A stretch of DNA of 64,000 nt from an uncultured bacterium (GCA_963727525.1 CAVSGO010000005.1:256001-320000), one strand, 5' to 3'; positions 1-64,000 are shown, counted from the first letter of the stretch. Notes: generated from the letters alone by a model not told the origin. A program made the numbers and translations.

Positions 1-301
1 GCACCTGCGGCCCACAGACCACACCATCCAGGCTGCTCTCCAGACGATTCATACCCCACCGCCGCCGCTCGATCACCGGCAGACAGCCCACCATCTCGCC
101 CTCGCACTCGGCGACGAGCCAGAGCCCCCGCGCCCGCGCATAGTGGCGCGCCACGAGATCGAGCCAGAAAGCGCGTGCTGCCAGCTCGGCATCGGGTACG
201 CGAGCAAGCAACGTCGCGAGTCCGGCCGGCGCGGCGTCGAGACCCTGGACGTGTATGGGGATTTTTAAGGCGCCGCCAGGCGATTTCGTGGATTTCGACA
301 A
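1..301 (-). CDS. Partial CDS running off the window edge; possible GNAT/FemAB-like acyltransferase
   Basis: Manual translation gives an open minus frame ...LLARVPDAELAARAFWLDLVARHY...LWLVAECEGEMVGCLPVIERRRWGMNRLES..., resembling N-termini of GNAT/FemAB-like proteins. Start (TTG ~301) uncertain; not in the ORF track. Confidence 0.4.
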   Translation of the reverse strand, partial: MSKSTKSPGGALKIPIHVQGLDAAPAGLATLLARVPDAELAARAFWLDLVARHYARARGLWLVAECEGEMVGCLPVIERRRWGMNRLESSLDGVVCGPQV

Positions 302-463
302 GTTGGAACGGTTCCCCGCTGGGCGGACACTCGACCGCGACAGCCAACAATCTGCCGTTGACCCCTATCGCGGGGTCGGTACCTCGACGTCTCCGTAAGG
401 ATACCACCAAGTCGCCCGCCGGGCGAGCCTGGTATTCGCAGAGTATTCGGCTCTCTTTACACC

Positions 464-1686
464 GTGCCACGAAGAATGTTGGCGGGTCCAGCGCTTGCCT
501 GGGCCCGTCCTCATGAACACCAAAACACTCACTTCATGCCCTACGCTTCCTCCCCACTGCCCCAACCCTAACTGCAAATACCACAAGCCTCAGCCGCATT
601 CCTGGCCCTTCGCGCTCTTCGGCACCTTCTCCCGAAAATCCCCGCCCTACACCGTCCAGCGCTACCTCTGCCTGGCCTGCGGCAGGACCTGCTCAGACCA
701 GACCTTCCGCACCACATACTGGCTCAAACGCGCCGATCTCCTGCCCAAGGTCCACAAGCACGCCGTCTCAGGTGCCGCCAACCGCCAGATCGCCAGGCTC
801 CTCGACACCTCGCCGACGACCGTCGACAACCTCCTCGCCCGCCTCGGCCGACACTGCATCCTCTTCCATCGACACCTGGTGTCCCAGGCGTCACCCTTCG
901 TGGACATCGCCATCGACGGCCTCGTCACCTTCGAGCACTCCCAGTACTTCCCCTACGAGATCGTCACGGCCGTCGATCGCCCCTCCAGCTTCATCATCCA
1001 CTTCGCCGAGGCCGAGCGGCGACGCAGCGGGGCGATGACCGACGAGCAGAAATGGAAACGGTCCCTCTTTGAACAAAACTATGGCCGGCCGGACCCCAGG
1101 TCGTTGATGCGGGCGCTGCTCGAGGTGCTCTCGGTCTCGCTCGACGGCGCCACCGAGGCCCACATCTGGAGCGACAAGCACAAGACCTATCCCTACGCGA
1201 TCGCGAAGCTACGGTATTGCAAGGTGATCCACGAGACGATCGACTCCCGTGAGCCGCGGACGAGTCGCAACCCGTTGTTCGAGGTCAACTTGCTGGACAT
1301 GTTGCTGCGGCATTGTCTGAAAGACCACACGCGGGAGACGATCGCGTTCGGAAAGCGACGCCAGCATTCGATCTACCGGCTGGCGATCTTCCTGGTGTGG
1401 CGCAACACGATCAAGTTGCGTCGGGAGAAGCGGTGCTGGAGCACGCCGGCGATGCAGATCGGGATCGCCACGAAGCCCCTGACCGAGGAGGAGGTGTTGT
1501 CGCGGCGGCTGTTCGTGTCGCATATCGAGTTGCCGCCGTTGTGGGATGACTACTACTGGCGACGGGTCGAGACGCGGCCATTGAAGGTGAACCGGAGGCA
1601 CAAGCTGACGTACGCCGCGTAGTGAGAAAGTCGGGCCTAGCAGGCGAGATGGCGGTGCGAAGCCTCGTCAACATTCTTCTTGGCAC
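464..1686 (+). mobile_element. IS1-like insertion sequence, copy A
   Basis: Inverted repeats GTGCCACGAAGAATGTTGGCG (464-484) and CGTCAACATTCTTCTTGGCAC (1666-1686), 19/21 match, enclose one transposase ORF; no target duplication seen. Confidence 0.8.
513..1622 (+). CDS. IS1-like transposase (Zn-ribbon + HTH + DDE-like domain, single ORF)
   Basis: CPNPNC...CLAC Zn ribbon; HTH (RQIARLLDTSPTTV); IDGLVTFE; WSDKHKTY; IS1-like LLRH...RETIAFGK...TPAM tail; paralogue at 45674. Confidence 0.8.
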   Translation: MNTKTLTSCPTLPPHCPNPNCKYHKPQPHSWPFALFGTFSRKSPPYTVQRYLCLACGRTCSDQTFRTTYWLKRADLLPKVHKHAVSGAANRQIARLLDTSPTTVDNLLARLGRHCILFHRHLVSQASPFVDIAIDGLVTFEHSQYFPYEIVTAVDRPSSFIIHFAEAERRRSGAMTDEQKWKRSLFEQNYGRPDPRSLMRALLEVLSVSLDGATEAHIWSDKHKTYPYAIAKLRYCKVIHETIDSREPRTSRNPLFEVNLLDMLLRHCLKDHTRETIAFGKRRQHSIYRLAIFLVWRNTIKLRREKRCWSTPAMQIGIATKPLTEEEVLSRRLFVSHIELPPLWDDYYWRRVETRPLKVNRRHKLTYAA

Positions 1687-1702
1687 AACTCAAGGTAAGC
1701 GA

Positions 1703-2656
1703 TCACCAGGGGAGATTCGCCAGGTCGACGTTCCCTCCCGAAATCACCACGCCGATGCGCCGCCCTCCGACCTCGCCACGCTTCTCGAGCAGAGCGGCCA
1801 GCCCCACGGCGCCCGAGGGTTCGATGACCAGCTTCATGCGCTCCCAGATCAGGCGCATGGCCCCTATCACGGCGGTATCGCCCACGGTGACGATGCGCTC
1901 CACGCGGTCGCGGATGATCGGGTAGGTGAGCGTGCCGAGGCTGGTGAGCAGGCCGTCGCAGATGGTCTGCGGGTTCACACTGGCGATGATCTTCCCCGCG
2001 GCGAGGGAGCGCGCCGCGTCGTCGGCGCCCGCTGGTTCGGCCGCGAGAACCCGCACACCAGGCGCCGACTCCGTGACGGCGATCGCCGTGCCGCTGAGCA
2101 AGCCGCCGCCACCGACGGGAGTCATCACCACGTCGAGACCGGGCGCCTGTTCCAGCAGTTCGAGCGCGGCCGTGCCCTGGCCGGCGATCACCCGCGCATC
2201 GTTGTAGGGATGCACGACATGCGCTCCCGTGCGCGCCACAACCTGGTCGAGCGTATCCTCGCGCGCCTGCAGCGTGGGTTCGCACGGGATGATCTCGGCG
2301 CCGTAGCCGGCCACGGCATCGCGCTTCACGGCCGGCGCCGTGCGCGGCATGACGACATAGGCCGGGATCCCGCGCACGCGGGCCGCCAGCGCCAGGGCCT
2401 GGGCGTGGTTGCCGCTGCTGTGGGTGGTCACGCCGCGCGCCGCGGTGGCGTCGTCGAGCGACTGCACGGCGTTGGTGGCGCCGCGGTACTTGAAGGCGCC
2501 CACCTTCTGCAGGTTCTCGCACTTGAAGTACACCTGCGCGTCGACAAGGGCGTCGATGGTCGCGCACGTCATCACCGGGGTGCGGTGCGCGAAGCCGGCG
2601 ATGCGGGCCTGTGCGGCGCGGATGTCGGCCAGTGTCGGGACCACGAGCTTGCTCAT
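1703..2656 (-). CDS. PLP-dependent serine racemase / threonine-serine dehydratase family protein
   Basis: FKCENLQKVGAFKYRGA (PLP Lys), HSSGNHAQ, PVGGGGLLSG, ISGGNVD; no ACT regulatory domain. Confidence 0.9.
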   Translation of the reverse strand: MSKLVVPTLADIRAAQARIAGFAHRTPVMTCATIDALVDAQVYFKCENLQKVGAFKYRGATNAVQSLDDATAARGVTTHSSGNHAQALALAARVRGIPAYVVMPRTAPAVKRDAVAGYGAEIIPCEPTLQAREDTLDQVVARTGAHVVHPYNDARVIAGQGTAALELLEQAPGLDVVMTPVGGGGLLSGTAIAVTESAPGVRVLAAEPAGADDAARSLAAGKIIASVNPQTICDGLLTSLGTLTYPIIRDRVERIVTVGDTAVIGAMRLIWERMKLVIEPSGAVGLAALLEKRGEVGGRRIGVVISGGNVDLANLPW

Positions 2657-5600
2657 TCCAGGGCCGCCTCCCCGGCCGGTGCGCCACGCCGGCGCCGCAG
2701 CCGGGTCTGGAGCGCATCCATGGCCTCGTAGAACACCGGCGTGACGAAAAGGGTGAGGAACTGCGAGAATAGCAGGCCGCCCACCACGGCCAGGCCCAGC
2801 GGCCGCCGCGATTCGGCGCCGGCGCCATGCGCCAGCGCGATGGGCAGCGTGCCCATGAGGGCGGCCATCGTGGTCATCATGATGGGGCGGAAGCGGATCA
2901 CGCAGGCCTCGTAGATGGCGTCGCGTGCGCTCTTGCCCTCGGTGCGCTGCGCGTGCAGCGCGAAGTCGATCATGATGATGCCGTTCTTCTTCACCAGGCC
3001 CACCAGCATGATGATGCCCACGAAGGCATAGATGCTCAGCTCCACCTTGAAGATCATGAGCGTGACGAGGGCGCCGAATCCGGCGAACGGCAGCGCCGAG
3101 AGTATGGTGAGCGGGTGGATGAAGCTCTCGTACAGGATGCCCAGTACGAGGTAGATGACGACCACCGCGAGCAGCAGGAGCAGTCCGAGACCCGCCGACG
3201 ACGACTGGAAGGCCTCCGCCGTCCCCTGGAAACTCGTCGTGACCGTGGCCGGCAGCGTGCGCGCAGCGATACTCTGCACCCTCGTCACAGCGGCCGAGAG
3301 GGCCACGCCGGGCGCCGTGTTGAACGACAGCGTCACCGCCGGGAGCTGCCCCGAGTGATTTACCGCGAGCGGGCCGGCCGTCTGGTGGATGGTCGCCAGC
3401 GCGCTCAGCGGCACCAGCGCACCGCCACTCGACGACACGTAGAGCAGTCCGAGGGAACTGGCGTCGAGCTGATACTGCGGGGCGAGCTCCATCACCACGT
3501 CATACGTGTTGTTCTGACCGTAGATCGTGGAGATGCGCCGCGACCCGTAGGCCGTGTAGAGCGCATCCTCGATGGCCTGCGGCGATACTCCCAGCGCCGA
3601 GGCGCGGTCGCGATCGATGTCCACGGACACCTGCGGATTGTTGAGCTGCATGTCGCTGGTCACGTCCTGCAGTTCCGGCAGATCGACGAGGCGGTCGAGC
3701 AGGAGCTGGCCGTAGCGGTACAGGGTATCGGTGTCCGCCGTCTGCAGCGTGTACTGGTACTCGCTCTTGGTGATGCGCCCGCCGAGCCGGATCGGCGGCG
3801 GATTCTGCAGGAACATCATGATGCCCGGCACCTGCGACGCCTTGCGGCGCAGCACCTGGATCACCTCATCGGCCGACAGCTTGCGCTCGCCGCGCGGCTT
3901 GAGTCGGATCAGGATGAAGCCGGTGTTGCTCGCATTGCTGCCGCGCGATCCGCAGCTCGACATGTACGATTCGACGTTGTCGTCGGCCGCGATGATCTGC
4001 GCCAGCGCCTGCTGATGCGCCACCAGATCCGCGTACGACACGCCCTGCGCCGCCTCGGTGCGTCCGAAGATGCGCCCGGTGTCCTCGCTGGGCAGGAAAC
4101 CCTGCGGGATGATCTTGAACAGCACCACCGTGCCGGCCAGCACCACCACCAGGAACACGAGCACGGCGCGGCCATGATCGAGCGACCAGGCCAGCCCCGT
4201 CGCATAGAGTGCCAGCGACCGCGCAAAGACCCGCTCGAGCGCGTTGTAGATCCGGCCGTGCACGCGGTCGCCCTCTGACCGCAAGAAGCGGCTACAGAGC
4301 ATGGGCGTGAGCGTGAGGGAAGCGAAACCCGAGATGAGGATGGCCGTGGCGATCACCACGCCGAATTCGCGGAACAGGCGTCCGATGATGCCGCCCATCA
4401 GCAACACGGGAATGAACACGGCGGCGAGCGACAGCGTCATCGACACGATCGTGAAGCCGATCTCCCGCGAACCCGCATACGCCGCCACGATCGCGGACTC
4501 TCCCTTTTCCATGTGGCGCACGATGTTCTCGAGCATGACGATGGCGTCGTCCACCACGAAGCCGAGCGACAGCGTGAGCGCCATGAGCGAGAGGTTGTCG
4601 AGGCTGAAGCCGAGCAGGTCCATCACCAGGAAGGTGCCGATGATCGACATCGGCAGTGCCAGGCTCGGGATCACGGTGGCGGACAGGTTGCGCAGGAAGG
4701 CGAAGATCACCAGCACCACCAGGCCCAGGGTGATGGCCAGCGTCACCTTGACGTCCTTGAGCGAGGCCTGGATCGATTCGGAGCGGTCGAAGAGCACGTT
4801 CAACGACACCGACTGCGGGAGTTGCTGCTCGAACTCGGGAAACAGCGCGCGTACCGCCTGCACCACGGCGACCGTGTTCGTGCCCGGCTGACGCTGGATG
4901 GCGAGGATCACCGAGCGCGCGTCGTTGAACCAGGCGGCCGTCTTGTCGTTCTGCACGCTATCGAGCACGTGGCCCAGCTCGGCGAGCCGCACGGCGCGGC
5001 CGCCGCGGTAGGACACGATGATGGGCCGGAACTGCTTCGCGTTCACCACCTGACCGTTCGCCTGCACCGAGTAGGCGCGGTAGCGACCGTCAAGCGCGCC
5101 GGTGGGCAAATTGACGTTGGCGCTGCGCACGGCGCCGGCCACCTGGTCGATGCCCAGACCCTGCGCGGCCAGGAGCTGCGGATCGAGCTGGATGCGCACG
5201 GCATACTTCTGCGAGCCATACACCTGCACCTGGGCCACACCCTCGACCATAGAGATGCGCTGGGCCAGGAGCGTCTCGCCGTACTCGTCGAGGGTCGATA
5301 GCGGCAGCGTCGGCGAGGTGAGCGCCACGTAGAGGATGGGCTGGTCGGCGGGGTTCACCTTGCGGAACGACGGCGGGTTGGGCATATCGGGCGGCAACTG
5401 CCCCTGCGCCACCGAGATGGCCGACTGCACGTCCTGCGCCGCCGCGTCGAGATCGCGACCGAGGTCGAATTGCAGCGTGATGCTCGTCACGCCCTGGAAG
5501 CTGGACGATGTCATCGACGAGATACCGGCGATGGTCGAGAACTGCTTCTCGAGCGGCGTGGCCACGGCCGAAGCCATGGTCTCCGGGCTGGCGCCAGGCA

Positions 5601-5751
5601 GATTGGCGGTGATGCTCAATGTCGGAAAATCCACGTTCGGCAGGTCCGACACCGGGAGCTGCCGGTAGCCGGCCAGACCGAATATGAGGATGGCCAGCGT
5701 CACGAGCGTGGTCATGATCGGCCGGCGAATGAACAGGGCCGAGAGGTTCAT
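2653..5751 (-). CDS. RND efflux inner-membrane subunit (AcrB/MdtB-MdtC family)
   Basis: Start MNLSALFIRRP; GFVVDDAIVMLENI; KKNGIIMIDFA; RFRPIMMTT; about 1030 aa. Confidence 0.95.
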   Translation of the reverse strand: MNLSALFIRRPIMTTLVTLAILIFGLAGYRQLPVSDLPNVDFPTLSITANLPGASPETMASAVATPLEKQFSTIAGISSMTSSSFQGVTSITLQFDLGRDLDAAAQDVQSAISVAQGQLPPDMPNPPSFRKVNPADQPILYVALTSPTLPLSTLDEYGETLLAQRISMVEGVAQVQVYGSQKYAVRIQLDPQLLAAQGLGIDQVAGAVRSANVNLPTGALDGRYRAYSVQANGQVVNAKQFRPIIVSYRGGRAVRLAELGHVLDSVQNDKTAAWFNDARSVILAIQRQPGTNTVAVVQAVRALFPEFEQQLPQSVSLNVLFDRSESIQASLKDVKVTLAITLGLVVLVIFAFLRNLSATVIPSLALPMSIIGTFLVMDLLGFSLDNLSLMALTLSLGFVVDDAIVMLENIVRHMEKGESAIVAAYAGSREIGFTIVSMTLSLAAVFIPVLLMGGIIGRLFREFGVVIATAILISGFASLTLTPMLCSRFLRSEGDRVHGRIYNALERVFARSLALYATGLAWSLDHGRAVLVFLVVVLAGTVVLFKIIPQGFLPSEDTGRIFGRTEAAQGVSYADLVAHQQALAQIIAADDNVESYMSSCGSRGSNASNTGFILIRLKPRGERKLSADEVIQVLRRKASQVPGIMMFLQNPPPIRLGGRITKSEYQYTLQTADTDTLYRYGQLLLDRLVDLPELQDVTSDMQLNNPQVSVDIDRDRASALGVSPQAIEDALYTAYGSRRISTIYGQNNTYDVVMELAPQYQLDASSLGLLYVSSSGGALVPLSALATIHQTAGPLAVNHSGQLPAVTLSFNTAPGVALSAAVTRVQSIAARTLPATVTTSFQGTAEAFQSSSAGLGLLLLLAVVVIYLVLGILYESFIHPLTILSALPFAGFGALVTLMIFKVELSIYAFVGIIMLVGLVKKNGIIMIDFALHAQRTEGKSARDAIYEACVIRFRPIMMTTMAALMGTLPIALAHGAGAESRRPLGLAVVGGLLFSQFLTLFVTPVFYEAMDALQTRLRRRRGAPAGEAALE

Positions 5752-6881
5752 GACGGGTTCGCCCCGCTCGTTCCCACGGCGTCCTTCTCCACGATCTTGC
5801 TGCCCGGGCGCAGCCGGAGCTGGCCGTCCGTGACCACCTTCTCGCCCACCTGCACACCGTCGGCGATGATGGCGTCGTTTCCCACGCGACGGCTCACCGT
5901 CACCGGACGCACGGCCACCGTGGCATCGTCGTTCACGACGAAGAGGTAGTCGCCGTTCTGGCCCGTGTCGATGGCCTGGGCCGGCACCGTCACCACGCCC
6001 GCGAGTTGCCGCAGCACGAGCACCGTGTTGAGGAACTCGCCCGGCCACAGGCTGTCGTCGGTGTTGGGGAACTCTGCCTTCAGCAGGATTGTGCCGGTGG
6101 ACGTGTCGACCGCGTTGTCGATGAACGTGAGCTTGCCCTCGCGCATGACGTCGGTCTCGCTCGGCGCCGTGGCCCGCACCGCCAGCGTGCCGTCAGCCGA
6201 CTGGGCGAGGATGTCCGGCAACGCCTGCTCCGGGACACTGAAGCGCACATAGATCGGCCGGATCTGGTGGATCACGGCCAGGGGGGACGCGCCCCCCGCG
6301 CTGACGAGGTTGCCGGCATCCACCAGCGTCTCGCCGATGCGCCCGGCGATGGGCGCGGCGATGGTGCAGTATGCCAGGTTGAGGCGCGCCAGCGTGACGG
6401 CGGCGGAATCAGCACTGGCCGACGCGCGCGCGGACGCGAGCTGCGACTCGAGATCGGCATTCTCCTGCACCGCCACGTAGTCCTTCTGCAAGAGCGCGGC
6501 GTAGCGCTCCATCTTGGCGGCCAGGTTGGCGGCCGTGGCGGCGTCGCGCGCGAGGTTAGCCTGTGCCGACGCCAGGGCGGCCTGGAACGGTGCGGCGTCG
6601 ATCGTGAAGATCGTCTGCCCCGCCTGCACGCGATCGCCCTCGGTGAACGCCACGCGTTCGAGGATGCCCGTCACCTGGGCCCGCACCGCCACCGACCGGA
6701 AGGCCTCCGCGTGCCCGAACGCGCTCACCTCCAGGGGCAGCGTCTTCTGCGTGGCGACCGCCGTCACCACGGGCACCGACGGCGGACCGGCCGGCCCCTT
6801 GCCGTCCTTGCATCCGCTGAGGACCAGGATCACGGCCAGGTTCAAGGCGAGGACCAGACCGACGCTGCGACCAGGGTTCAT
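5748..6881 (-). CDS. RND membrane fusion protein (MdtA-like)
   Basis: Lipobox LSGC; biotinyl-lipoyl/hairpin/beta-barrel pattern (IAAPIAGRIG, IDNAVDTSTGTI, LWPGEF); ATGA overlaps with both neighbours. Confidence 0.93.
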   Translation of the reverse strand: MNPGRSVGLVLALNLAVILVLSGCKDGKGPAGPPSVPVVTAVATQKTLPLEVSAFGHAEAFRSVAVRAQVTGILERVAFTEGDRVQAGQTIFTIDAAPFQAALASAQANLARDAATAANLAAKMERYAALLQKDYVAVQENADLESQLASARASASADSAAVTLARLNLAYCTIAAPIAGRIGETLVDAGNLVSAGGASPLAVIHQIRPIYVRFSVPEQALPDILAQSADGTLAVRATAPSETDVMREGKLTFIDNAVDTSTGTILLKAEFPNTDDSLWPGEFLNTVLVLRQLAGVVTVPAQAIDTGQNGDYLFVVNDDATVAVRPVTVSRRVGNDAIIADGVQVGEKVVTDGQLRLRPGSKIVEKDAVGTSGANPS

Positions 6882-8368
6882 CGTGCACCATCCTGCGTTG
6901 TGTCGCTACCGGGTCGTATGGTGGCCACCGGCGGCGACGTACCCAGGCGCCCGGTGGCGTGCGCGAGGGAGGCCACGGCCAGGTACCAGTCGGTACGGGC
7001 CTGCACGTCCTGCGCGCGCGCGTCCTCCAGCGTCGTCTGCGCCGCCAGCAGATCGAGGATCGAATCCAGGCCCGAGCGGTAGCGCTCGGTGGCGACATCG
7101 TGCGATTGCGTCGCGGAGTCGAGGAACTCGCGCGCCGTCTGCAAACGCTGGGTCGCGGTCCGCAGGTCGTAGTAGCCCTGCCACACGTTCAGCTCCACCG
7201 AGCTGCGCAGTGTCTCCAGCCGGCTCTCCGCCAGAGCCTCTTCGGCCTGCGCCTGGCGCACGTCGTTCACGTGAGAGAAACCCGTGAAGAGCGGCAGATT
7301 CAGGAACACGCCGGCGAGATACGTGTCGCGTGTCTGGTCGAATCCGTCGTAATAGCGGCGGGCCACGCTGCCCTGCACCGTGATCTCTGGACGGCCCTGC
7401 CCCTTCACGGCGCCCACGTGGGCGCGGGCCGCCAGTACCGACGCCCGGGCGGCGGCCAGCGCCGGCCGGTAGGTCTGGGCGTCGACGATAAGATCCTCGA
7501 CAGCGGTGGCCACCGAGTCCGCGGGCGGGGTGCCGGGCAGGAAACCGACGTCGTAGTCCACGGTGGGCGACAATCCCATCGCCGTGGCCAGAGACCCGCG
7601 CACCGTCTGGATCTGCCCCGCAAGCGTCTGCTCGGTCAGCTTCTGCTGCGCGAGGTTGCTGCGGGCTTGCAACACATCGGCCAGGGTGGCGAGGCCCGCG
7701 CTGCGCCGCTGCTCCGCCGCATCGACGTTGGCCGTCGCCTCCTCCACGGCCTGGGCCGCGGCCTCGTGCAGGGCGTGGGTGCTGAGATACTGGTAGTAGG
7801 TTTGCTCGACCGTCAGGGCCACGTCCTGGATCGTCTGGTTGTGGCTCCAGTTGGCCTGGTAGAGCGACTGTCGTGCCTGCTCCACGGTGCCGGCACGCTT
7901 GCCGAAGTCGAAGAGCACCGCGTTGAGGGCCACCGCGGGCGTGAAGCTGGTGAGGGTGGTGGGCGGCTGGGTGCCCACCGAGTTCTGCGATCGCTGGTAT
8001 CCCGCGCTTGCGCCGATCTGCGGCCAGTAGGCGCCCTGCTTGGTCCCCAGGTTCGCCGACGCCGCCAGTGCCGACGCCCACGACGCCCGCGTCAACGGGT
8101 TGTTGCGCAGGGCGAGATCGACGATGTCCGTCAGCGTCCACTCGTTGCGGGCCATGAGAAGATCGTCAGGCAGCACCACGGCGGGCGCGGCGGGCGGCGC
8201 CGCCGGCAATGCTTCGTGCGGCGGCCGCCAAGCCTGCGCAGGATCGTCCGGAATACGGCTGCGCACATCAAGGCCCGTCACCGTGGCGCAACCGGCCAGT
8301 GCGACGGTAAGGAACAGGCCGGCCCAGAGCCCGGACCTTGACCGCCGGCGCCGACGAGAGAGGGGCAT
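6878..8368 (-). CDS. TolC-family outer-membrane efflux lipoprotein
   Basis: Lipobox LAGC; two OEP repeats (LFDFGKR, LPLFTGF, ERYRSGL..ILDLL); first gene of the efflux operon. Confidence 0.9.
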   Translation of the reverse strand: MPLSRRRRRSRSGLWAGLFLTVALAGCATVTGLDVRSRIPDDPAQAWRPPHEALPAAPPAAPAVVLPDDLLMARNEWTLTDIVDLALRNNPLTRASWASALAASANLGTKQGAYWPQIGASAGYQRSQNSVGTQPPTTLTSFTPAVALNAVLFDFGKRAGTVEQARQSLYQANWSHNQTIQDVALTVEQTYYQYLSTHALHEAAAQAVEEATANVDAAEQRRSAGLATLADVLQARSNLAQQKLTEQTLAGQIQTVRGSLATAMGLSPTVDYDVGFLPGTPPADSVATAVEDLIVDAQTYRPALAAARASVLAARAHVGAVKGQGRPEITVQGSVARRYYDGFDQTRDTYLAGVFLNLPLFTGFSHVNDVRQAQAEEALAESRLETLRSSVELNVWQGYYDLRTATQRLQTAREFLDSATQSHDVATERYRSGLDSILDLLAAQTTLEDARAQDVQARTDWYLAVASLAHATGRLGTSPPVATIRPGSDTTQDGAR

Positions 8369-8535
8369 GGTCGATCCTTTCACGGACGGCAAGCAAGTAG
8401 GCGCAAACATTAAATCCGAGGAGTGCCGCGCGCCATCGCGACCTCGATTGACGCGGCGTTTTCTCGTGGACGGCGCCGCGCCGCGATGCCAGAATCAGGT
8501 ATCCAACGCTCTTGCTTGAACCTGGAGGCCTGAAC

Positions 8536-9096
8536 ATGGCGTTTCTTGGCGATCTGTGGTTGCCGATCCTTCTCTCGTCGGTTGCTGTCTTCGTCGTCAG
8601 CGCGGTCATCCACATGGTTCTGCCCGTGCACAAGGGCGAGTACCGCAAGCTACCGGGCGAGGCCGATGTGATGAAGACCATGCGCAGCCTGGGCGTCCGC
8701 CCTGGCGACTACGCCTTCCCGCACTGCACGATGCAGGAGATGGGCACGGACGACGCGAAGGCGCGTTACGCCGCGGGGCCCGTGGGCTTCCTCACCGTCG
8801 TCCCCAGCGGCGTGCCCAGCTTCGCCCGCAGCCTGGTGCTCTGGTTCCTCTTCACGCTGGTGGTCGGCGTGTTCACGGCGTACATCACCGCGCTCGCCGC
8901 CGATCCGGGCACGCACTACCTGCGCATCTTCCGTGTCGCCGGCGCGGTAGCCACGCTGGGCTACGCCGTCACGTACATCCCCGACGTCATCTGGAAAGGT
9001 CGCAGCTGGAAGACCACCGGCCTGCACATGCTCGACGGCTTGATCTACGGACTGCTGACGGCCGGCATGTTCGGCTGGCTCTGGCCGGCGGCCTAG
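8536..9096 (+). CDS. Hypothetical integral membrane protein (about 4 TM)
   Basis: GGAGG RBS; hydrophobic segments; PGDYAFP motif. Confidence 0.7.
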   Translation: MAFLGDLWLPILLSSVAVFVVSAVIHMVLPVHKGEYRKLPGEADVMKTMRSLGVRPGDYAFPHCTMQEMGTDDAKARYAAGPVGFLTVVPSGVPSFARSLVLWFLFTLVVGVFTAYITALAADPGTHYLRIFRVAGAVATLGYAVTYIPDVIWKGRSWKTTGLHMLDGLIYGLLTAGMFGWLWPAA

Positions 9097-9198
9097 CTCT
9101 GCCGATTCCGGGTGCGATTGACAGGCGGTCGCGCAACCGCCACCATGAAAGCGTGGTTCGCCCGCCAGTAGATCACCGTTCCTGGAAAGGACCACCCC

Positions 9199-10839
9199 AT
9201 GCGCATGCTGCCCCGCTGTGTCTGGATTTCCGGCTTCACCCTGCTACTCGGTGCTACCGCCGCCAGCGCCTGCACGAACTTCCTCGTCACCCGCGGAGCC
9301 TCGCAGGACGGCGAGGTGATGATCACCTACACGTGCGACGGCGAGTTCCACCCCACCCTCCAGCAGGTCCCTGCCGCCGACCACCAGCCTGGCGACGTGT
9401 ACGAGATCAAGGACTGGAGCGGACAGGTGCGTGCCACCATCCCGGAGATCGCCCACACCTACGCCGTGGTGGGCCTGATGAACGAACACCAGGTGACGAT
9501 CGGCGAGACCACCTTCGACGGGCGTCCGGAGCTGGTGAATCCCGAGGGGATGCTTCACTACTGGTTCCTGATGCGCCTGGCGCTCATGCGCGCGGCCACG
9601 GCGCGCGGGGCGGTGACGGTGATGGGCGATCTCGTGGCGCAGTATGGCTACCGCTCCACGGGCGAGAGCTTCTCCATCGGCGACCCGCAGGAAGCGTGGC
9701 TCATGGAGATGATCGGCCCGGGCCCCGGCGGCCAGGGTGCCCTCTGGGTGGCGCGGCGCGTGCCCGACGGCGCCGTGTGCGGCCACGCCAACATGTCGCG
9801 CATCCGCGAGTTTCCCACCGACGACCCGCAGAACTGCCTCTTCTCCCCCGGTGTGATCGACACGGCCGTCGCCCGCGGCTGGTGGAGCCCGCAGGCGAAG
9901 CGCCCCTTCAGTTTCAGCGAGGCTTACTGCCCCGTCACGCCGCAGACGCTGCGCTACACCGCGACGCGGGTCTGGAGCATGTTCCGCCGCGTCGCGCCGT
10001 CGCTCCAACTCTCCCCCGACTTCCATCGCGGCGTACCCGGCGCGCAGCCCTACCCCCTGTGGGTGAAACCCGATCACAAGCTCACCGTGAGCGATGTCTT
10101 CGCCGTCATGCGCGATCACTACGAGGGCACGTTCTACGATATGACGCAGGGTGTCGACGCCGGCCCCTTCGGCTGCCCCGTGCGCTCCCAGCCCATGGGC
10201 TGGGAGCTGGACGGCGAGAAGTACACGTGGGAACGGCCCATCTCCACGAAGAAGACCGGCTTCTCGTTCGTGTCCGAGTGCCGCGGCTGGCTGCCCGACG
10301 CGGTGGGCGGCCGCCACTGGTACGGGGTCGACGACACCTACACGACCTGCTACGTCCCGCTCTACTGCGGCATCGACGCGGTCCCCGTGGCCTACGCCAC
10401 CGGCAGCCTGCAGCACTTCTCGTGGGACAGCGCCTGGTGGGTGTTCAACTTCGTCGCCAACTACGCCAATCTCCGCTACCGCGACATGGTGCTGGATATC
10501 CGCGCCGTGCAGTCCGCCCTCGAGGGCGCGTGCCTCGCCGAGCTGCCGGCCGTGGAACAGACCGCCTGCGCGCTCGCGAAGAGCGATCCCGCGGCGATGA
10601 CGCGCTATCTCACGCAGTACTCCGTGCAAAAAGGTGCGGCGGTTGTCGCGCGCTGGCGGCAACTCGGAGAGGAGCTGCTCACGAAGTACAACGACGGCTA
10701 CGTGAAGGACGAGAACGGCCAGCCGCGCGAGCGGGGTTACCCCGAGGACTGGCGACGCGATGTGCGTGAACTGCGGCCCGACGCGTTCAAGCTGCCGTCC
10801 GCGCAACCCGACTCGCTGAAGACCGCGCTACCGTACTGA
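9199..10839 (+). CDS. Secreted C69-family dipeptidase (Ntn hydrolase)
   Basis: Signal peptide followed by nucleophile CTNFLVTRGAS; GETTFDGR; GESFSIGDPQEAW; RDHYEGT. Confidence 0.9.
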   Translation: MRMLPRCVWISGFTLLLGATAASACTNFLVTRGASQDGEVMITYTCDGEFHPTLQQVPAADHQPGDVYEIKDWSGQVRATIPEIAHTYAVVGLMNEHQVTIGETTFDGRPELVNPEGMLHYWFLMRLALMRAATARGAVTVMGDLVAQYGYRSTGESFSIGDPQEAWLMEMIGPGPGGQGALWVARRVPDGAVCGHANMSRIREFPTDDPQNCLFSPGVIDTAVARGWWSPQAKRPFSFSEAYCPVTPQTLRYTATRVWSMFRRVAPSLQLSPDFHRGVPGAQPYPLWVKPDHKLTVSDVFAVMRDHYEGTFYDMTQGVDAGPFGCPVRSQPMGWELDGEKYTWERPISTKKTGFSFVSECRGWLPDAVGGRHWYGVDDTYTTCYVPLYCGIDAVPVAYATGSLQHFSWDSAWWVFNFVANYANLRYRDMVLDIRAVQSALEGACLAELPAVEQTACALAKSDPAAMTRYLTQYSVQKGAAVVARWRQLGEELLTKYNDGYVKDENGQPRERGYPEDWRRDVRELRPDAFKLPSAQPDSLKTALPY

Positions 10840-11961
10840 GGCGCGGCGACCGATGAGATCGGTGTAGAGGTGCTCCATCCGCGTCAACATGCGGTCCTCG
10901 CCGAAAAGCGCGTGCGCGCGTGCCTGCCCCGCCTGGCCGAGGCGCACGCGCAGGGCCGCATCGTCGAGCAGGCGTTGGGTGGCAGCGGCCAGGGCGGCGC
11001 CGTCGCGGGGCGGCACCATGAGTCCGGTCTCTTCATCCACCACGATGTCGAGCACCCCGTCGCAGTTCGACGACACCGTCGGCAGCCCCATCGCCATCGC
11101 CTCGATCAACGCCAGCCCGAAGGCTTCGGCGCGCGACGGGAAGGCGAAGACATCCATCGCCTCCAGCATCTGGGGGATGTCCTGGCGGAAACCCGTCACG
11201 ACGAAGCGCTCGCGCAGCCCGTACGCGTCGATGCGCGCGAGGATGGCGTCGCCCTCCGCCTCCTCGCCGCGCGTGGGTTCGCCCACCACGAGGAACCGGG
11301 CGCGCGGTCGCGCGGCCGCCACCTCGCGGGCCATCTCGAGGAACTCGAGATGCCCCTTGTGGCGTGTCACGCGGCCGACGATGCCCACCACGAGATCATC
11401 GGGTGCCAGGCCCAGCTCGGCGCGCGTGCGCAGACGACGTTGCGGATCCGACACGAAGCGGCCGAGGTCCACGCCGTTGTGGATCACCGTCACCTTGTCG
11501 GGAGCGATCGGGTGCATGGCGATCACGTTCGTGCGGATCACCTCGCTGATCGCGATCACCGCATCGACGCGCCGGTACAGCCAGTGGTGCACCCACAGGC
11601 GCTTGGGGCGGATCACGCCCACGTGCTTGTGCAGCACCAGGGGCGTACGCCGGTGGCCGATCAGGGCAGGCACCAGGGTGAAGAGGTCGCGCGACCAGTC
11701 GGTGTGCACGAGATCCACACCCTCGCCGCGGACAACGGAACCCAGGCGTCGCGCCTGCCGCGGATGCACCTTGCTCCAGAGGTCGGCGGTCACGGGCAGG
11801 AAGCCCGCGGCCCGCAAGCGTTCCTCGGTGGTCGTACCCGGCGCGCAGACGGGGACGACGCGATGGCCCCGCGCCCGCAGGCTGGCGCTCGACTGGACCA
11901 TGCTCATCTCCATGCCGCCCCACGCGCGGCTCGTGCACACCTTCAGGATCGTCAGCGCCAT
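10828..11961 (-). CDS. Glycosyltransferase family 4 (GT-B)
   Basis: WGGMEM; VIHNGVDL; FPSRAEAFGLALIEAMAMG (E-x7-E). Confidence 0.92.
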   Translation of the reverse strand: MALTILKVCTSRAWGGMEMSMVQSSASLRARGHRVVPVCAPGTTTEERLRAAGFLPVTADLWSKVHPRQARRLGSVVRGEGVDLVHTDWSRDLFTLVPALIGHRRTPLVLHKHVGVIRPKRLWVHHWLYRRVDAVIAISEVIRTNVIAMHPIAPDKVTVIHNGVDLGRFVSDPQRRLRTRAELGLAPDDLVVGIVGRVTRHKGHLEFLEMAREVAAARPRARFLVVGEPTRGEEAEGDAILARIDAYGLRERFVVTGFRQDIPQMLEAMDVFAFPSRAEAFGLALIEAMAMGLPTVSSNCDGVLDIVVDEETGLMVPPRDGAALAAATQRLLDDAALRVRLGQAGQARAHALFGEDRMLTRMEHLYTDLIGRRASVR

Positions 11962-12163
11962 GCTCGTTACCCCTCGTCTCGCCGCAGCGGTGCCTGCCCG
12001 GCATGATGCACCGTCGGGGCCGCGACGGGCCAGAATTATCCAGAGCCGCACGAATATTTAGCCGGTAGCTCGGGTTTTCGATTCGCGGCGGTCTTGCGGT
12101 GCGCTACCCTCGCCTCAGTCCGGAGGCAAGCTGTCGCGGTATCGAGATGCGAGGTGATGAGCC

Positions 12164-12835
12164 ATGGCACAGTGGTGGCAAGAATTGACGCTCGAACTGC
12201 ACATCTTCTATGCGCTCGGCATCGCCAGCACCGTCATCCTCCTGATCCAGCTCTTCATGACGGTGATCGGGCTGGACCATGATGCGGCGTTCGACGGTGG
12301 TGTCGACGGTGGTGTCGACGGCGGGGCGTTCGACGGCGGTGTCGACGGCGGGGCGTTCGACGGCGGTGTCGACGGCGGGGCGTTCGACGGCGCCGGCCTG
12401 CACGATGCCTCGGCTGCCGAGCACAGCTCCGGCCTGCACGTGCTCTCCACCCGCACGATCGTGGCCTTCCTCGCCGGCTTCGGCTGGACCGGCGTGATCG
12501 CGCGCACCGGCGGCATCTCCACCGGCCTCTCGGCGCTTGCGGCCCTGGCCGTGGGCACGGTGCTCATGTTCATGGTGTACTGGCTGATGCGCGTGCTCTA
12601 CGGGCTGCGACAGAGCGGAAATGTCGACTACCGCAACGCCATTGGTCAGGTGGGCACGGTGTACGTGCGCATTCCGGCCGCGGGCGTGGGCACCGGCCAG
12701 ATCCAGGTTCTCGTGCAGGGGCGCCTGGCGACGGTCGCCGCGGTCACCGATGGCCCCGAGAACATCACGAGCGGACGCAAGGTCAAGGTGACCGCTCAGC
12801 TCAGCGAGAGCATCCTGAAGGTCGAGGCGCTCTGA
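12164..12835 (+). CDS. NfeD-like (YuaF/YqiJ-type) membrane protein with OB-fold
   Basis: N-terminal TM, acidic low-complexity loop, TM pair, C-terminal GQVGTVYVRIP...GQIQV OB fold; directly upstream of flotillin. Confidence 0.8.
   Translation: MAQWWQELTLELHIFYALGIASTVILLIQLFMTVIGLDHDAAFDGGVDGGVDGGAFDGGVDGGAFDGGVDGGAFDGAGLHDASAAEHSSGLHVLSTRTIVAFLAGFGWTGVIARTGGISTGLSALAALAVGTVLMFMVYWLMRVLYGLRQSGNVDYRNAIGQVGTVYVRIPAAGVGTGQIQVLVQGRLATVAAVTDGPENITSGRKVKVTAQLSESILKVEAL
12299..12391 (+). repeat. In-frame tandem repeat, three exact 27-bp copies plus a partial
   Basis: GGTGTCGACGGCGGGGCGTTCGACGGC at 12311, 12338 and 12365, preceded by a 12-bp partial; encodes (GVDGGAFDG)n. Confidence 0.95.
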
Positions 12836-12875
12836 ATCACGCCGGGCGGCGGGCCCGGCCAGCGGAGGGACAATC

Positions 12876-14282
12876 ATGTCGGGTTACTCGTTCCTGATCC
12901 TCATCGCCACCATCGTCCTGATCTTCTTCGTGACCATCGTCAGCTTTGCGGCGCGCTACAAGCGCTGCCCGTCGGACAAGATCCTCGTGGTCTTCGGCAA
13001 GATCTCCGGCAAGGGCCCCGCGGCGTCGGCCAAGTGCATCCACGGCGGCGCCACCTTCGTGTGGCCCGTACTGCAGGACTACGCGTTTCTCGACCTCACG
13101 CCCATCCCCATCGACATCAAGCTCGAGGGCGCCCTCTCGCTGCAGAACATCCGCGTCAACACCCCCTCCACGTTCACGGTGGGCATCGCGACCGACCAGG
13201 GCGTGATGCAGAATGCGGCCGAACGCCTGCTCGGCCTCACGATGCAGAACGTCCAGGACATTGCCCGCGACATCATCTTCGGCCAGATGCGTGTCGTGAT
13301 CGCGACCATGTCCATCGAGGACATCAACGCCGACCGCGAGCAGCTCATCGACAACATCACCAAGGGCGTGGAGAGCGAGCTGCAGAAGGTGGGTCTACGG
13401 CTGATCAACGTGAACATCCAGGACATCACCGACGAGTCGGGCTACATCGATGCCCTGGGCCGCGAGGCGGCCGCGCGCGCCATCAACGAGGCCAAGAAGA
13501 AGGTGGCCGAACAGGAGCGCGACGGCGAGATCGGCAAGGCCGAGGCCGAGCGCGAGCAGCGCATCAAGGTGGCGGCCGCGCATGCGTCGGCCGTGGAGGG
13601 CGAGAACGTGGCCAAGGTCACCGTCGCCAACTCCGACGCCGAGCGGCGCGAGCGCCAGGCCGAGGCCGAGCGGCGCGCCATGGCCGCCGAGAAGGTGCAG
13701 TCGGCGCAGGCCCTGCAGGAAGCGTACTCAGCCGAGGAGACGGCCGAACGCCAGCGCGCCAAGCGCGAGGAAGCCACGCAGGTCGCCAACATCATCGTGC
13801 CCGCGGAGATCGAGAAGCGCCGCGTGGAGACCATCGCCGAGGCCGAGGCCGAGCGCATCCGCCGCACCAAGCGCGGCGAGGCCGACGGCGTGCTCTCGAT
13901 GATGACGGCCGAGGCCGACGGTCTCAAGGCGATCCTCACCCGCAAGGCAGCCGGCTTCACCGACCTGGTGCGGGCCGCCGAGGACAAGGCCGAGCTGGCC
14001 GCCCTGCTGCTCATCACCGAGCAGCTTCCGAAGCTCGTCGAGGAGCAGGTGAAGGCCATCTCCAACCTGAAGATCGACCAGATCACCGTCTGGGAGAACG
14101 GGCGCAATGGCAACGGCCGCACGTCCACGGCCGACTTCCTTTCCGGCATGGTGGGTTCGCTGCCGCCACTGCATGAGCTCACGCGCAACGTCGGCATCGA
14201 TCTGCCCGCGTACCTCGGCAAGGTGAAGGACCTCAAGGACGTCGGTCCCGCGGCCCCGCCTGCCGGTGGGACGGATGCCTGA
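12876..14282 (+). CDS. Flotillin / SPFH-domain protein
   Basis: N-terminal TM; RYKRCPSDKILVVFGK; SPFH core; EA-rich flotillin coiled coil. Confidence 0.93.
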   Translation: MSGYSFLILIATIVLIFFVTIVSFAARYKRCPSDKILVVFGKISGKGPAASAKCIHGGATFVWPVLQDYAFLDLTPIPIDIKLEGALSLQNIRVNTPSTFTVGIATDQGVMQNAAERLLGLTMQNVQDIARDIIFGQMRVVIATMSIEDINADREQLIDNITKGVESELQKVGLRLINVNIQDITDESGYIDALGREAAARAINEAKKKVAEQERDGEIGKAEAEREQRIKVAAAHASAVEGENVAKVTVANSDAERRERQAEAERRAMAAEKVQSAQALQEAYSAEETAERQRAKREEATQVANIIVPAEIEKRRVETIAEAEAERIRRTKRGEADGVLSMMTAEADGLKAILTRKAAGFTDLVRAAEDKAELAALLLITEQLPKLVEEQVKAISNLKIDQITVWENGRNGNGRTSTADFLSGMVGSLPPLHELTRNVGIDLPAYLGKVKDLKDVGPAAPPAGGTDA

Positions 14283-15021
14283 CCACGTCGGAGCCGCGCA
14301 CGAGCGGGGATTCGCCATCCTCCACGCGCGCGGCCCCTGCCTCGTGGTCGCCAAGCCCGCCGGACTCCTCACCCAGGCGCCGGCGGGCGTCGACAGCCTC
14401 GAGACCCGCATCAAGCTCTGGCGCCATGCCACGGTCGGTGCCCCCAGGGACGGTTTCCTGGGTGTGGTCCATCGCCTCGATCGTCCCGCCACCGGCGCCA
14501 TGGTCTTCGCCTTCACGGTCCGCGCCACCCGTAATCTGAGCGGCCAGTTCGCACAGCGGACGGTGCGCAAGGAATACTGGGCGGCGGTGGAGGGCGTCGT
14601 CGACCCTCCGGCCGGCACCTGGACCGATCATCTGCGCAAGATCCCCGATCAGCCGAGGGCCGAGATCGTGCCGGCCGAACACCCGGACGCGCGCCACGCC
14701 GTCCTGCATTACCGGACGCTGGCCACCGCGCCCTGGGGTTCGTGGCTCGCGATCGCGCTCGCGACCGGCCGCACCCACCAGATCCGCGCCCAGGCCGCAA
14801 GCCGCGGCCACCCCGTCCTCGGCGACGATGCCTATGGCGCGACCACCGCGTTCGGCTCCGCCTACGACGACAAGCGATTGCAGGCCATCGCGTTGCACTC
14901 CAAAAGCCTCGACTTCGCCGACCCCGCGACCGGCGAGCCCGTGGCGGTGATCGCGCCAGTCGACACTCCCTGGAATGATCTCGGCCTGCCGGCCGCCAAT
15001 CTCCAGCCGCCACCCGCTTGA
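14275..15021 (+). CDS. RluA-family pseudouridine synthase
   Basis: KPAGLL; VHRLDRPATG (catalytic Asp); TGRTHQIR; HPVLGDDAYG. Confidence 0.92.
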   Translation: MPDHVGAAHERGFAILHARGPCLVVAKPAGLLTQAPAGVDSLETRIKLWRHATVGAPRDGFLGVVHRLDRPATGAMVFAFTVRATRNLSGQFAQRTVRKEYWAAVEGVVDPPAGTWTDHLRKIPDQPRAEIVPAEHPDARHAVLHYRTLATAPWGSWLAIALATGRTHQIRAQAASRGHPVLGDDAYGATTAFGSAYDDKRLQAIALHSKSLDFADPATGEPVAVIAPVDTPWNDLGLPAANLQPPPA

Positions 15022-15141
15022 CACCGTCCTCGCGAATCCCGGCCACGAGGACAACCCTCAATCGCTGCGCGAATGGTCCGACTATTGATCATCAGTATCC
15101 GGTCCCGGATATCCATGGCTTTTTGCGAAAGGCGGCCTGCC

Positions 15142-15807
15142 ATGCACTTGCGCCTCATCGCGTCCATCGCGCTCGCCCTGATCGTGCTGGCGCCGACCGC
15201 TTGGGCGGCCGACCTCGCGGTCGATCTCGACGCCGGCACCCGTGCCGGTTTCGGCGGCCAGGTCAGCGGCCTGCTCACCCAGTTCACCCCCGGCGCTCCG
15301 CTGGCGCTCCGTGCCGGTCTGGGCTACTTCTCGCACACACCGACGAATCCCTACGATGCGCGCCACGTGTTCATCAATGACAACACCAACGGCACGCCCG
15401 AGAAGACCGGCCATCTCTGGACCATGAACTTCGACCTGCTCGTGCCGGTCGGCCATTTCGGCATGCAGACCGTGACGCTCGTCACGGGCGTGCGGTACTC
15501 GCACTACACCGCCCACTTCCAGTACATCGGCGGCAACGAGAGCTTCGACGTGGTCGGCAACCCGTGGGGCGTGGGCCTGGGCCTGGAGACCGCGTTCCGC
15601 ACCGGCGACCATTCCGCATTCGTCCTGAAGGCGGGCGTCGATCACTACTTCGACGCCGAGCTGACAGGGCATGACACGACCTACGCGCCCGACGGCGTCG
15701 ACGTGAACCCGCGCGACGGCTACACGTACGACGACGCCAAGGCGGCCACGAATCCTCCCACCTACGAGATCGTGGGCATGATCGGCTGGCGCATGGGACT
15801 GAAGTGA
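15142..15807 (+). CDS. Putative outer-membrane beta-barrel protein
   Basis: Signal peptide; alternating amphipathic beta-strands with aromatic residues. Confidence 0.6.
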   Translation: MHLRLIASIALALIVLAPTAWAADLAVDLDAGTRAGFGGQVSGLLTQFTPGAPLALRAGLGYFSHTPTNPYDARHVFINDNTNGTPEKTGHLWTMNFDLLVPVGHFGMQTVTLVTGVRYSHYTAHFQYIGGNESFDVVGNPWGVGLGLETAFRTGDHSAFVLKAGVDHYFDAELTGHDTTYAPDGVDVNPRDGYTYDDAKAATNPPTYEIVGMIGWRMGLK

Positions 15808-15840
15808 TCGCGGGGAGCTCCCGCATCCCCGCAGCGCTCG

Positions 15841-15866
15841 CGAGGCCCCGGTAATCCGGGGCCTCG
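15841..15866 (+). terminator. Hairpin, probable terminator
   Basis: CGAGGCCCCGG-TAAT-CCGGGGCCTCG perfect 11-bp stem downstream of the stop at 15807; no U-tract. Confidence 0.5.
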
Positions 15867-16054
15867 TCGCCGAGCCACGCCGACAACGTCTTGTCCTGTC
15901 GTACCACGTTCCGTAAGACGTCGCCCACCCCGGGTGCCGGCGCGAGTCGAGCACCGCGCGCGGATGCGCGCTCGGATGCGATTTGACCTCGACGACCACC
16001 CTGGTTTACACTCTCGGACCCTCCGACCCTGACATTCGAGCAAGGGAGCGTACC

Positions 16055-18541
16055 ATGAATCACCGCGAACGCCTGTTCTGCCTCGTCCTGGCGGTCGCGC
16101 TCGCCGCGAGCGCGTCGGCCGCATCGTTCGACACGCTGACCGGCGAGCCCATCCCGGCCCCGTCGCGCGACGTCCCCGCCGTCATGCCGCCCCCGTTGCC
16201 CGCGGACGGGCTGCGCGACGGCCTCACCCTCATTGCCCACCTCGCCGAGGGCACGAGCAAGGAGGTGCGGGCGCTCGGCGGCAACTTCATCGTGTGGCAG
16301 AACGGGGCCTGGCTCGAGTTCTTCGACGTCAGCACGCCGGCTAGCCCCGTCCGCGTGGCGCGCTGGCTGCTGGCGGCGCAGCCGTCGGACATGACCGTCG
16401 TCGGCACCACGCTGTACGTGGCCCTGCGCAAGACCGAAGGTCTGCTGGCGCTCGACGTGAGCGACCCCACCGCCCCGACCCTGCTCGACCAGCTCACGGG
16501 GTACGACATGCTCTCGGTCTGTGTGGAAGGCACGTACGCGTATTGCGGCCTCGGGTCGACAGGAGTCGTCATCGTGGACGTGAGCGACGCCCACGCCATG
16601 TCGGCGCTCACGACCTTCGACACGCCCGGTTCCGCCAACGGCACCGCCATCGCCGGCAACACCCTCTACGTGGCGCAGGGCACGAGCGGTCTGGGTATCT
16701 ACGACGTGACGTTCCCGGCGGCGCCCGCGGCGCTGGGCTCCTACGCCACGGGAAGCTTCAATACCTTCGTGGCCGTGCAGAACGACGTGGCCTATCTCGC
16801 CGGCAACTTCGGACTCATCACCGTGAACGTGGCCATCCCCACCGTACCGACGCTGCTCGCGACCCTCGGCGTGGGCGACACCACGTACGAGATGGATTTG
16901 CACGGCGACGAGCTGTACCTCGCCGGCCTGAGCGGCGCCGTGCGCGTGGACATCAGCGATCCGGCGGCACCCGCGATCCTCGCGCAGTCGGCGGTGGCCG
17001 GCGGCCTTTCCGTGGCGGTGGTCGGCGACGCCGCGTTCCTCGCGGATCGCTTCATCGGCCTGCGCGCCTACGCTGCGCTGACGCTGGCACCGATCGGCGT
17101 GACGCGCAACGCTGGCTTCTCGAACCGCGTGCACCTCGTGGGGCCCTACCTGTACGTGGTAGATCTCGGCGGCGGCCTGCGCATCTGGGATATCACCGAT
17201 CCTGCCAACGCCACCATGCTGTCGGCCACGGACCTGCCTGCCAACAGCCAGGACGTGTTCGTGGACGGTGCGGTGGCCTATGTAGTGAACGCGAACAACA
17301 GCGGCGAGGGCCTGAAGGTTCTCGACGTGAGCGACCCCGCGGCGCCGACGTTGCTCGCCTCCTACAACACCCAGAACCAGGGCTATGGGCTCGACGTGCA
17401 GAACGACCGCGTCTACATCGCCAATGGTTTCGGCGGCCTCGACGTGGTCGACGTGTCCAACCCGACGGCACCCGCCGACCTGGGCGGCTTCGCCTTCGGC
17501 GCCAACGCGTTCGACACCAAGGTCGACGGTTCGGTGGCCTATATGGCACTTTTCGGTGGCGGTATGGCCAGCGTCGACGTGAGCGATCCCGGTTCCATCT
17601 CGCTGCTCGACCAGCAGATCGGCTGGGGCTTCCTCAACGCCCTCGACATCGCCGCGGGTTACGCGTGGGTGGCCGACGGCCAGTACGGCCTGCGCGTCGT
17701 CGACATCAGCGATCCGTCCAATCTGGTCACCCTGGGTACGGCCGGCATCTCCGGCCAGGCGCGTGACGTGGTGTGGAACGGCTACGTCTACGCCGGTGAC
17801 GATTTCTACGGCCTGCGCCAGTTCGACGTCACCGATCCCACGGCCCCCGTTCTGGCCGGCAGCTTCCCCAGTGCCGACCGCGGCATGGGCGTGGACGCGG
17901 CTGACGAGATCGTGGTGCTCGCCGCCGGCGAGGCCGGCGTGTACCTATTCCAGGGCCCGCCTCCCGTGGCCGCCGCCACCGGCATGCTCACGGCGCTGGT
18001 GAACCAGCAGGCGGTGTCGCTCACCATCAGCGGCAACACCGCCGCCGCTGGCGACCTCGTGGTCACACGCACGACGGACGACGCCACCGCGGCCCGCACC
18101 TGGACCGCCGCCGAGTTCGACGGCCTGCAGGTCGCCGGCAGCAGCGTGAGCGCCCACCTCGTCGACCACGATGCGGTCGGTTTCCCACGTACCTACACCC
18201 TGGCCCTGCACACCGCCGGTGGCGACATCGCGCTCGCCGAGACGCGCGTCACGGGCGGGCTGCCAACGGCGCTGCAGCTCACGGCCGCGCCCAACCCGTT
18301 CAATCCGCAGCTCACCGTCGCCTTCGCGCTACCGGCGCCGTCGCCGGTGACCGTGGCGATCTACGACGCCGCGGGCCGCCTGGTGCGCACCTTCGACCTC
18401 GGCCAGCGCCCGGCCGGCCCGGGTCAGGTTGTCTGGAACGGCCGCGACACGTCTGGACAGGCCTGCGCGAGCGGCGTCTATGCGCTGCGGCTCACGGCAG
18501 GCGACCGTGTCACGAGCCAGACGGTAACCCTGGTGAAGTGA
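16055..18541 (+). CDS. Secreted LVIVD-repeat beta-propeller protein with C-terminal FlgD-like domain
   Basis: Many YAYVA..G L.VVDVSDP.AP repeats; C-terminal APNPFNP...VWNGRDTSG...ASGVY...TLVK. Confidence 0.9.
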   Translation: MNHRERLFCLVLAVALAASASAASFDTLTGEPIPAPSRDVPAVMPPPLPADGLRDGLTLIAHLAEGTSKEVRALGGNFIVWQNGAWLEFFDVSTPASPVRVARWLLAAQPSDMTVVGTTLYVALRKTEGLLALDVSDPTAPTLLDQLTGYDMLSVCVEGTYAYCGLGSTGVVIVDVSDAHAMSALTTFDTPGSANGTAIAGNTLYVAQGTSGLGIYDVTFPAAPAALGSYATGSFNTFVAVQNDVAYLAGNFGLITVNVAIPTVPTLLATLGVGDTTYEMDLHGDELYLAGLSGAVRVDISDPAAPAILAQSAVAGGLSVAVVGDAAFLADRFIGLRAYAALTLAPIGVTRNAGFSNRVHLVGPYLYVVDLGGGLRIWDITDPANATMLSATDLPANSQDVFVDGAVAYVVNANNSGEGLKVLDVSDPAAPTLLASYNTQNQGYGLDVQNDRVYIANGFGGLDVVDVSNPTAPADLGGFAFGANAFDTKVDGSVAYMALFGGGMASVDVSDPGSISLLDQQIGWGFLNALDIAAGYAWVADGQYGLRVVDISDPSNLVTLGTAGISGQARDVVWNGYVYAGDDFYGLRQFDVTDPTAPVLAGSFPSADRGMGVDAADEIVVLAAGEAGVYLFQGPPPVAAATGMLTALVNQQAVSLTISGNTAAAGDLVVTRTTDDATAARTWTAAEFDGLQVAGSSVSAHLVDHDAVGFPRTYTLALHTAGGDIALAETRVTGGLPTALQLTAAPNPFNPQLTVAFALPAPSPVTVAIYDAAGRLVRTFDLGQRPAGPGQVVWNGRDTSGQACASGVYALRLTAGDRVTSQTVTLVK

Positions 18542-18552
18542 TTCCCCCTGAC

Positions 18553-18596
18553 AAACGGCGAGGCTCGCACCACTGCGGTGCGAGCCTCGCCCGTTT
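18553..18596. terminator. Bidirectional intrinsic terminator
   Basis: AAACGGCGAGGCTCGCACC-loop-GGTGCGAGCCTCGCCCGTTT between convergent genes. Confidence 0.75.
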
Positions 18597-18614
18597 CCGG
18601 CAACATGACAGCAA

Positions 18615-19229
18615 CTACTGGAAGAGAGCCTTCACCTGGCTCCAGCTCGTCGCCTCATCCGCGACGGTGCCCTGGTCGATCACGGCGTTGTCGACATACA
18701 TCGACGACAGGCTGCTCGGATCGGCGCCCGTGACGGCGGAGAGTTGCATCGTGAGGATGTCGGTGCCGCTGGGAGCCGTGAACGTCCCGGTGATCGTCGT
18801 CCAGTCGGCCGGGGAATACGGCCCGAGGACCGGGGTCTGTCCGATGACGCCCACGCCGCCCTGCTCGGCGAAGATCTGGACGAAGAACACGCCGCCGACG
18901 GCCACCTGGCCGACCTTCAGATCGACCGCGAAGTCGACGGGACCCGGTACGGCGTTGCCGATATCCGTCAACTGCTTCAGCGTCAGGTTGAGGGCCTGGC
19001 CATGGTTGTCCATGAACGCGCAATGGGTGCCAGGCGCGCCGATACCGTTGTCGCCGGCCAGGACGGAGATACTCGCATCCGGTCCTGCGCCATAGACGAG
19101 CCAGCCGGTGAGGTCTCCCATCTCGAATCCCGGGTTCACGAGCAGGTTGTCGGCGGCGGCAGCGCCGACAAACGCGACGGTCAGCGCGAGCAGAGCCGCG
19201 CCACGGATCACGATCTTCACGATAGACAT
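18615..19229 (-). CDS. Small secreted protein, CBM4/9-like fold, C-terminal SWSQVKALFQ tail
   Basis: AAGGAG RBS; signal peptide; NLLVNPGFEMGDLTGW start; YVDNA end typical of galactose-binding-like domains. Confidence 0.75.
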   Translation of the reverse strand: MSIVKIVIRGAALLALTVAFVGAAAADNLLVNPGFEMGDLTGWLVYGAGPDASISVLAGDNGIGAPGTHCAFMDNHGQALNLTLKQLTDIGNAVPGPVDFAVDLKVGQVAVGGVFFVQIFAEQGGVGVIGQTPVLGPYSPADWTTITGTFTAPSGTDILTMQLSAVTGADPSSLSSMYVDNAVIDQGTVADEATSWSQVKALFQ

Positions 19230-19468
19230 GGTCGAATCTCCTTTGTTGGATAGTGACTCCTGGGTTCGCCCGGGGATCATACACTATGTTCGGTTACCGA
19301 ACATAGTAAAAAAAGATGGAAATATCGGCCTTGAATTGGCAAACAACTGGCGAAAAAGATCGCCATGATATTCTCTATTGTGCGGGCTCCGTACAAAGTA
19401 TATGATCGCGAGGTCCTCGCGGCGGTCGCGACGACGATCGACCCCTCACCCCTCCCGGAGAGACCCTC

Positions 19469-21259
19469 ATGAAGACCCCGTCCCTCGCCTTCGCGCTCGT
19501 CCTCCTGGCGACCGGCGCCGCCCATGCCCAGATCGGTCCCCTGCTCTGGCAGGACAACTGCGACGACCTCGCGAACTGGATCGTCCTGACGGGCAACGGC
19601 GCCTGGGGCTGGGGCAACGGGGAGCTGGAGTACTACTCCGAGAACAACGTCAGCATCGCCGACGTCGCCGGCGAGCCGGGCAACCACGCCTTGCGCCTGA
19701 CGGCGCGCGAGGAGAGCGGCCCGGAAATCGTCGACCAGTGGGGCAACCCGCTGCACTACACGTCGGGCCGCGTGATGTCGCGCTCGTTCGTCACGGTGCA
19801 ATACGGCATGATCGAGGCGCGCGTGCGTGTGCCGGACCTCGACCTGGGTGGCTGGCCGGCCATCTGGCTGCTCGGCAACGCCAACTTCGCCTGGCCGCGC
19901 AGCGGCGAGATCGACCTGCTCGAGATGGGCAGCCACCAGAGCTTCCGCGACCTGCACGACGAGCACAACGGCGGCGACGGTCTCGACCACGCCACCGTGA
20001 ACCAGGCGGTGAGTGCCAACGCGCTGTTCTACACCGACACCGCCGTGTCGCCCGACAATCCCTCCGGCGCGGCGAGTCTGGCCTGGGACCCCGAAGACCT
20101 GTACTGCCGCCCCTACTACGACATGACCGCGGGCCTCACCGACCGCTTCCTCACTTACCGCCTCTACTGGGACGTCGACAGCCTGCGCATGACGGTGATC
20201 GACGGCGGCGAGGAGCGCGAACTGTTCACGTCGCCCTTCACGATCGACGACGAGTCGGACGAGTTCCGCCACCCCTTCTATCTTCTCGCCAACCTGGCCA
20301 TTGGCGGCTCCTTCACCGACGCCTATAACCTCGGCGATCCCGGCAGCGGACTGCCCGTGTCCATGCCCTTCCCGGCCACGATGGACATCGACTACATCCG
20401 CGTCTTCGAGTGGAACGGCCAGGGCGACGTGCACCTGGGCCCGCCGCCGTTCGCGCAGGGCAGCTTCGGCGTCTTCACGGACACCACGCCGGTCGACGAC
20501 GCCTTCGTGCCCGGCGAGAATGCCGAGATCTACGTGTGGGAAGGCACCCTCACCGACGGCAACATCCCGCCCCACGAGGGCGACCACGTGCTATCGTGGC
20601 AGACCACCGGCCTGGGCTGGTTTGGCGCCGGCATCATGGCACACCAGCCGCTCAACCTCTTCGACTTCGGCGACGGCAACCTCGAGTTCTGGATCAAGAT
20701 CCCCGCCAACGTCACCTTCAAAATCGGCGTCATCGACTCGTGGGGTAATCAGCACTACGTGGAGTTCCCCGCGTTCCAGACCACGTACGGCCTCGTGCGC
20801 AACGGCGAGTGGGGCCAGGCGGCCATCCCGGTGAATGATCTGCGCGGCGTTGCGATCGACCTGCGCATGCTCAGCTACGCCTTCGTCATCCTCGAGGAGC
20901 ATGGTACGGCCTGCACGTTCGCCATCGACGACATCGTGTGGACCGGCGGCGGCACCACGGCCACACCCGACGCAGGCACGGCGCCGGCCGTGACCCTGCT
21001 GCCCAGTGCGCCGAACCCGTTCAACGCCATGACAGAGATCCGCTTCGAAATGCCTCTGCCCGGCCCTTACGCCATCGACGTGTACGACATCGCGGGTCGG
21101 CGCGTGCGCCGCTTCTCGGGCATCGGCGAAGCGGGCCGCAACACCCTCCTGTGGGACGGCCGGGACGATGCGGGCGCCACCGCAGCCTCCGGCGTCTACA
21201 CGTATCGCGTGCAGGCCGGCGGCGCCGCCGTCAGCGGGACCATGATGATGGTGAAGTAG
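19469..21259 (+). CDS. Secreted GH16 beta-1,3-glucanase with CBM-like and FlgD-like C-terminal domains
   Basis: WGNGELEYY; WPAIWLLG; catalytic GEIDLLE; C-terminal APNPFN...WDGRDDAG...ASGVY. Confidence 0.9.
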   Translation: MKTPSLAFALVLLATGAAHAQIGPLLWQDNCDDLANWIVLTGNGAWGWGNGELEYYSENNVSIADVAGEPGNHALRLTAREESGPEIVDQWGNPLHYTSGRVMSRSFVTVQYGMIEARVRVPDLDLGGWPAIWLLGNANFAWPRSGEIDLLEMGSHQSFRDLHDEHNGGDGLDHATVNQAVSANALFYTDTAVSPDNPSGAASLAWDPEDLYCRPYYDMTAGLTDRFLTYRLYWDVDSLRMTVIDGGEERELFTSPFTIDDESDEFRHPFYLLANLAIGGSFTDAYNLGDPGSGLPVSMPFPATMDIDYIRVFEWNGQGDVHLGPPPFAQGSFGVFTDTTPVDDAFVPGENAEIYVWEGTLTDGNIPPHEGDHVLSWQTTGLGWFGAGIMAHQPLNLFDFGDGNLEFWIKIPANVTFKIGVIDSWGNQHYVEFPAFQTTYGLVRNGEWGQAAIPVNDLRGVAIDLRMLSYAFVILEEHGTACTFAIDDIVWTGGGTTATPDAGTAPAVTLLPSAPNPFNAMTEIRFEMPLPGPYAIDVYDIAGRRVRRFSGIGEAGRNTLLWDGRDDAGATAASGVYTYRVQAGGAAVSGTMMMVK

Positions 21260-21485
21260 GCCATCGCGTTGGCACGCGGGCGAGGCCACGCTTCCCGAAC
21301 GGAGACGAAGCTCGCAACACGATGGTGCGAGTTCCACCCATGACCGGTCTTGACCCGGGCTCCGAATCCGACGATCACGTATATATGATAATATTTCTCG
21401 TATTTTTTGACCCCGGACCTGCGGCCCTGTGATACCATGGCGGTGCTGCCGGAAACCACCGTCAGCGTCGCCCTGGAGGATACCT

Positions 21486-21887
21486 ATGCGCAAATTCATG
21501 CATGCCCTTGGTATCGCCACGCTGGTTCTCGCCCTGGCGGGCGTGGCGGTCGCGGATACGTTCAACGTGAGCATCGGCGATAGCTTCTACTCACCGGCCG
21601 ACCTCGCCATCCACGTCGGGGACATGGTCGTGTGGACGAACAACGGATTGCACCAGCACACTGTCGATCAGAGCATGACCGATATGTCGTGCGATGTCTT
21701 CCCCGGTGGGTTCTCCTCGGGGACCCTCAACCCCGGGGATTCCTACAACTGGACCGCCACGAGCGCGAGCGACATCTACTACCACTGTATGTTCCACTGC
21801 CCGTCGATGGCGGCGCGGCTCACCGTCGAGGATGGTGTCGCCGCCGAGCCGTCGTCCTGGAGCACCATCAAGTCGCTCTACCGCTGA
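21486..21887 (+). CDS. Secreted cupredoxin (plastocyanin-like), C-terminal SSWSTIKSLYR tail
   Basis: GGAGG RBS; signal peptide; type-1 Cu ligands H (QHTV) and C-x2-H-x3-M (YHCMFHCPSM). Confidence 0.85.
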   Translation: MRKFMHALGIATLVLALAGVAVADTFNVSIGDSFYSPADLAIHVGDMVVWTNNGLHQHTVDQSMTDMSCDVFPGGFSSGTLNPGDSYNWTATSASDIYYHCMFHCPSMAARLTVEDGVAAEPSSWSTIKSLYR

Positions 21888-21907
21888 GCGCATTCTCCGG
21901 AAACGCT

Positions 21908-21937
21908 GCGGCCCCGGCGTCCAAACGCCGGGGCCGC
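21908..21937. terminator. Intrinsic terminator hairpin
   Basis: GCGGCCCCGGCGT-CCAA-ACGCCGGGGCCGC followed by TTCT, between convergent genes. Confidence 0.75.
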
Positions 21938-21964
21938 TTCTCCTTGATACTGTTCGGACATTGA

Positions 21965-23467
21965 TCAGTGCTTCGACGGTGAGGCCTCTTCCGCCGAACC
22001 GTAGCGCACGTCGCCGCCCGGGCCGTAGAGATCGGTCAGACGGATATCGATCCGCCGGTTCTTGGCGCGGCCCTCCGTCGTGTCGTTGCTGGCCAGAGGC
22101 ACCGACTCGCCGTAGCCCATGGCGTCGATGCGCGTGGAGTCGGCCGGCATATTGGCCACGACGTAGCTGCGTACCGCATCGGCCCGTTCCACGCTGAGGC
22201 GCTGGTTCAGGTCGTCGTCCCCCGCGGCGTCGGTATGGCCCTCGATGGTGATCTCCGCTTCGGGGAAGATACGCAAGGCGCTCTGGATCTTCGTCAGCAG
22301 CAGGAAGTTCTGCGGCTCGATCTCGGCCGATCCCACCGGGAACGACAGACCATAGAGCCGGCAGATCAGCTCGTCGCCCTGCTGAATCACGGTCGCCTGA
22401 TCCGAGCTGAACAGGTTGCGAAGTTCACGGATATCCGCATCGCGCTTGCGCGCCACGCGCAGACCGGCCGCCGTCGATTCCTCACGTTCCTGCACCAGCG
22501 CCAGCGCCTGGTCGAGCGAATCCGCCCGCGAATTCGTGGTCAGCAACTTGTCGCGCAGGTTGTTGCGGTCGGCCTCAAGACTCGCCACGCCCGCCTTGAT
22601 GGCGGCGCCCGCATCGGAGATGCCGTTGGCGAAGCTCACCGGAACGTTGACGACCTCGGCCACCTCGGCCAGAGCCGCCTCGTGAGCGAGCTGGAGATCC
22701 TCGAACGCCTTGCGGTCGTCGGCGCCCACGGCGTCCGACGTCCTCGCGATATAGGTCGCGTGCTGGAAGCCCTCCGTCGCGGCCCGCGCCTGCTCACGCG
22801 CCTTCGCGCGCTGATAGCGGTCGCCCTCCAGGGTCTTTTCCGCGGCCTGGAGGTCGGCCACGCCCTGATTGAAGGTGCGCGAGGCTTTCTCGTCGGCTTG
22901 AGCATCCTCGGCCGTCTTACGTGCATCGCGCGCCGAGCCCAGCAGGTCGACCCGGATGGCCTTCAGCTCCGCGTCGCGGAACTGCTGCTCGGCCTTGGTC
23001 GCCTCGCGCCGCGCGTCGTTGTTGTGGCCACCCTCGACGTCGCGACCCGCCTCGTACATGGTCTCCTTGGCCTCCTTCCAGGCCTCGGGCGCGTGGTCCG
23101 GCGCCCCCGCCGTCAACGCATCCGAACGGGCCGTGATGGCACTCGTCAGCACCACCTTGCCGATCTCGGCGTATTGACGCGCGGCCTCGAGCTGCTTGTC
23201 GGCCTTGGCGAGATCGGCGTTGATGTCCTCGATCTTGCCGCCCTTGTGAAAGCGCTCCCGCGCCTTGTCGAGTTGCTTCGCGGCCTCGTCGTAGGTCTTG
23301 GGGGCATACAGTTGCCAGTTGTCGGCCTTCGCTTGCTGGAATCTCGCCTCGGTATCGCTGAGGCGGTTCTCGATGGTCGGGTCCTGAGCGAATGCGACCG
23401 AGGCCAGCGCGCCGGACACGACGATGGCCGCGGTCGTGAATCTGAGCCACGTACGAATGGGTTTCAT
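21965..23467 (-). CDS. OmpA/MotB-family peptidoglycan-binding protein with long helical N-terminus
   Basis: IEGHTD...NQRLSVERADAV...GYGESVP...NRRIDI; signal peptide; repeated helical segments. Confidence 0.9.
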   Translation of the reverse strand: MKPIRTWLRFTTAAIVVSGALASVAFAQDPTIENRLSDTEARFQQAKADNWQLYAPKTYDEAAKQLDKARERFHKGGKIEDINADLAKADKQLEAARQYAEIGKVVLTSAITARSDALTAGAPDHAPEAWKEAKETMYEAGRDVEGGHNNDARREATKAEQQFRDAELKAIRVDLLGSARDARKTAEDAQADEKASRTFNQGVADLQAAEKTLEGDRYQRAKAREQARAATEGFQHATYIARTSDAVGADDRKAFEDLQLAHEAALAEVAEVVNVPVSFANGISDAGAAIKAGVASLEADRNNLRDKLLTTNSRADSLDQALALVQEREESTAAGLRVARKRDADIRELRNLFSSDQATVIQQGDELICRLYGLSFPVGSAEIEPQNFLLLTKIQSALRIFPEAEITIEGHTDAAGDDDLNQRLSVERADAVRSYVVANMPADSTRIDAMGYGESVPLASNDTTEGRAKNRRIDIRLTDLYGPGGDVRYGSAEEASPSKH

Positions 23468-23696
23468 GTGACGCATCTCCTTGACGATGGTGACTGGGAT
23501 CAAATTCGAGATCGCGAAACGCATCGCTATCGCGTGCCGTTGCGCCTGCGTCCTGGTGTGGCAACAACGTAGTTGAACTCCGGGTTTTACACTACTGCCG
23601 CCCGTACGGACGCCCGCATCGCCGGGTCACAAGGAACACCGCGGCCCCCTGGATCCGGGAGACCGCGGTGTTTCTCTCGCCGTTCGCAATACTGAT

Positions 23697-24299
23697 CTAG
23701 AACATCCAGTTCATCCTCAGTCCTAGGCTCGACTCGCAGAAGCTGACATCCTGGAGATCGCCGAAATCCTGCGACATGCTGCTTCGCGTCTCGACCCCCA
23801 ACCCCAGAGAGAAAGCCTTGCTCATCATCCACTCGTAGCCGAGACCGAAGGCCGCCACACCGGCGCCCTTCTCGATCGCCTCCTCGCGCGTGGTATCCAC
23901 ATCGTCGGGCAACTCCGTGCTCAGACCGGCGGCACCGAGGCCCGCGCGCAGGTAAAAGCCGCCACCTGTGGGATATAGCGTCGCGACGAGTGCCGCCGAA
24001 CCGATACCGTAGTCGCGATCGTGGTCATCGCGGCCCGTGCCACGAGCGTCGAGCGCCAGCGTGAACCGTGGCGAGAATGCATATCCGAAACGCAGCCCGA
24101 GGCTGGCCGACGGCACATCGCCGCTTTCCCACTTGTGGCCGTTCTTCGTGTACTCGATCCGCATCTCCCCGGTCCCGAAGTCGAGGCCCCCGAAGAAACC
24201 ATGGCGGTTCTCCCTCACCTGTCCTGCCTGGGCGGCGACGGTGGTGGCGAGGCTGGCGATCAGAACGAGGGTCGAGAGCAACTTCTGGCGGCGCATCAT
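23697..24299 (-). CDS. Outer-membrane beta-barrel (porin-like) protein
   Basis: Signal peptide; amphipathic strands; C-terminal Phe (NWMF); AAGGAG RBS. Confidence 0.75.
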   Translation of the reverse strand: MMRRQKLLSTLVLIASLATTVAAQAGQVRENRHGFFGGLDFGTGEMRIEYTKNGHKWESGDVPSASLGLRFGYAFSPRFTLALDARGTGRDDHDRDYGIGSAALVATLYPTGGGFYLRAGLGAAGLSTELPDDVDTTREEAIEKGAGVAAFGLGYEWMMSKAFSLGLGVETRSSMSQDFGDLQDVSFCESSLGLRMNWMF

Positions 24300-24426
24300 G
24301 ACTTGGCTCCTTGCTTCCGGTGAAGGGGCACCCTCTGTGGTCGCCCCGTTGTCGTCTCGTGGGCGCCTATCGCAGGCGGCGTACCACCGGAAACCCCTTG
24401 CACCGTCGAGTTGCGTAATATATTGT

Positions 24427-24444
24427 ATTATAACATGTTACAAT
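24427..24444. promoter_or_regulatory. AT-rich near-perfect palindrome, candidate operator
   Basis: ATTATAACATGTTACAAT (one mismatched pair) in an AT-rich island upstream of the beta-barrel gene. Confidence 0.45.
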
Positions 24445-24560
24445 GATATGCCTGGCGTCATATGGGGACCGCTACCCGCACGCCACACTGTGCCGATCCG
24501 TCACACTGTGCCTTTCCGCGTGACGCGCGGTGCCCTCCCCCACGGCTTCCGCCGAACGCG

Positions 24561-24755
24561 TCAGTCGTCCTCGGTGCGCACGTCGACGCTCACGACCTCG
24601 CCGGCCGACACCCGGGCCGTGACGACGATCGGTCGGCAACACACGCTGCAGTCCTCGATGTACTCCTGATGCGCTACCGACGGATCCACGAGCACGTCGA
24701 TCGCCTCCCCACAGTAAGGACAGAGGATGGTGGTAGGGTGCAGACCGTCCGTCAT
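24561..24755 (-). CDS. Small CPxCG-motif cysteine-rich protein
   Basis: CPYCGE...YIEDCSVCCRPI. Confidence 0.88.
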   Translation of the reverse strand: MTDGLHPTTILCPYCGEAIDVLVDPSVAHQEYIEDCSVCCRPIVVTARVSAGEVVSVDVRTEDD

Positions 24756-24771
24756 CGTGGCTGGCCTGTCG

Positions 24772-25950
24772 TCACACCCGCCCCCGCGGTTCCTCGCCCA
24801 GTTCCCGCCCCAGCGCTGCCACGAGCCTCTCGATATCGTGCGCGGCATTGTACCCCTGGCACGAGATCCGGACATAAGGCCGGTCCTGCCAGGTGAACAC
24901 GGGGATCTCGATGCCGTGCACGTCCCGTAGCGCGCGCTGAAGTCGATCGCGGTCGCAGGGCGGCAGAGGCAGCGTCTGCATCTGGAGGGGCTCGGCCGCA
25001 TCATGCAGGCAAAGAGGCGCCAGGCCGGTAAGGCGGTTGATCGCCGCGCTGGCATGCTGCACGAGTGCTTGGCAGCGCGCCTGCACGGCGGGCCAGTCGT
25101 GGTCGCGACGGAAATCGAGGGCGGCAGGAACGGCGAGGGCGGCAGCGGGATCGCGGGTGCCTGTCCACTCCTGCTCGTCGACGAAGCGGCTCGGGCCCGG
25201 GTGGGTGCTGCGCCAGCCCCAGCTCACCACCAGCGGCTCGAGGAGCGGCTGCACCTCGGGTCGCGCGTGGAGGAATGCGGCGCCCTTCGGGGCCATCAGC
25301 CACTTGTGGCAGTTGCCGGCGTAGAAATCGGCGCCGAGGGCATCGAGGTCGAGGTCGATCTGGCCGGGCGCGTGGGCGCCGTCGATCACGGTGGTGATGC
25401 CGGCATCGCGGGCGCGTCGCACCAGCTCGGCCACCGGGAACACGAGGGCCGTGGCACTGGTGATGTGGCTGAGGAAGAGCACGCGCGTGCGGTCGGTGAC
25501 GTGAGACCAGATCTGCTCCACGATCGCCCCGGCCGCCACCACGGGTACCATGACCGGTGCCTTCACATAACGCGCGCCCTGCTTCTCGCAGAGGAACGTC
25601 CACATGCGATCCATGGCACCGTACTCGTGATCGGTGGTGAGGACCTCGTCGCCGCGGTCGAGGGCCAGCGAGCGAGCCACGATGTTCAGACCGGTGGTGG
25701 CGTTGGGCACGAACACCAAGTCGTCGATACGCGCTCCGACGAACGCGGCAAGCACCGCGCGCGCCCCCCGCATGCGCCCGGGCAACGTGCGTTCCTCGTG
25801 AAGGAAGTCCACCGGCTCGCGCTCCAGTTCGCGCTGCAACCGCTGGTATTCCTCGTGAACCGGCCGCGGGCAGGCGCCGAACGAACCGTGGTTCAGGAAC
25901 ACGACGTCGTCGCGAAGGAGGAAGAGTTGGCGCAGGTTCGTGTCGATCAT
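24772..25950 (-). CDS. Class V PLP aminotransferase (isopenicillin-N epimerase / cysteine desulfhydrase-like)
   Basis: FLNHGSFGACP; IDGAHAPG; GNCHKWLMAPKG; WTGTRD. Confidence 0.9.
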   Translation of the reverse strand: MIDTNLRQLFLLRDDVVFLNHGSFGACPRPVHEEYQRLQRELEREPVDFLHEERTLPGRMRGARAVLAAFVGARIDDLVFVPNATTGLNIVARSLALDRGDEVLTTDHEYGAMDRMWTFLCEKQGARYVKAPVMVPVVAAGAIVEQIWSHVTDRTRVLFLSHITSATALVFPVAELVRRARDAGITTVIDGAHAPGQIDLDLDALGADFYAGNCHKWLMAPKGAAFLHARPEVQPLLEPLVVSWGWRSTHPGPSRFVDEQEWTGTRDPAAALAVPAALDFRRDHDWPAVQARCQALVQHASAAINRLTGLAPLCLHDAAEPLQMQTLPLPPCDRDRLQRALRDVHGIEIPVFTWQDRPYVRISCQGYNAAHDIERLVAALGRELGEEPRGRV

Positions 25951-26312
25951 CCAGGCAGACTAAGCCCGCGGCGTTGACCTGCCAAGTCGCGTCTCGGCTG
26001 CTCGTGTTCGCCGGCGCTCGCGGGGTTTCTGCGGGAACGGGCGACCTCCGCGCCGCCTCGACCGGCGCGTTTCGGGCGCCCCCGCCATGACCACCAAGCC
26101 GTTGATACTCCGCCCTTTCTCCGCGGCCGAGCGACCTTGCCGGCGGCGTCCGCGCGGCTCTGAACACTGCAAGTCGCTGCTCAAGACGAGAAACGTGCAT
26201 CGCCGCGCCCGGCCCTGTAGGGTCGAACGTTCCCACCCGGCCATCAACAATGGCGCCGGCGCAACCTCCGGTCGCGCGCGCCTCATCGATTCGAAGTGAA
26301 GGAGGCCACCCG

Positions 26313-26714
26313 ATGCGATCCCCCCGAACCCTTCGCGGCGCACTGGTCATCGGCGTCATCACGTTGTTTCTCGCGGTCATCGCGATCGCCACAACCGACC
26401 CGCCGACGGCGCGGGCCACCGTACCGCATCTCGATCCACGGACTCGCGCGCACGCGCTGACCTTCACCGACGACCGCGCCGGCCTGGCGCCCTTGCCGCC
26501 GACTGCGACCGAACAGGTCAAGCTCGACGCGGCGCGCGCGGCCTGCGACGCCGCCGAGGCGGCCGGCACCCGCTGGATCGCCCCATCACCAGATCGCGCG
26601 ACGACGGCCGACGCAACAACCGCGCAGCGCAAGCTCGAACGCCTTCGCCACCAGCCGCCTCAGCCGCGGGCTCAACATCCGGGCATCCCCGCCAACGCAC
26701 AGGGAGGTGGATGA
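26313..26714 (+). CDS. Hypothetical exported or membrane-anchored protein
   Basis: AAGGAGG RBS; N-terminal hydrophobic segment; stop overlaps the start of the next gene (ATGA). Confidence 0.55.
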   Translation: MRSPRTLRGALVIGVITLFLAVIAIATTDPPTARATVPHLDPRTRAHALTFTDDRAGLAPLPPTATEQVKLDAARAACDAAEAAGTRWIAPSPDRATTADATTAQRKLERLRHQPPQPRAQHPGIPANAQGGG

Positions 26715-29700
26715 TGCGACGCCTTTCTATCCTGATCGCCACCGCGCCGCTGGCCGCGAGCCTCGCCTTCGCTCCCGCGGCGCGGGCGCAGACGCTTCCC
26801 CGTGTCGGAACGATCGACAACGCCACCCTGGCGCACCACGCTGCGGCGCCGGCCCTCGATCCGGGCGCGATCGCACCTTGCCGCGTCGTCGCCCTCGACG
26901 ACGCGTCCACCGCGCTCGATCCGGTCACGGATAACGACGCCGCGCACTACGCGCGAGGCTCGGTGCTCGTGATGCTGGTGTTCGTCGACCATGCCGGTGG
27001 AACCTGGACGGTCGACGAACGCAACGAGCAAGCCGCCAAGGTCCGCGACTCCGAAGCGTTCTACCGTCAGTACCTGCCGGCTGCCGGATTCCTGACGTTC
27101 GATCACGAGAACTCCGCGAGCTATTACTACTATCAACCAGAGCTGGATTACGACCTCAACGACTACGCCGACTTCGAGAACTGGATGGTCACCGACGCCG
27201 CGGAGGCCATCGGCTTCACGAACGACGACGGCGACGGCTCGGTGATCGACGAGATGACATTCTGGCTGCAGGGGCAGCTCGGCGGCTGGAACAACGTGAT
27301 CGCCATCTTCATCCCGGCCGATTACTCCTTCGAGACCGCCGAAGCGGGCTGGACCACGTCTTGGTGCAAGGTGAGCCCCGACATGTCCTGGGGCACCATG
27401 GCCCACGAGTGGGGCCACGTCTTCGGCGCCTGCGACGAGGGCGGCGGCCCGGCCGGATGCAACGGTCTGAGCTGCAACGACGTGTGTATGAGCTACTATC
27501 TCGTGGACCAGGTGCCCAATGGCAACTGCACGAGCTGCCCTGGCGATGTGCCGTGCATCATGCAGGGCTATGTCAACGTGCCACCTTGCGCGTACACCTA
27601 CCGCAACTGGGCCTGGGTCGATGCCGACGGCAGCGGCCTGCTGGACAACACCATTGGCTGGGACGTGGACGCCCAGAACACATATACCATCTGGGAGATG
27701 TTCCACAACGGGTGGCTCATCAACACGAATACCGACTGGGGGTTCGTCGCGAACCAGCGCTGGCATTCCTGGTCGGCGGTCGGCGTACGCTCACGCGGAA
27801 GCTCCGACTACGCCATGTCCGTGTACGGCGACAACAACCGCAGCCACCACCTGGCGTCGGACTTCTTCTCCAACGGCATCCATTTCGTCGTCGGCGACTT
27901 CAATCACAACAACCTCGGCGAGAACCACATTCGTCTCTACAACCTTGGAGGCGCGGGGCAGTACGTCCTGTCGTACGAGGCCGGTGACCAGGTACTGTAC
28001 CCCGACGGCGTCGATCGATCGCAAAGCTGGGCGTCGACCAACGTCGTGAAGGCCTTCGACGTGCCCCTCTTCGCCGGCGAGACCATCGCCGTCCAGATGG
28101 ATATCGACACGCCGGGCCTGGACATGGGCATGGCGCTCTTCCGGTCCAACGGCGGTACCTACTATGCGCCGCGCACGAGCGCCGTGTGGGAAGCGGACGA
28201 CTGGCCGGCGGGCATCTCCGAGGCCTATACCTACGACGTGCCGGCCGACGACGTGTACGGCCTCGTGGTCTGGTCCAACAACGAACTGGCCGGGAACTTC
28301 TCGATCAAGATCGGTCCCTCGGTCCAGCAACTCGCAGAGGCGACGCCCTTCACGTCGAGCCTGGATCTGCGCCTATTCTCGTTCCAGCCGAATGCATTCT
28401 CGTGGGCCGTGGCTGCGGCGCGACCGGGCGCCTCGTCGAACCTACGCTTGAGCCTCTTCGACGATGCGGCCTTCACTGACATTCTGGGCACCTCCGGCGC
28501 CTACCCGAATGTGGAGTTCATTGCCGCCGACTACAATCCGGGCCATACCACCAACGACTACCTACGCGTCGTGCGGCAGAGTGGCGTGACGGCCTATCGC
28601 ACCGAATGGGAACAGGGTGACGACATCCTCGGAGGATTCTACGACGGCGACTGGCAGGCGAATCACGTCGCCAAGGTCTGGGACGCTCACCTGATCGGCG
28701 GCCAGGCCTATCGTGTACAGATGTACGAGAGCTTCCTCAGCTTGCTGGACACCGGTATCTACCTCATGAGCTCGGCCGACGGCGACCGCTATGTCCAGCG
28801 CAGCGGCGCCGCGGCAGGCAGCAACGGTCTGAGCAACCTCGGCGAGTGGTTCACCTACACCCCCACCCAGACCGACTGGTACGGCATCGTGGCGATCGCC
28901 AACGACGACAACGCCGGCACGTACACCGTGGGCGTGGGGCCGTACACCGTCCTGCCGCAGCAGGTGCCGCGCGTGTTCCCCGACGAGGTCGTCTGGGCCG
29001 ATGTCGGGGTCGGTTCGGGATCTTGGTCGGCTGTCGCGGTGCGGCCCGAGGTCGGCTCGACATCCCTGATCGCGCTGTGGGATTGCGAGGATCGCTTCCT
29101 CGACTGCTTCGTGACCTCCGACTACAGCGGCGACCACGTGCGCACCATCGCCATCGACGGCCACCACGCCGTGGCCCAGACCTACTACGCGCGCGCTGAG
29201 CGCACGAGCGGTCTCGGCTCGCAAGCCCTCTCGTTCGACACCGCGAGCGCGACCGACATCGTGTTCGACCCGCAGCATCTCGTGCAGCGCCAGGCCGGTT
29301 TTGTGGCCGACGAGGTGGTGCAGGCCTGGGATCTGCGCGTCGTGGCGGCACCGGCAACTCTGCGCATCTCGGTCGCACCGCAGGATGCCGGCGTGGATCT
29401 GGGATTGAGCGTGTTCGACTCCCAGTCGGGCGCGTATTTCCAGGCGTCGACCGCCGCGATCGCCTCCGCAGACGGCGCCGGCCCCGGCGGCAGCGAGCAC
29501 GTGGTTTTCGATGTCGCCACCAACGACGTCTACGGCCTCGTGATCACGAATCGCAACGGCGCGGCGGGCGACTACACGATCTACGTGGAGGCGGACGAGG
29601 GTACGTCGACGCCGGAGGCGACGCCCGTGTCTCTGGCGCTCCTGCCCAGCTCACCCAATCCCTTCAACCCGCGCACGACGGTGCGCTACACGCTGCCCGC

Positions 29701-29908
29701 GGCGGCAACCGTCGACCTGGCGATCTACGACCTGCAGGGCCGGCGCCTGCGCCAGCTGCTAGCGGGCGGCATACAGGCGTCCGGCACTCACGCCGTGGTT
29801 TTCGACGGCACGGACGACGCGGGCGCGACGCTCGGCGCCGGCGTGTACCTCTGCCGCCTCGCCGCGGACGGCAAGGTCTTCAATCAGAAACTGACGCTTG
29901 TGAAGTGA
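26711..29908 (+). CDS. Large secreted zinc metallopeptidase with repeated beta-sandwich modules and FlgD-like C-terminal domain
   Basis: HEWGHVFGACDE (HExxHxxGxxD); three PPC-like repeats; C-terminal SPNPFNP...GAGVY...TLVK. Confidence 0.8.
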   Translation: MMRRLSILIATAPLAASLAFAPAARAQTLPRVGTIDNATLAHHAAAPALDPGAIAPCRVVALDDASTALDPVTDNDAAHYARGSVLVMLVFVDHAGGTWTVDERNEQAAKVRDSEAFYRQYLPAAGFLTFDHENSASYYYYQPELDYDLNDYADFENWMVTDAAEAIGFTNDDGDGSVIDEMTFWLQGQLGGWNNVIAIFIPADYSFETAEAGWTTSWCKVSPDMSWGTMAHEWGHVFGACDEGGGPAGCNGLSCNDVCMSYYLVDQVPNGNCTSCPGDVPCIMQGYVNVPPCAYTYRNWAWVDADGSGLLDNTIGWDVDAQNTYTIWEMFHNGWLINTNTDWGFVANQRWHSWSAVGVRSRGSSDYAMSVYGDNNRSHHLASDFFSNGIHFVVGDFNHNNLGENHIRLYNLGGAGQYVLSYEAGDQVLYPDGVDRSQSWASTNVVKAFDVPLFAGETIAVQMDIDTPGLDMGMALFRSNGGTYYAPRTSAVWEADDWPAGISEAYTYDVPADDVYGLVVWSNNELAGNFSIKIGPSVQQLAEATPFTSSLDLRLFSFQPNAFSWAVAAARPGASSNLRLSLFDDAAFTDILGTSGAYPNVEFIAADYNPGHTTNDYLRVVRQSGVTAYRTEWEQGDDILGGFYDGDWQANHVAKVWDAHLIGGQAYRVQMYESFLSLLDTGIYLMSSADGDRYVQRSGAAAGSNGLSNLGEWFTYTPTQTDWYGIVAIANDDNAGTYTVGVGPYTVLPQQVPRVFPDEVVWADVGVGSGSWSAVAVRPEVGSTSLIALWDCEDRFLDCFVTSDYSGDHVRTIAIDGHHAVAQTYYARAERTSGLGSQALSFDTASATDIVFDPQHLVQRQAGFVADEVVQAWDLRVVAAPATLRISVAPQDAGVDLGLSVFDSQSGAYFQASTAAIASADGAGPGGSEHVVFDVATNDVYGLVITNRNGAAGDYTIYVEADEGTSTPEATPVSLALLPSSPNPFNPRTTVRYTLPAAATVDLAIYDLQGRRLRQLLAGGIQASGTHAVVFDGTDDAGATLGAGVYLCRLAADGKVFNQKLTLVK

Positions 29909-30063
29909 TGGATTCACCCCGCAGGCGTTCACTCCATCCGGCCCCGGTCGCGCGCGATCGGGGCCGTGCTTCGATTTGCATCACCCCAACCCGTGCACTA
30001 CCGTTCGCGCAACGCGTCCCTGCCGCCGCATGCGCGGCGCGCCCGATCCCCCGCGAGGTCACC

Positions 30064-30591
30064 GTGAGCTACGTCGACTGGGTCCGCGCCCATCCCCTGC
30101 TCTCCGCCGCCGTCCAGTTCGGCGTTCTCGGCACCCTGGGAGAGGTCGTGAGCGCGTGGTTGCGCGCCCGGCGCCCCGCGCTGCCGTGCACCTGGCCGCA
30201 GCTCGCCCTCAAGGTGCTGGCGTGGGCGCTGCTGGGGCTGGTGATCAAGTATGGCTTCGCGCTCATGAAGGGCGGCGCCCGCTCGCTCGTGGATCACGGC
30301 CTCGTGCCGGCGGCGCTGGGGGCGGGTGTGGGCTGGGCGTTCCTCGTGTCGGTGCTCACCAACACCCTCTTCGGGCCGCAGATGATGGCGATGCACCGGG
30401 TGGAGGACAATCTCATCCTCGGCCAGCGCGGGTTCGCGGGCATCCAGCGCGCGTGGAAGACGCTCGTGTGGTTCTGGATCCCGGCCCACACCGTCACCTT
30501 CAGCCTGCCGGTGGACTACCAGATCGGGCTGGCGGCGGTGTGGTCGGTGGCACTGGGGATCATCCTGGGACTGACGAGCCGGCGTCAGTAG
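30064..30591 (+). CDS. Mpv17/PMP22-like membrane protein
   Basis: GTG start with GAGG RBS; 4 TM; WFWIPAHTVTFSLP...GLAAVWSVALG. Confidence 0.65.
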   Translation: MSYVDWVRAHPLLSAAVQFGVLGTLGEVVSAWLRARRPALPCTWPQLALKVLAWALLGLVIKYGFALMKGGARSLVDHGLVPAALGAGVGWAFLVSVLTNTLFGPQMMAMHRVEDNLILGQRGFAGIQRAWKTLVWFWIPAHTVTFSLPVDYQIGLAAVWSVALGIILGLTSRRQ

Positions 30592-30866
30592 CGGCGCCGC
30601 GGCGCCGGGGCGCCCTTGTCGCGGGCCACGTTCACGCGGATCCGGTGCCCGCGCACCTCCGTGCCGTCGAGGTCGTCGACCGCCGGCAGCACGCTGTCCG
30701 CGGACGCCATCGTGACGAAAGCGAACCCGCGCGAACATCCCGCGTCGTCGCGCATGAGCACGACCCGCGCCACCTCCCCGTAGGGAGCGAAGAGCTGGCG
30801 CAGGTCGTCTTCCGTCAGGTCGAGCGGGAGCTTGCCCGCGTAGATCTCGCCCGATCCGCCGTTCAC
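30585..30866 (-). CDS. RRM (RNP-1) RNA-binding protein
   Basis: RNP2-like IYAGKL; RNP1 SRGFAFVTM; RIRVNVAR; GTG start overlapping the upstream stop. Confidence 0.88.
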   Translation of the reverse strand: MNGGSGEIYAGKLPLDLTEDDLRQLFAPYGEVARVVLMRDDAGCSRGFAFVTMASADSVLPAVDDLDGTEVRGHRIRVNVARDKGAPAPRRRY

Positions 30867-31396
30867 GAGATCTTGACGACCACGGGCACGGGGACATCGG
30901 AGGGGCGCAGACAGACCTTGTTGTTGCAAGCCTGGGCGGCGAGGCTCAGATCTAGCGTCACCTCGCCGGTGGCGTTCGCGGGGATCTTGGCCGTCACCTT
31001 CAGTGTCTGCACACCCTCGTGCATCATGACGGCGTCACCCATGAAATCGCCCTTCACCGGATCGGGGTAGACCACGGTGACGTCCTTCACCGGCGATTCC
31101 TCGGTGGGGGTGAGATCGATGCCGATGTAGTAGCTCTCCGGATCCTCGGCGTAGCCATGGGCATAGAGATGCCAGTGCTCGGCGATCGTCACCTTCACGT
31201 CGAAGGTCACCGTGGCGCCGGCCTTGGCCTCGAGCTTCGGCGGCACGGCCACCGCCTTCACGACGTCGGCCGTCGACCGGGGCTTGGCGGGCGCCGCCGC
31301 GGGTTCGTCGCCACCGGCGCAGGCGACACCCGATGCGGCGAGCAACACGATGAGGATGGGGATCAGCCGCATACGGACGATGGTCGAGCGAAGCAT
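30863..31396 (-). CDS. Exported DsbD N-terminal-like domain protein (possible lipoprotein)
   Basis: IAEHWHLY; C-terminal QACNNKVCLRP cysteine pair; possible lipobox GVAC. Confidence 0.8.
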   Translation of the reverse strand: MLRSTIVRMRLIPILIVLLAASGVACAGGDEPAAAPAKPRSTADVVKAVAVPPKLEAKAGATVTFDVKVTIAEHWHLYAHGYAEDPESYYIGIDLTPTEESPVKDVTVVYPDPVKGDFMGDAVMMHEGVQTLKVTAKIPANATGEVTLDLSLAAQACNNKVCLRPSDVPVPVVVKIS

Positions 31397-31430
31397 GGTC
31401 TCTCCTCGGTTCATGTTCGGGTCGGGTTGA

Positions 31431-33104
31431 TCAGGACGTCATCGCGTCCTGCGCATGCAGGATCCGATCGGCCGACCGGCGCAGGACCCGCACCAGCCGC
31501 TCGATGTTCTCGCGTTTCATCCGGCGATTTTCCACGTTCACGCGCAAGGCCACCCGGCCGCCGAGTACCGTGTAGCTGAACCAGGCATCTCCCTCGCGCT
31601 CCACCAGTTCCTGCAGCTGACGGTTGAGCCGGTCGGTCTCGCGCTCGTTGAACCGCGGCTGCCCCTTCGGGTTCCGCGGCACCCAGCGGAAGTTGCAGAT
31701 ACCCAGGGTATTGGGCCCCAGGAGCTCGAAATCACGCTCTCGCCGCAGGATGGCCGCCAGCAGGCGGGCCAGATAGATGTCGTTCTCGACCCAGGCGCCG
31801 AACTGGCGACGGCCGATGAGCTTGAGCGCCATCCACACCTTCAGGGCGTTGAAGCGCCGGCTGCCCTCCACACCATACTGGAAGAAGTTCACCTTGTCGC
31901 CCATGTGGAAGCCGCGCTGGTCGGGGATGATGCGCCGCCCCTGATCATCGTACTCCACCAACTCGCCGTTCTCGCCCGCCTTGACCTTGGCCATGTAGTA
32001 CTCGGGGTGCACGAGGAAGCTCTGCCGCAGGAAATCGCCCTCGCGCACGAGGATGCCGCCGGCCGAGAACGGCATGTAGAACCACTTGTGCGGATCGACG
32101 GTGATCGAGTCGGCCACCTCGATCCCGGCCAGCATGGGTGCGTACCGCTCCGACAGCACGACGGCGCCGCCGTACGCGGCGTCGACGTGGTACCAGCAGT
32201 CGTGCGCCGCGGCGATCCCGGCCAGATCCGCCAGCTTGTCGATACTGCCCGTGTTCGTGGTGCCGGCGATGCCGATGATGCAGCAGGGTCGCAGGCCGGC
32301 CGCCTCGTCCTCGGCGATGGCGGCCGAGAGGGCCTCGAGGTCGATGCGGTAGAGTTCGTCAACCGGGATCTTGCGGAGCTGGGTGCGGCCCAGGCCGAGG
32401 AGGTCGATCGCCTTCACGAAGCTGTAATGTCCCTGGCTCGACACGTAGAACGTGAGCTTCCCGTGGTCGTCGCATGGCGGATCGATGGTGTCGAGCTGCG
32501 AGAGGTTGCGCCCCAGCGCGCGGTTGATGGCCAGCTTCAGCCCCGTGATGTTGGCCAGCGATCCGCCCGACACGAAGGTGCCGAAGCTGCGCTCTCCCAG
32601 ACCGAACGCGTCGCACAGCCAGTGGATCACACGCTTCTCCACCGCCGTGCCCGCCGGCGCGTGCCGCCACGAGGCCACGTTCTGGTTCATCGCCGCAGCG
32701 AGAGCCTCGGCAAAGATCGCGATGGGCAGCGGCGACGGATTCATCATGCCGAAGTAGCGCCGGCTGCCGATGGCCATGGTGTTGGGGAAGACCTTGGTCC
32801 GGCATTCCTGCACGAGGTCGGCGAAGGTACACCCCTCCTCGGGCATGATCTCGGCGAAGAGATCGTCGAGGCCGGCCGGCGACACCGGGCCATACACACG
32901 GCGTCCCTCGAGACCCTTGAGATACTCCACGATGAGGTCGACGACGGCGTTGCCCATCTGCTTGAGCGTCTTGAGGTCATCCGCGAGTTCAGGCCGCGCC
33001 TTGACCTCCTCGGTCAGCGGCTCCTTGGTCGCGTCGGACACCGGTGGCGTCGGTCCGGGGAAGTTCTGCCCCGGGAAGATCGGCCCATCGGGAAAGCTCG
33101 TCAT
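31431..33104 (-). CDS. Group II PLP-dependent amino-acid decarboxylase
   Basis: GTFVSGGSLAN; GTTNTGSID; HVDAAYGG; DPHKW (PLP Lys). Confidence 0.92.
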   Translation of the reverse strand: MTSFPDGPIFPGQNFPGPTPPVSDATKEPLTEEVKARPELADDLKTLKQMGNAVVDLIVEYLKGLEGRRVYGPVSPAGLDDLFAEIMPEEGCTFADLVQECRTKVFPNTMAIGSRRYFGMMNPSPLPIAIFAEALAAAMNQNVASWRHAPAGTAVEKRVIHWLCDAFGLGERSFGTFVSGGSLANITGLKLAINRALGRNLSQLDTIDPPCDDHGKLTFYVSSQGHYSFVKAIDLLGLGRTQLRKIPVDELYRIDLEALSAAIAEDEAAGLRPCCIIGIAGTTNTGSIDKLADLAGIAAAHDCWYHVDAAYGGAVVLSERYAPMLAGIEVADSITVDPHKWFYMPFSAGGILVREGDFLRQSFLVHPEYYMAKVKAGENGELVEYDDQGRRIIPDQRGFHMGDKVNFFQYGVEGSRRFNALKVWMALKLIGRRQFGAWVENDIYLARLLAAILRRERDFELLGPNTLGICNFRWVPRNPKGQPRFNERETDRLNRQLQELVEREGDAWFSYTVLGGRVALRVNVENRRMKRENIERLVRVLRRSADRILHAQDAMTS

Positions 33105-34003
33105 GACATCTCCTCGTCGACCACCGCGGCCGGCGGAAACGCCCCCGTCGCGATGGCCTCCAGGATGGCCGCCGCGCCGCTCACCGCGACCGGATCCGCC
33201 ACGTGGTGGGCCGCGGCCACGACATCGTCGGGTCCGCCGCCCATCGCCACGGCGACGGCCGCCGCGGCGAACATGTCGAGGTCGTTGTAGTTGTCGCCGA
33301 TCGCGACGATGCGCGAGCGAGGAATGCCGTATGCCGTCGCGAGTTCCAGCACGCCGGTCCCCTTGCTGCACGCGTGATGATACACCTCGGCCCAGTAGTA
33401 CTTGTTACGCCCCAGGAGCGAGCGCGTGTTGATCACCCGCACCGCGTCGGGCATCGCCTCGCGCAACGACCTCGTCAGAGGCAGGATGGCGTCGATCGTG
33501 TCGATCGATCCCACCTCGAGCGCCGTGGCCGGCATCTCGGCGAGCAGGTCATCCGTCCAGGTGAGCGCCCCCACCCACTCCTGTCGGTGCTCCAGGTACG
33601 TGGCCAGGATGGGATTCACGTCGCCGCGGTCGGTGAAGAGCACGCCGCCATCCTCATCCACACCGTAGACCATCGGCATGACGCCATGGTCCTGGAAGGC
33701 GCGCACCACGCGCCGCAACTCATCTCCGCCGAGGATGTTGTAGGCGAGCCGCCGGTAGGGCTCGCCGCCGGTCACCACCGCGCCGTTGAGCGTGACCTTG
33801 GGCAGATCCCGGGGATGCCACCCGGTGTGATCGAGCAGACTATCGAGCGAGCGGCCGTTGCGACCGGTGCAGATGGCGACCACGTGCCCCGCCGCACGCA
33901 CGGCCTCCAAGGCGGCCACCTCGCGGTCGCGCAGGTGATCCTCGGCCTCGGTATCGAGCAATGTGCCGTCCATGTCGACGGCCACGAGGAGACGGTCGCT
34001 CAT
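33101..34003 (-). CDS. Cof-type HAD-IIB hydrolase
   Basis: DMDGTLL; CTGR; SKG; GDNYNDLDMF. Confidence 0.92.
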   Translation of the reverse strand: MSDRLLVAVDMDGTLLDTEAEDHLRDREVAALEAVRAAGHVVAICTGRNGRSLDSLLDHTGWHPRDLPKVTLNGAVVTGGEPYRRLAYNILGGDELRRVVRAFQDHGVMPMVYGVDEDGGVLFTDRGDVNPILATYLEHRQEWVGALTWTDDLLAEMPATALEVGSIDTIDAILPLTRSLREAMPDAVRVINTRSLLGRNKYYWAEVYHHACSKGTGVLELATAYGIPRSRIVAIGDNYNDLDMFAAAAVAVAMGGGPDDVVAAAHHVADPVAVSGAAAILEAIATGAFPPAAVVDEEMS

Positions 34004-34023
34004 CGCACCACCTTCCGGCGAGT

Positions 34024-34299
34024 CTAGCCGGTCACGGTGAAGTCGAGATACTGGCCCGTAACGTCCTGCCAGCGTTCGACGCAGCGCTCGACGTGGGCGT
34101 GATCGGGGCCGTGGCGTGCCCACTCGAGCATGGCCTCGGCGGCCTCGCGCGGTCCCTCGACGACGATGCGCACCGTGCCGTCCGGCAGGTTGCAAACCCA
34201 CCCCACGAGCCCGAGGGCCCGGGCCTGCCTCATCGTATGCCAGCGGAATCCCACACCCTGCACGCGGCCGCTCACGGAGATGTCGAGCCTGGTGTCCAT
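34024..34299 (-). CDS. acyP: Acylphosphatase
   Basis: SGRVQGVGFR; GWVCNLPDGTV; 91 aa. Confidence 0.92.
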   Translation of the reverse strand: MDTRLDISVSGRVQGVGFRWHTMRQARALGLVGWVCNLPDGTVRIVVEGPREAAEAMLEWARHGPDHAHVERCVERWQDVTGQYLDFTVTG

Positions 34300-34363
34300 G
34301 CCGCCCCTGCCTCCCAGAAGAATACCGTCTGGCGCGTGATCTTGCCAGGCGGTGGCAGGCCGG

Positions 34364-35218
34364 TCAATACCCCCGCCACGGCAGGGGACCGCGGCCCCGG
34401 GCGGGCGACATCCACGACCGGGTGGCGCGGCTGAGCCCCGCAGCCGCCGGCTGCCCATGGTTGGCGATCTCGTCGGTCTGGAAGTCCAGTTCCCCGAAGA
34501 TGCGCCGGCCGTTGCGTCCAGCGGAGTTGCCGATGCCGAGGAGCCTGTCGCCGTACCAGGCCACGGCGAAGCCCAGCGTCCAGGCATCGTCGGCCACGTC
34601 GCCGAGGAGTGCGTCGAGCCATGCGTCCACGTCGAGAACGAGGAAACCCCGAGTGACCTGGAACACGGTGATGGCGCGCAGCACGGAGTGGCGGGTGGCG
34701 TCGCCCGACGTGATGCGGATGGCGCGGTCGCCCAGGTGCCACTCGTCGAACACGAGGGGGCTGGCGAGCACCAGGGAACCGGGATGGTAGCCCATGATGC
34801 TGTAGGGCATGGAAAAGGAGAAACGCGCGTTGCGCAGCCGGATCACGAGCCGGCGGTCGCTCACCAGATCCTCGTGGTGCGCCGCTTCGGCGGCGGGGAT
34901 GGCCTCGCGCGAGAAGCTGACGAGCGCGTCGAGAGGGAAGTCGGACGGCCTTCCCCAGTCGGCCGCGAAATCGGTGACGTCGGCCGCCGTCCACGTCCCC
35001 AGGGAATCGGCCGCGACGAATCCGAGCACCATGGCGAAGAACGGCTCCTTCACCGCGGCCGCGAGCACCGCGCGCGACGGCACCAGATCGCCCGCACGCC
35101 CGACGTCGGGCACGTGGCGGAATGCCGCGCTGTCGGGCCGCGCCACGGGCGGTGCACCGGAACCGATCTCCGGTACGTTCAGCAGCAAGACGATGGATAT
35201 GATCGCGACGGCGCGCAC
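34364..35218 (-). CDS. Hypothetical exported protein
   Basis: Protein-like ORF; GTG start after an AGGAG RBS; hydrophobic N-terminus. Confidence 0.55.
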   Translation of the reverse strand: MRAVAIISIVLLLNVPEIGSGAPPVARPDSAAFRHVPDVGRAGDLVPSRAVLAAAVKEPFFAMVLGFVAADSLGTWTAADVTDFAADWGRPSDFPLDALVSFSREAIPAAEAAHHEDLVSDRRLVIRLRNARFSFSMPYSIMGYHPGSLVLASPLVFDEWHLGDRAIRITSGDATRHSVLRAITVFQVTRGFLVLDVDAWLDALLGDVADDAWTLGFAVAWYGDRLLGIGNSAGRNGRRIFGELDFQTDEIANHGQPAAAGLSRATRSWMSPARGRGPLPWRGY

Positions 35219-35318
35219 GCCCGCTCCTCGTTCGGGGATCGATTTGCCGAACAGGGTACGCTCGTGAAGGGGAGATCGCGACGTCGGCGGCATGAGAACC
35301 CCCGCACCGGTCCCGCCC

Positions 35319-37334
35319 TCAGCTCACCGCGGCGATGGCCTCGAGGTTGTGGCGCGCATCGTCGTGGTCGGGGTGGCGGGCGAGCACGTCCTCGAGCATG
35401 GCCACGGCCCGACCAGCGTCACCCTGTTGCCACAGGGTCACCGCCAGATCGCTCGCCGCGCGCGGATCCTCGGGCCTGCTGGCGAGCACGGACCTGAAGT
35501 GCCGCTCGGCCTGAGCCAGTCGGCCGCGTGCGAAGAGGTCCTCGCCCATCACGAGCCGGCGCTCCAGGTCCCATGCCGACCATGGCAGGGGATCGAGGCG
35601 GGGCCCGGCCGCCAGCGGCTCGGTGTGCAGAGCGGGCAGGAATCCGTCGGCCAGCAGGACCTCGGGGGGCAGGGCCGCGCCCTGCTCCACACTGTCAGGT
35701 AACCCCCACTTGCGCTTGAAGATGGCGAAGCGGCTCTCGATCTGCGTGGCGTAGTCGATCTTGCCCGCCACGAAGCTGCGGCTGCCGAAGTGGTGCACGA
35801 AGCTGTCTTCCACCATCAGCGCGCGCCAGTCGGCGAGGAAGGCGCGCAGGCAGTAGTCGGTATCCTCATAGTTGCCCTGACCGAAGCCCTCGTCGAGGCC
35901 ACCGATCTCCTCGATCACGCGGCGGCGGATGAGCAGGCAGAAACCGACGGCGCACAGCAGCGGCGTGGTGCGGCCGGCGAAGCGCACGGCGCGGCTGGCC
36001 GCGAAGCGGTCGAGCCCCGTGCAGGTGGGCTGGTCATACCGGACGCGCGCAAGTTTCTGTGCGCCGGAGATGTTGTTGGTCACGGGTCCGAACAACCCGG
36101 CGCGGGGATGGCGCGCGAGCGCGGCCAACAGAGTGTCGAGCCAGCCGGGCGTGACGACGGTGTCGTTGTTCAGCAGCAGCACGTGGTCGCCGCGCGCCGC
36201 GCTGATACCCTGGTTGTTGCCGGCGGCAAAACCGCGGTTCTCGGCGTTGAGGATCACGCGCACGCGGTTCTCGCGCCTTGCCAGGTCCTGCAGCCATTGC
36301 GGCGTCCCGTCGGTACTTCCGTTGTCGACGAAGATCAGCTCGTGCCGGGGATGCGTGTGCACCAGCAACGACGCCGCGCAGCGCTCGGTATACGCGCGCG
36401 CGTTCCAGGTGAGTACCACGATCGAAACCGTGGGAGCCGCACCCGCGCGTGGCGGGCGCGGATCGCGCGCCAGGGGCAACGCATACGTGATGCGCCTCTT
36501 GGTGCTCACGATCTGCCTCTTGCACTCGGAGGCGGCGAGGAACTCCGGCTTGATGACGCCGCGCCACCGCGCGGTGAGCACCTCGCTGTTGTGTCTCACC
36601 TGCCGCCACCGTTCGGGTCCCGACTGTGATTCGAAGTGCCAGACGACGCATGCCGGCTGATACACAAGCCGCCACCCGGCCTGGACCAGCCTGAAGCAGA
36701 GGTCCACGTCCTCGTTGCCGTTCCAGTAGATGGGGTCGAATCCGCCGGCGGCTGCAAAGGCCTCGCGGCGCACCATCAGGCACGCCGCCGTCAATACCTG
36801 GCACTCCCGGGGACGCTGATACGCGGGATCGTTGGCCGACTTCCTGTATCCCCGATGTCGGCCAACCACGTTGACGTGGCCATCCGAGCTCGCGCCCTCG
36901 AACACCCCCGCGCCGGCGTGCTGGATCGTCCCGTCCGGAAAGAGCAGCAGCGCGCCCACCGCGCCAACCGCGGGATCGCGATCGAGCGTATCGACCAGCG
37001 GCTCCAGCCACCGAGGCGTGACGACGGTGTCGTTGTTCAGGAAGAGCAGGTGGCGCCCGCGGGCCACGTCCGCTCCCGCATTGCAACCGCGCGCAAACCC
37101 CAGGTTCTCACCCGGTGCGACCACGCGCAGCTCGCCGGCGGCCTCGCGCGCGCGAAGGTAGGCCGGCGAACCGTCCGTGCTGCCGTTGTCCACCACCACG
37201 ATCTCGGCCATCCCAGCGGGCGTATACTCCGCCAGCGACTCGAGACAGGCCCGCGTGAGGTCGAGCTTGTTGAACGCGGGGATGATGATCGACACGTCCG
37301 GTACGGACGTGGCGGTATTCGTCGGCCTCGTCAC
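35319..37334 (-). CDS. Two-domain GT2 glycosyltransferase with C-terminal TPR
   Basis: Two GT-A domains (VDNGSTDG, FLNNDT / LLNNDT, EDVDLC / EDTDYC); TPR-like tail; GGAGG RBS. Confidence 0.9.
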   Translation of the reverse strand: MTRPTNTATSVPDVSIIIPAFNKLDLTRACLESLAEYTPAGMAEIVVVDNGSTDGSPAYLRAREAAGELRVVAPGENLGFARGCNAGADVARGRHLLFLNNDTVVTPRWLEPLVDTLDRDPAVGAVGALLLFPDGTIQHAGAGVFEGASSDGHVNVVGRHRGYRKSANDPAYQRPRECQVLTAACLMVRREAFAAAGGFDPIYWNGNEDVDLCFRLVQAGWRLVYQPACVVWHFESQSGPERWRQVRHNSEVLTARWRGVIKPEFLAASECKRQIVSTKRRITYALPLARDPRPPRAGAAPTVSIVVLTWNARAYTERCAASLLVHTHPRHELIFVDNGSTDGTPQWLQDLARRENRVRVILNAENRGFAAGNNQGISAARGDHVLLLNNDTVVTPGWLDTLLAALARHPRAGLFGPVTNNISGAQKLARVRYDQPTCTGLDRFAASRAVRFAGRTTPLLCAVGFCLLIRRRVIEEIGGLDEGFGQGNYEDTDYCLRAFLADWRALMVEDSFVHHFGSRSFVAGKIDYATQIESRFAIFKRKWGLPDSVEQGAALPPEVLLADGFLPALHTEPLAAGPRLDPLPWSAWDLERRLVMGEDLFARGRLAQAERHFRSVLASRPEDPRAASDLAVTLWQQGDAGRAVAMLEDVLARHPDHDDARHNLEAIAAVS

Positions 37335-37450
37335 GGGATACCTCCTGACTTCCGCCGCCCCGAGCCAGAACCGTTCCAGACCTCCCACACCGTGGCCCTG
37401 GGCTTGCAAGTCTCCCCTCGAGATACCCGACCCATACCCTGGAGCCCACG

Positions 37451-38401
37451 ATGGCAACGGTCTTTCTGCTCTGCTCGGAACTGTCCGGCAGCAATCTGAT
37501 CACCCGGATGGTCGACAACCATCCGCAGTACTGTACGCCGTCCCCGGCGCACCTGATCCGCCTGCTCGCCCCCTACGAAGCGGCGTATGGCGACCTGACG
37601 CGTGACGATCCCTGGCGCCGGCTGTGTGCCGACACGGCCGACATCCTCGCCACCACCCTTTCCCCGTGGCGCACGACCCCGACCGCCGCCGAGCTGCAAG
37701 CGCGCGTCCCGGATCGCACGTTACCGGCCCTGCTGCGCCACGTGTTCGCCGACGAGGTCGCGGCCCACGGCAAATCGGAACTTTTCGTCGCAGAGAGCCG
37801 CCTATGGCGCGACCTGCCGTACCTGCTGACGGTCTGGCCCGATGCCCGCGCCATCGTCCTGGTACGAGATCCCCGCGACGTGGCCCTCGCCTGGAAGCGC
37901 TCGCCGGTCCACCGCGGCGACGTGGTGCGCGCCGCGCGGGTGTGGCAGCAGGACCAGGCGGCCGGCCTGAGCGTCGTCGGCCATCTGCGCGACGGTCGGC
38001 ACGGTCTCCTGCTCACCTACGAAGATCTCGCCATCGTGCCCGAACTGGAGATGATCCGCCTCTGCCGTTTCCTGGGCGTGGCGTACGATCCGGCCCAGCT
38101 GAGGGGACCGGATGCCGGCGACACCGTGGGCGAATTCCGCGCGGGTCTCTCGCCCTCCGAGGTCGCCCTCGTGGAGCGGATCTGTGCGCAAGAGATGGAG
38201 CAGCTGGATTACGTCCCCGAAACGGCCGACCGGCGTTCATTGACCGAACTCGAGGCCCGGCTCCTGCCGCGCGAGCGCCACGATAAACCCGAATACCGGC
38301 TGCTCCCGGCGAAGGAACGCGCTGCCCGCGCGCGCCGCGAGCTGCTGATTCGCCGCCTCGAGGCCAGCCGCGAGCCGGCAAGCCTGAGCATCGGAAGCTG
38401 A
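37451..38401 (+). CDS. Sulfotransferase-family protein (possibly degenerate PAPS loop)
   Basis: SELSGSNLITRMVDNHP; 3'-PB LVRDPRDVALAW; TYEDL. Confidence 0.8.
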   Translation: MATVFLLCSELSGSNLITRMVDNHPQYCTPSPAHLIRLLAPYEAAYGDLTRDDPWRRLCADTADILATTLSPWRTTPTAAELQARVPDRTLPALLRHVFADEVAAHGKSELFVAESRLWRDLPYLLTVWPDARAIVLVRDPRDVALAWKRSPVHRGDVVRAARVWQQDQAAGLSVVGHLRDGRHGLLLTYEDLAIVPELEMIRLCRFLGVAYDPAQLRGPDAGDTVGEFRAGLSPSEVALVERICAQEMEQLDYVPETADRRSLTELEARLLPRERHDKPEYRLLPAKERAARARRELLIRRLEASREPASLSIGS

Positions 38402-38408
38402 GGCCACC

Positions 38409-39428
38409 GTGAATGAACGCGACCGCATGCCCGCGTTCCAGCGCAACGCCCGCCTCGAGAGCGTGCTCGACGTGCTCAACGGTGAGCTCGCCACCCTCGG
38501 CGAGCACATCAGCCTGCGCTACGACCAGCCGCACAACCCACCGGTGCTCATCCTCGGCTGCGCGCGCAGCGGAACCACGCTGTTGCTGCAGTGGCTCGCC
38601 GCCGGCGGCGACGTGACATACGCCAGCAACCTCATCGCCCGGTTCTTTGCCGCCCCCTGGATCGGCGCTCGCGTGCAGCAGGTCCTCACCGATCCGGGCT
38701 GTGCGTGCGGCGACGAATTCGCCGACCTCGCCGGCGCCGACACCTCGCTCTGGTATCGCTCCGATCTCGGCAAGACCCGGGGCCTGCTCGCTCCGAACGA
38801 GTTCTGGTACTTCTGGCGCCGCTTCTTCCCCACGGGCGAGCTGGCGCGCATCGACGAGTCCAGATGGGATCCGGCGCTCGGCACACGTTTCGCGGCCGAG
38901 CTGGCAGCGTGGGAGCACGTGACGGGCAGGCCGCTCGCTCTCAAGGCGGGTATCCTGAGCTGGAATCTCCCGCTCCTGGCGCGACTCCTGCCGCGCGCCA
39001 TCTTCCTGCACGTATCTCGGGAGCCACTGGCCAACCTGCAGTCGCTGCTCCTGGCGCGCCGCCGCTACTTCGGCTGCGACGATCTCTGGTATTCCCACAA
39101 GCCCGACGAGTACGCGGAACTCGCCGACCTGCCGGTCCCCGATCAACTCGCCGGCCAGCTCGCAGCCACCGAGCGGGCTATCGCGACCGGCCTGGCAGGC
39201 CTGTCGCCACAGCGGGTGCTCGCGATTTCCTACGAGGATTTCTGTGCCGACCCTGGTGCCGTCCACGCCGATCTCGCAGCGCGAGTGCGCGCGCTGGGCG
39301 GGCGCCATCTGCGTTCCTACACGGGGCCGGCGCGCTTCGAGGCCACGAACGGCCTGCGCCTCACGCCGGGGGAATACCGGCCGTTGATCGAGGCCTGGGA
39401 GCGCACGTCCGGCCTCAGCGTGGCCTGA
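38409..39428 (+). CDS. Sulfotransferase
   Basis: GCARSGTTLL 5'-PSB; HVSREPLANLQS 3'-PB; ISYEDFCADP. Confidence 0.88.
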   Translation: MNERDRMPAFQRNARLESVLDVLNGELATLGEHISLRYDQPHNPPVLILGCARSGTTLLLQWLAAGGDVTYASNLIARFFAAPWIGARVQQVLTDPGCACGDEFADLAGADTSLWYRSDLGKTRGLLAPNEFWYFWRRFFPTGELARIDESRWDPALGTRFAAELAAWEHVTGRPLALKAGILSWNLPLLARLLPRAIFLHVSREPLANLQSLLLARRRYFGCDDLWYSHKPDEYAELADLPVPDQLAGQLAATERAIATGLAGLSPQRVLAISYEDFCADPGAVHADLAARVRALGGRHLRSYTGPARFEATNGLRLTPGEYRPLIEAWERTSGLSVA

Positions 39429-40632
39429 GCTGACCCGTCGCGACCCGACGCACATGCCTCTGCTTCGCCTCGCGGTCGAGAGCCTGAACGGCGGCGGTCG
39501 AGGGGCGCCGAAGCAGATATCGCCAGCAGAGCGCCATCACCTCGCGCACCTCGTCGATCTCCAGCCAGGCACGTCCGAGGTTGAGCGTGGCGCCGAGATG
39601 GTCGGGATCGCATTCCAGCGCGCGCGACCAGTACGTCACGGCGCGCTCACGATCTCCGCCCTCCCACGTGAGGCATGCGAGATCGTCGAGAGCATCGACA
39701 TAGGCGGGGTCCTCGGTCAGGATCCGATCGAGGATCGCCATCGCGGCCTCCGCATCGCCGGCAGCCGCGAGCGCGCTCGCCCGCTGCCGCATGGTATCGA
39801 GGCGAGCCCACCGGACCGCGAGCTGCGGATCGAGAGGCCGCACGACCCACGGCGCACCGCGCTGCGGGTCGTATACGCCGGCCGCGGTGGCGTCGTCGCG
39901 CAGCACGATCCAGGCGGCGACCGCCGCCGCCATGAACGCCGGATCTCGCTGCACCTGGGCGTCGTGCTGGCGGAAGTCGCTCAGGGGGTCGCGGAAATAG
40001 ACGGCGTCGCCTCGCGTGAGCAGGCTCGTCCACATGTACGTGTCGCCGTTCTTCGGCGCCGCCCGGCCCGCGAAGCTCATGATGTGCGGCGTGTTGCCGG
40101 CGAGATCGGCCCGGCGGAACATCACGGTGGTCGGTTCGCCCACGACGTTGGTCTGCGTGCGCAGCATGCGATCGAGGAGTCCGAGCCCGCCGATCACGGC
40201 GTCGTCCCGGACGAGCGGCACGTTGAAGGACTGGTCCGGCAGCCGGTTGCCGTCGGCATCGATGAGACAGCGATAGGACGTGGCCAGCGTCACGTTGGGA
40301 TGGGCGTCGAGGGCGGCGCTCATGCGTGCCAGGCAGTCGGGCGCCAGGCGGTCGTCGTCGTTGAGGTACTTGATGTAGTGGCCTCTTGCGAGATCGAAGC
40401 ACTGCAGGTAGTTGCGCCGACCACCGATCGTGCCGGGATTGCGCACGAAACGCACCCGCGGGTCGTCACCCGCCACCTCGCGCACGATCGCAGCGATGGT
40501 GTCGTCCGGGCTGTCGTCACAGATCACATGCTCGAAATCGGGGCAGCTCTGGGCCTGGGCGCTGCGGAGGCAATCCGCGAAGTACGTCGCCTTGAAAGCC
40601 GTCGTGAGGATGCTGATCCGGGGTACGCTCAT
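39415..40632 (-). CDS. GT2 glycosyltransferase with C-terminal TPR
   Basis: ICDDSPDD; YLNDDDRL; VGEPTTVMFRR; TPR tail. Confidence 0.88.
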   Translation of the reverse strand: MSVPRISILTTAFKATYFADCLRSAQAQSCPDFEHVICDDSPDDTIAAIVREVAGDDPRVRFVRNPGTIGGRRNYLQCFDLARGHYIKYLNDDDRLAPDCLARMSAALDAHPNVTLATSYRCLIDADGNRLPDQSFNVPLVRDDAVIGGLGLLDRMLRTQTNVVGEPTTVMFRRADLAGNTPHIMSFAGRAAPKNGDTYMWTSLLTRGDAVYFRDPLSDFRQHDAQVQRDPAFMAAAVAAWIVLRDDATAAGVYDPQRGAPWVVRPLDPQLAVRWARLDTMRQRASALAAAGDAEAAMAILDRILTEDPAYVDALDDLACLTWEGGDRERAVTYWSRALECDPDHLGATLNLGRAWLEIDEVREVMALCWRYLLRRPSTAAVQALDREAKQRHVRRVATGQLRPR

Positions 40633-40717
40633 GAACACGGGCTTCTCCTCGCTGGAGTAGGCCCGTGTCCAGGCAAGATTTGCGCCAGCCAGGGGATCAG
40701 TTCCATGGTCGAGACAA

Positions 40718-41341
40718 TCAGCGGCCGTTGGCCCCGCAGATCGTGGCGAAGGCCCGGTGCACCCGCCCATCCGACGTCAATTCCGGATGGAATGCCAGGC
40801 CCAGGACGCGGCCCTGACGCACCCCCGCAGGCTCGCCATCCGGGCGGCGGCACACGACCTCGGCGCCGGGACCGACGTCGGTGATCCGCGGCGCCCTGAT
40901 GTAGACGGCCGCCAACGGAGCCGCGCTCCCACCCTCATCTCCGAACACCGCGGGCGCGAGAGTGAGGTTCTCGGTGAAGGAATCGATCTGACGTCCGTAA
41001 CCGTTGCGTTGCACGGACACGTCGAGCAGCCCCAGGGGTCGCACGCCGTGCCGGTCAGGCCGCGTCTCGTCCACCACGTCGCGAGCCAGCATGATCAGCC
41101 CCGCACACGTGCCCAGCACGGGGCGCTCGTGGGCGAAGTCGATCAGGGGCTGCCGCAGATCGTTGCGGTCGATCAAACGCGAGAGCGTGGTGGACTCGCC
41201 ACCGGGGATGACGAGTCCAGCCACCTCTGCCAGCTCGGACGCCCGCCGCACCGGGAGCGTGGACACGCCCACCGCGGCGAAGGCCTGGCGGTGCATGTCG
41301 AAGTCGCCCTGCAGGGCCAGCACTCCGATCGGTCGGCCCAT
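40718..41341 (-). CDS. pdxT: PLP synthase glutaminase subunit
   Basis: GVLALQGDF; PGGESTT; GTCAGLI; RNGYGRQIDSF; FHPELT. Confidence 0.95.
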   Translation of the reverse strand: MGRPIGVLALQGDFDMHRQAFAAVGVSTLPVRRASELAEVAGLVIPGGESTTLSRLIDRNDLRQPLIDFAHERPVLGTCAGLIMLARDVVDETRPDRHGVRPLGLLDVSVQRNGYGRQIDSFTENLTLAPAVFGDEGGSAAPLAAVYIRAPRITDVGPGAEVVCRRPDGEPAGVRQGRVLGLAFHPELTSDGRVHRAFATICGANGR

Positions 41342-41346
41342 CGCGC

Positions 41347-42252
41347 CTACCAGCCTCGGCTCGCGAGCTTCTCGTTTTCGGGCAGACTGGCCACGTCGAT
41401 CCCGCGCATGGCCTCGCCCAGGTTCATCGAGATCTCGAGCAGCTTCGCAGGGTCGTTGGCATAGGTCACCGCCTGCACGACGGCCTCGGCGCGCGGCTTC
41501 GGATCGTCGCTCTTGAAGATGCCGCTGCCCACGAAGACGGTCTCCGCGCCGAGTTGCATCATGAGGGCGGCGTCGGCCGGCGTGGCCACGCCGCCGGCGG
41601 CGAAGTTGGGCACCGGCAGCTTGCCCAGTCGGCGCACCTCGTAGAGCAGGCTGAGCGGCGCGCCCAGAGCCTTGGCCTCGGCCATCATCTCGTCGTCGCG
41701 CAGCGTCGTCAGACGCCGGATGCCCTCCTGCACCATGCGCATGTGGCGTACGGCTTCCACGATGTTGCCGCTGCCGGCCTCGCCCTTGGTGCGGATCATC
41801 GCCGCGCCCTCGCCAATACGCCGCAGCGCCTCGCCCAGATTCCGGCAGCCGCACACGAAGGGCACCTTGAAGTCCCATTTCCAGACGTGGTTGTGCTCGT
41901 CGGCAGGTGTGAGCACCTCCGACTCGTCGATGAAATCGACGCCCAGGGCCTCGAGCACCTGCGACTCGGCGAAGTGGCCGATGCGGCACTTGGCCATCAC
42001 GGGAATGGACACCGCGTCCTGGATCTCCTTGATCATGCGCGGCTGGCTCATGCGCGCGATGCCGCCGTCGGCACGGATATCGGCAGGGATACGCTCGAGC
42101 GCCATGACGGCTGAGGCACCTGCCTCCTCTGCGATGCGCGCTTGGTCGGCATTGGTCACGTCCATGATCACGCCGCCCTTGAGCATCTCGGCCAGGCCGA
42201 TCTTCTGACGCATCAGCTCCTGAGCCTTCTCGTCAACCCACGGGAACACCAT
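41347..42252 (-). CDS. pdxS: PLP synthase lyase subunit
   Basis: [48 protein letters not shown]-terminal RGW. Confidence 0.97.
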
Positions 42253-42295
42253 CGCTCTGCCTCCTCGAAAACCGGGCCGCCTCGCCGGCGGCGGT

Positions 42296-43657
42296 TCACA
42301 CGATCGCCGGCGCCGGGGTCGGCCCGTGCGCCAGCAATCCAGCCAGGATCGTGAGACCGGCCGCCACCTCGTCGCGACCGGTCGGGGCACTCAGACTCAC
42401 GCGCACCGCCGCGAGTGCCGCGGCCTCGCCGACGGCGAAGGCCGACGACGGGGTGACCACGACGCCACGGGCGCGCGCTTCGCTCGCGAACATCTCGGCG
42501 CTCCACGGCGCCGCCAACTCCAGCCAGAGAAAGTAGGAATGCGGTGCCGTGCGCATCGCCTCCACCGGCAACAGATCGCGGGCCAGCGCCTGCCGCCGCG
42601 CCGCCTCGTCGCGCTTGCGCACGCTCACCTGCGCCGCCGTGCCGTCGTCGATCCATAGCGCGGCGATTTCCACCGTGAGCGGCGGCAGCGCCCAGAGCGT
42701 GGCCGAGACCGTGGCGACCACGCGATCCACGGCTGCGGCCGGTGTCGCCACGAAGGCCACGCGCAGACCACCGGCCACCACCTTCGACGTGCTCGCGATG
42801 TAGAACGTGCGCTCCGGCGCGAGCTGCGCCAGCGGCTCAGGCGCGGGCTCGGCCAGCAGACCATGCACGTCGTCCTCGATGATCAGCAGGTCGCGTCGGC
42901 GTGCCACGGCCACAACGGCGTCGCGACGCGCGCGGCCCATTGTCGCCGTGGTCGGATTGTGCAGGGTCGGCAGGCAATAAAGCACGCGAGCCCCGCTCGC
43001 GCGACACACCGCGTCCAGCGCGCCGGGTTCGAGCCCCTCGTCGTCCATGGCCACCGGAACGAGTTGGAGACCGAGCAGCTTCGCCACGGTCTTCAGGCCG
43101 GGATAGGTCACCGGTTCGCACATCACGGCATCGCCCGGCCGGCAGAGCGTGCCCAGCAGGATGGCGATGGCATGTTGCGCACCGCCCGTGATGATCACCT
43201 GTTCGGGCGCCACCGTCACGCCGTGCCGCGCGATCCAGGCTGCGCCGGCACGTCGGTGCCGATCGGTGCCGCCGCCGGGAAGGTACGAGAGCAACTCGTG
43301 CAGATCGTCGCGGCGCGCGAGAGTGCGCAGAGCGTCACCCAGATCGGGGTCCTCGGCATACAGCGGCAGGTTGAGCCCCAGATCGATCGGCCCCGCCGCC
43401 GCCAGCGCGGCCGCCGTCGGCCCCACGAAGGTGCCACGCCCCACCTCGCCGTGGACGAGACCGTGCCGCTCCGCCTCGGCGTACGCGCGCGTCACCGTGC
43501 CGACCGTCAGTCCCAGGGTCTCGGCGAGGTCGCGGTGCGTGGGCAGACGATCACCCGCAGCGAGCCGCCCCGAGCGCACATCGGCCGCGAGGCAGTTGGC
43601 GATCGCGAGGTAACGCGGTCCGGCGATTTCGTCGATCTCGGGCGTCCATATTGTCAT
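42296..43657 (-). CDS. MocR/GabR-family PLP-dependent transcriptional regulator (PdxR-like by context)
   Basis: GntR wHTH (RLPTHRDLA...TVTRAY...GRGTFV) plus class I aminotransferase domain ([11 protein letters not shown]); directly upstream of pdxS-pdxT. Confidence 0.92.
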
Positions 43658-43712
43658 AATAAATAAAGGATAATTGCAGCAATTGTTTAGGTCAAGTCGA
43701 TTGATACAATTT
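43650..43712. promoter_or_regulatory. AT-rich promoter/operator with repeated ATTGT/ACAAT half-sites
   Basis: ATTGTCAT overlaps the regulator start codon; AATTGTTT and ATTGATACAAT upstream. Confidence 0.55.
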
Positions 43713-43889
43713 ACGGACGCCCCGAGCTCCCACAGGCTTGACTAAAGTTCCGGCGATGAAAGTCGATCTCCGTTTGCACTATCACCCGCGACGGCGGCTG
43801 ATGACTCCCGCCAATCGGACGGGAACGCCGCATCAGAGCCAATGTCGCGCCCGCGAACCGTCGGCGGCGATGAGCAAGAGGACTCGACC

Positions 43890-45536
43890 ATGAAGATTAG
43901 CACCAAGATGGCAGCCCTGATCGTGATCCCGATCGTGGCACTGCTGGCTTTCAGCGTGTTCTCGTATTTCACGAACCAGGCAGTCAGCAAGGGTGGAACT
44001 GCTACGAGCCTTGACAAGGACCTCACGGCCGACGTGCTACCGCCGCCGGAGTACCTTGTCGAATCGTATCTCGTCGTGTTGCAGATGGCGTCGCTGACGG
44101 ATCCGTCCGCACTGGCCGAGCTCGAGCAACGCGGCGTGCAGCTACGGGCGGACTATCTCGACAGGCACGCCTTCTGGGACCAGACTCTCCCGCCAGGCGC
44201 CCTGCGCCAGGCCCTGCTCACCGACTCGTACCAGCCGGGTCTCGCGTTCCTCGATCTCCGGGACCGGAAATTCATTCCGCTCCTCCACGAGGGCCGGCAA
44301 GACGAAGCGCGCAATCTCGTGCTCGGCCAGATGTCCGATCTGTACCGGCAGCACCGAGCGGCGATCGACCAGGTCGTCACGCTCGCCGGCCAGCAGTGGG
44401 AGACCGACCAGGCGCGGATCGATCGCATGACTCGCATCAGCAACTGGCTCGCCCTGCTCGGACCGGTCATCATGACGCTGGGTCTCGGACTGCTGGGCTG
44501 GCGCGTGAGCCGCGGCATCACCGAACCGATTCGCCGGATCATCGATCAACTCGCAGCCGGTTCTGACCAGACCTCGGCGGCCGCCAACCAGCTCGCCGGA
44601 TCCAGCCAGTCTCTGGCCGAGGGCGCGAGTCAGCAGGCCGCCGCACTCGAGGAGACCGGCAGCAATGTCGAGGAGATCACGGCAACCATCCGGCAGACGG
44701 CCGAGAACGCCGCCCAGGCCAAGGCCCTCTCGGAGGGCGCCACGACCGCCGCCGACAAAGGCGCCGACGCCATGGCGCGCATGTCCAGGGCCATCGACGA
44801 CATCAAGTCCTCCAGTGACGAGACGGCCAAGATCATCAAGACCATCGACGAGATCGCGTTTCAGACCAATCTCCTGGCGCTGAATGCCGCCGTGGAAGCG
44901 GCTCGCGCCGGCGAGTCCGGCAGAGGTTTCGCCGTGGTCGCCGAGGAGGTCCGCAACCTCGCGCAGCGCTCGGCCGAGGCTGCACGCAATACGGCCGGAA
45001 TGATCGACACCGCCGTCAAGAACGCCGACAATGGCGTCACGATCTCGCACGAGGTCGGCAGCGCGCTGCAGGATATCGCGGCGGGCAACCGTAAGGTCCA
45101 CGACCTCGTCGGCGAGATCGCCACCGCTTGCCTGGAGCAGACGCAGGGCATCGCGCAGATCGCAACCGCGGTCAGCCAGGTGAACGAGGTCACGCAGCGC
45201 AACACCGCGGACTCCGAGGAGTCGGCCTCGTCCAGTGAGGAACTCTCAGCCCAGGCCGAAGAGCTCAAGCATACAGTCCACGGGCTCGAGGTCATGGTTT
45301 CGGGGGCGACGACCGGCACTTCGTCGGTCGCGCGCGGCGGCACCCCCCACGCAGGCAACCGCCCTGTCGCCCGCAATTCGGAATCGAAAGCCGCGCCATT
45401 CCAGCCCGCATCACACCGGGACGTCACCCAGGGCGTCGGCAGCCGCAAGCAGCGCAATGTCAGCCAGGGCACACCCCGGGCCTGCGAGGTGCTTCCGCTC
45501 GACGACGACGACGTCCTCGACGAACTGACGGTCTAG
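43890..45536 (+). CDS. Methyl-accepting chemotaxis protein
   Basis: Two TM helices around a 4-helix sensor; [34 protein letters not shown] signalling hairpin. Confidence 0.96.
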
Positions 45537-45622
45537 GTCGCCCCGCGGACTGCGGGTCGGTGGGTCACCGTTGTACGGATCACGGCCCCGGGTACGGCTC
45601 GCCCGGGGCCATGAATCATTTG

Positions 45623-46848
45623 GGTTGTGCCGTCGAAAATGTGTCCGGCCTCCGGCTTGCCCTGGCCGGGGCCATGTCATGCATCGAATCCCACCACTCC
45701 AGCTGGTTGCCTCCCTTCTGCCCCAACCATCACTGCCAGTTCCACAGCGAACTCCAGCCAGGCTGGCGCTTCAAACGCATCGGCTTCTTCACCCGCCAGG
45801 CCCATCCCCACCGTATCCCCAGGTTTCTCTGCCTACACTGCCGTGTCTCCTTCAGTTCACAGACCTTCTCCCCGGACTACTGGCTCAAGCGACCAGATAT
45901 CCTCCCGCAACTCATGACCAAGACCTGCGGCGCCATGGCCAATCGCCAGGCCGCCCGTGATCTCGGCGTCTGCCCCACCACCGTCAACCGCCAGCTCGAC
46001 CGCCTCGGTCGCCATTGTCTGCTCTTCTTCGCCCAGGAGATGCCGACGGCTCCGCCCCCCGCAGACATCGTCATCGACGGACTCGAGACCTTCGAACTCA
46101 GCCAGTACTTCCCCTTCCACCACAACGTCGCCGTCGACGCGAAGTCGGGGCTGATCCGGGGCTTCACCGACAGCCCGCTGCGCCGCAAGGGTCGCATGAC
46201 GGCCTACCAGAAGCGTCGTCGCCAGGATCTCGAAGAGCATTTCGGCCGACCGGACCCCAAGGCGGTGCAGAAGGGCATTCGCGACTTGCTGGCGATGGTG
46301 CTCGAGAAGTGTGAACGGCTGGTGACGGTCCGCAGCGACGATCACCCCGCCTACAAGCGTGCCATCGCGAGTCTGCCTCATCGAATCCGGCACGAGGTGA
46401 CGAACTCGAAGGAACGCCGGGACAAGGACAATCCGTTGTGGGAGGCAAATTTGCTGGACTTGATCTTGCGGCATGCGAGCGCGAATCACCGTCGGGAGAC
46501 GATCGCGTGGTCGAAGCGGAGGCAGGGGTCGACGTACCGCCTGGCGATCCTGGCGGTCTGGCGCAACTGGGTGCAGTCACGGTGGGTGAAGCGGCCAGGC
46601 GAGACGCCGGCGATGGCCGCGGGCCTGGTCGATCGGCCGCTCGCTGTGGAGGAAATCCTGGGGAAACGGTTGTTTCCCAGCAAGGTGGAGTTGTCGCCGC
46701 TCTGGGAGGAGTACTACTGGAAACGGGTGGAGACCCCGGCATTGGGCGTGAATCGGCGGCATGAGTTGACGTTCGCGAGGTGAGGGGCGAACAAACGCGG
46801 CCGGCGAATTCGGCCGCCGGCCGCGGACACAATTTCGACGGCACAACC
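45623..46848 (+). mobile_element. IS1-like insertion sequence, copy B (divergent from copy A)
   Basis: Inverted repeats GGTTGTGCCGTCGAAAATGTGTCC (45623-45646) and GGACACAATTTCGACGGCACAACC (46825-46848), 23/24 match. Confidence 0.85.
45674..46783 (+). CDS. IS1-like transposase, paralogue of 513-1622
   Basis: Colinear motifs: CPNHHC...CLHC, YWLKR, RLGRHC, IDGLETFELSQYFP, RSDDHPAY, EANLLDLILRH, RETIAWSKRRQ, YYWKRVET. Confidence 0.82.
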   Translation: MSCIESHHSSWLPPFCPNHHCQFHSELQPGWRFKRIGFFTRQAHPHRIPRFLCLHCRVSFSSQTFSPDYWLKRPDILPQLMTKTCGAMANRQAARDLGVCPTTVNRQLDRLGRHCLLFFAQEMPTAPPPADIVIDGLETFELSQYFPFHHNVAVDAKSGLIRGFTDSPLRRKGRMTAYQKRRRQDLEEHFGRPDPKAVQKGIRDLLAMVLEKCERLVTVRSDDHPAYKRAIASLPHRIRHEVTNSKERRDKDNPLWEANLLDLILRHASANHRRETIAWSKRRQGSTYRLAILAVWRNWVQSRWVKRPGETPAMAAGLVDRPLAVEEILGKRLFPSKVELSPLWEEYYWKRVETPALGVNRRHELTFAR

Positions 46849-47025
46849 ATCGGCACCCGGGACCGCCGCACCCACATTCCGGGGGCGAGACCAGCACACC
46901 CCGCGTCGCATCAACTTCTATCTATAAAGCACTCCACAAATAAACCAACGATTACTCTTGACACGCAGAATTTAACCATATTAGCTTCACCTTACGAAGT
47001 AAAATACGTCAAAGACTGGGGCACC

Positions 47026-47373
47026 ATGCACGTCCGCGACCTCGACGAGAACCTGAGCGCCACAGCCCGACTGGCCGTGTTGACGACGCTCTTTCCGGGA
47101 GAGCCGGTGAGTTTTTCCGATCTGAAGACCCGTACAGGCATTGCGGACGGTAACCTCCATGTGCAGACCCGGCGCCTGGCCAGCGCTGGTTTACTTTCGA
47201 TCACGAAGTTGCCTACCGGCAAACGCACCCAGACGATGTTCCGGATCACGGACGACGGCGTCGTACGCCTACGCATCCAGGTGCAGCGGCTGGTGGCGGT
47301 GGTGACCGGCGACGAGGGTGCCATCTTGCCGCAAGCCGCGCGGGAACGTTACGACGAATCGCGGGTCTGGTAG
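47026..47373 (+). CDS. Winged-helix transcriptional regulator (MarR/ArsR-like)
   Basis: ARLAVL...[28 protein letters not shown]...FRITDDG; ends 29 bp before the BMC operon. Confidence 0.82.
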
Positions 47374-47402
47374 CCAGCTCCGCGGAACCGAGGCGACCCA
47401 GC

Positions 47403-48731
47403 ATGAAGATCGCAATCGGCGCCGATCACGGCGGATTCGACCTCAAGGCCCGGCTGATCCGCCACCTTGGGCAGAACGGCCACCAGGTCGAGGACGTCGG
47501 AACTTCTTCCCATGAAGCTGTGGACTATCCAGTCTATGCGCGGGCCGTCGCCGAGGCCGTGGCCAGCGGCCGGACCGATCGCGGCATCATGATCGACGGC
47601 GCCGGCATCGGCTCCTCCATGGTCGCCAACAAGGTGCCTGGAGTACGCGCCGCCCTCGCCTACGACCTCTCCAGTGCCCGCAACGGGCGCGAGCACAACG
47701 ACGCCAACGTGCTCACACTCGGCGCCGGCCTCATCGGGCCGAACCTGGCCGAACAGCTCGTGGACATCTTCCTGACCGCCGAGTGCCGCGAACCGCGCCA
47801 TCAGCGCCGCGTGGCCATGATCGATGCAGCGGCCCCGACCCGTTCTCCAGCATCCGACAGTCTGCCCGCCGAACTCGACGCCGCCGACCTCGAGCGCATC
47901 GTCGCACGCCTCGCCCAGATGTTACCGGCCGGGGCGGCCACGTGCGGCCCCTGCGTCACAACCTGCCCCGACACGGCGCGCCATCTCATCGGCCTGGGCG
48001 CCGCGCGCCTCAGCACTGGCGGCGCGAAGGCGCCGACCAGCCCGGGCCACATCCCCGAGGACATCGCGCGCTACATCGACCACACCATCCTCAAGCCCGC
48101 CGCCACGCGCGCGGACGTGATGAAGGTGTGCGCCGAGGCCCGGGAGCACGGCTTCCGATCCGTCTGTGTCAATCCCTGCTGGATCGCCACCGTGGCCGGC
48201 GAACTGCGCGGTACCCGGGTGCTCACCTGCTCGGTGGTGGGGTTCCCCCTGGGCGCCGCCACGCCGCAGATCAAGGCCGCCGAGACGCGCCAGGCCATCC
48301 GCGACGGCGCCCGCGAGATCGACATGGTCATCAACGTGGGCGCCTTGAAGAGCGGTGACGACGCCCAGGTGCTGCGCGACATCCGCGCCGTCACCGACGC
48401 CTGCGTCGACGGCGGCGCCACGTGCAAGGTCATCATCGAGACCGTCCTGCTCACCGACGCCGAGAAGGTGCGCGCCTGCGAACTGGCCCGCAGGGCGCGT
48501 GCCCACTTCGTGAAGACGAGCACGGGCTTCGCCGGCGGCGGGGCCACCGCGGCCGATGTCGCGCTCATGGCAAGCGTGGTACGCGGCGCGGGCATGGAAG
48601 TGAAGGCATCGGGCGGCATCCGCTCGTACGACGACGCGAAGCAGATGATCGAAGCCGGCGCCACCCGTATCGGCGCCAGCGCGAGCATCGCCATCGTCCA
48701 GGAAGCGCAGGGGCTGACCGTCAGCGCCTAG
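47403..48731 (+). CDS. deoC: RpiB-family sugar-phosphate isomerase / deoxyribose-phosphate aldolase (DeoC) fusion, BMC cargo
   Basis: N-terminal RpiB ([33 protein letters not shown]); C-terminal DeoC ([32 protein letters not shown]); amphipathic helix in the linker. Confidence 0.92.
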
Positions 48732-48745
48732 CCGGGAGTGTGAGC

Positions 48746-49369
48746 ATGGTCGACCTGAGAGCCTTCTGCGTGATCGACAGCCTGCAGCCGCAGTTCGCCT
48801 CGTTCCAGGCGACGGTGGCCCAGGGCTTCTTGCCGCGCGTCGGGCAAGCCAGCCTCTTCGTGGAGATCGCGCCGGGCATCGAGATCAACCGGGTCATGGA
48901 CATAGCCCTGAAGTCGACCCAGGTCACGCCCGGCATGCAGATCGTCGAGCGCCACTTCGGCATGCTCGAGGTGCACGCCGACAGCCAGGCCGACGTGCGG
49001 CAGGCTGGCGCCGCCATCCTCAGCGCACTCGACCTCGCGGAGCACGGTCGCTTGAAGCCGCGCATCGTGTCGGACCAGGTGGTGCGCCACCTCGACGACC
49101 ATCAGTGCATGCTCATCAACCGCACCCGCCACGGCAACATGATCCTCGCGGGCCAGACCCTCTTCATTCTCGAGTGCGAGCCCGCGGCCTACGCCGCCCT
49201 GGCGGCCAACGAGGCGGAGAAGGCGGCGCGCATCAACATCCTCGAGGTGCGGGCCTACGGCAGCTTCGGCCGCCTGTACATCGGCGGCGAGGAAGCCGAC
49301 GTGGCCGTGGCGCGGCCGGCCGCGCTCGCCGCCCTCGAGTCTCTCGATGGACGCGTCGTGAAGAAGTAA
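48746..49369 (+). CDS. BMC-T shell protein, double-stacking CcmP/CsoS1D type
   Basis: LRAFCVIDSLQPQFA...GFLP...EIAPG...VERHFGMLEVH...YGSFGRLYIGG. Confidence 0.9.
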   Translation: MVDLRAFCVIDSLQPQFASFQATVAQGFLPRVGQASLFVEIAPGIEINRVMDIALKSTQVTPGMQIVERHFGMLEVHADSQADVRQAGAAILSALDLAEHGRLKPRIVSDQVVRHLDDHQCMLINRTRHGNMILAGQTLFILECEPAAYAALAANEAEKAARINILEVRAYGSFGRLYIGGEEADVAVARPAALAALESLDGRVVKK

Positions 49370-49417
49370 CGTGCCAACCGTCCGGCCGCGGCCGGACAAC
49401 GCAGCAAGGAGCCCGTC

Positions 49418-49717
49418 ATGTCGGACGCATTGGGAATGATCGAGTGCAGGAGCTTCGCCGCGATGGTCGAGGCCGCCGACGCCATGGTAAAAGCGGCGCG
49501 CGTGGAACTGGTGAGCTACGAGAAGACCGGTGGAGGCTACACCACGGCCGTCATCCGCGGCGACGTGGCCGCGGTGAAGGCCGCCTGCGATGCGGGCCAG
49601 ACTGCGGCCACGCGCGTGGGCGAGATCGTGGCAGTGCACATCATCGCGCGGCCACATGCCAACGTCGACCTGGTGATCCCGCTGGGCCGGCAGGCGGACA
49701 AGACCGTCAAGAAGTAG
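49418..49717 (+). CDS. BMC-H shell hexamer (PduA/EutM/CcmK family)
   Basis: ALGMIE...[10 protein letters not shown]...GDVAAVKAA...HIIARPH. Confidence 0.96.
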
Positions 49718-49736
49718 CGGACCGACAGGAGAGGTC

Positions 49737-50036
49737 ATGAACCTGGCCAGGGTCATCGGCACCGTGGTGGCGACGCGCAAGGAACCGCGCCTCGACGGCC
49801 TGAAGCTGCTCCTGCTCGGCATCGCCGGTCCCGATGCGGAACTCACCGGCGGCACGGTGGTGGCCGCCGATGCGGTGGGCGCCGGCGAGGGCGAGTACGT
49901 CCTTTTTGCCTCGGGCTCGAGCGCACGGCAAACGCAGGCCACGGATGGAAAACCGGTCGACGCGGTGGTGATGGCGATCGTCGATAGCTGGGAGATCGGC
50001 GGCGAGGATCGCTACCACAAGGGCCGCGACGACTAA
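49737..50036 (+). CDS. BMC-P vertex protein (EutN/CcmL family)
   Basis: [15 protein letters not shown]...DAVGAGEGE...GSSAR...[11 protein letters not shown]. Confidence 0.95.
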
Positions 50037-50045
50037 GGAGCGCAT

Positions 50046-51494
50046 ATGACGCGCCTCAACGACGCCCAGATCGACGCCATCGCGCGCGGCTTGGCCGCCC
50101 GCATCGGTGGTGGCACCGCCCCACCCGCGGTGCCGGCACCAGCGGCGGCGCCGATGAGTCCGCCGACCGGCGACGGCGTCTTCCCCACGGTCGATGCCTG
50201 CGTGGATGCGGCTCGCACCGCCTTCCGGCAACTCACCGCGTTGTCGCTCACGCGCCGCCAGGAGATCATCGCCGCGATCCGCGCGGCCGTGCTGTCCGCC
50301 GTCGAGGACCTGGCTCGGCAGGCTGTCGAGGAGACCGGGCTGGGACGCGTGGAGCACAAGACGATCAAGAACCGCCTGGTCACGACCAAGACGCCCGGGC
50401 CGGAATGCCTCACGCCGCGCGCCGAGACGGGCGACCACGGCCTCACGCTCACCGAGTACGCGCCGTACGGCGTGATCGGCGCCATCACGCCCACCACCAA
50501 CCCCACCAGCACGATCATCTGCAACACCATCGGCATGGTGTCGGCAGGCAACACGGTGGTCTTCAACGTGCACCCCAACGCCACGCGGTGCTCCATGGCA
50601 ACGGTGCGCCTGATCAATCGCGCGATCGTGGACGCCGGCGGCCCGGCCAGCACCATCGCCGCCGTGGCCACGCCCACCATCGAGTCGGCCGGCGCGCTGA
50701 TGCACCACCGCGGCGTGAACCTGCTGGCGGTGACGGGCGGGCCTGGCGTGGTGAAGGCGGCCATGGTCAGCGGCAAGCGCGCCATCTGCGCAGGGCCGGG
50801 CAACCCGCCGGTGGTGGTGGACGCCACGGCCGATCTTGCGAAGGCCGGCCGCGACATCGTGTACGGCGCCGGCTTCGACAACAACGTCGTGTGTACCGAT
50901 GAGAAGGAGGTCTTCGTCGTCGCCGGCGTGGCCGACGAGCTGATCCGCGTCATGTGCGCCCATCGCGCCTACCTGCTGAACGCCGACGAGTTGAGCCGGC
51001 TCGAGGCGGTCATTTTCGCGGAGAAGCCCCAGCCGCGCCGCCACGGCGTGATCAACAAGGACCTCGTGGGCAAGAACGCCGGCGAGATCCTCGGCCGCAT
51101 CGGCGGCAACGCCGGCCCCAAGCTGGCCCTGCTCATCGCCGACGTGCCCGAGGACCACCCGCTCGTCTGGAGCGAGCAGCTCATGCCGGTGCTGCCGATC
51201 GTGCGCGTGGACAGCGTGGATCGCGCGATCGATCTCGCGAAGGAGGCGGAGCACGGCTTCGGCCACTCCGCGTCGATGCACTCGCGCGACATCGTGGCGC
51301 TCAGCCGCATGGCCCGTGAGATCAACACCAGCATCTTCGTCAAGAACGGCCCCATCACCACCGGCCTGGGCGCCGGCGGCGAGGGCCACACCAGCTTCAC
51401 CATCGCGAGTCCCACCGGCGAGGGATTGACGTATCCCGTCAGCTTCAGCCGCCTGCGCCGCTGCGTGATGGTGGACCACTTCAGGATCGTGTAG
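50046..51494 (+). CDS. CoA-acylating aldehyde dehydrogenase (EutE/PduP-like) with N-terminal encapsulation peptide
   Basis: PYGVIGAITPTTNP; VTGGPGVV; GPGNPP; FDNNVVCTDEKE (catalytic Cys); TIASPTGEG; N-terminal LNDAQIDAIARGLAARI followed by a Pro/Ala linker. Confidence 0.95.
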   Translation: MTRLNDAQIDAIARGLAARIGGGTAPPAVPAPAAAPMSPPTGDGVFPTVDACVDAARTAFRQLTALSLTRRQEIIAAIRAAVLSAVEDLARQAVEETGLGRVEHKTIKNRLVTTKTPGPECLTPRAETGDHGLTLTEYAPYGVIGAITPTTNPTSTIICNTIGMVSAGNTVVFNVHPNATRCSMATVRLINRAIVDAGGPASTIAAVATPTIESAGALMHHRGVNLLAVTGGPGVVKAAMVSGKRAICAGPGNPPVVVDATADLAKAGRDIVYGAGFDNNVVCTDEKEVFVVAGVADELIRVMCAHRAYLLNADELSRLEAVIFAEKPQPRRHGVINKDLVGKNAGEILGRIGGNAGPKLALLIADVPEDHPLVWSEQLMPVLPIVRVDSVDRAIDLAKEAEHGFGHSASMHSRDIVALSRMAREINTSIFVKNGPITTGLGAGGEGHTSFTIASPTGEGLTYPVSFSRLRRCVMVDHFRIV

Positions 51495-52118
51495 ATGCGC
51501 GCGACGGCGATAGCTCTGCTGGAATACCGGTCGATCGCCGCGGGTATGGCGGCCGTCGACCGCATGCTCAAGTGTTCGCCCATCGCGATCCTGAAGTGCG
51601 GCACGATCCATCCCGGCCGCTACCTCGCCCTCGTGGGCGGGTCGGTCGCCAGCACGGAGGAAGCCTGGCGAACGGGATGTGGGGTAGGCGAGGTCACGGA
51701 CGACATCTGCCTGCCCGACCCCCATCCGGCGCTCGTCGCCGGCCTGTTCGAGACGCCGCGCCTCGTCACGGACGACGAGGCCATGGCCGTCATCGAGACC
51801 ACCACATCCCCCGCCCTGCTGCGCGGCGTCGATGTTGCCCTCAAGGCGGTGCCCATCAGCCTGACCGTTCTGCGCCTCGCCGACGACCTCGGCGGCCGCG
51901 GCCTCGCGGTCTTCACCGGCGGGCTCACCGATCTTCAAGCGGCCCTGGCGGTCCTGAACGCGAGCGTCGGCCCGCGCGGCACCCTCTGCGGCCAGTCGCT
52001 CATGCCCCGCGTGGAGTCGACGCTGCAAACGATCGTGGGCACCACCACCCGCTTCGCCGCCTGCGGCATCCATGAGCCGGACGGCGCGGAGCTCGTGCCC
52101 GAGAACACGGAGGTCTGA
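51495..52118 (+). CDS. BMC-T shell protein, PduT-like
   Basis: IALLEYRSIAAG...DRMLK...TIHPGRY; second domain VIET...DVALKA...LRLADDLGGRG. Confidence 0.88.
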   Translation: MRATAIALLEYRSIAAGMAAVDRMLKCSPIAILKCGTIHPGRYLALVGGSVASTEEAWRTGCGVGEVTDDICLPDPHPALVAGLFETPRLVTDDEAMAVIETTTSPALLRGVDVALKAVPISLTVLRLADDLGGRGLAVFTGGLTDLQAALAVLNASVGPRGTLCGQSLMPRVESTLQTIVGTTTRFAACGIHEPDGAELVPENTEV

Positions 52119-52119
52119 T

Positions 52120-52401
52120 ATGCATCTCGGCCGCGTGATCGGTAGTCTCGTCGCCACCATCGTCAGCGACGGCCTGACCGGTGTGCCCCTGCTCTGGGTG
52201 CAGCCCCTCGACAAGCGCGGCGCCGCCCTCGGCCGGTGCTTCGTCGCCGCCGACGGCACCCGCATGGCCGACCGCGACGAGCTGATATACTGGGAAGCCA
52301 GCCGCGAGGCCGCACTCACCCTCGACCCCAGCTTCGTCCCGGTCGACCACGCCATCGTTGGCATCGTCGACGACGTGCAACTCGACGAGGTTCCGTCGTG
52401 A
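52120..52401 (+). CDS. BMC-P vertex protein (EutN/CcmL family)
   Basis: MHLGRVIGSLVAT...SREAA...PVDHAIVGIVD. Confidence 0.9.
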   Translation: MHLGRVIGSLVATIVSDGLTGVPLLWVQPLDKRGAALGRCFVAADGTRMADRDELIYWEASREAALTLDPSFVPVDHAIVGIVDDVQLDEVPS

Positions 52402-52673
52402 TCGTAGGCCGCGTGGCCGGGCGCATCACCTCGACGATCCACCACCCGTCGATGCAGGGCCGGACGCTCCTGATCATCGACAAGCTCGACGCCGCGGGCG
52501 CACCCACGGGCAGCACCCTGATCGCCGTGGACCATGCGGGTGCCGGCGCCGGCGAAACGGTGCTCGTACTCGACGAGGGCAACGGGGCGCGACAGATCCT
52601 CGGCGGCGACGCGCTGCCCATCCGCTCGGTGGTGGTCGGCATCATCGACGAGGCTGCGAGCCCTCCCGCCTAG
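52398..52673 (+). CDS. BMC-P vertex protein (EutN/CcmL family)
   Basis: GTG start; IVGRVAGRITSTIHH...AGAGETVLVLDEGNGARQ...VVGIID. Confidence 0.9.
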   Translation: MIVGRVAGRITSTIHHPSMQGRTLLIIDKLDAAGAPTGSTLIAVDHAGAGAGETVLVLDEGNGARQILGGDALPIRSVVVGIIDEAASPPA

Positions 52674-55102
52674 TTCGCCACCGCGAGCGTACGCACCGTG
52701 GTCTCACCGCCATAGGTGATCTTCAGGACGTAGAGACCCGCGGCCACGGGCGTGCCGTAGAAGTTCTTGCCGTCCCAGAAGCCGGACTCGGCCGAGACCA
52801 CGTCGCTGCGGAAAACCACCTGGCCTTCCAGGTTGAAGACCTGGATCTCGGCGGGGTCATCGGTGCTCGCCCCGATGCCGGCCAGCCGCAACATGCCGTC
52901 GCCGCCGGTCCCGGGGAAGGGATTGGGATAGAGGTAGACCGAGGTCAACGAGCCCACGGGGCCGCTCGACTTGTCTCCCACGGTGACGATGGCACCGCCG
53001 CGGCTGCTGCTCACCACGAGACGTCGCCCCGAGTCGTCGATATCGAGTCCGCGATACGTGCCGCCCGGCAGAGCCACCACGACGTTGTCGGTGTAGAGAC
53101 CCGTACGCGCCAGCGGGATGTACGACTCGAGGTCCGTGTAGGCGTCGACCTGGCGTTGCGGTGCCGGCTCGCTCAGCCGGATCCGATTCAGGCCGATATC
53201 CGTGAGCACCCAGAGATCGCCATTGTGGTCGAGTTCCATGCCCTTCACGGCCTTGCTCAGGAGTCCCTGATCGAGAGGGGACGTCTTGTTGCCGTAGCTG
53301 GCCACCCGGGTGGCGATCCCGGTGGCGACGTCGTAGGTGAAGCCGACCACGCCGTTGCCCCCCACCCAGATGGTCCCGTCGGTTCCGAGCACCATCGCGT
53401 TCGCCAGGCTGATGTCGAAGGCTGTGTCGGGTATGGCCGTGACCGGCGGGGACATGACGTCGTCGCTCGTGTCGGTCCATGTGAGGCGATCGTTCGGGCC
53501 TGCCGACGCGCCGTTGATGTCCCAGCGTACCAGGCCGACGTTGCGCACCGCGAACCAGATCACGTCGCGCCGCTCCACGAGCGCCGCCTCCACGTCGATG
53601 CCACCGACGTCCGGCGTCACCCAGACGCTGGAGTCGTGGAAGTGGTCGGGATCGACGAGAACCTGTGCGCCGACCGTGGGTGCATCTTCACTGGTCATGA
53701 CGATGATCGGACCGTCGGGATGCGCGAGGACCTTGGCGATGGGCGTGCCCACGAGGCCGCTGTTGCCGGGATAGATGAGATCATACTCGTCGTGGTCGAG
53801 CCCCGTGACCGCGGCGGCACGGTAGCGGACGAGCCCGCTGTAGTACTGCGCGAGCCAGAGCGCGCCCGACGGGTCGTGGTCGATGTCCAGAATGGCGCCC
53901 AGCAGGTTGAAGAGGCCCGACGAATCGTTCGCAGCCGTGGCGAGGCTGTAGATCGACGACCAGCCCAGATCCTCGCTCCAGCCGGAAGCTCCCGCTCCCC
54001 AGCGATCGCCGATCCAGGCGCGCCCGAGCGTATCGAACGCCGAGCCGGCCGCATCGGCCGTGACCGACATCACCCGATGCCACTGCTGCCACTCGCTGTT
54101 CCGCAGGCGCGCCAGCCAGGGGTAGCCGGAGTCCGAATCGCCGCTGCGCATATCGCCGATGCGCAGACGCCCGCCCACCCAGATGTCGTCGCCGTCGAGC
54201 GCGAAGCAGCCGTAGTTGACGCTCTGGTCCGCGGGCGGGGTGGGGTGCGCATAGACGGTCAATTGGCCATCGATATCTCTGTACACCGTACCGATGTAGT
54301 TGACCGTCCAGATGTCGTCACCGTCCGTCGCCACGTCGAGATACCAGGCGCCGGCACCGAATTGCAGCTCCCACTCGTCGGTTACAAGGTTCAGCCGCAG
54401 CACGCCATCGCGGGTGGCGATGACCGGCCGTCCCTGGCTGTCGCAGGCGATGCGTTCCACGACGTCCGTGATGCCAGTGTTGATCGGGGTGAACGTGTTG
54501 TCGGCGAACCGGCACACACCCGCCTGCGTGACGACGTAGACCACCTCGCCTGACACCGCGATACCGGTGACGTGATCATCGAGCAGCCCGTCGGCCGTCG
54601 TGTAGTAGCCACCGGGCAGGCCGTCGGTGATGATGCCGATCCCGTTGCTCTCCGTGCCGTAGTAGATCCGTTCGGTCGTCCCCGCGACGACACCGGTGAC
54701 GGCGGTGACCTTGACGCTGGCGAGCGTGGTCGAGTAGCGGCGCATCGTCGGCTGCGCGGCCTCGGGATTCGTGATGCGCGTCATGCCGCCATCGAGCGTG
54801 GCCACCCAGAGATGCTCTCCTGTCCAGCAGAGGTCCGTGACCTCGAACCCGCCGAGGCCGCTGTCGGACGCGAATGAGCGCTGCACCGCGGGGTCGTCCA
54901 CCGACCAGGCCACGAGCCCGCCCGAAGGCGTGGCCGTGTAGACCCAGCCTCCGTGCACGAGAGCGCGGTTCACCGACCAGCCCCGCATGAGGAGCTGGAA
55001 ATCGGCGGACTGCGCCAGAGCCGCCCCCGCGAACACCAGGCCCAGCACGCTCAGGCAACACACCGACAACAGCCGCGGCACGGTACGATTCATGGCTTCC
55101 AT
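52670..55102 (-). CDS. Secreted beta-propeller protein (regulator-propeller / PorZ-like) with C-terminal FlgD-like domain
   Basis: Signal peptide; LWVAT.GG and GL.S..V...D..G.LWV.T..GL repeats; C-terminal YPNPF...WDGKNFYG...AAGLY. Confidence 0.8.
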   Translation of the reverse strand: MEAMNRTVPRLLSVCCLSVLGLVFAGAALAQSADFQLLMRGWSVNRALVHGGWVYTATPSGGLVAWSVDDPAVQRSFASDSGLGGFEVTDLCWTGEHLWVATLDGGMTRITNPEAAQPTMRRYSTTLASVKVTAVTGVVAGTTERIYYGTESNGIGIITDGLPGGYYTTADGLLDDHVTGIAVSGEVVYVVTQAGVCRFADNTFTPINTGITDVVERIACDSQGRPVIATRDGVLRLNLVTDEWELQFGAGAWYLDVATDGDDIWTVNYIGTVYRDIDGQLTVYAHPTPPADQSVNYGCFALDGDDIWVGGRLRIGDMRSGDSDSGYPWLARLRNSEWQQWHRVMSVTADAAGSAFDTLGRAWIGDRWGAGASGWSEDLGWSSIYSLATAANDSSGLFNLLGAILDIDHDPSGALWLAQYYSGLVRYRAAAVTGLDHDEYDLIYPGNSGLVGTPIAKVLAHPDGPIIVMTSEDAPTVGAQVLVDPDHFHDSSVWVTPDVGGIDVEAALVERRDVIWFAVRNVGLVRWDINGASAGPNDRLTWTDTSDDVMSPPVTAIPDTAFDISLANAMVLGTDGTIWVGGNGVVGFTYDVATGIATRVASYGNKTSPLDQGLLSKAVKGMELDHNGDLWVLTDIGLNRIRLSEPAPQRQVDAYTDLESYIPLARTGLYTDNVVVALPGGTYRGLDIDDSGRRLVVSSSRGGAIVTVGDKSSGPVGSLTSVYLYPNPFPGTGGDGMLRLAGIGASTDDPAEIQVFNLEGQVVFRSDVVSAESGFWDGKNFYGTPVAAGLYVLKITYGGETTVRTLAVAN

Positions 55103-55542
55103 CCTTCCTCCAGCGGGTATCCCCCGAGATGCACCTGGGTTGCACCTTGGCAGTGCACCGAAAAGCCACCATCGGGATCTCGATATGATACCTGGCGGTG
55201 CCGCGCCAGTCTAGCAGGCCCGATTCTAACACATTCCAGGACTCTGAGTTTCCCCCATCCTGATCAACACTGACGAGCGCCGGCACCCTGCTCCAGGTCG
55301 AGTTCTCCGCCGCCGCCATACCCTCAATATAGCCGAATCTGGCTCCTGCCGTCACGAACAAGGTCTCACCCCACCGCTCTCGAAATGGCATGCTGGCGCG
55401 TGATCAGCCCCATCCGGCTTGGCGCCGGACGGAGGCTCGTCATGCCGCCGTCGGGACGTGCCGGTCGCAGCGTTCTTCTCTAAGGTTTGAATCGCGGCGC
55501 ATGGCGCCGGCTCCTGCGCACCACCACCCGGGAGGATTTCCC

Positions 55543-56655
55543 GTGCCCATGCTCTGGCAAAGCCTCCATCATGCCGCCGCAATGCTCTGGGAGATGCTGT
55601 GGGCCCTCATCCTGGGTTTCACGATCTCCGGTTGCATGCAAGCCTTCGTCAGCCGTGAGAAGATGGCCGGGTGGTTCGGCCGCGCGGGGCTCAAGCAAGT
55701 GCTGATGGCCATGGGCATCGGCGCGGCCAGTTCGTCGTGCTCGTACGCGGCGGCAGCGACGATGAAGACGGCCTTTCGCAAGGGCGCCGCATTCGTGCCG
55801 GCCGTGGCGTTCCTCTTCGCCTCGACGAACCTGGTCATCGAACTGGGCATCGTGCTCTGGATGCTGATGGGATGGCGGTTCCTGCTCGCGGAGGTAGTAG
55901 GCTCGTTCATACTCGTGGGCGTGATGTGGATTCTCGCCAGCCTCACGCTGCCGTCGCACTGGGTGGACGCGGCAAGGGAGCACGCGCAGGAGGGCGGAGG
56001 GGGACATCACCACCACCATCATCAGCACGGCGACGAGGAGGCGCCCCTGCGCGAGAAGCTCGCCCGCCGCGAGAACTGGGGCCGCGCCGGCGACGCCTTC
56101 GTGATGGACGTGGCGATGCTCTGGAAGGAGATCCTCGCCGGTGTGCTCATCGCCGGCTTCGTGATGGTGCTGGTGCCGGGATCGTGGTGGCAGACGCTCT
56201 TCCTCAGCGGCGACGGCCAGCACGCGGGCGCCCTGCAACTCATCGAGAACGCTTTGGTGGGCCCGCTCATCGCCATGGCGTCATTCGTGTGTTCGGTGGG
56301 CAACATCCCGCTGGCCGGGCTGCTCTGGTCGAGTGGCATCAGCTTCGGCGGCGCCGTGGCCTTCATCTACGCCGACCTGATCGTGATCCCCCTGCTCGCC
56401 GCGTACCGGCGGTACTACGGGCTCCGGATGGCGGCCTACCTGGGCGGCATCCTCTTCGTATCGATGGTCGTGGCCGGGATCGTGGTGGACCTGCTCTTCG
56501 CCGCCACTGGCCTGATCCCCGACGTGAGCCAGGCTCACCCCGCGATCGCCCAGGCCGGCTTCTCCTGGAACTACACCACGTGGCTCAACGTCGTGTTCAT
56601 CCCTTGGGCGGTCTGCCTCTTCGTGGCGCACCGTCGGCGGCGCGCTCGAAGATAG
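55543..56655 (+). CDS. ArsP/DUF318-family permease with His-rich loop
   Basis: GAASSSCSY; ASTNLVIELG; FVCSVGNIP; HHHHHHQH loop; multiple TM. Confidence 0.85.
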   Translation: MPMLWQSLHHAAAMLWEMLWALILGFTISGCMQAFVSREKMAGWFGRAGLKQVLMAMGIGAASSSCSYAAAATMKTAFRKGAAFVPAVAFLFASTNLVIELGIVLWMLMGWRFLLAEVVGSFILVGVMWILASLTLPSHWVDAAREHAQEGGGGHHHHHHQHGDEEAPLREKLARRENWGRAGDAFVMDVAMLWKEILAGVLIAGFVMVLVPGSWWQTLFLSGDGQHAGALQLIENALVGPLIAMASFVCSVGNIPLAGLLWSSGISFGGAVAFIYADLIVIPLLAAYRRYYGLRMAAYLGGILFVSMVVAGIVVDLLFAATGLIPDVSQAHPAIAQAGFSWNYTTWLNVVFIPWAVCLFVAHRRRRARR

Positions 56656-56691
56656 CGCGCCTTGTCCCTGCGTCGCGCGTGCGCCGAACAA

Positions 56692-58002
56692 CTACCGCAC
56701 GTAACCCAGCGACTTGAGCTTCTCGATCGCCGCGGCATCGAGCGTGATCCTGGTGGTCTCGCCGGCGTAGCGATGGCAGTCGCGCTCGAAGGCGGTGAGC
56801 TGGGCAATGAGGTCGTGCGCCACGTCGGGATGGGCGTCGAGAACGGACGTCTGCTCGGCGGGGTCGGCCGCGAGGTCATAGAGCGCGACGTTGTCGGGCT
56901 CGGTGACGATCACCTTGTCGTGACCCCGGATGACGGCTTTCCACACGAGGTTGTCGAACCAGGGCGGGCAGCGCAGGTCGAGGAAGAGCGCCCGCTGCGG
57001 CGGGATGGCCGCCTCGCCACGCGCCGCCGGCGCGAGGCTCATGCCCATCGCCTCGGCCACGCGCGGCAGGCCTGCGAGATCCGACACCGTGGGCAGCACG
57101 TCGAGCAGGCTGGCCTGGCCGCCGACGCGCCGGGGCTGCAAACCACCGTCGGGATAGGCGACCACCAGCGGCACGTCGGTGACCTCGTGATACAGCGTGC
57201 GGCCGTGGTCCCAGTCGCCGTGGTCGAGAAATTCCTCGCCGTGATCGGCCGTGACCACGATGATCGTGTTGCGGGGCCAGTCGAGCTTGCGCGCGAGGTC
57301 GCGGAGATTGCGGTCGAGGAAGCTGATCTCGCTGTCGTACGCGGCAATGGAATCGTCGCGCTCGTTGGTCTGGGCATGGTACCACGGCGCGTGCTTCTCG
57401 TAGGGCCGGTGCGGCTCCATGTAGTGCAGGTAGAGGAAGTAGGGCTGGCTACGGTCGCGGGTCCTGTCCCACGCGAGCACGCGCGCGTTCACGGCGCCGC
57501 ATCCCTCGTTGTCCGATCCGCTGAAGGTTGCGAAACCCTGATCGAAGCCCATGGCCGGGATGATGTTCGGATTGTCGGCAACCCCGCAGGTGACGTAGCC
57601 GGCCGCCTGGAACGCCTCGGCCATGGTCGTGCACGCCGCGGGAATACGCGGTAGCGTGACGCTGGGATCGACCTTCTGCAGCGCCTGCACCGCCGTGATG
57701 CCCGCCAGCACGCCGTGCTGGATCGGCGCGAGCGACGTCATGATCGAGGCCGTGGCGGGCGCCGTCCACGACGAGGTGCTGTGGGCGTGCTCGAACACGA
57801 CGCCCTGGGCGGCGAGTTCGCTCAGATAGGGCGCGGTGGTCTCGGCATGGCCATAGAACGGCAGGTGGTCGGCACGCAGCGTGTCGATGACGATGACGAC
57901 GACGTTGGGAGCCTGCGGTCCGGACTGCGACTTGCACGAGCCGAGGCACGGCAACGCCAGGAGCGCGGCGCCGACGAGAAGGGCACGGGATACCGGACGC
58001 AT
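56692..58002 (-). CDS. Sulfatase-like lipoprotein (alkaline phosphatase superfamily)
   Basis: Lipobox LGSC; VIDTLRADHL; SSWTAPATAS; HYMEPH; TADHGEEF; LYDLAADPAE; LKSLGYV. Confidence 0.9.
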   Translation of the reverse strand: MRPVSRALLVGAALLALPCLGSCKSQSGPQAPNVVVIVIDTLRADHLPFYGHAETTAPYLSELAAQGVVFEHAHSTSSWTAPATASIMTSLAPIQHGVLAGITAVQALQKVDPSVTLPRIPAACTTMAEAFQAAGYVTCGVADNPNIIPAMGFDQGFATFSGSDNEGCGAVNARVLAWDRTRDRSQPYFLYLHYMEPHRPYEKHAPWYHAQTNERDDSIAAYDSEISFLDRNLRDLARKLDWPRNTIIVVTADHGEEFLDHGDWDHGRTLYHEVTDVPLVVAYPDGGLQPRRVGGQASLLDVLPTVSDLAGLPRVAEAMGMSLAPAARGEAAIPPQRALFLDLRCPPWFDNLVWKAVIRGHDKVIVTEPDNVALYDLAADPAEQTSVLDAHPDVAHDLIAQLTAFERDCHRYAGETTRITLDAAAIEKLKSLGYVR

Positions 58003-58191
58003 GGGAACCTACCGTTCGCGGGCTCGAGGTTGGACGGGGCGCTCACCAGGATATCAGACCGACGCGCCCCAAGGAAACCGCGGCGTAGACTGCTGTCAAG
58101 ACGTCCGCCAGGCCCGGCGCTTGCATACGACGGTGCGCAAACCCGGCCGGTGGCGTGATCGTGACCGCGGCCACTACCGGGCCGCGAGGAG

Positions 58192-58782
58192 GTGGTCGTG
58201 GTCGCCTTGAATCGCCATACCGTGACGCTGGTGCCACACCGCGAGTCGCGTTGCCCGGCCGTACGGCGGGTGCTGGTGCAAGCTCACCGGGTGCACGGTG
58301 GTCGCCTGTTCCTGAGTTACGAGATCCTCGGCGAACCGGAAGGCCCCGCTCTCCCGGATGCCCTGACCATCCCCGAGTGCGGTCCCGTGCAGGCAGCACC
58401 CGCCCTCTGGCAGCATACCTGCTGCGAGGCATTCGTCGCGCCGGACGACGGGGTAGCGTACTGGGAGTACCACTTCGCCCCCTCGCGGGCCTGGGACGTG
58501 CATGCGTTCCAGGCGTACCGGAAAGGCGCCCGCCTCGATCCGGCCGAGCCGGCGCCCGGCATCGACGTGCATCGACGCGACGACCGCCTGACCGTGAACG
58601 CGATCGTCGACCTCGCGCAGTTCGACCCCCGGCTCGCCACCGCGCCGCTGCGCATGGGCCTGGCGGTCGTCCTCGAGGACCGACAGGGCGAACTCTCGTA
58701 CTGGGCGCTCACCCATCCGGCCAAGCGGCCGGACTTCCACCGCGCCGCTAGCTTCACGCTGGCGTTCGCCGAGCTGGCCTGA
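58192..58782 (+). CDS. DOMON-like domain protein
   Basis: LWQHTCCEAF; YWEYHFAPS; SYWALTHP..RPDFH. Confidence 0.75.
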   Translation: MVVVALNRHTVTLVPHRESRCPAVRRVLVQAHRVHGGRLFLSYEILGEPEGPALPDALTIPECGPVQAAPALWQHTCCEAFVAPDDGVAYWEYHFAPSRAWDVHAFQAYRKGARLDPAEPAPGIDVHRRDDRLTVNAIVDLAQFDPRLATAPLRMGLAVVLEDRQGELSYWALTHPAKRPDFHRAASFTLAFAELA

Positions 58783-58820
58783 GGTCCCCACCAGCGCGCC
58801 GAGTCGGATACGATCGATCG

Positions 58821-59477
58821 TCAGCGGGCTGCCGATGCCGGCGCCTCGTCCAGGGATGCGCGGTTGATCAGCACGATGCCGTCGATGGCGTCGCTCGCGA
58901 GCGCGAGCCGCCCATCGGCCTCGCTGGCGGGATAGACACAAAATCCCGGTTCGGCCGTGGCATCGGCCTGGGGAGACGGATCGTAGACATGCAGCGTGTC
59001 GACGCTGATCCCCTGCACCGGATCCACCGCCACGTCCATTCCCGTCAGCACGACTGCGTGGCCACTGCCATCGTCGCGCTTGTAGAGGATGATGACAGGC
59101 TCATGCCGGTTCAGCCGCGCATAGAGCGTGTCGGGCTGCGGCGATCCGCTGACGAATTCGCTGGATACGCGGGCCTGCGAGCCCGTGAAGGTAGGAAAGG
59201 TGCCGGTAGCCGAGGCCACGATGTCCGCCGGCAAACCGCCCAGGTTCACAGGACCGCCGAGCGTACGGGACACGATCGCCTCCTGGGGTAATTCGATCCC
59301 CTCGTACGCCAGAGCCATCTCAATGCACGAGGCCCAGCACCATTGCGATGCATGTTGCACGCGGTAGTGCCGGGCGAATTCCCGATCCGGGATGCCGACG
59401 AAGTCGCCGGCGGCGGCCATGCGGCAGGGGATCATGGCAAGCAGGAGAAGCGTGGCGAGCACCGGGTGACGACCCAT
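58821..59477 (-). CDS. Secreted papain-like cysteine peptidase (C39-like)
   Basis: Signal peptide; Q..SQWCWASC; GHAVVL; VYDP (Cys-His-Asp). Confidence 0.75.
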   Translation of the reverse strand: MGRHPVLATLLLLAMIPCRMAAAGDFVGIPDREFARHYRVQHASQWCWASCIEMALAYEGIELPQEAIVSRTLGGPVNLGGLPADIVASATGTFPTFTGSQARVSSEFVSGSPQPDTLYARLNRHEPVIILYKRDDGSGHAVVLTGMDVAVDPVQGISVDTLHVYDPSPQADATAEPGFCVYPASEADGRLALASDAIDGIVLINRASLDEAPASAAR

Positions 59478-59556
59478 GGCGGTACCTTTTTCGCGGCGTG
59501 TCGGTTCGGTGGAGACCGCCGGGGGGCGGGGCCATGGGGCAGGAGAGGCAACCGAC

Positions 59557-59697
59557 GTGCCAAGAAGAATGTTGATGGCGGCAAACCGGTGCAAAATTGG
59601 CCACGCCGGGCACCGATCGGACCCAAATTGATATCGTTATATGGGATTATTTACGCCTTGAAGATGTCGCCGTCGGCATCAACATTCTTCGAGGCAC
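59557..59697. mobile_element. MITE-like non-autonomous element sharing ends with IS copy A
   Basis: GTGCCAAGAAGAATGTTGATG (59557-59577) and CATCAACATTCTTCGAGGCAC (59677-59697), 19/21 inverted match; left end is 20/21 identical to the reverse complement of 1666-1686. Confidence 0.78.
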
Positions 59698-59698
59698 A

Positions 59699-61177
59699 TC
59701 AGTAGGACTGCGCGAAGAGGACGCGGCCTGATGAGGGTTTGCCGCACCGTACACACGCCCCCGCCCTCTCGTCCCGCTCGAACGGGATATTGCGAATCGT
59801 CACCGCCAGCTCCTCCTGGATCGCCTTTTCACAGGCCGCGTCGCCGCACCAGTGACTCTGGGCAAAGCCGCCGGCACCGGCGTAGAGGGCCTTGAAGTCG
59901 TCCCAGGTGTCGATGACGTGGGTGGCGGCCTCGCGGCGGGCGAGGGCGCGGGCGTAGAGATCGGCCTGGATGCGGTCGAGCTCGGCCGTCACGGCAGCGA
60001 CGACGCCGGACAGGGGGGTGGTGGACTTGGCACGATCGTGCCGGGCCTTGAGCATGGCCGTCTGCTGTGCGAGGTCGCGAGGTCCCAGTTCGAGGCGCAG
60101 GGGCACGCCCTTGCGCTCCCACTCGGCGTACTTCCAGCCGGGGCGCAGATTGTCGCGGTCATCCACCACCACCGGGCCCACGGCGGCGCGCAGCTCGGCG
60201 GCGATGCGCTGGGCGGCCTCGCAGGTGGCGGTCTTCTCGTCCTCGCTTTTCCAGATGGGCACGATGGCCACCTTGGTGCCGGCGATGCGGGGCGGCAGCA
60301 CGAGACCATCGTCGTCGCTATGGGTCATGATGAGAGCGCCGATGATGCGCGTGGACATGCCCCAGCTCGTGGCCCAGACCAGGTCGACCTTGCCCTCCTG
60401 GTCCTGGAACTTCACGTCGAAGGCGCGGGCGAAGTTCTGGCCCAGGTCGTGGCTCGTGGCCGCCTGCAGGGCCTTGTTGTCCTGCATCATGGCCTCGATG
60501 GAGTAGGTCTCCACGGCGCCGGCGAAGCGCTCGCTCGCCGTCTTCACGCCGCAGATCACCGGCATGGCGAGGATATCCTCGGCGAACCAGCGGTAGGTCT
60601 CGAGCATCTGCAACGTCTCGGCGCGGCTCTCCTGCGCGGTGGCGTGGGCGGTGTGGCCCTCCTGCCAGAGGAACTCCGTGGTGCGCAGGAACATGCGGGT
60701 GCGCATCTCCCAGCGCATGACGTTGGCCCACTGATTGATGAGGATCGGTAGATCGCGGTAGCTCTGGATCCACTTGCGGTACATGTCCCAGATCACCGTC
60801 TCGCTGGTCGGGCGGATGACGTACTCCTCCTCCAGCTTCGACTCGGGATCGGGCACCACCGTGGTCTTGCCGTTCTCGGTGACCTGCTTCAGGCGATGAT
60901 GGGTGACGATGGCGCACTCCTTGGCGAAGCCCTCCACGTGCTCCGCCTCCTTCGCCAGGAAGCTCTTCGGGATGAGCAACGGGAAGTACGCGTTGACGTG
61001 GCCCAGCTCCTTGAACCGACCATCGAGGATGCGCTGTACGTTTTCCCAGATGGCATAGCCGTTGGGGCGGATCACCATGCAGCCGCGCACCGGGGAGTTG
61101 TCGGCCAGCTCCGCCTCGCGGATGACGTCCAGGTACCAGCGGCTGTAGTCGTCGCTGCGCTTGGTGATCTCGGCCAT
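59699..61177 (-). CDS. proS: Proline--tRNA ligase (archaeal/eukaryotic-like type)
   Basis: IRPTSET; QWANVMRWEMRTRMFLRTTEFLWQEGHT; TSWGMSTR; C-terminal FAQSY; no INS editing domain. Confidence 0.97.
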   Translation of the reverse strand: MAEITKRSDDYSRWYLDVIREAELADNSPVRGCMVIRPNGYAIWENVQRILDGRFKELGHVNAYFPLLIPKSFLAKEAEHVEGFAKECAIVTHHRLKQVTENGKTTVVPDPESKLEEEYVIRPTSETVIWDMYRKWIQSYRDLPILINQWANVMRWEMRTRMFLRTTEFLWQEGHTAHATAQESRAETLQMLETYRWFAEDILAMPVICGVKTASERFAGAVETYSIEAMMQDNKALQAATSHDLGQNFARAFDVKFQDQEGKVDLVWATSWGMSTRIIGALIMTHSDDDGLVLPPRIAGTKVAIVPIWKSEDEKTATCEAAQRIAAELRAAVGPVVVDDRDNLRPGWKYAEWERKGVPLRLELGPRDLAQQTAMLKARHDRAKSTTPLSGVVAAVTAELDRIQADLYARALARREAATHVIDTWDDFKALYAGAGGFAQSHWCGDAACEKAIQEELAVTIRNIPFERDERAGACVRCGKPSSGRVLFAQSY

Positions 61178-61373
61178 GACGTAACCTCTTGCAGGAAGGG
61201 GCGAAAGCCGGCTCGCGGCGGCCACCGGCGGACCAGGCCTGGGGCCCGGAGCGGACGGTGGAAGATAATACGTCGTCGTCAGTTGCGAAAGAGCGCGGGG
61301 AAGCCGGTTGCCCCGCATGGCGCGCTACGCGTATCCTTGGACGATGATCACCTGTCGCTCCGGAGGAATCATC

Positions 61374-62129
61374 ATGCGATCCATCGCACTTCTGCTCATC
61401 ACCGCGCTGGCCCTGGCTGGGTGCAACACGTCGCCCGACGCGAGCGGCGAACGCGACACCCTCTCCGATCCCCTCGGCGACATCGCCTATGCGAACGGGA
61501 TGATCTACGCGACCAACGACGATGGATCCGGTCATGTCGGCTCCCAGGTGGATCTCTACGCGTACGCCGACGGCGCCCTCGAGTCGCCGCAGAAAACCGT
61601 CGCCCTGGAGCTCAACGGGTACGGCTACCTCGCCATGGCCAGCGACGGCGTGGATCTGTACCTGCAGCCGCGGGGCCGGGCGCGCATCATCAAGGCGGCG
61701 CCTGACGGTGCGCTGCCGCGGTTGCGTGACGACGTGCCGGCGGCGGATGCCCGATGGCGGGGCTGCGGCCTTTGCTACGACACCGACACCGCGCAGCTCG
61801 TGGCGCTCTACGCGACGGATCGCGGGTCGCTGGTGTGGCGCCGCTACGATCCGGCGTCGGGTGCGGTCGTGGCGACCTCGCCGCCGGTGGTCTGGGACGT
61901 TCTGGCACCGGGCGTGTGGCCGCGGGCCATCACCGGGCACGGCGCCACGTTCTACGTACTGGCCACCGACACCGCCGGTGTGGACGTCGTCGTCTCGACC
62001 TCGCCACCGTACGACCGGGTCGCTACCGTGCAGGCGGTCGGGGACCAGGCCGCCGGATTGACTCAGCACGGCGCGCAGATCTGGATCGGATATCAGGATC
62101 GACGCATCGAGACCTGGCGTGGGCCCTGA
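61374..62129 (+). CDS. Hypothetical lipoprotein, beta-propeller-like
   Basis: GGAGG RBS; lipobox LAGC; beta-rich repeats. Confidence 0.7.
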   Translation: MRSIALLLITALALAGCNTSPDASGERDTLSDPLGDIAYANGMIYATNDDGSGHVGSQVDLYAYADGALESPQKTVALELNGYGYLAMASDGVDLYLQPRGRARIIKAAPDGALPRLRDDVPAADARWRGCGLCYDTDTAQLVALYATDRGSLVWRRYDPASGAVVATSPPVVWDVLAPGVWPRAITGHGATFYVLATDTAGVDVVVSTSPPYDRVATVQAVGDQAAGLTQHGAQIWIGYQDRRIETWRGP

Positions 62130-62213
62130 TGCCATCGCTGGCGTGACGATTGCAGGGAGGAGGTGCAACGCGAACCCTGATTGCACAATGGCGCGTGGCC
62201 GGAGCCGACGACG

Positions 62214-63509
62214 ATGCGCACCCTGCACCTTGCAACGCTTGGATTCCTCCTGCTGGCCCCGGCCGCCGCAGCGGACACGACGCCCACGCCTGCCGACACC
62301 GTCTACGTCGTCCAGCCGGGCGACAATCTCAACCTCATCGCCAGCCATCTGAAGGCCGCCACGGGGCATTACAGCCTGACGGGCTTGCTGGACGACATCC
62401 GCGCGGCCAACCACCTCGAAGGCACGCTATTGCGGCCGGGCCAGCGGCTGACGGTCCCCCACGCGCGCGCCGTCGCGAACCCCCATGTCGCGCAGCCGGC
62501 CAACAACGGAGCCGACCTGCGCGGGATCTACCTCACCGGCCCGATCTGCGGCGAGGCGAGTGTGTTTGCCCGCGTCGATTCGTTCGTGGTGGCGGGGGGC
62601 AACGCGGTGATCTTCGATATCAAGGACATCGACGGCGGCGTGTCGTTCCATAGCCATTCGCCGCTCGCGGCCTGGGGCCACGGACGGAGCGCCCCGGTCA
62701 TCTCCGACGTGCACGACCTGCTGGCGCGGCTGCACCGGCGCAACCTCTACGTCGTCGCGCGGCTGGCCCTTTTCCTGGACGGTGAGCTGGGCCGCCAGTG
62801 CCCCGACCTGGCGCTGCACGGCCCCGACGGCGAGCCGTGGCGCGAGCGCGGATGCGTGTGGATGGACCCGGCCGCGCCGCAGGTGCAGCAGTACAACATC
62901 GGCCTGGCCCTGGAGCTGGCGCGGGCCGGCGCCGACGAGATCCAGCTCGACTACGTGCGCTTCCCGACCAATGGCTGGGATGGCGACGACACCGGCGACA
63001 GCGCGGCCACCGGCGCGGATCGCCGCGCTGTGATCGCCGGATTCCTGAGTGCGCTGAGTGATTCGCTGCGGCCGCTAGGCGTGCAGATCTCGGCCGACCT
63101 CTACGGGATCTCGGCCTGGGGACGCGACGTCGATCTCGCGGTCACCGGCCAGCACGTCCCCACCTTCGCGCAGTACGTCGACACGATCTGCCCCATGATC
63201 TACCCCTCCCACTTCGGCCCCGGCTTCGAGGGCATCGCCAATCCCGCCAACCTACCCGAGTACTTCGTGAGCGAAGGGGTGCGGCGGTTCCGCGCGCTGG
63301 CCGGCGATGCGGCGCGCATCCGCCCGTGGCTGCAGGCCTTCGCCTGGCGCGTCGACGGCTACGGCAGTCGTTACGTGGCGCGCCAGATCGCGGCGGCCGA
63401 CGTGTCGGGCGCCTCAGGATGGTGCTTGTGGAATCCTACGGGACGGTATGAAACCGCGTGCGTCGCGCTGCGTCCAACCACGCCCACCGTGACCCTCGTC
63501 GTCCCCTGA
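62214..63509 (+). CDS. LysM-domain putative glycoside hydrolase (DUF4015-like TIM barrel)
   Basis: YVVQPGDNLNLIA...LRPGQRLTVP LysM; RGIYLTG; VIFDIKD; DEIQLDYVRFP; PMIYPSH; RPWLQAF. Confidence 0.85.
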   Translation: MRTLHLATLGFLLLAPAAAADTTPTPADTVYVVQPGDNLNLIASHLKAATGHYSLTGLLDDIRAANHLEGTLLRPGQRLTVPHARAVANPHVAQPANNGADLRGIYLTGPICGEASVFARVDSFVVAGGNAVIFDIKDIDGGVSFHSHSPLAAWGHGRSAPVISDVHDLLARLHRRNLYVVARLALFLDGELGRQCPDLALHGPDGEPWRERGCVWMDPAAPQVQQYNIGLALELARAGADEIQLDYVRFPTNGWDGDDTGDSAATGADRRAVIAGFLSALSDSLRPLGVQISADLYGISAWGRDVDLAVTGQHVPTFAQYVDTICPMIYPSHFGPGFEGIANPANLPEYFVSEGVRRFRALAGDAARIRPWLQAFAWRVDGYGSRYVARQIAAADVSGASGWCLWNPTGRYETACVALRPTTPTVTLVVP

Positions 63510-63600
63510 TCGGTTGCTCCCTCCAGATTGCGACGACGCGCGAAGCGGTTTAGTCTCTACGGCGTATCCGCACCCCGTCCCCAGCCGCCGGAGTCGCTCC

Positions 63601-64000
63601 ATGGCCCAGCCGTACTTCACCCGCGAGATCTTCCGCTTCCTGCTCGAACTCGACGGCAACAACGACCGCGAGTGGTTCGCCGCGAACAAGCAGCGGTTCG
63701 AGGACCACCTGCGGCAGCCGGCGCTGCGCTTCATCGCGGATTTCGGGCCGCACCTGCGGAAGATCAGTCCGCACTTCGAGACCGATCCGCGCCCGGTGGG
63801 CGGCTCGCTCTTCCGCATCTACCGCGACATCCGTTTCAGCCGCGACAAGAGCCCGTACAAGACGCACTGCGGCATCCATTTTCGACACGCGGCCGGCAAG
63901 AACGTCCACGCACCCGGCTTCTACCTGCACATCGAACCCGGCGCGTCACTGGCCGCCCTCGGCATCTGGCATCCCGACCAGCCCACGCTGCGGCGCATCC
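63601..64000 (+). CDS. DUF2461-family protein, truncated at the window edge
   Basis: Manual translation MAQPYFTREIFRFLLELDGNNDREWFAANK...FRIYRDIRFSRDKSPYKTH...APGFYLHIEPG; missing from the ORF track. Confidence 0.88.
   Translation, partial: MAQPYFTREIFRFLLELDGNNDREWFAANKQRFEDHLRQPALRFIADFGPHLRKISPHFETDPRPVGGSLFRIYRDIRFSRDKSPYKTHCGIHFRHAAGKNVHAPGFYLHIEPGASLAALGIWHPDQPTLRRI

Follow-up and report, generated by a model that had tools for sequence, protein, structure and literature searches.

The stretch of 64,000 nucleotides analysed here (the window) carries, between 47026 and 52673, nine genes that all lie on the + strand, with intergenic gaps of -4 to 48 bases in the gene models (Table 1). 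The outer ends of these models coincide with those of a feature described in an earlier note on this DNA as nine co-oriented bacterial microcompartment (BMC) genes, and gene models, Pfam searches and structure matches upheld all of its gene calls. The nine reading frames are intact, with their catalytic and pore residues retained, and encode a small putative regulator, two enzymes only (an RpiB-DERA chimera and a CoA-acylating AldDH) and a shell set of one BMC-H, one CcmP-like gated Tdp, one PduT-fold Ts and three BMC-P paralogues. Genes matching PF00936 (H, Ts) are thus clustered with three genes matching PF03319, as expected of a BMC locus, and Tdp, which falls 0.1 bit below the Pfam BMC cut-off (24.4 bits, cut-off 24.5), is recognised by its match to CcmP (5lsr) over residues 2-203.

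Table 1. Features of the locus and of its upstream boundary, in window positions
Feature	Position	Strand	Evidence or remark
GC-rich hairpin, perfect 11-base arms	46796..46825	.	just past the stop codon of the IS-like ORF upstream
wHTH protein, presumed regulator (reg), 115 aa	47026-47373	+	Pfam HTH_34 1.8e-12
RpiB-DERA chimera, 442 aa	47403-48731	+	Pfam LacAB_rpiB 8e-53 (residues 3-140) and DeoC 2e-18 (224-426), single chain
BMC-Tdp, CcmP-like double-stacking trimer, 207 aa	48746-49369	+	CcmP 5lsr 1.2e-77
BMC-H hexamer, 99 aa	49418-49717	+	Pfam BMC 5e-29 (100.5 bits)
BMC-P pentamer 1 (P1), 99 aa	49737-50036	+	Pfam EutN_CcmL 2.6e-28
CoA-acylating AldDH, 482 aa	50046-51494	+	Pfam Aldedh 1e-36
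BMC-Ts, tandem-BMC trimer, PduT fold, 207 aa	51495-52118	+	Pfam BMC 8e-19 in two stretches (67.8 bits)
BMC-P pentamer 2 (P2), 93 aa	52120-52401	+	Pfam EutN_CcmL 3.2e-16
BMC-P pentamer 3 (P3), 91 aa, GTG start, 4-base overlap with P2	52398-52673	+	Pfam EutN_CcmL 4.4e-24

Directly upstream of the locus is a multi-copy IS-like ORF of 407 aa, which the hairpin probably separates from the BMC operon. The stretch from the hairpin to 47025 is relatively AT-rich and a promoter scan found no consensus sigma-70 promoter in it, although the promoter type of the host lineage may differ from this consensus. The locus has a GC content of 0.65-0.70, the same as the remaining window. In the whole genome (4.66 Mb, 96.7% complete), the only shell genes (BMC-domain or EutN) are those of this locus, and a genome-wide search found no satellite shell loci outside 47026-52673. 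The locus is a clean, minimal, single-locus version, with two enzymes, six shell genes and no satellites. The first gene product, a predicted winged-helix DNA-binding protein and the presumed regulator of the locus, had no match in an NCBIfam search; in 30 of the 80 related loci, a homologue lies immediately 5' of the fusion gene.

A tblastn scan (E <= 1e-3) found a relative in at least 595 of 600 stretches, fusion status being examined in the best 80 only. Of these best 80, 54 have the full core order fus-Tdp-H-P-AldDH-Ts-P-P, the three BMC-P paralogues keeping their places throughout, and a further 21 are prefixes of it ended by a contig boundary; the recurrence of this eight-gene order argues that the locus is not a chance assembly. 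All 80 records are MAGs, which makes the uncultured lineage suggested in the earlier note plausible, and they come from more than ten phyla; the best is from Krumholzibacteriota and other hosts are Acidobacteriota, Gemmatimonadota, Fibrobacterota, Woeseiaceae, Planctomycetota, Verrucomicrobiota, Calditrichota, Acidimicrobiia and Chloroflexia, among others. No conserved accessory family flanks the cassette in more than 10 of the 80 loci (15 of the 20 recurrent flanking families were scanned with Pfam), so that the cassette ends at P3. The genes found beside it in relatives include those for a nucleoside phosphorylase (10 loci), a PfkB kinase (9), an endo/exonuclease-phosphatase (7) and a phosphopentomutase (4). 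The upstream IS-like ORF and an MCP gene, both considered as members of the system, were rejected as neither occurs in any related locus.

The BMC-H protein is the sole hexamer of the genome, with a pore loop K36-T-G-G-G-Y41. Tdp resembles the CcmP of beta-carboxysomes over its full length, and its E68/R69 pair aligns with the CcmP pore residues E69/R70 (E in 73/74 and R in 73/74 orthologues). Unlike CcmP, it scores 304.9 bits, below the cut-off of 340 of the NCBIfam equivalog NF053796, and lies in a catabolic locus in which no carboxysome genes were found. The Ts trimer had been called PduT-like, and this holds for its tandem-BMC fold (3pac, 1.3e-22) and not for its presumed cofactor site. 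In Ts, His39 stands opposite Cys38 of PduT, a residue that lines the trimer pore as a ligand of the Fe-S cluster. At this position, 61 orthologues have H (31), S (15), Q (11), T (2), G (1) or E (1) and none has Cys, so that no PduT-like Fe-S cluster is expected, and such a role for Ts was rejected.

The Haliangium ochraceum (HO) shell contains three trimers, one Ts and two Tdp, compared with two trimers in this locus. The two shells otherwise have in common one BMC-H, three BMC-P and trimers of both the Ts and Tdp kinds (PDB 5V74 and related structures), and the resemblance proposed in the earlier note could be confirmed at the sequence level. Among native proteins of solved structure, H is closest to the HO-5815 hexamer (8.5e-42) and P1 to the HO pentamer (5v74, 2.8e-33); Tdp matches the HO trimers 5v76 (7.9e-69) and 5v74 (4.6e-66) and Ts the HO BMC-T1 (5dih, 1.9e-16). 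The main HO locus, the function of which is termed enigmatic in the available text of PMC8217296, is nevertheless without the DERA and RPI signature.

The chimera consists of an RpiB-like domain (residues 1-144), a linker (145-216) and a DERA domain (217-436). Its DERA part exceeds the cut-off of the NCBIfam deoC equivalog (259.5 vs 117.3 bits), matches the solved DERA 8qps (2.4e-76; solved DERAs align from residue 213 onward only) and has the triad D307, K371 and K401 aligned with D102, K167 and K201 of E. coli. No peptide precedes the RpiB-like domain, which begins at residue 3, as 47403 is the first ATG, GTG or TTG past the in-frame stop. In the AlphaFold model, which is of moderate quality (mean pLDDT 74.4, pTM 0.51), the linker contains an amphipathic helix at about residues 160-172 (block pLDDT 78) flanked by disordered stretches; the linker is modelled with two helices, unlike the helix and two strands published for SPU DERA extensions. 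Its hydrophobic moment of 0.68 is above the 95th percentile of shuffled sequences (0.63) and the helix motif is also found in relatives. The AldDH matches a BMC-associated AldDH (5jfl, 7.7e-136), exceeds the NCBIfam NF011927 cut-off (622 vs 403 bits) and has a catalytic Cys283 that aligns with the Cys of 5jfl and is kept in 62 of 68 orthologues. At its N-terminus, a helix (about residues 3-20) precedes a Pro/Ala-rich linker that extends to about residue 44; the motif L-[ST]-[DE]-x-Q-[VI]-[DE]-x-I-A, followed by a variable Pro/Ala/Ser linker, occurs in 65 loci. The moment of this helix (0.53) is below the corresponding shuffle percentile (0.57), its amphipathicity alone not being distinctive. 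The chimera linker and the AldDH N-terminus carry similar amphipathic helices, and both probably act as encapsulation peptides, the modelled helix 160-172 being the candidate for the chimera.

By its gene content, the locus is of the SPU3 subtype of sugar-phosphate-utilising (SPU) BMCs, a class and subtype described by Sutter 2021 (PMC8217296), as placed by the published text descriptions. The class hallmarks are present, namely a DERA with its triad and an extension with a predicted amphipathic helix, an acylating AldDH, an RPI with Cys changed to Asp and a BMC-P triplet, as are those of SPU3, an N-terminal RPI fused to DERA, a CcmP-like BMC-Tdp and the absence of PTAC. Like the SPU3 loci in the available text of PMC8217296 and PMC11585597, it also has no N-terminal RPI peptide, an N-terminal extension of the AldDH and a BMC-Ts beside the BMC-Tdp, and SPU3 too occurs in uncultured lineages across many phyla; no structural departure from this text was found. 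A PduS homologue, which PMC11585597 places in every subtype but SPU6, is an accessory and not a defining feature, and it is absent from this locus: none was found among the nine genes or in the window flanks, and both of the Complex1_51K matches that the genome gave sit on other contigs (C7 and C2). The other difference is one of scale, as Dwyer, Sutter and Kerfeld (2024, PMC11585597) describe 20 SPU3 loci with an RPI-DERA chimera, compared with the at least 595 of 600 stretches having a relative (the fusion being examined in the best 80).

The only SPU enzymes assayed, according to the same text, are those of the SPU6 locus of Chloroflexi bacterium GWB2_54_36, which shares with the present locus the DERA triad, the RPI Asp, the AldDH, a single BMC-H, a BMC-Tdp, three BMC-P and a regulator heading the operon. 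By contrast, it encodes DERA and RPI as two proteins, both with an N-terminal peptide of their own, instead of one chain; its AldDH peptide is C-terminal instead of N-terminal; its regulator is of the GntR/UTRA type and not a small HTH_34 winged helix; and it is described without the BMC-Ts that is found here. The view of the earlier note that the biochemistry was not established is outdated by this work, in which the purified, truncated SPU6 DERA was active on deoxyribose-5-P, the SPU6 RPI had negligible activity on ribose-5-P and a DERA-RPI complex was demonstrated, without improvement of the DERA kinetics (PMC11585597). As far as their available text goes, PMC8217296 and PMC11585597 contain no experiments that address SPU3 loci, the chimera or an assembled SPU organelle, and a literature search for Krumholzibacteri and SPU3 microcompartments returned no paper on the BMC of this lineage beyond these two; SPU-type compartments of archaea are treated in an Asgard preprint (PMC12747264). 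Novelty, which the earlier note had made dependent on no identical locus type being already characterised, is largely lost with the publication of SPU3: the locus is a member of an already catalogued, widespread and partly tested type and brings no new principle.

The SPU assignment of the earlier note was correct. Its statement that RpiB and DeoC define the class has to be corrected for RpiB, as Asp65 occupies the position of the catalytic Cys66 of E. coli RpiB, in keeping with the Cys-to-Asp change reported in all SPU RPIs (PMC11585597), so that the isomerase step is not to be assumed; the two further, non-BMC RpiB copies of the genome retain the Cys. The most likely role of the RpiB-like domain is in packaging, or in forming a complex with DERA, and not in ribose-5-P isomerisation. 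An alternative, which we consider rather unlikely, is that it is a working enzyme or ligand module in which Asp65, as the base, isomerises, ring-opens or captures some sugar phosphate that is not ribose-5-P; the organelle would then accept a wider or different set of pentose or rare sugar phosphates and pass them to DERA. Compared with E. coli, only C66D and T68A are changed, all other inspected residues (D9, H10, H99, N100, R133 and R137) being kept as D8, H9, H98, N99, R132 and R136; D8, H9, D65, H98, N99, R132, H133 and R136 are invariant in 19/19 aligned homologues (about 73% mean identity), and the domain still exceeds the NCBIfam rpiB equivalog cut-off (146.5 vs 138.65). Such strong conservation could equally mean an interface with DERA. 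The locus has no transketolase or other enzyme that would join ribose-5-P to DERA, and deoxyribose-5-P has no 2-hydroxyl to isomerise. In the available text of PMC11585597, other substrates are allowed for, and M. tuberculosis RpiB uses an acidic base, but the SPU6 RPI, which also has Asp in place of Cys, was negligibly active on ribose-5-P and complex formation did not improve the kinetics of DERA. As the sugar-phosphate pocket is invariant save for the Cys-to-Asp and Thr-to-Ala changes, it could bind deoxyribose-5-P or another sugar phosphate and pass this substrate on, in open-chain form, to the DERA part of the chain. The proposal is an unlikely one and, if true, would make substrate capture or ring-opening by RpiB a step not recognised in any metabolosome; a variable Cys-rich stretch past the linker helix, with 3 Cys here and 0 to 6 in relatives, might in that case add a metal or redox switch.

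Coming back to packaging or complex formation as the role of the RpiB-like domain, the locus very likely encodes, judging from its genes, a complete SPU3-type metabolosome that degrades deoxyribose-5-P to G3P and acetyl-CoA, and the organelle would most likely break down deoxyribose obtained from scavenged DNA. A PF01791 profile search of the genome gave three matches, of which the fusion is the only DERA: the stronger match belongs to the class I fructose-bisphosphate aldolases (632.8 bits vs a cut-off of 327) and the third is a 147-aa fragment that resembles the C terminus of this aldolase. Genes for deoB (486.9 bits, cut-off 256), adjoining deoA (519.6, cut-off 269), and for a deoD-type PNP (357.5, cut-off 230) are present and unlinked to the BMC locus; the deo pathway would be without an outlet if the fusion were missing. 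In the cytosol, DeoA and DeoD would split deoxynucleosides and DeoB would then yield deoxyribose-5-P, which would enter the shell and be cleaved by the DERA domain, the glyceraldehyde-3-P leaving for glycolysis and the acetaldehyde being retained and converted, with NAD+, to acetyl-CoA by AldDH through Cys283. This path from deoxyribose-5-P through acetaldehyde to acetyl-CoA, proposed in the earlier note, is the published SPU model. Neither PduL/PTAC (PF06130) nor Fe-ADH was matched in searches of the 96.7% complete genome, which encodes a Pta-type enzyme elsewhere, and the search for a hidden accessory module (satellite shell, PduL, Fe-ADH or PduS-like) gave none linked to the locus. Internal recycling of CoA and NAD(H) by the usual partners would therefore be impossible and these cofactors, or acetyl-CoA, would have to cross the shell, most plausibly via the gated Tdp pore, as also proposed in PMC11585597.

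It is very improbable that the main task of the shell and AldDH is to detoxify acetaldehyde of another origin, or that DERA runs synthetically, deoxyribose-5-P catabolism then not being the physiological role. The DERA reaction is reversible and the deo genes lie apart from the locus, but deoA, deoB and deoD accompany a fusion that is the only DERA, and in relatives the cassette has as neighbours the genes listed above for a nucleoside phosphorylase, a kinase, a nuclease and a phosphopentomutase. EUT-like satellite modules are reported for some SPU3 loci (PMC8217296); here, the lack of BMC-domain or EutN matches outside the locus leaves no EutL-type satellite. A cassette acquired horizontally and now decaying or silent is hardly a credible reading of the locus, despite the IS-like ORF, the missing consensus promoter and flanks that are not conserved between lineages (any flanking family in at most 10 loci), given its nine intact frames with catalytic and pore residues, its GC content matching the window and a match across both chimera domains in 67 of the 201 genomes sampled from the host phylum, mostly of the same family, which fits vertical retention.

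As a probable metabolosome for deoxyribose-5-P, the locus belongs to the SPU organelles, which are among the commonest metabolosomes and may be a main route by which uncultured bacteria of sediment and soil obtain acetyl-CoA and triose phosphate from DNA detritus. As a minimal single locus with two enzymes, six shell genes and the only DERA of its genome, it would lend itself to reconstituting SPU3 in a heterologous host. The role of the RPI domain and the exchange of CoA and NAD+ without PduL or alcohol dehydrogenase are questions already raised in the literature; the present analysis adds Asp65 as compared with Cys in the two other RpiB copies, the status of the fusion as only DERA, the deo genes elsewhere, the absence of PduL and Fe-ADH and a Ts without the Fe-S Cys of PduT.

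Long spurious frames are abundant in the window because its G+C content is about 68% throughout, and the gene models of the bacterial microcompartment (BMC) locus were settled by start-codon context and homology. The nine resulting genes all lie on the plus strand in tight packing, and each call is backed by Pfam. Their outer ends coincide exactly with the limits (47026-52673) proposed in the earlier note, whose observation of a nine-gene BMC locus is confirmed by the gene models, Pfam and NCBIfam.

Gene models of the BMC locus (window coordinates)
Gene	Product	Position	Strand
reg	winged-helix regulator	47026-47373	+
fusion	RpiB-DERA (RPI-DERA) chimera	47403-48731	+
Tdp	CcmP-like BMC-T	48746-49369	+
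H	BMC-H	49418-49717	+
P1	BMC-P paralogue	49737-50036	+
AldDH	CoA-acylating aldehyde dehydrogenase	50046-51494	+
Ts	PduT-fold BMC-T	51495-52118	+
P2	BMC-P paralogue	52120-52401	+
P3	BMC-P paralogue	52398-52673	+

Set against the available text description of SPU3, a subtype of the sugar-phosphate-utilising (SPU) BMC class, the locus matches in every testable feature except the accessory PduS homologue. The function first proposed for it, that of an SPU-type compartment, is that of the published SPU model. The accompanying statement that the biochemistry was not experimentally established still applies to SPU3 and to assembled SPU organelles of any kind, but not to the SPU family, as SPU6 enzymes have been assayed: in the available text of Dwyer, Sutter and Kerfeld 2024 (PMC11585597), which curates 206 loci, SPU6 DERA is active on deoxyribose-5-P, SPU6 RPI is nearly inactive on ribose-5-P and the two form a complex. 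The same text proposes export of acetyl-CoA through the Tdp pore for PTAC-less subtypes, and CcmP-like Tdp proteins are placed in SPU2, SPU3 and Haliangium ochraceum (HO) loci in the part of Sutter et al. (PMC8217296) considered here. According to a 2025 preprint (PMC12747264, likewise in part), which includes experiments on shell assembly, SPU-type compartments also occur in Asgard archaea.

What is added here to the known SPU3 picture is modest, and begins with the place of the locus in its genome, which comprises 4.66 Mb in 8 contigs and is 96.7% complete. All four BMC-domain matches and all three EutN matches of this genome fall inside the locus, which is self-contained and constitutes the whole system. 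Neither a PduL-type phosphotransacylase nor an Fe-type alcohol dehydrogenase was found in the 96.7% complete genome; a Pta-type enzyme is encoded elsewhere, and the two Complex1_51K matches are both on contigs other than that of the locus. PF01791 has just one further full match, to a class I fructose-bisphosphate aldolase; the BMC fusion is therefore the only DERA of the genome and the only visible outlet for deoxyribose-5-P. On contig 7 deoB adjoins deoA, and contig 6 encodes a deoD-type phosphorylase, all three scoring above their NCBIfam cut-offs.

Both domains of the fusion exceed NCBIfam cut-offs, DERA that of the deoC equivalog (259.5 bits against 117.3) and RpiB, narrowly, that of TIGR01120 (146.5 against 138.65). 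Using an alignment to E. coli RpiB and DeoC from NC_000913.3, we found D307, K371 and K401 of the DERA domain at the positions of E. coli D102, K167 and K201. In the RpiB domain, Asp65, shared by all 19 aligned homologues, sits at the catalytic Cys66 of E. coli and an Ala at Thr68, and D9, H10, H99, N100, R133 and R137 (E. coli numbering) are retained; judged from this alignment, only the catalytic pair departs from an otherwise conserved sugar-phosphate pocket in the RPI domain, a new addition here. The Cys-to-Asp change is described as common to all SPU RPIs in the available text of PMC11585597. The catalytic Cys is kept by the two other RpiB genes of the genome, beside one of which, outside the BMC locus, a frame reads like a transketolase when its translation is inspected by eye.

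Among the shell proteins, H and P1 have as best native solved matches the HO hexamer (8.5e-42) and the HO pentamer (2.8e-33), respectively, and the EutN/CcmL proteins P2 and P3 diverge more. Tdp falls 0.1 bit under the Pfam BMC cut-off, yet its alignment with solved CcmP covers the full length (E 1.2e-77), with the HO double trimers as the next matches. Its residues E68/R69, conserved in 73 of 74 orthologues, align with CcmP E69/R70, which we take to be the pore-gating pair. In Ts, whose fold is that of PduT (1.3e-22), residue 39 is a His at the position of PduT Cys38, the cluster-ligating residue. A role as a PduT-type Fe-S carrier is not expected, given this His39 and the lack of Cys at the same column in all 61 Ts orthologues (His 31, Ser 15, Gln 11, Thr 2, Gly 1, Glu 1); that Ts, going by its sequence, cannot be such a carrier is a further new addition. 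The three His at the trimer pore might serve in metal binding or pore gating.

The two enzymes also share a candidate encapsulation helix. The chimera is described as being without the N-terminal peptide of free RPI (PMC11585597, available text), and residues 145-216 of our fusion match no solved DERA or RpiB. An AlphaFold2 model from a 19-row alignment (mean pLDDT 74.4, pTM 0.51) places there a helix at 160-172 (block pLDDT 78), with disorder on either side, and another at 189-204. The hydrophobic moment of helix 160-172 (0.68) is above the shuffle 95th percentile (0.63), and its motif recurs in relatives, with a match in 55 loci, at least three of which (L019, L027, L038) are visibly off-frame noise. 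AldDH exceeds the NCBIfam NF011927 cut-off (622.3 against 403), and its catalytic Cys aligns with that of 5jfl (7.7e-136), an acylating dehydrogenase of known structure associated with BMCs. In its first 20 residues AldDH carries a motif much like helix 160-172 of the fusion, then a Pro/Ala-rich linker. In 65 loci this motif turns up next to the AldDH gene; the moment of the AldDH helix (0.53) is not above its shuffle 95th percentile (0.57). Between linker helix and DERA barrel, residues 176-193 of the fusion include three Cys (C181, C184, C188). In the loci compared (L039, L043, L045, L049, L057, L075, L077, L080), this stretch has no Cys in Woeseiaceae relatives and up to about six in Planctomycetota and Calditrichota, arranged as CxCC...C...C patterns, and leads into a conserved P-[DE]-x-[AV]-R-x-[FL] motif; it may bind a metal or have a redox function.

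Relatives of the fusion form at least 120 clusters at 69-75% identity, with both Pfam domains in all among those listed. A scan of one genome per species returned at least 600 stretches, at least 595 of them encoding a relative; both search patterns fall in the DERA part, and fusion status was checked for the best 80. These 80 loci, all from MAG records, belong to Krumholzibacteriota, Thermoanaerobaculia and other Acidobacteriota, Gemmatimonadota, Fibrobacterota, Woeseiaceae and other Gammaproteobacteria, Planctomycetota, Verrucomicrobiota, Kiritimatiellia, Lentisphaerae, Calditrichota, Eisenbacteria, Ignavibacteria, Elusimicrobia, Marinimicrobia, Acidimicrobiia and Chloroflexia. With the nine proteins as tblastn queries, 54 of the 80 show the complete order fusion-Tdp-H-P-AldDH-Ts-P-P, and 21 a prefix of it that breaks off at most 1.5 kb from the end of the contig. 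Five deviate (L068, L070, L083, L085, L089), including L085 (Vicinamibacteria MAG, 8001-9275) and L089 (Bryobacteraceae MAG, 8001-9146), RpiB-DERA fusions of about 50% identity whose 8-kb flanks contain no gene recognisable as shell or AldDH; the chimera may also occur outside microcompartment loci. Compared with the 20 SPU3 loci from which it is known in the available text of PMC11585597, the chimeric cassette has a much wider distribution and a stricter gene order, which is also new here.

A reg homologue lies 5' of the fusion in 30 of the best 80 loci, and flanking genes are lineage-specific, the most frequent family occurring in at most 10 (nucleoside phosphorylase 10, PfkB kinase 9, endo/exonuclease-phosphatase 7, TonB-dependent receptor 6, phosphopentomutase 4). 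Within the phylum of the window, 191 of 201 sampled genomes match the fusion at E <= 1e-30; among the matches listed, 67 of the 201 genomes have one that covers both domains in a single frame, chiefly genomes of the window's own family, and most of the remainder match the DERA part only. In six genomes (G097, G130, G158, G156, G009, G188), RpiB and DERA parts lie in adjacent stretches on the same strand in different frames, which would reflect either coexistence of split and fused forms among close relatives or frameshifts in MAG assemblies.

Upstream, the locus is neighboured by an MCP gene and a 407-aa ORF, and none of the 80 related loci carries either. The ORF (45560-46783, +), directly 5' of the locus, belongs to a multi-copy family also present at 546-1616, with at least 35 tblastn hits spread across 7 of the 8 contigs, most of them at 45-50% identity and one at 94.5% across 273 aa. 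Pfam gives no match to the ORF, whose IS1-transposase score is faint (21.5 bits, cut-off 100), and it is probably an uncatalogued IS transposase family. Immediately 3' of its stop is a perfect GC hairpin with 11-base arms (46796-46825), followed on the minus-strand reading by a T-rich run, which could be a terminator or mark the end of an element. Downstream, the convergent gene 52670-55102 (-) encodes one of four large secreted proteins with a C-terminal FlgD_ig / T9SS-type sorting domain, the others being at 15983-18541, 19469-21259 and 26711-29908 (+); one of the four has LVIVD repeats and one a weak PorZ-like tail. These four tails suggest a rich T9SS-like secretome in the lineage. A cluster at 35319-40770 combines two sulfotransferases with two family-2 glycosyltransferases that have TPR tails; taken with a sulfatase at 56692-58002, it hints that sulfated glycans are made and turned over.
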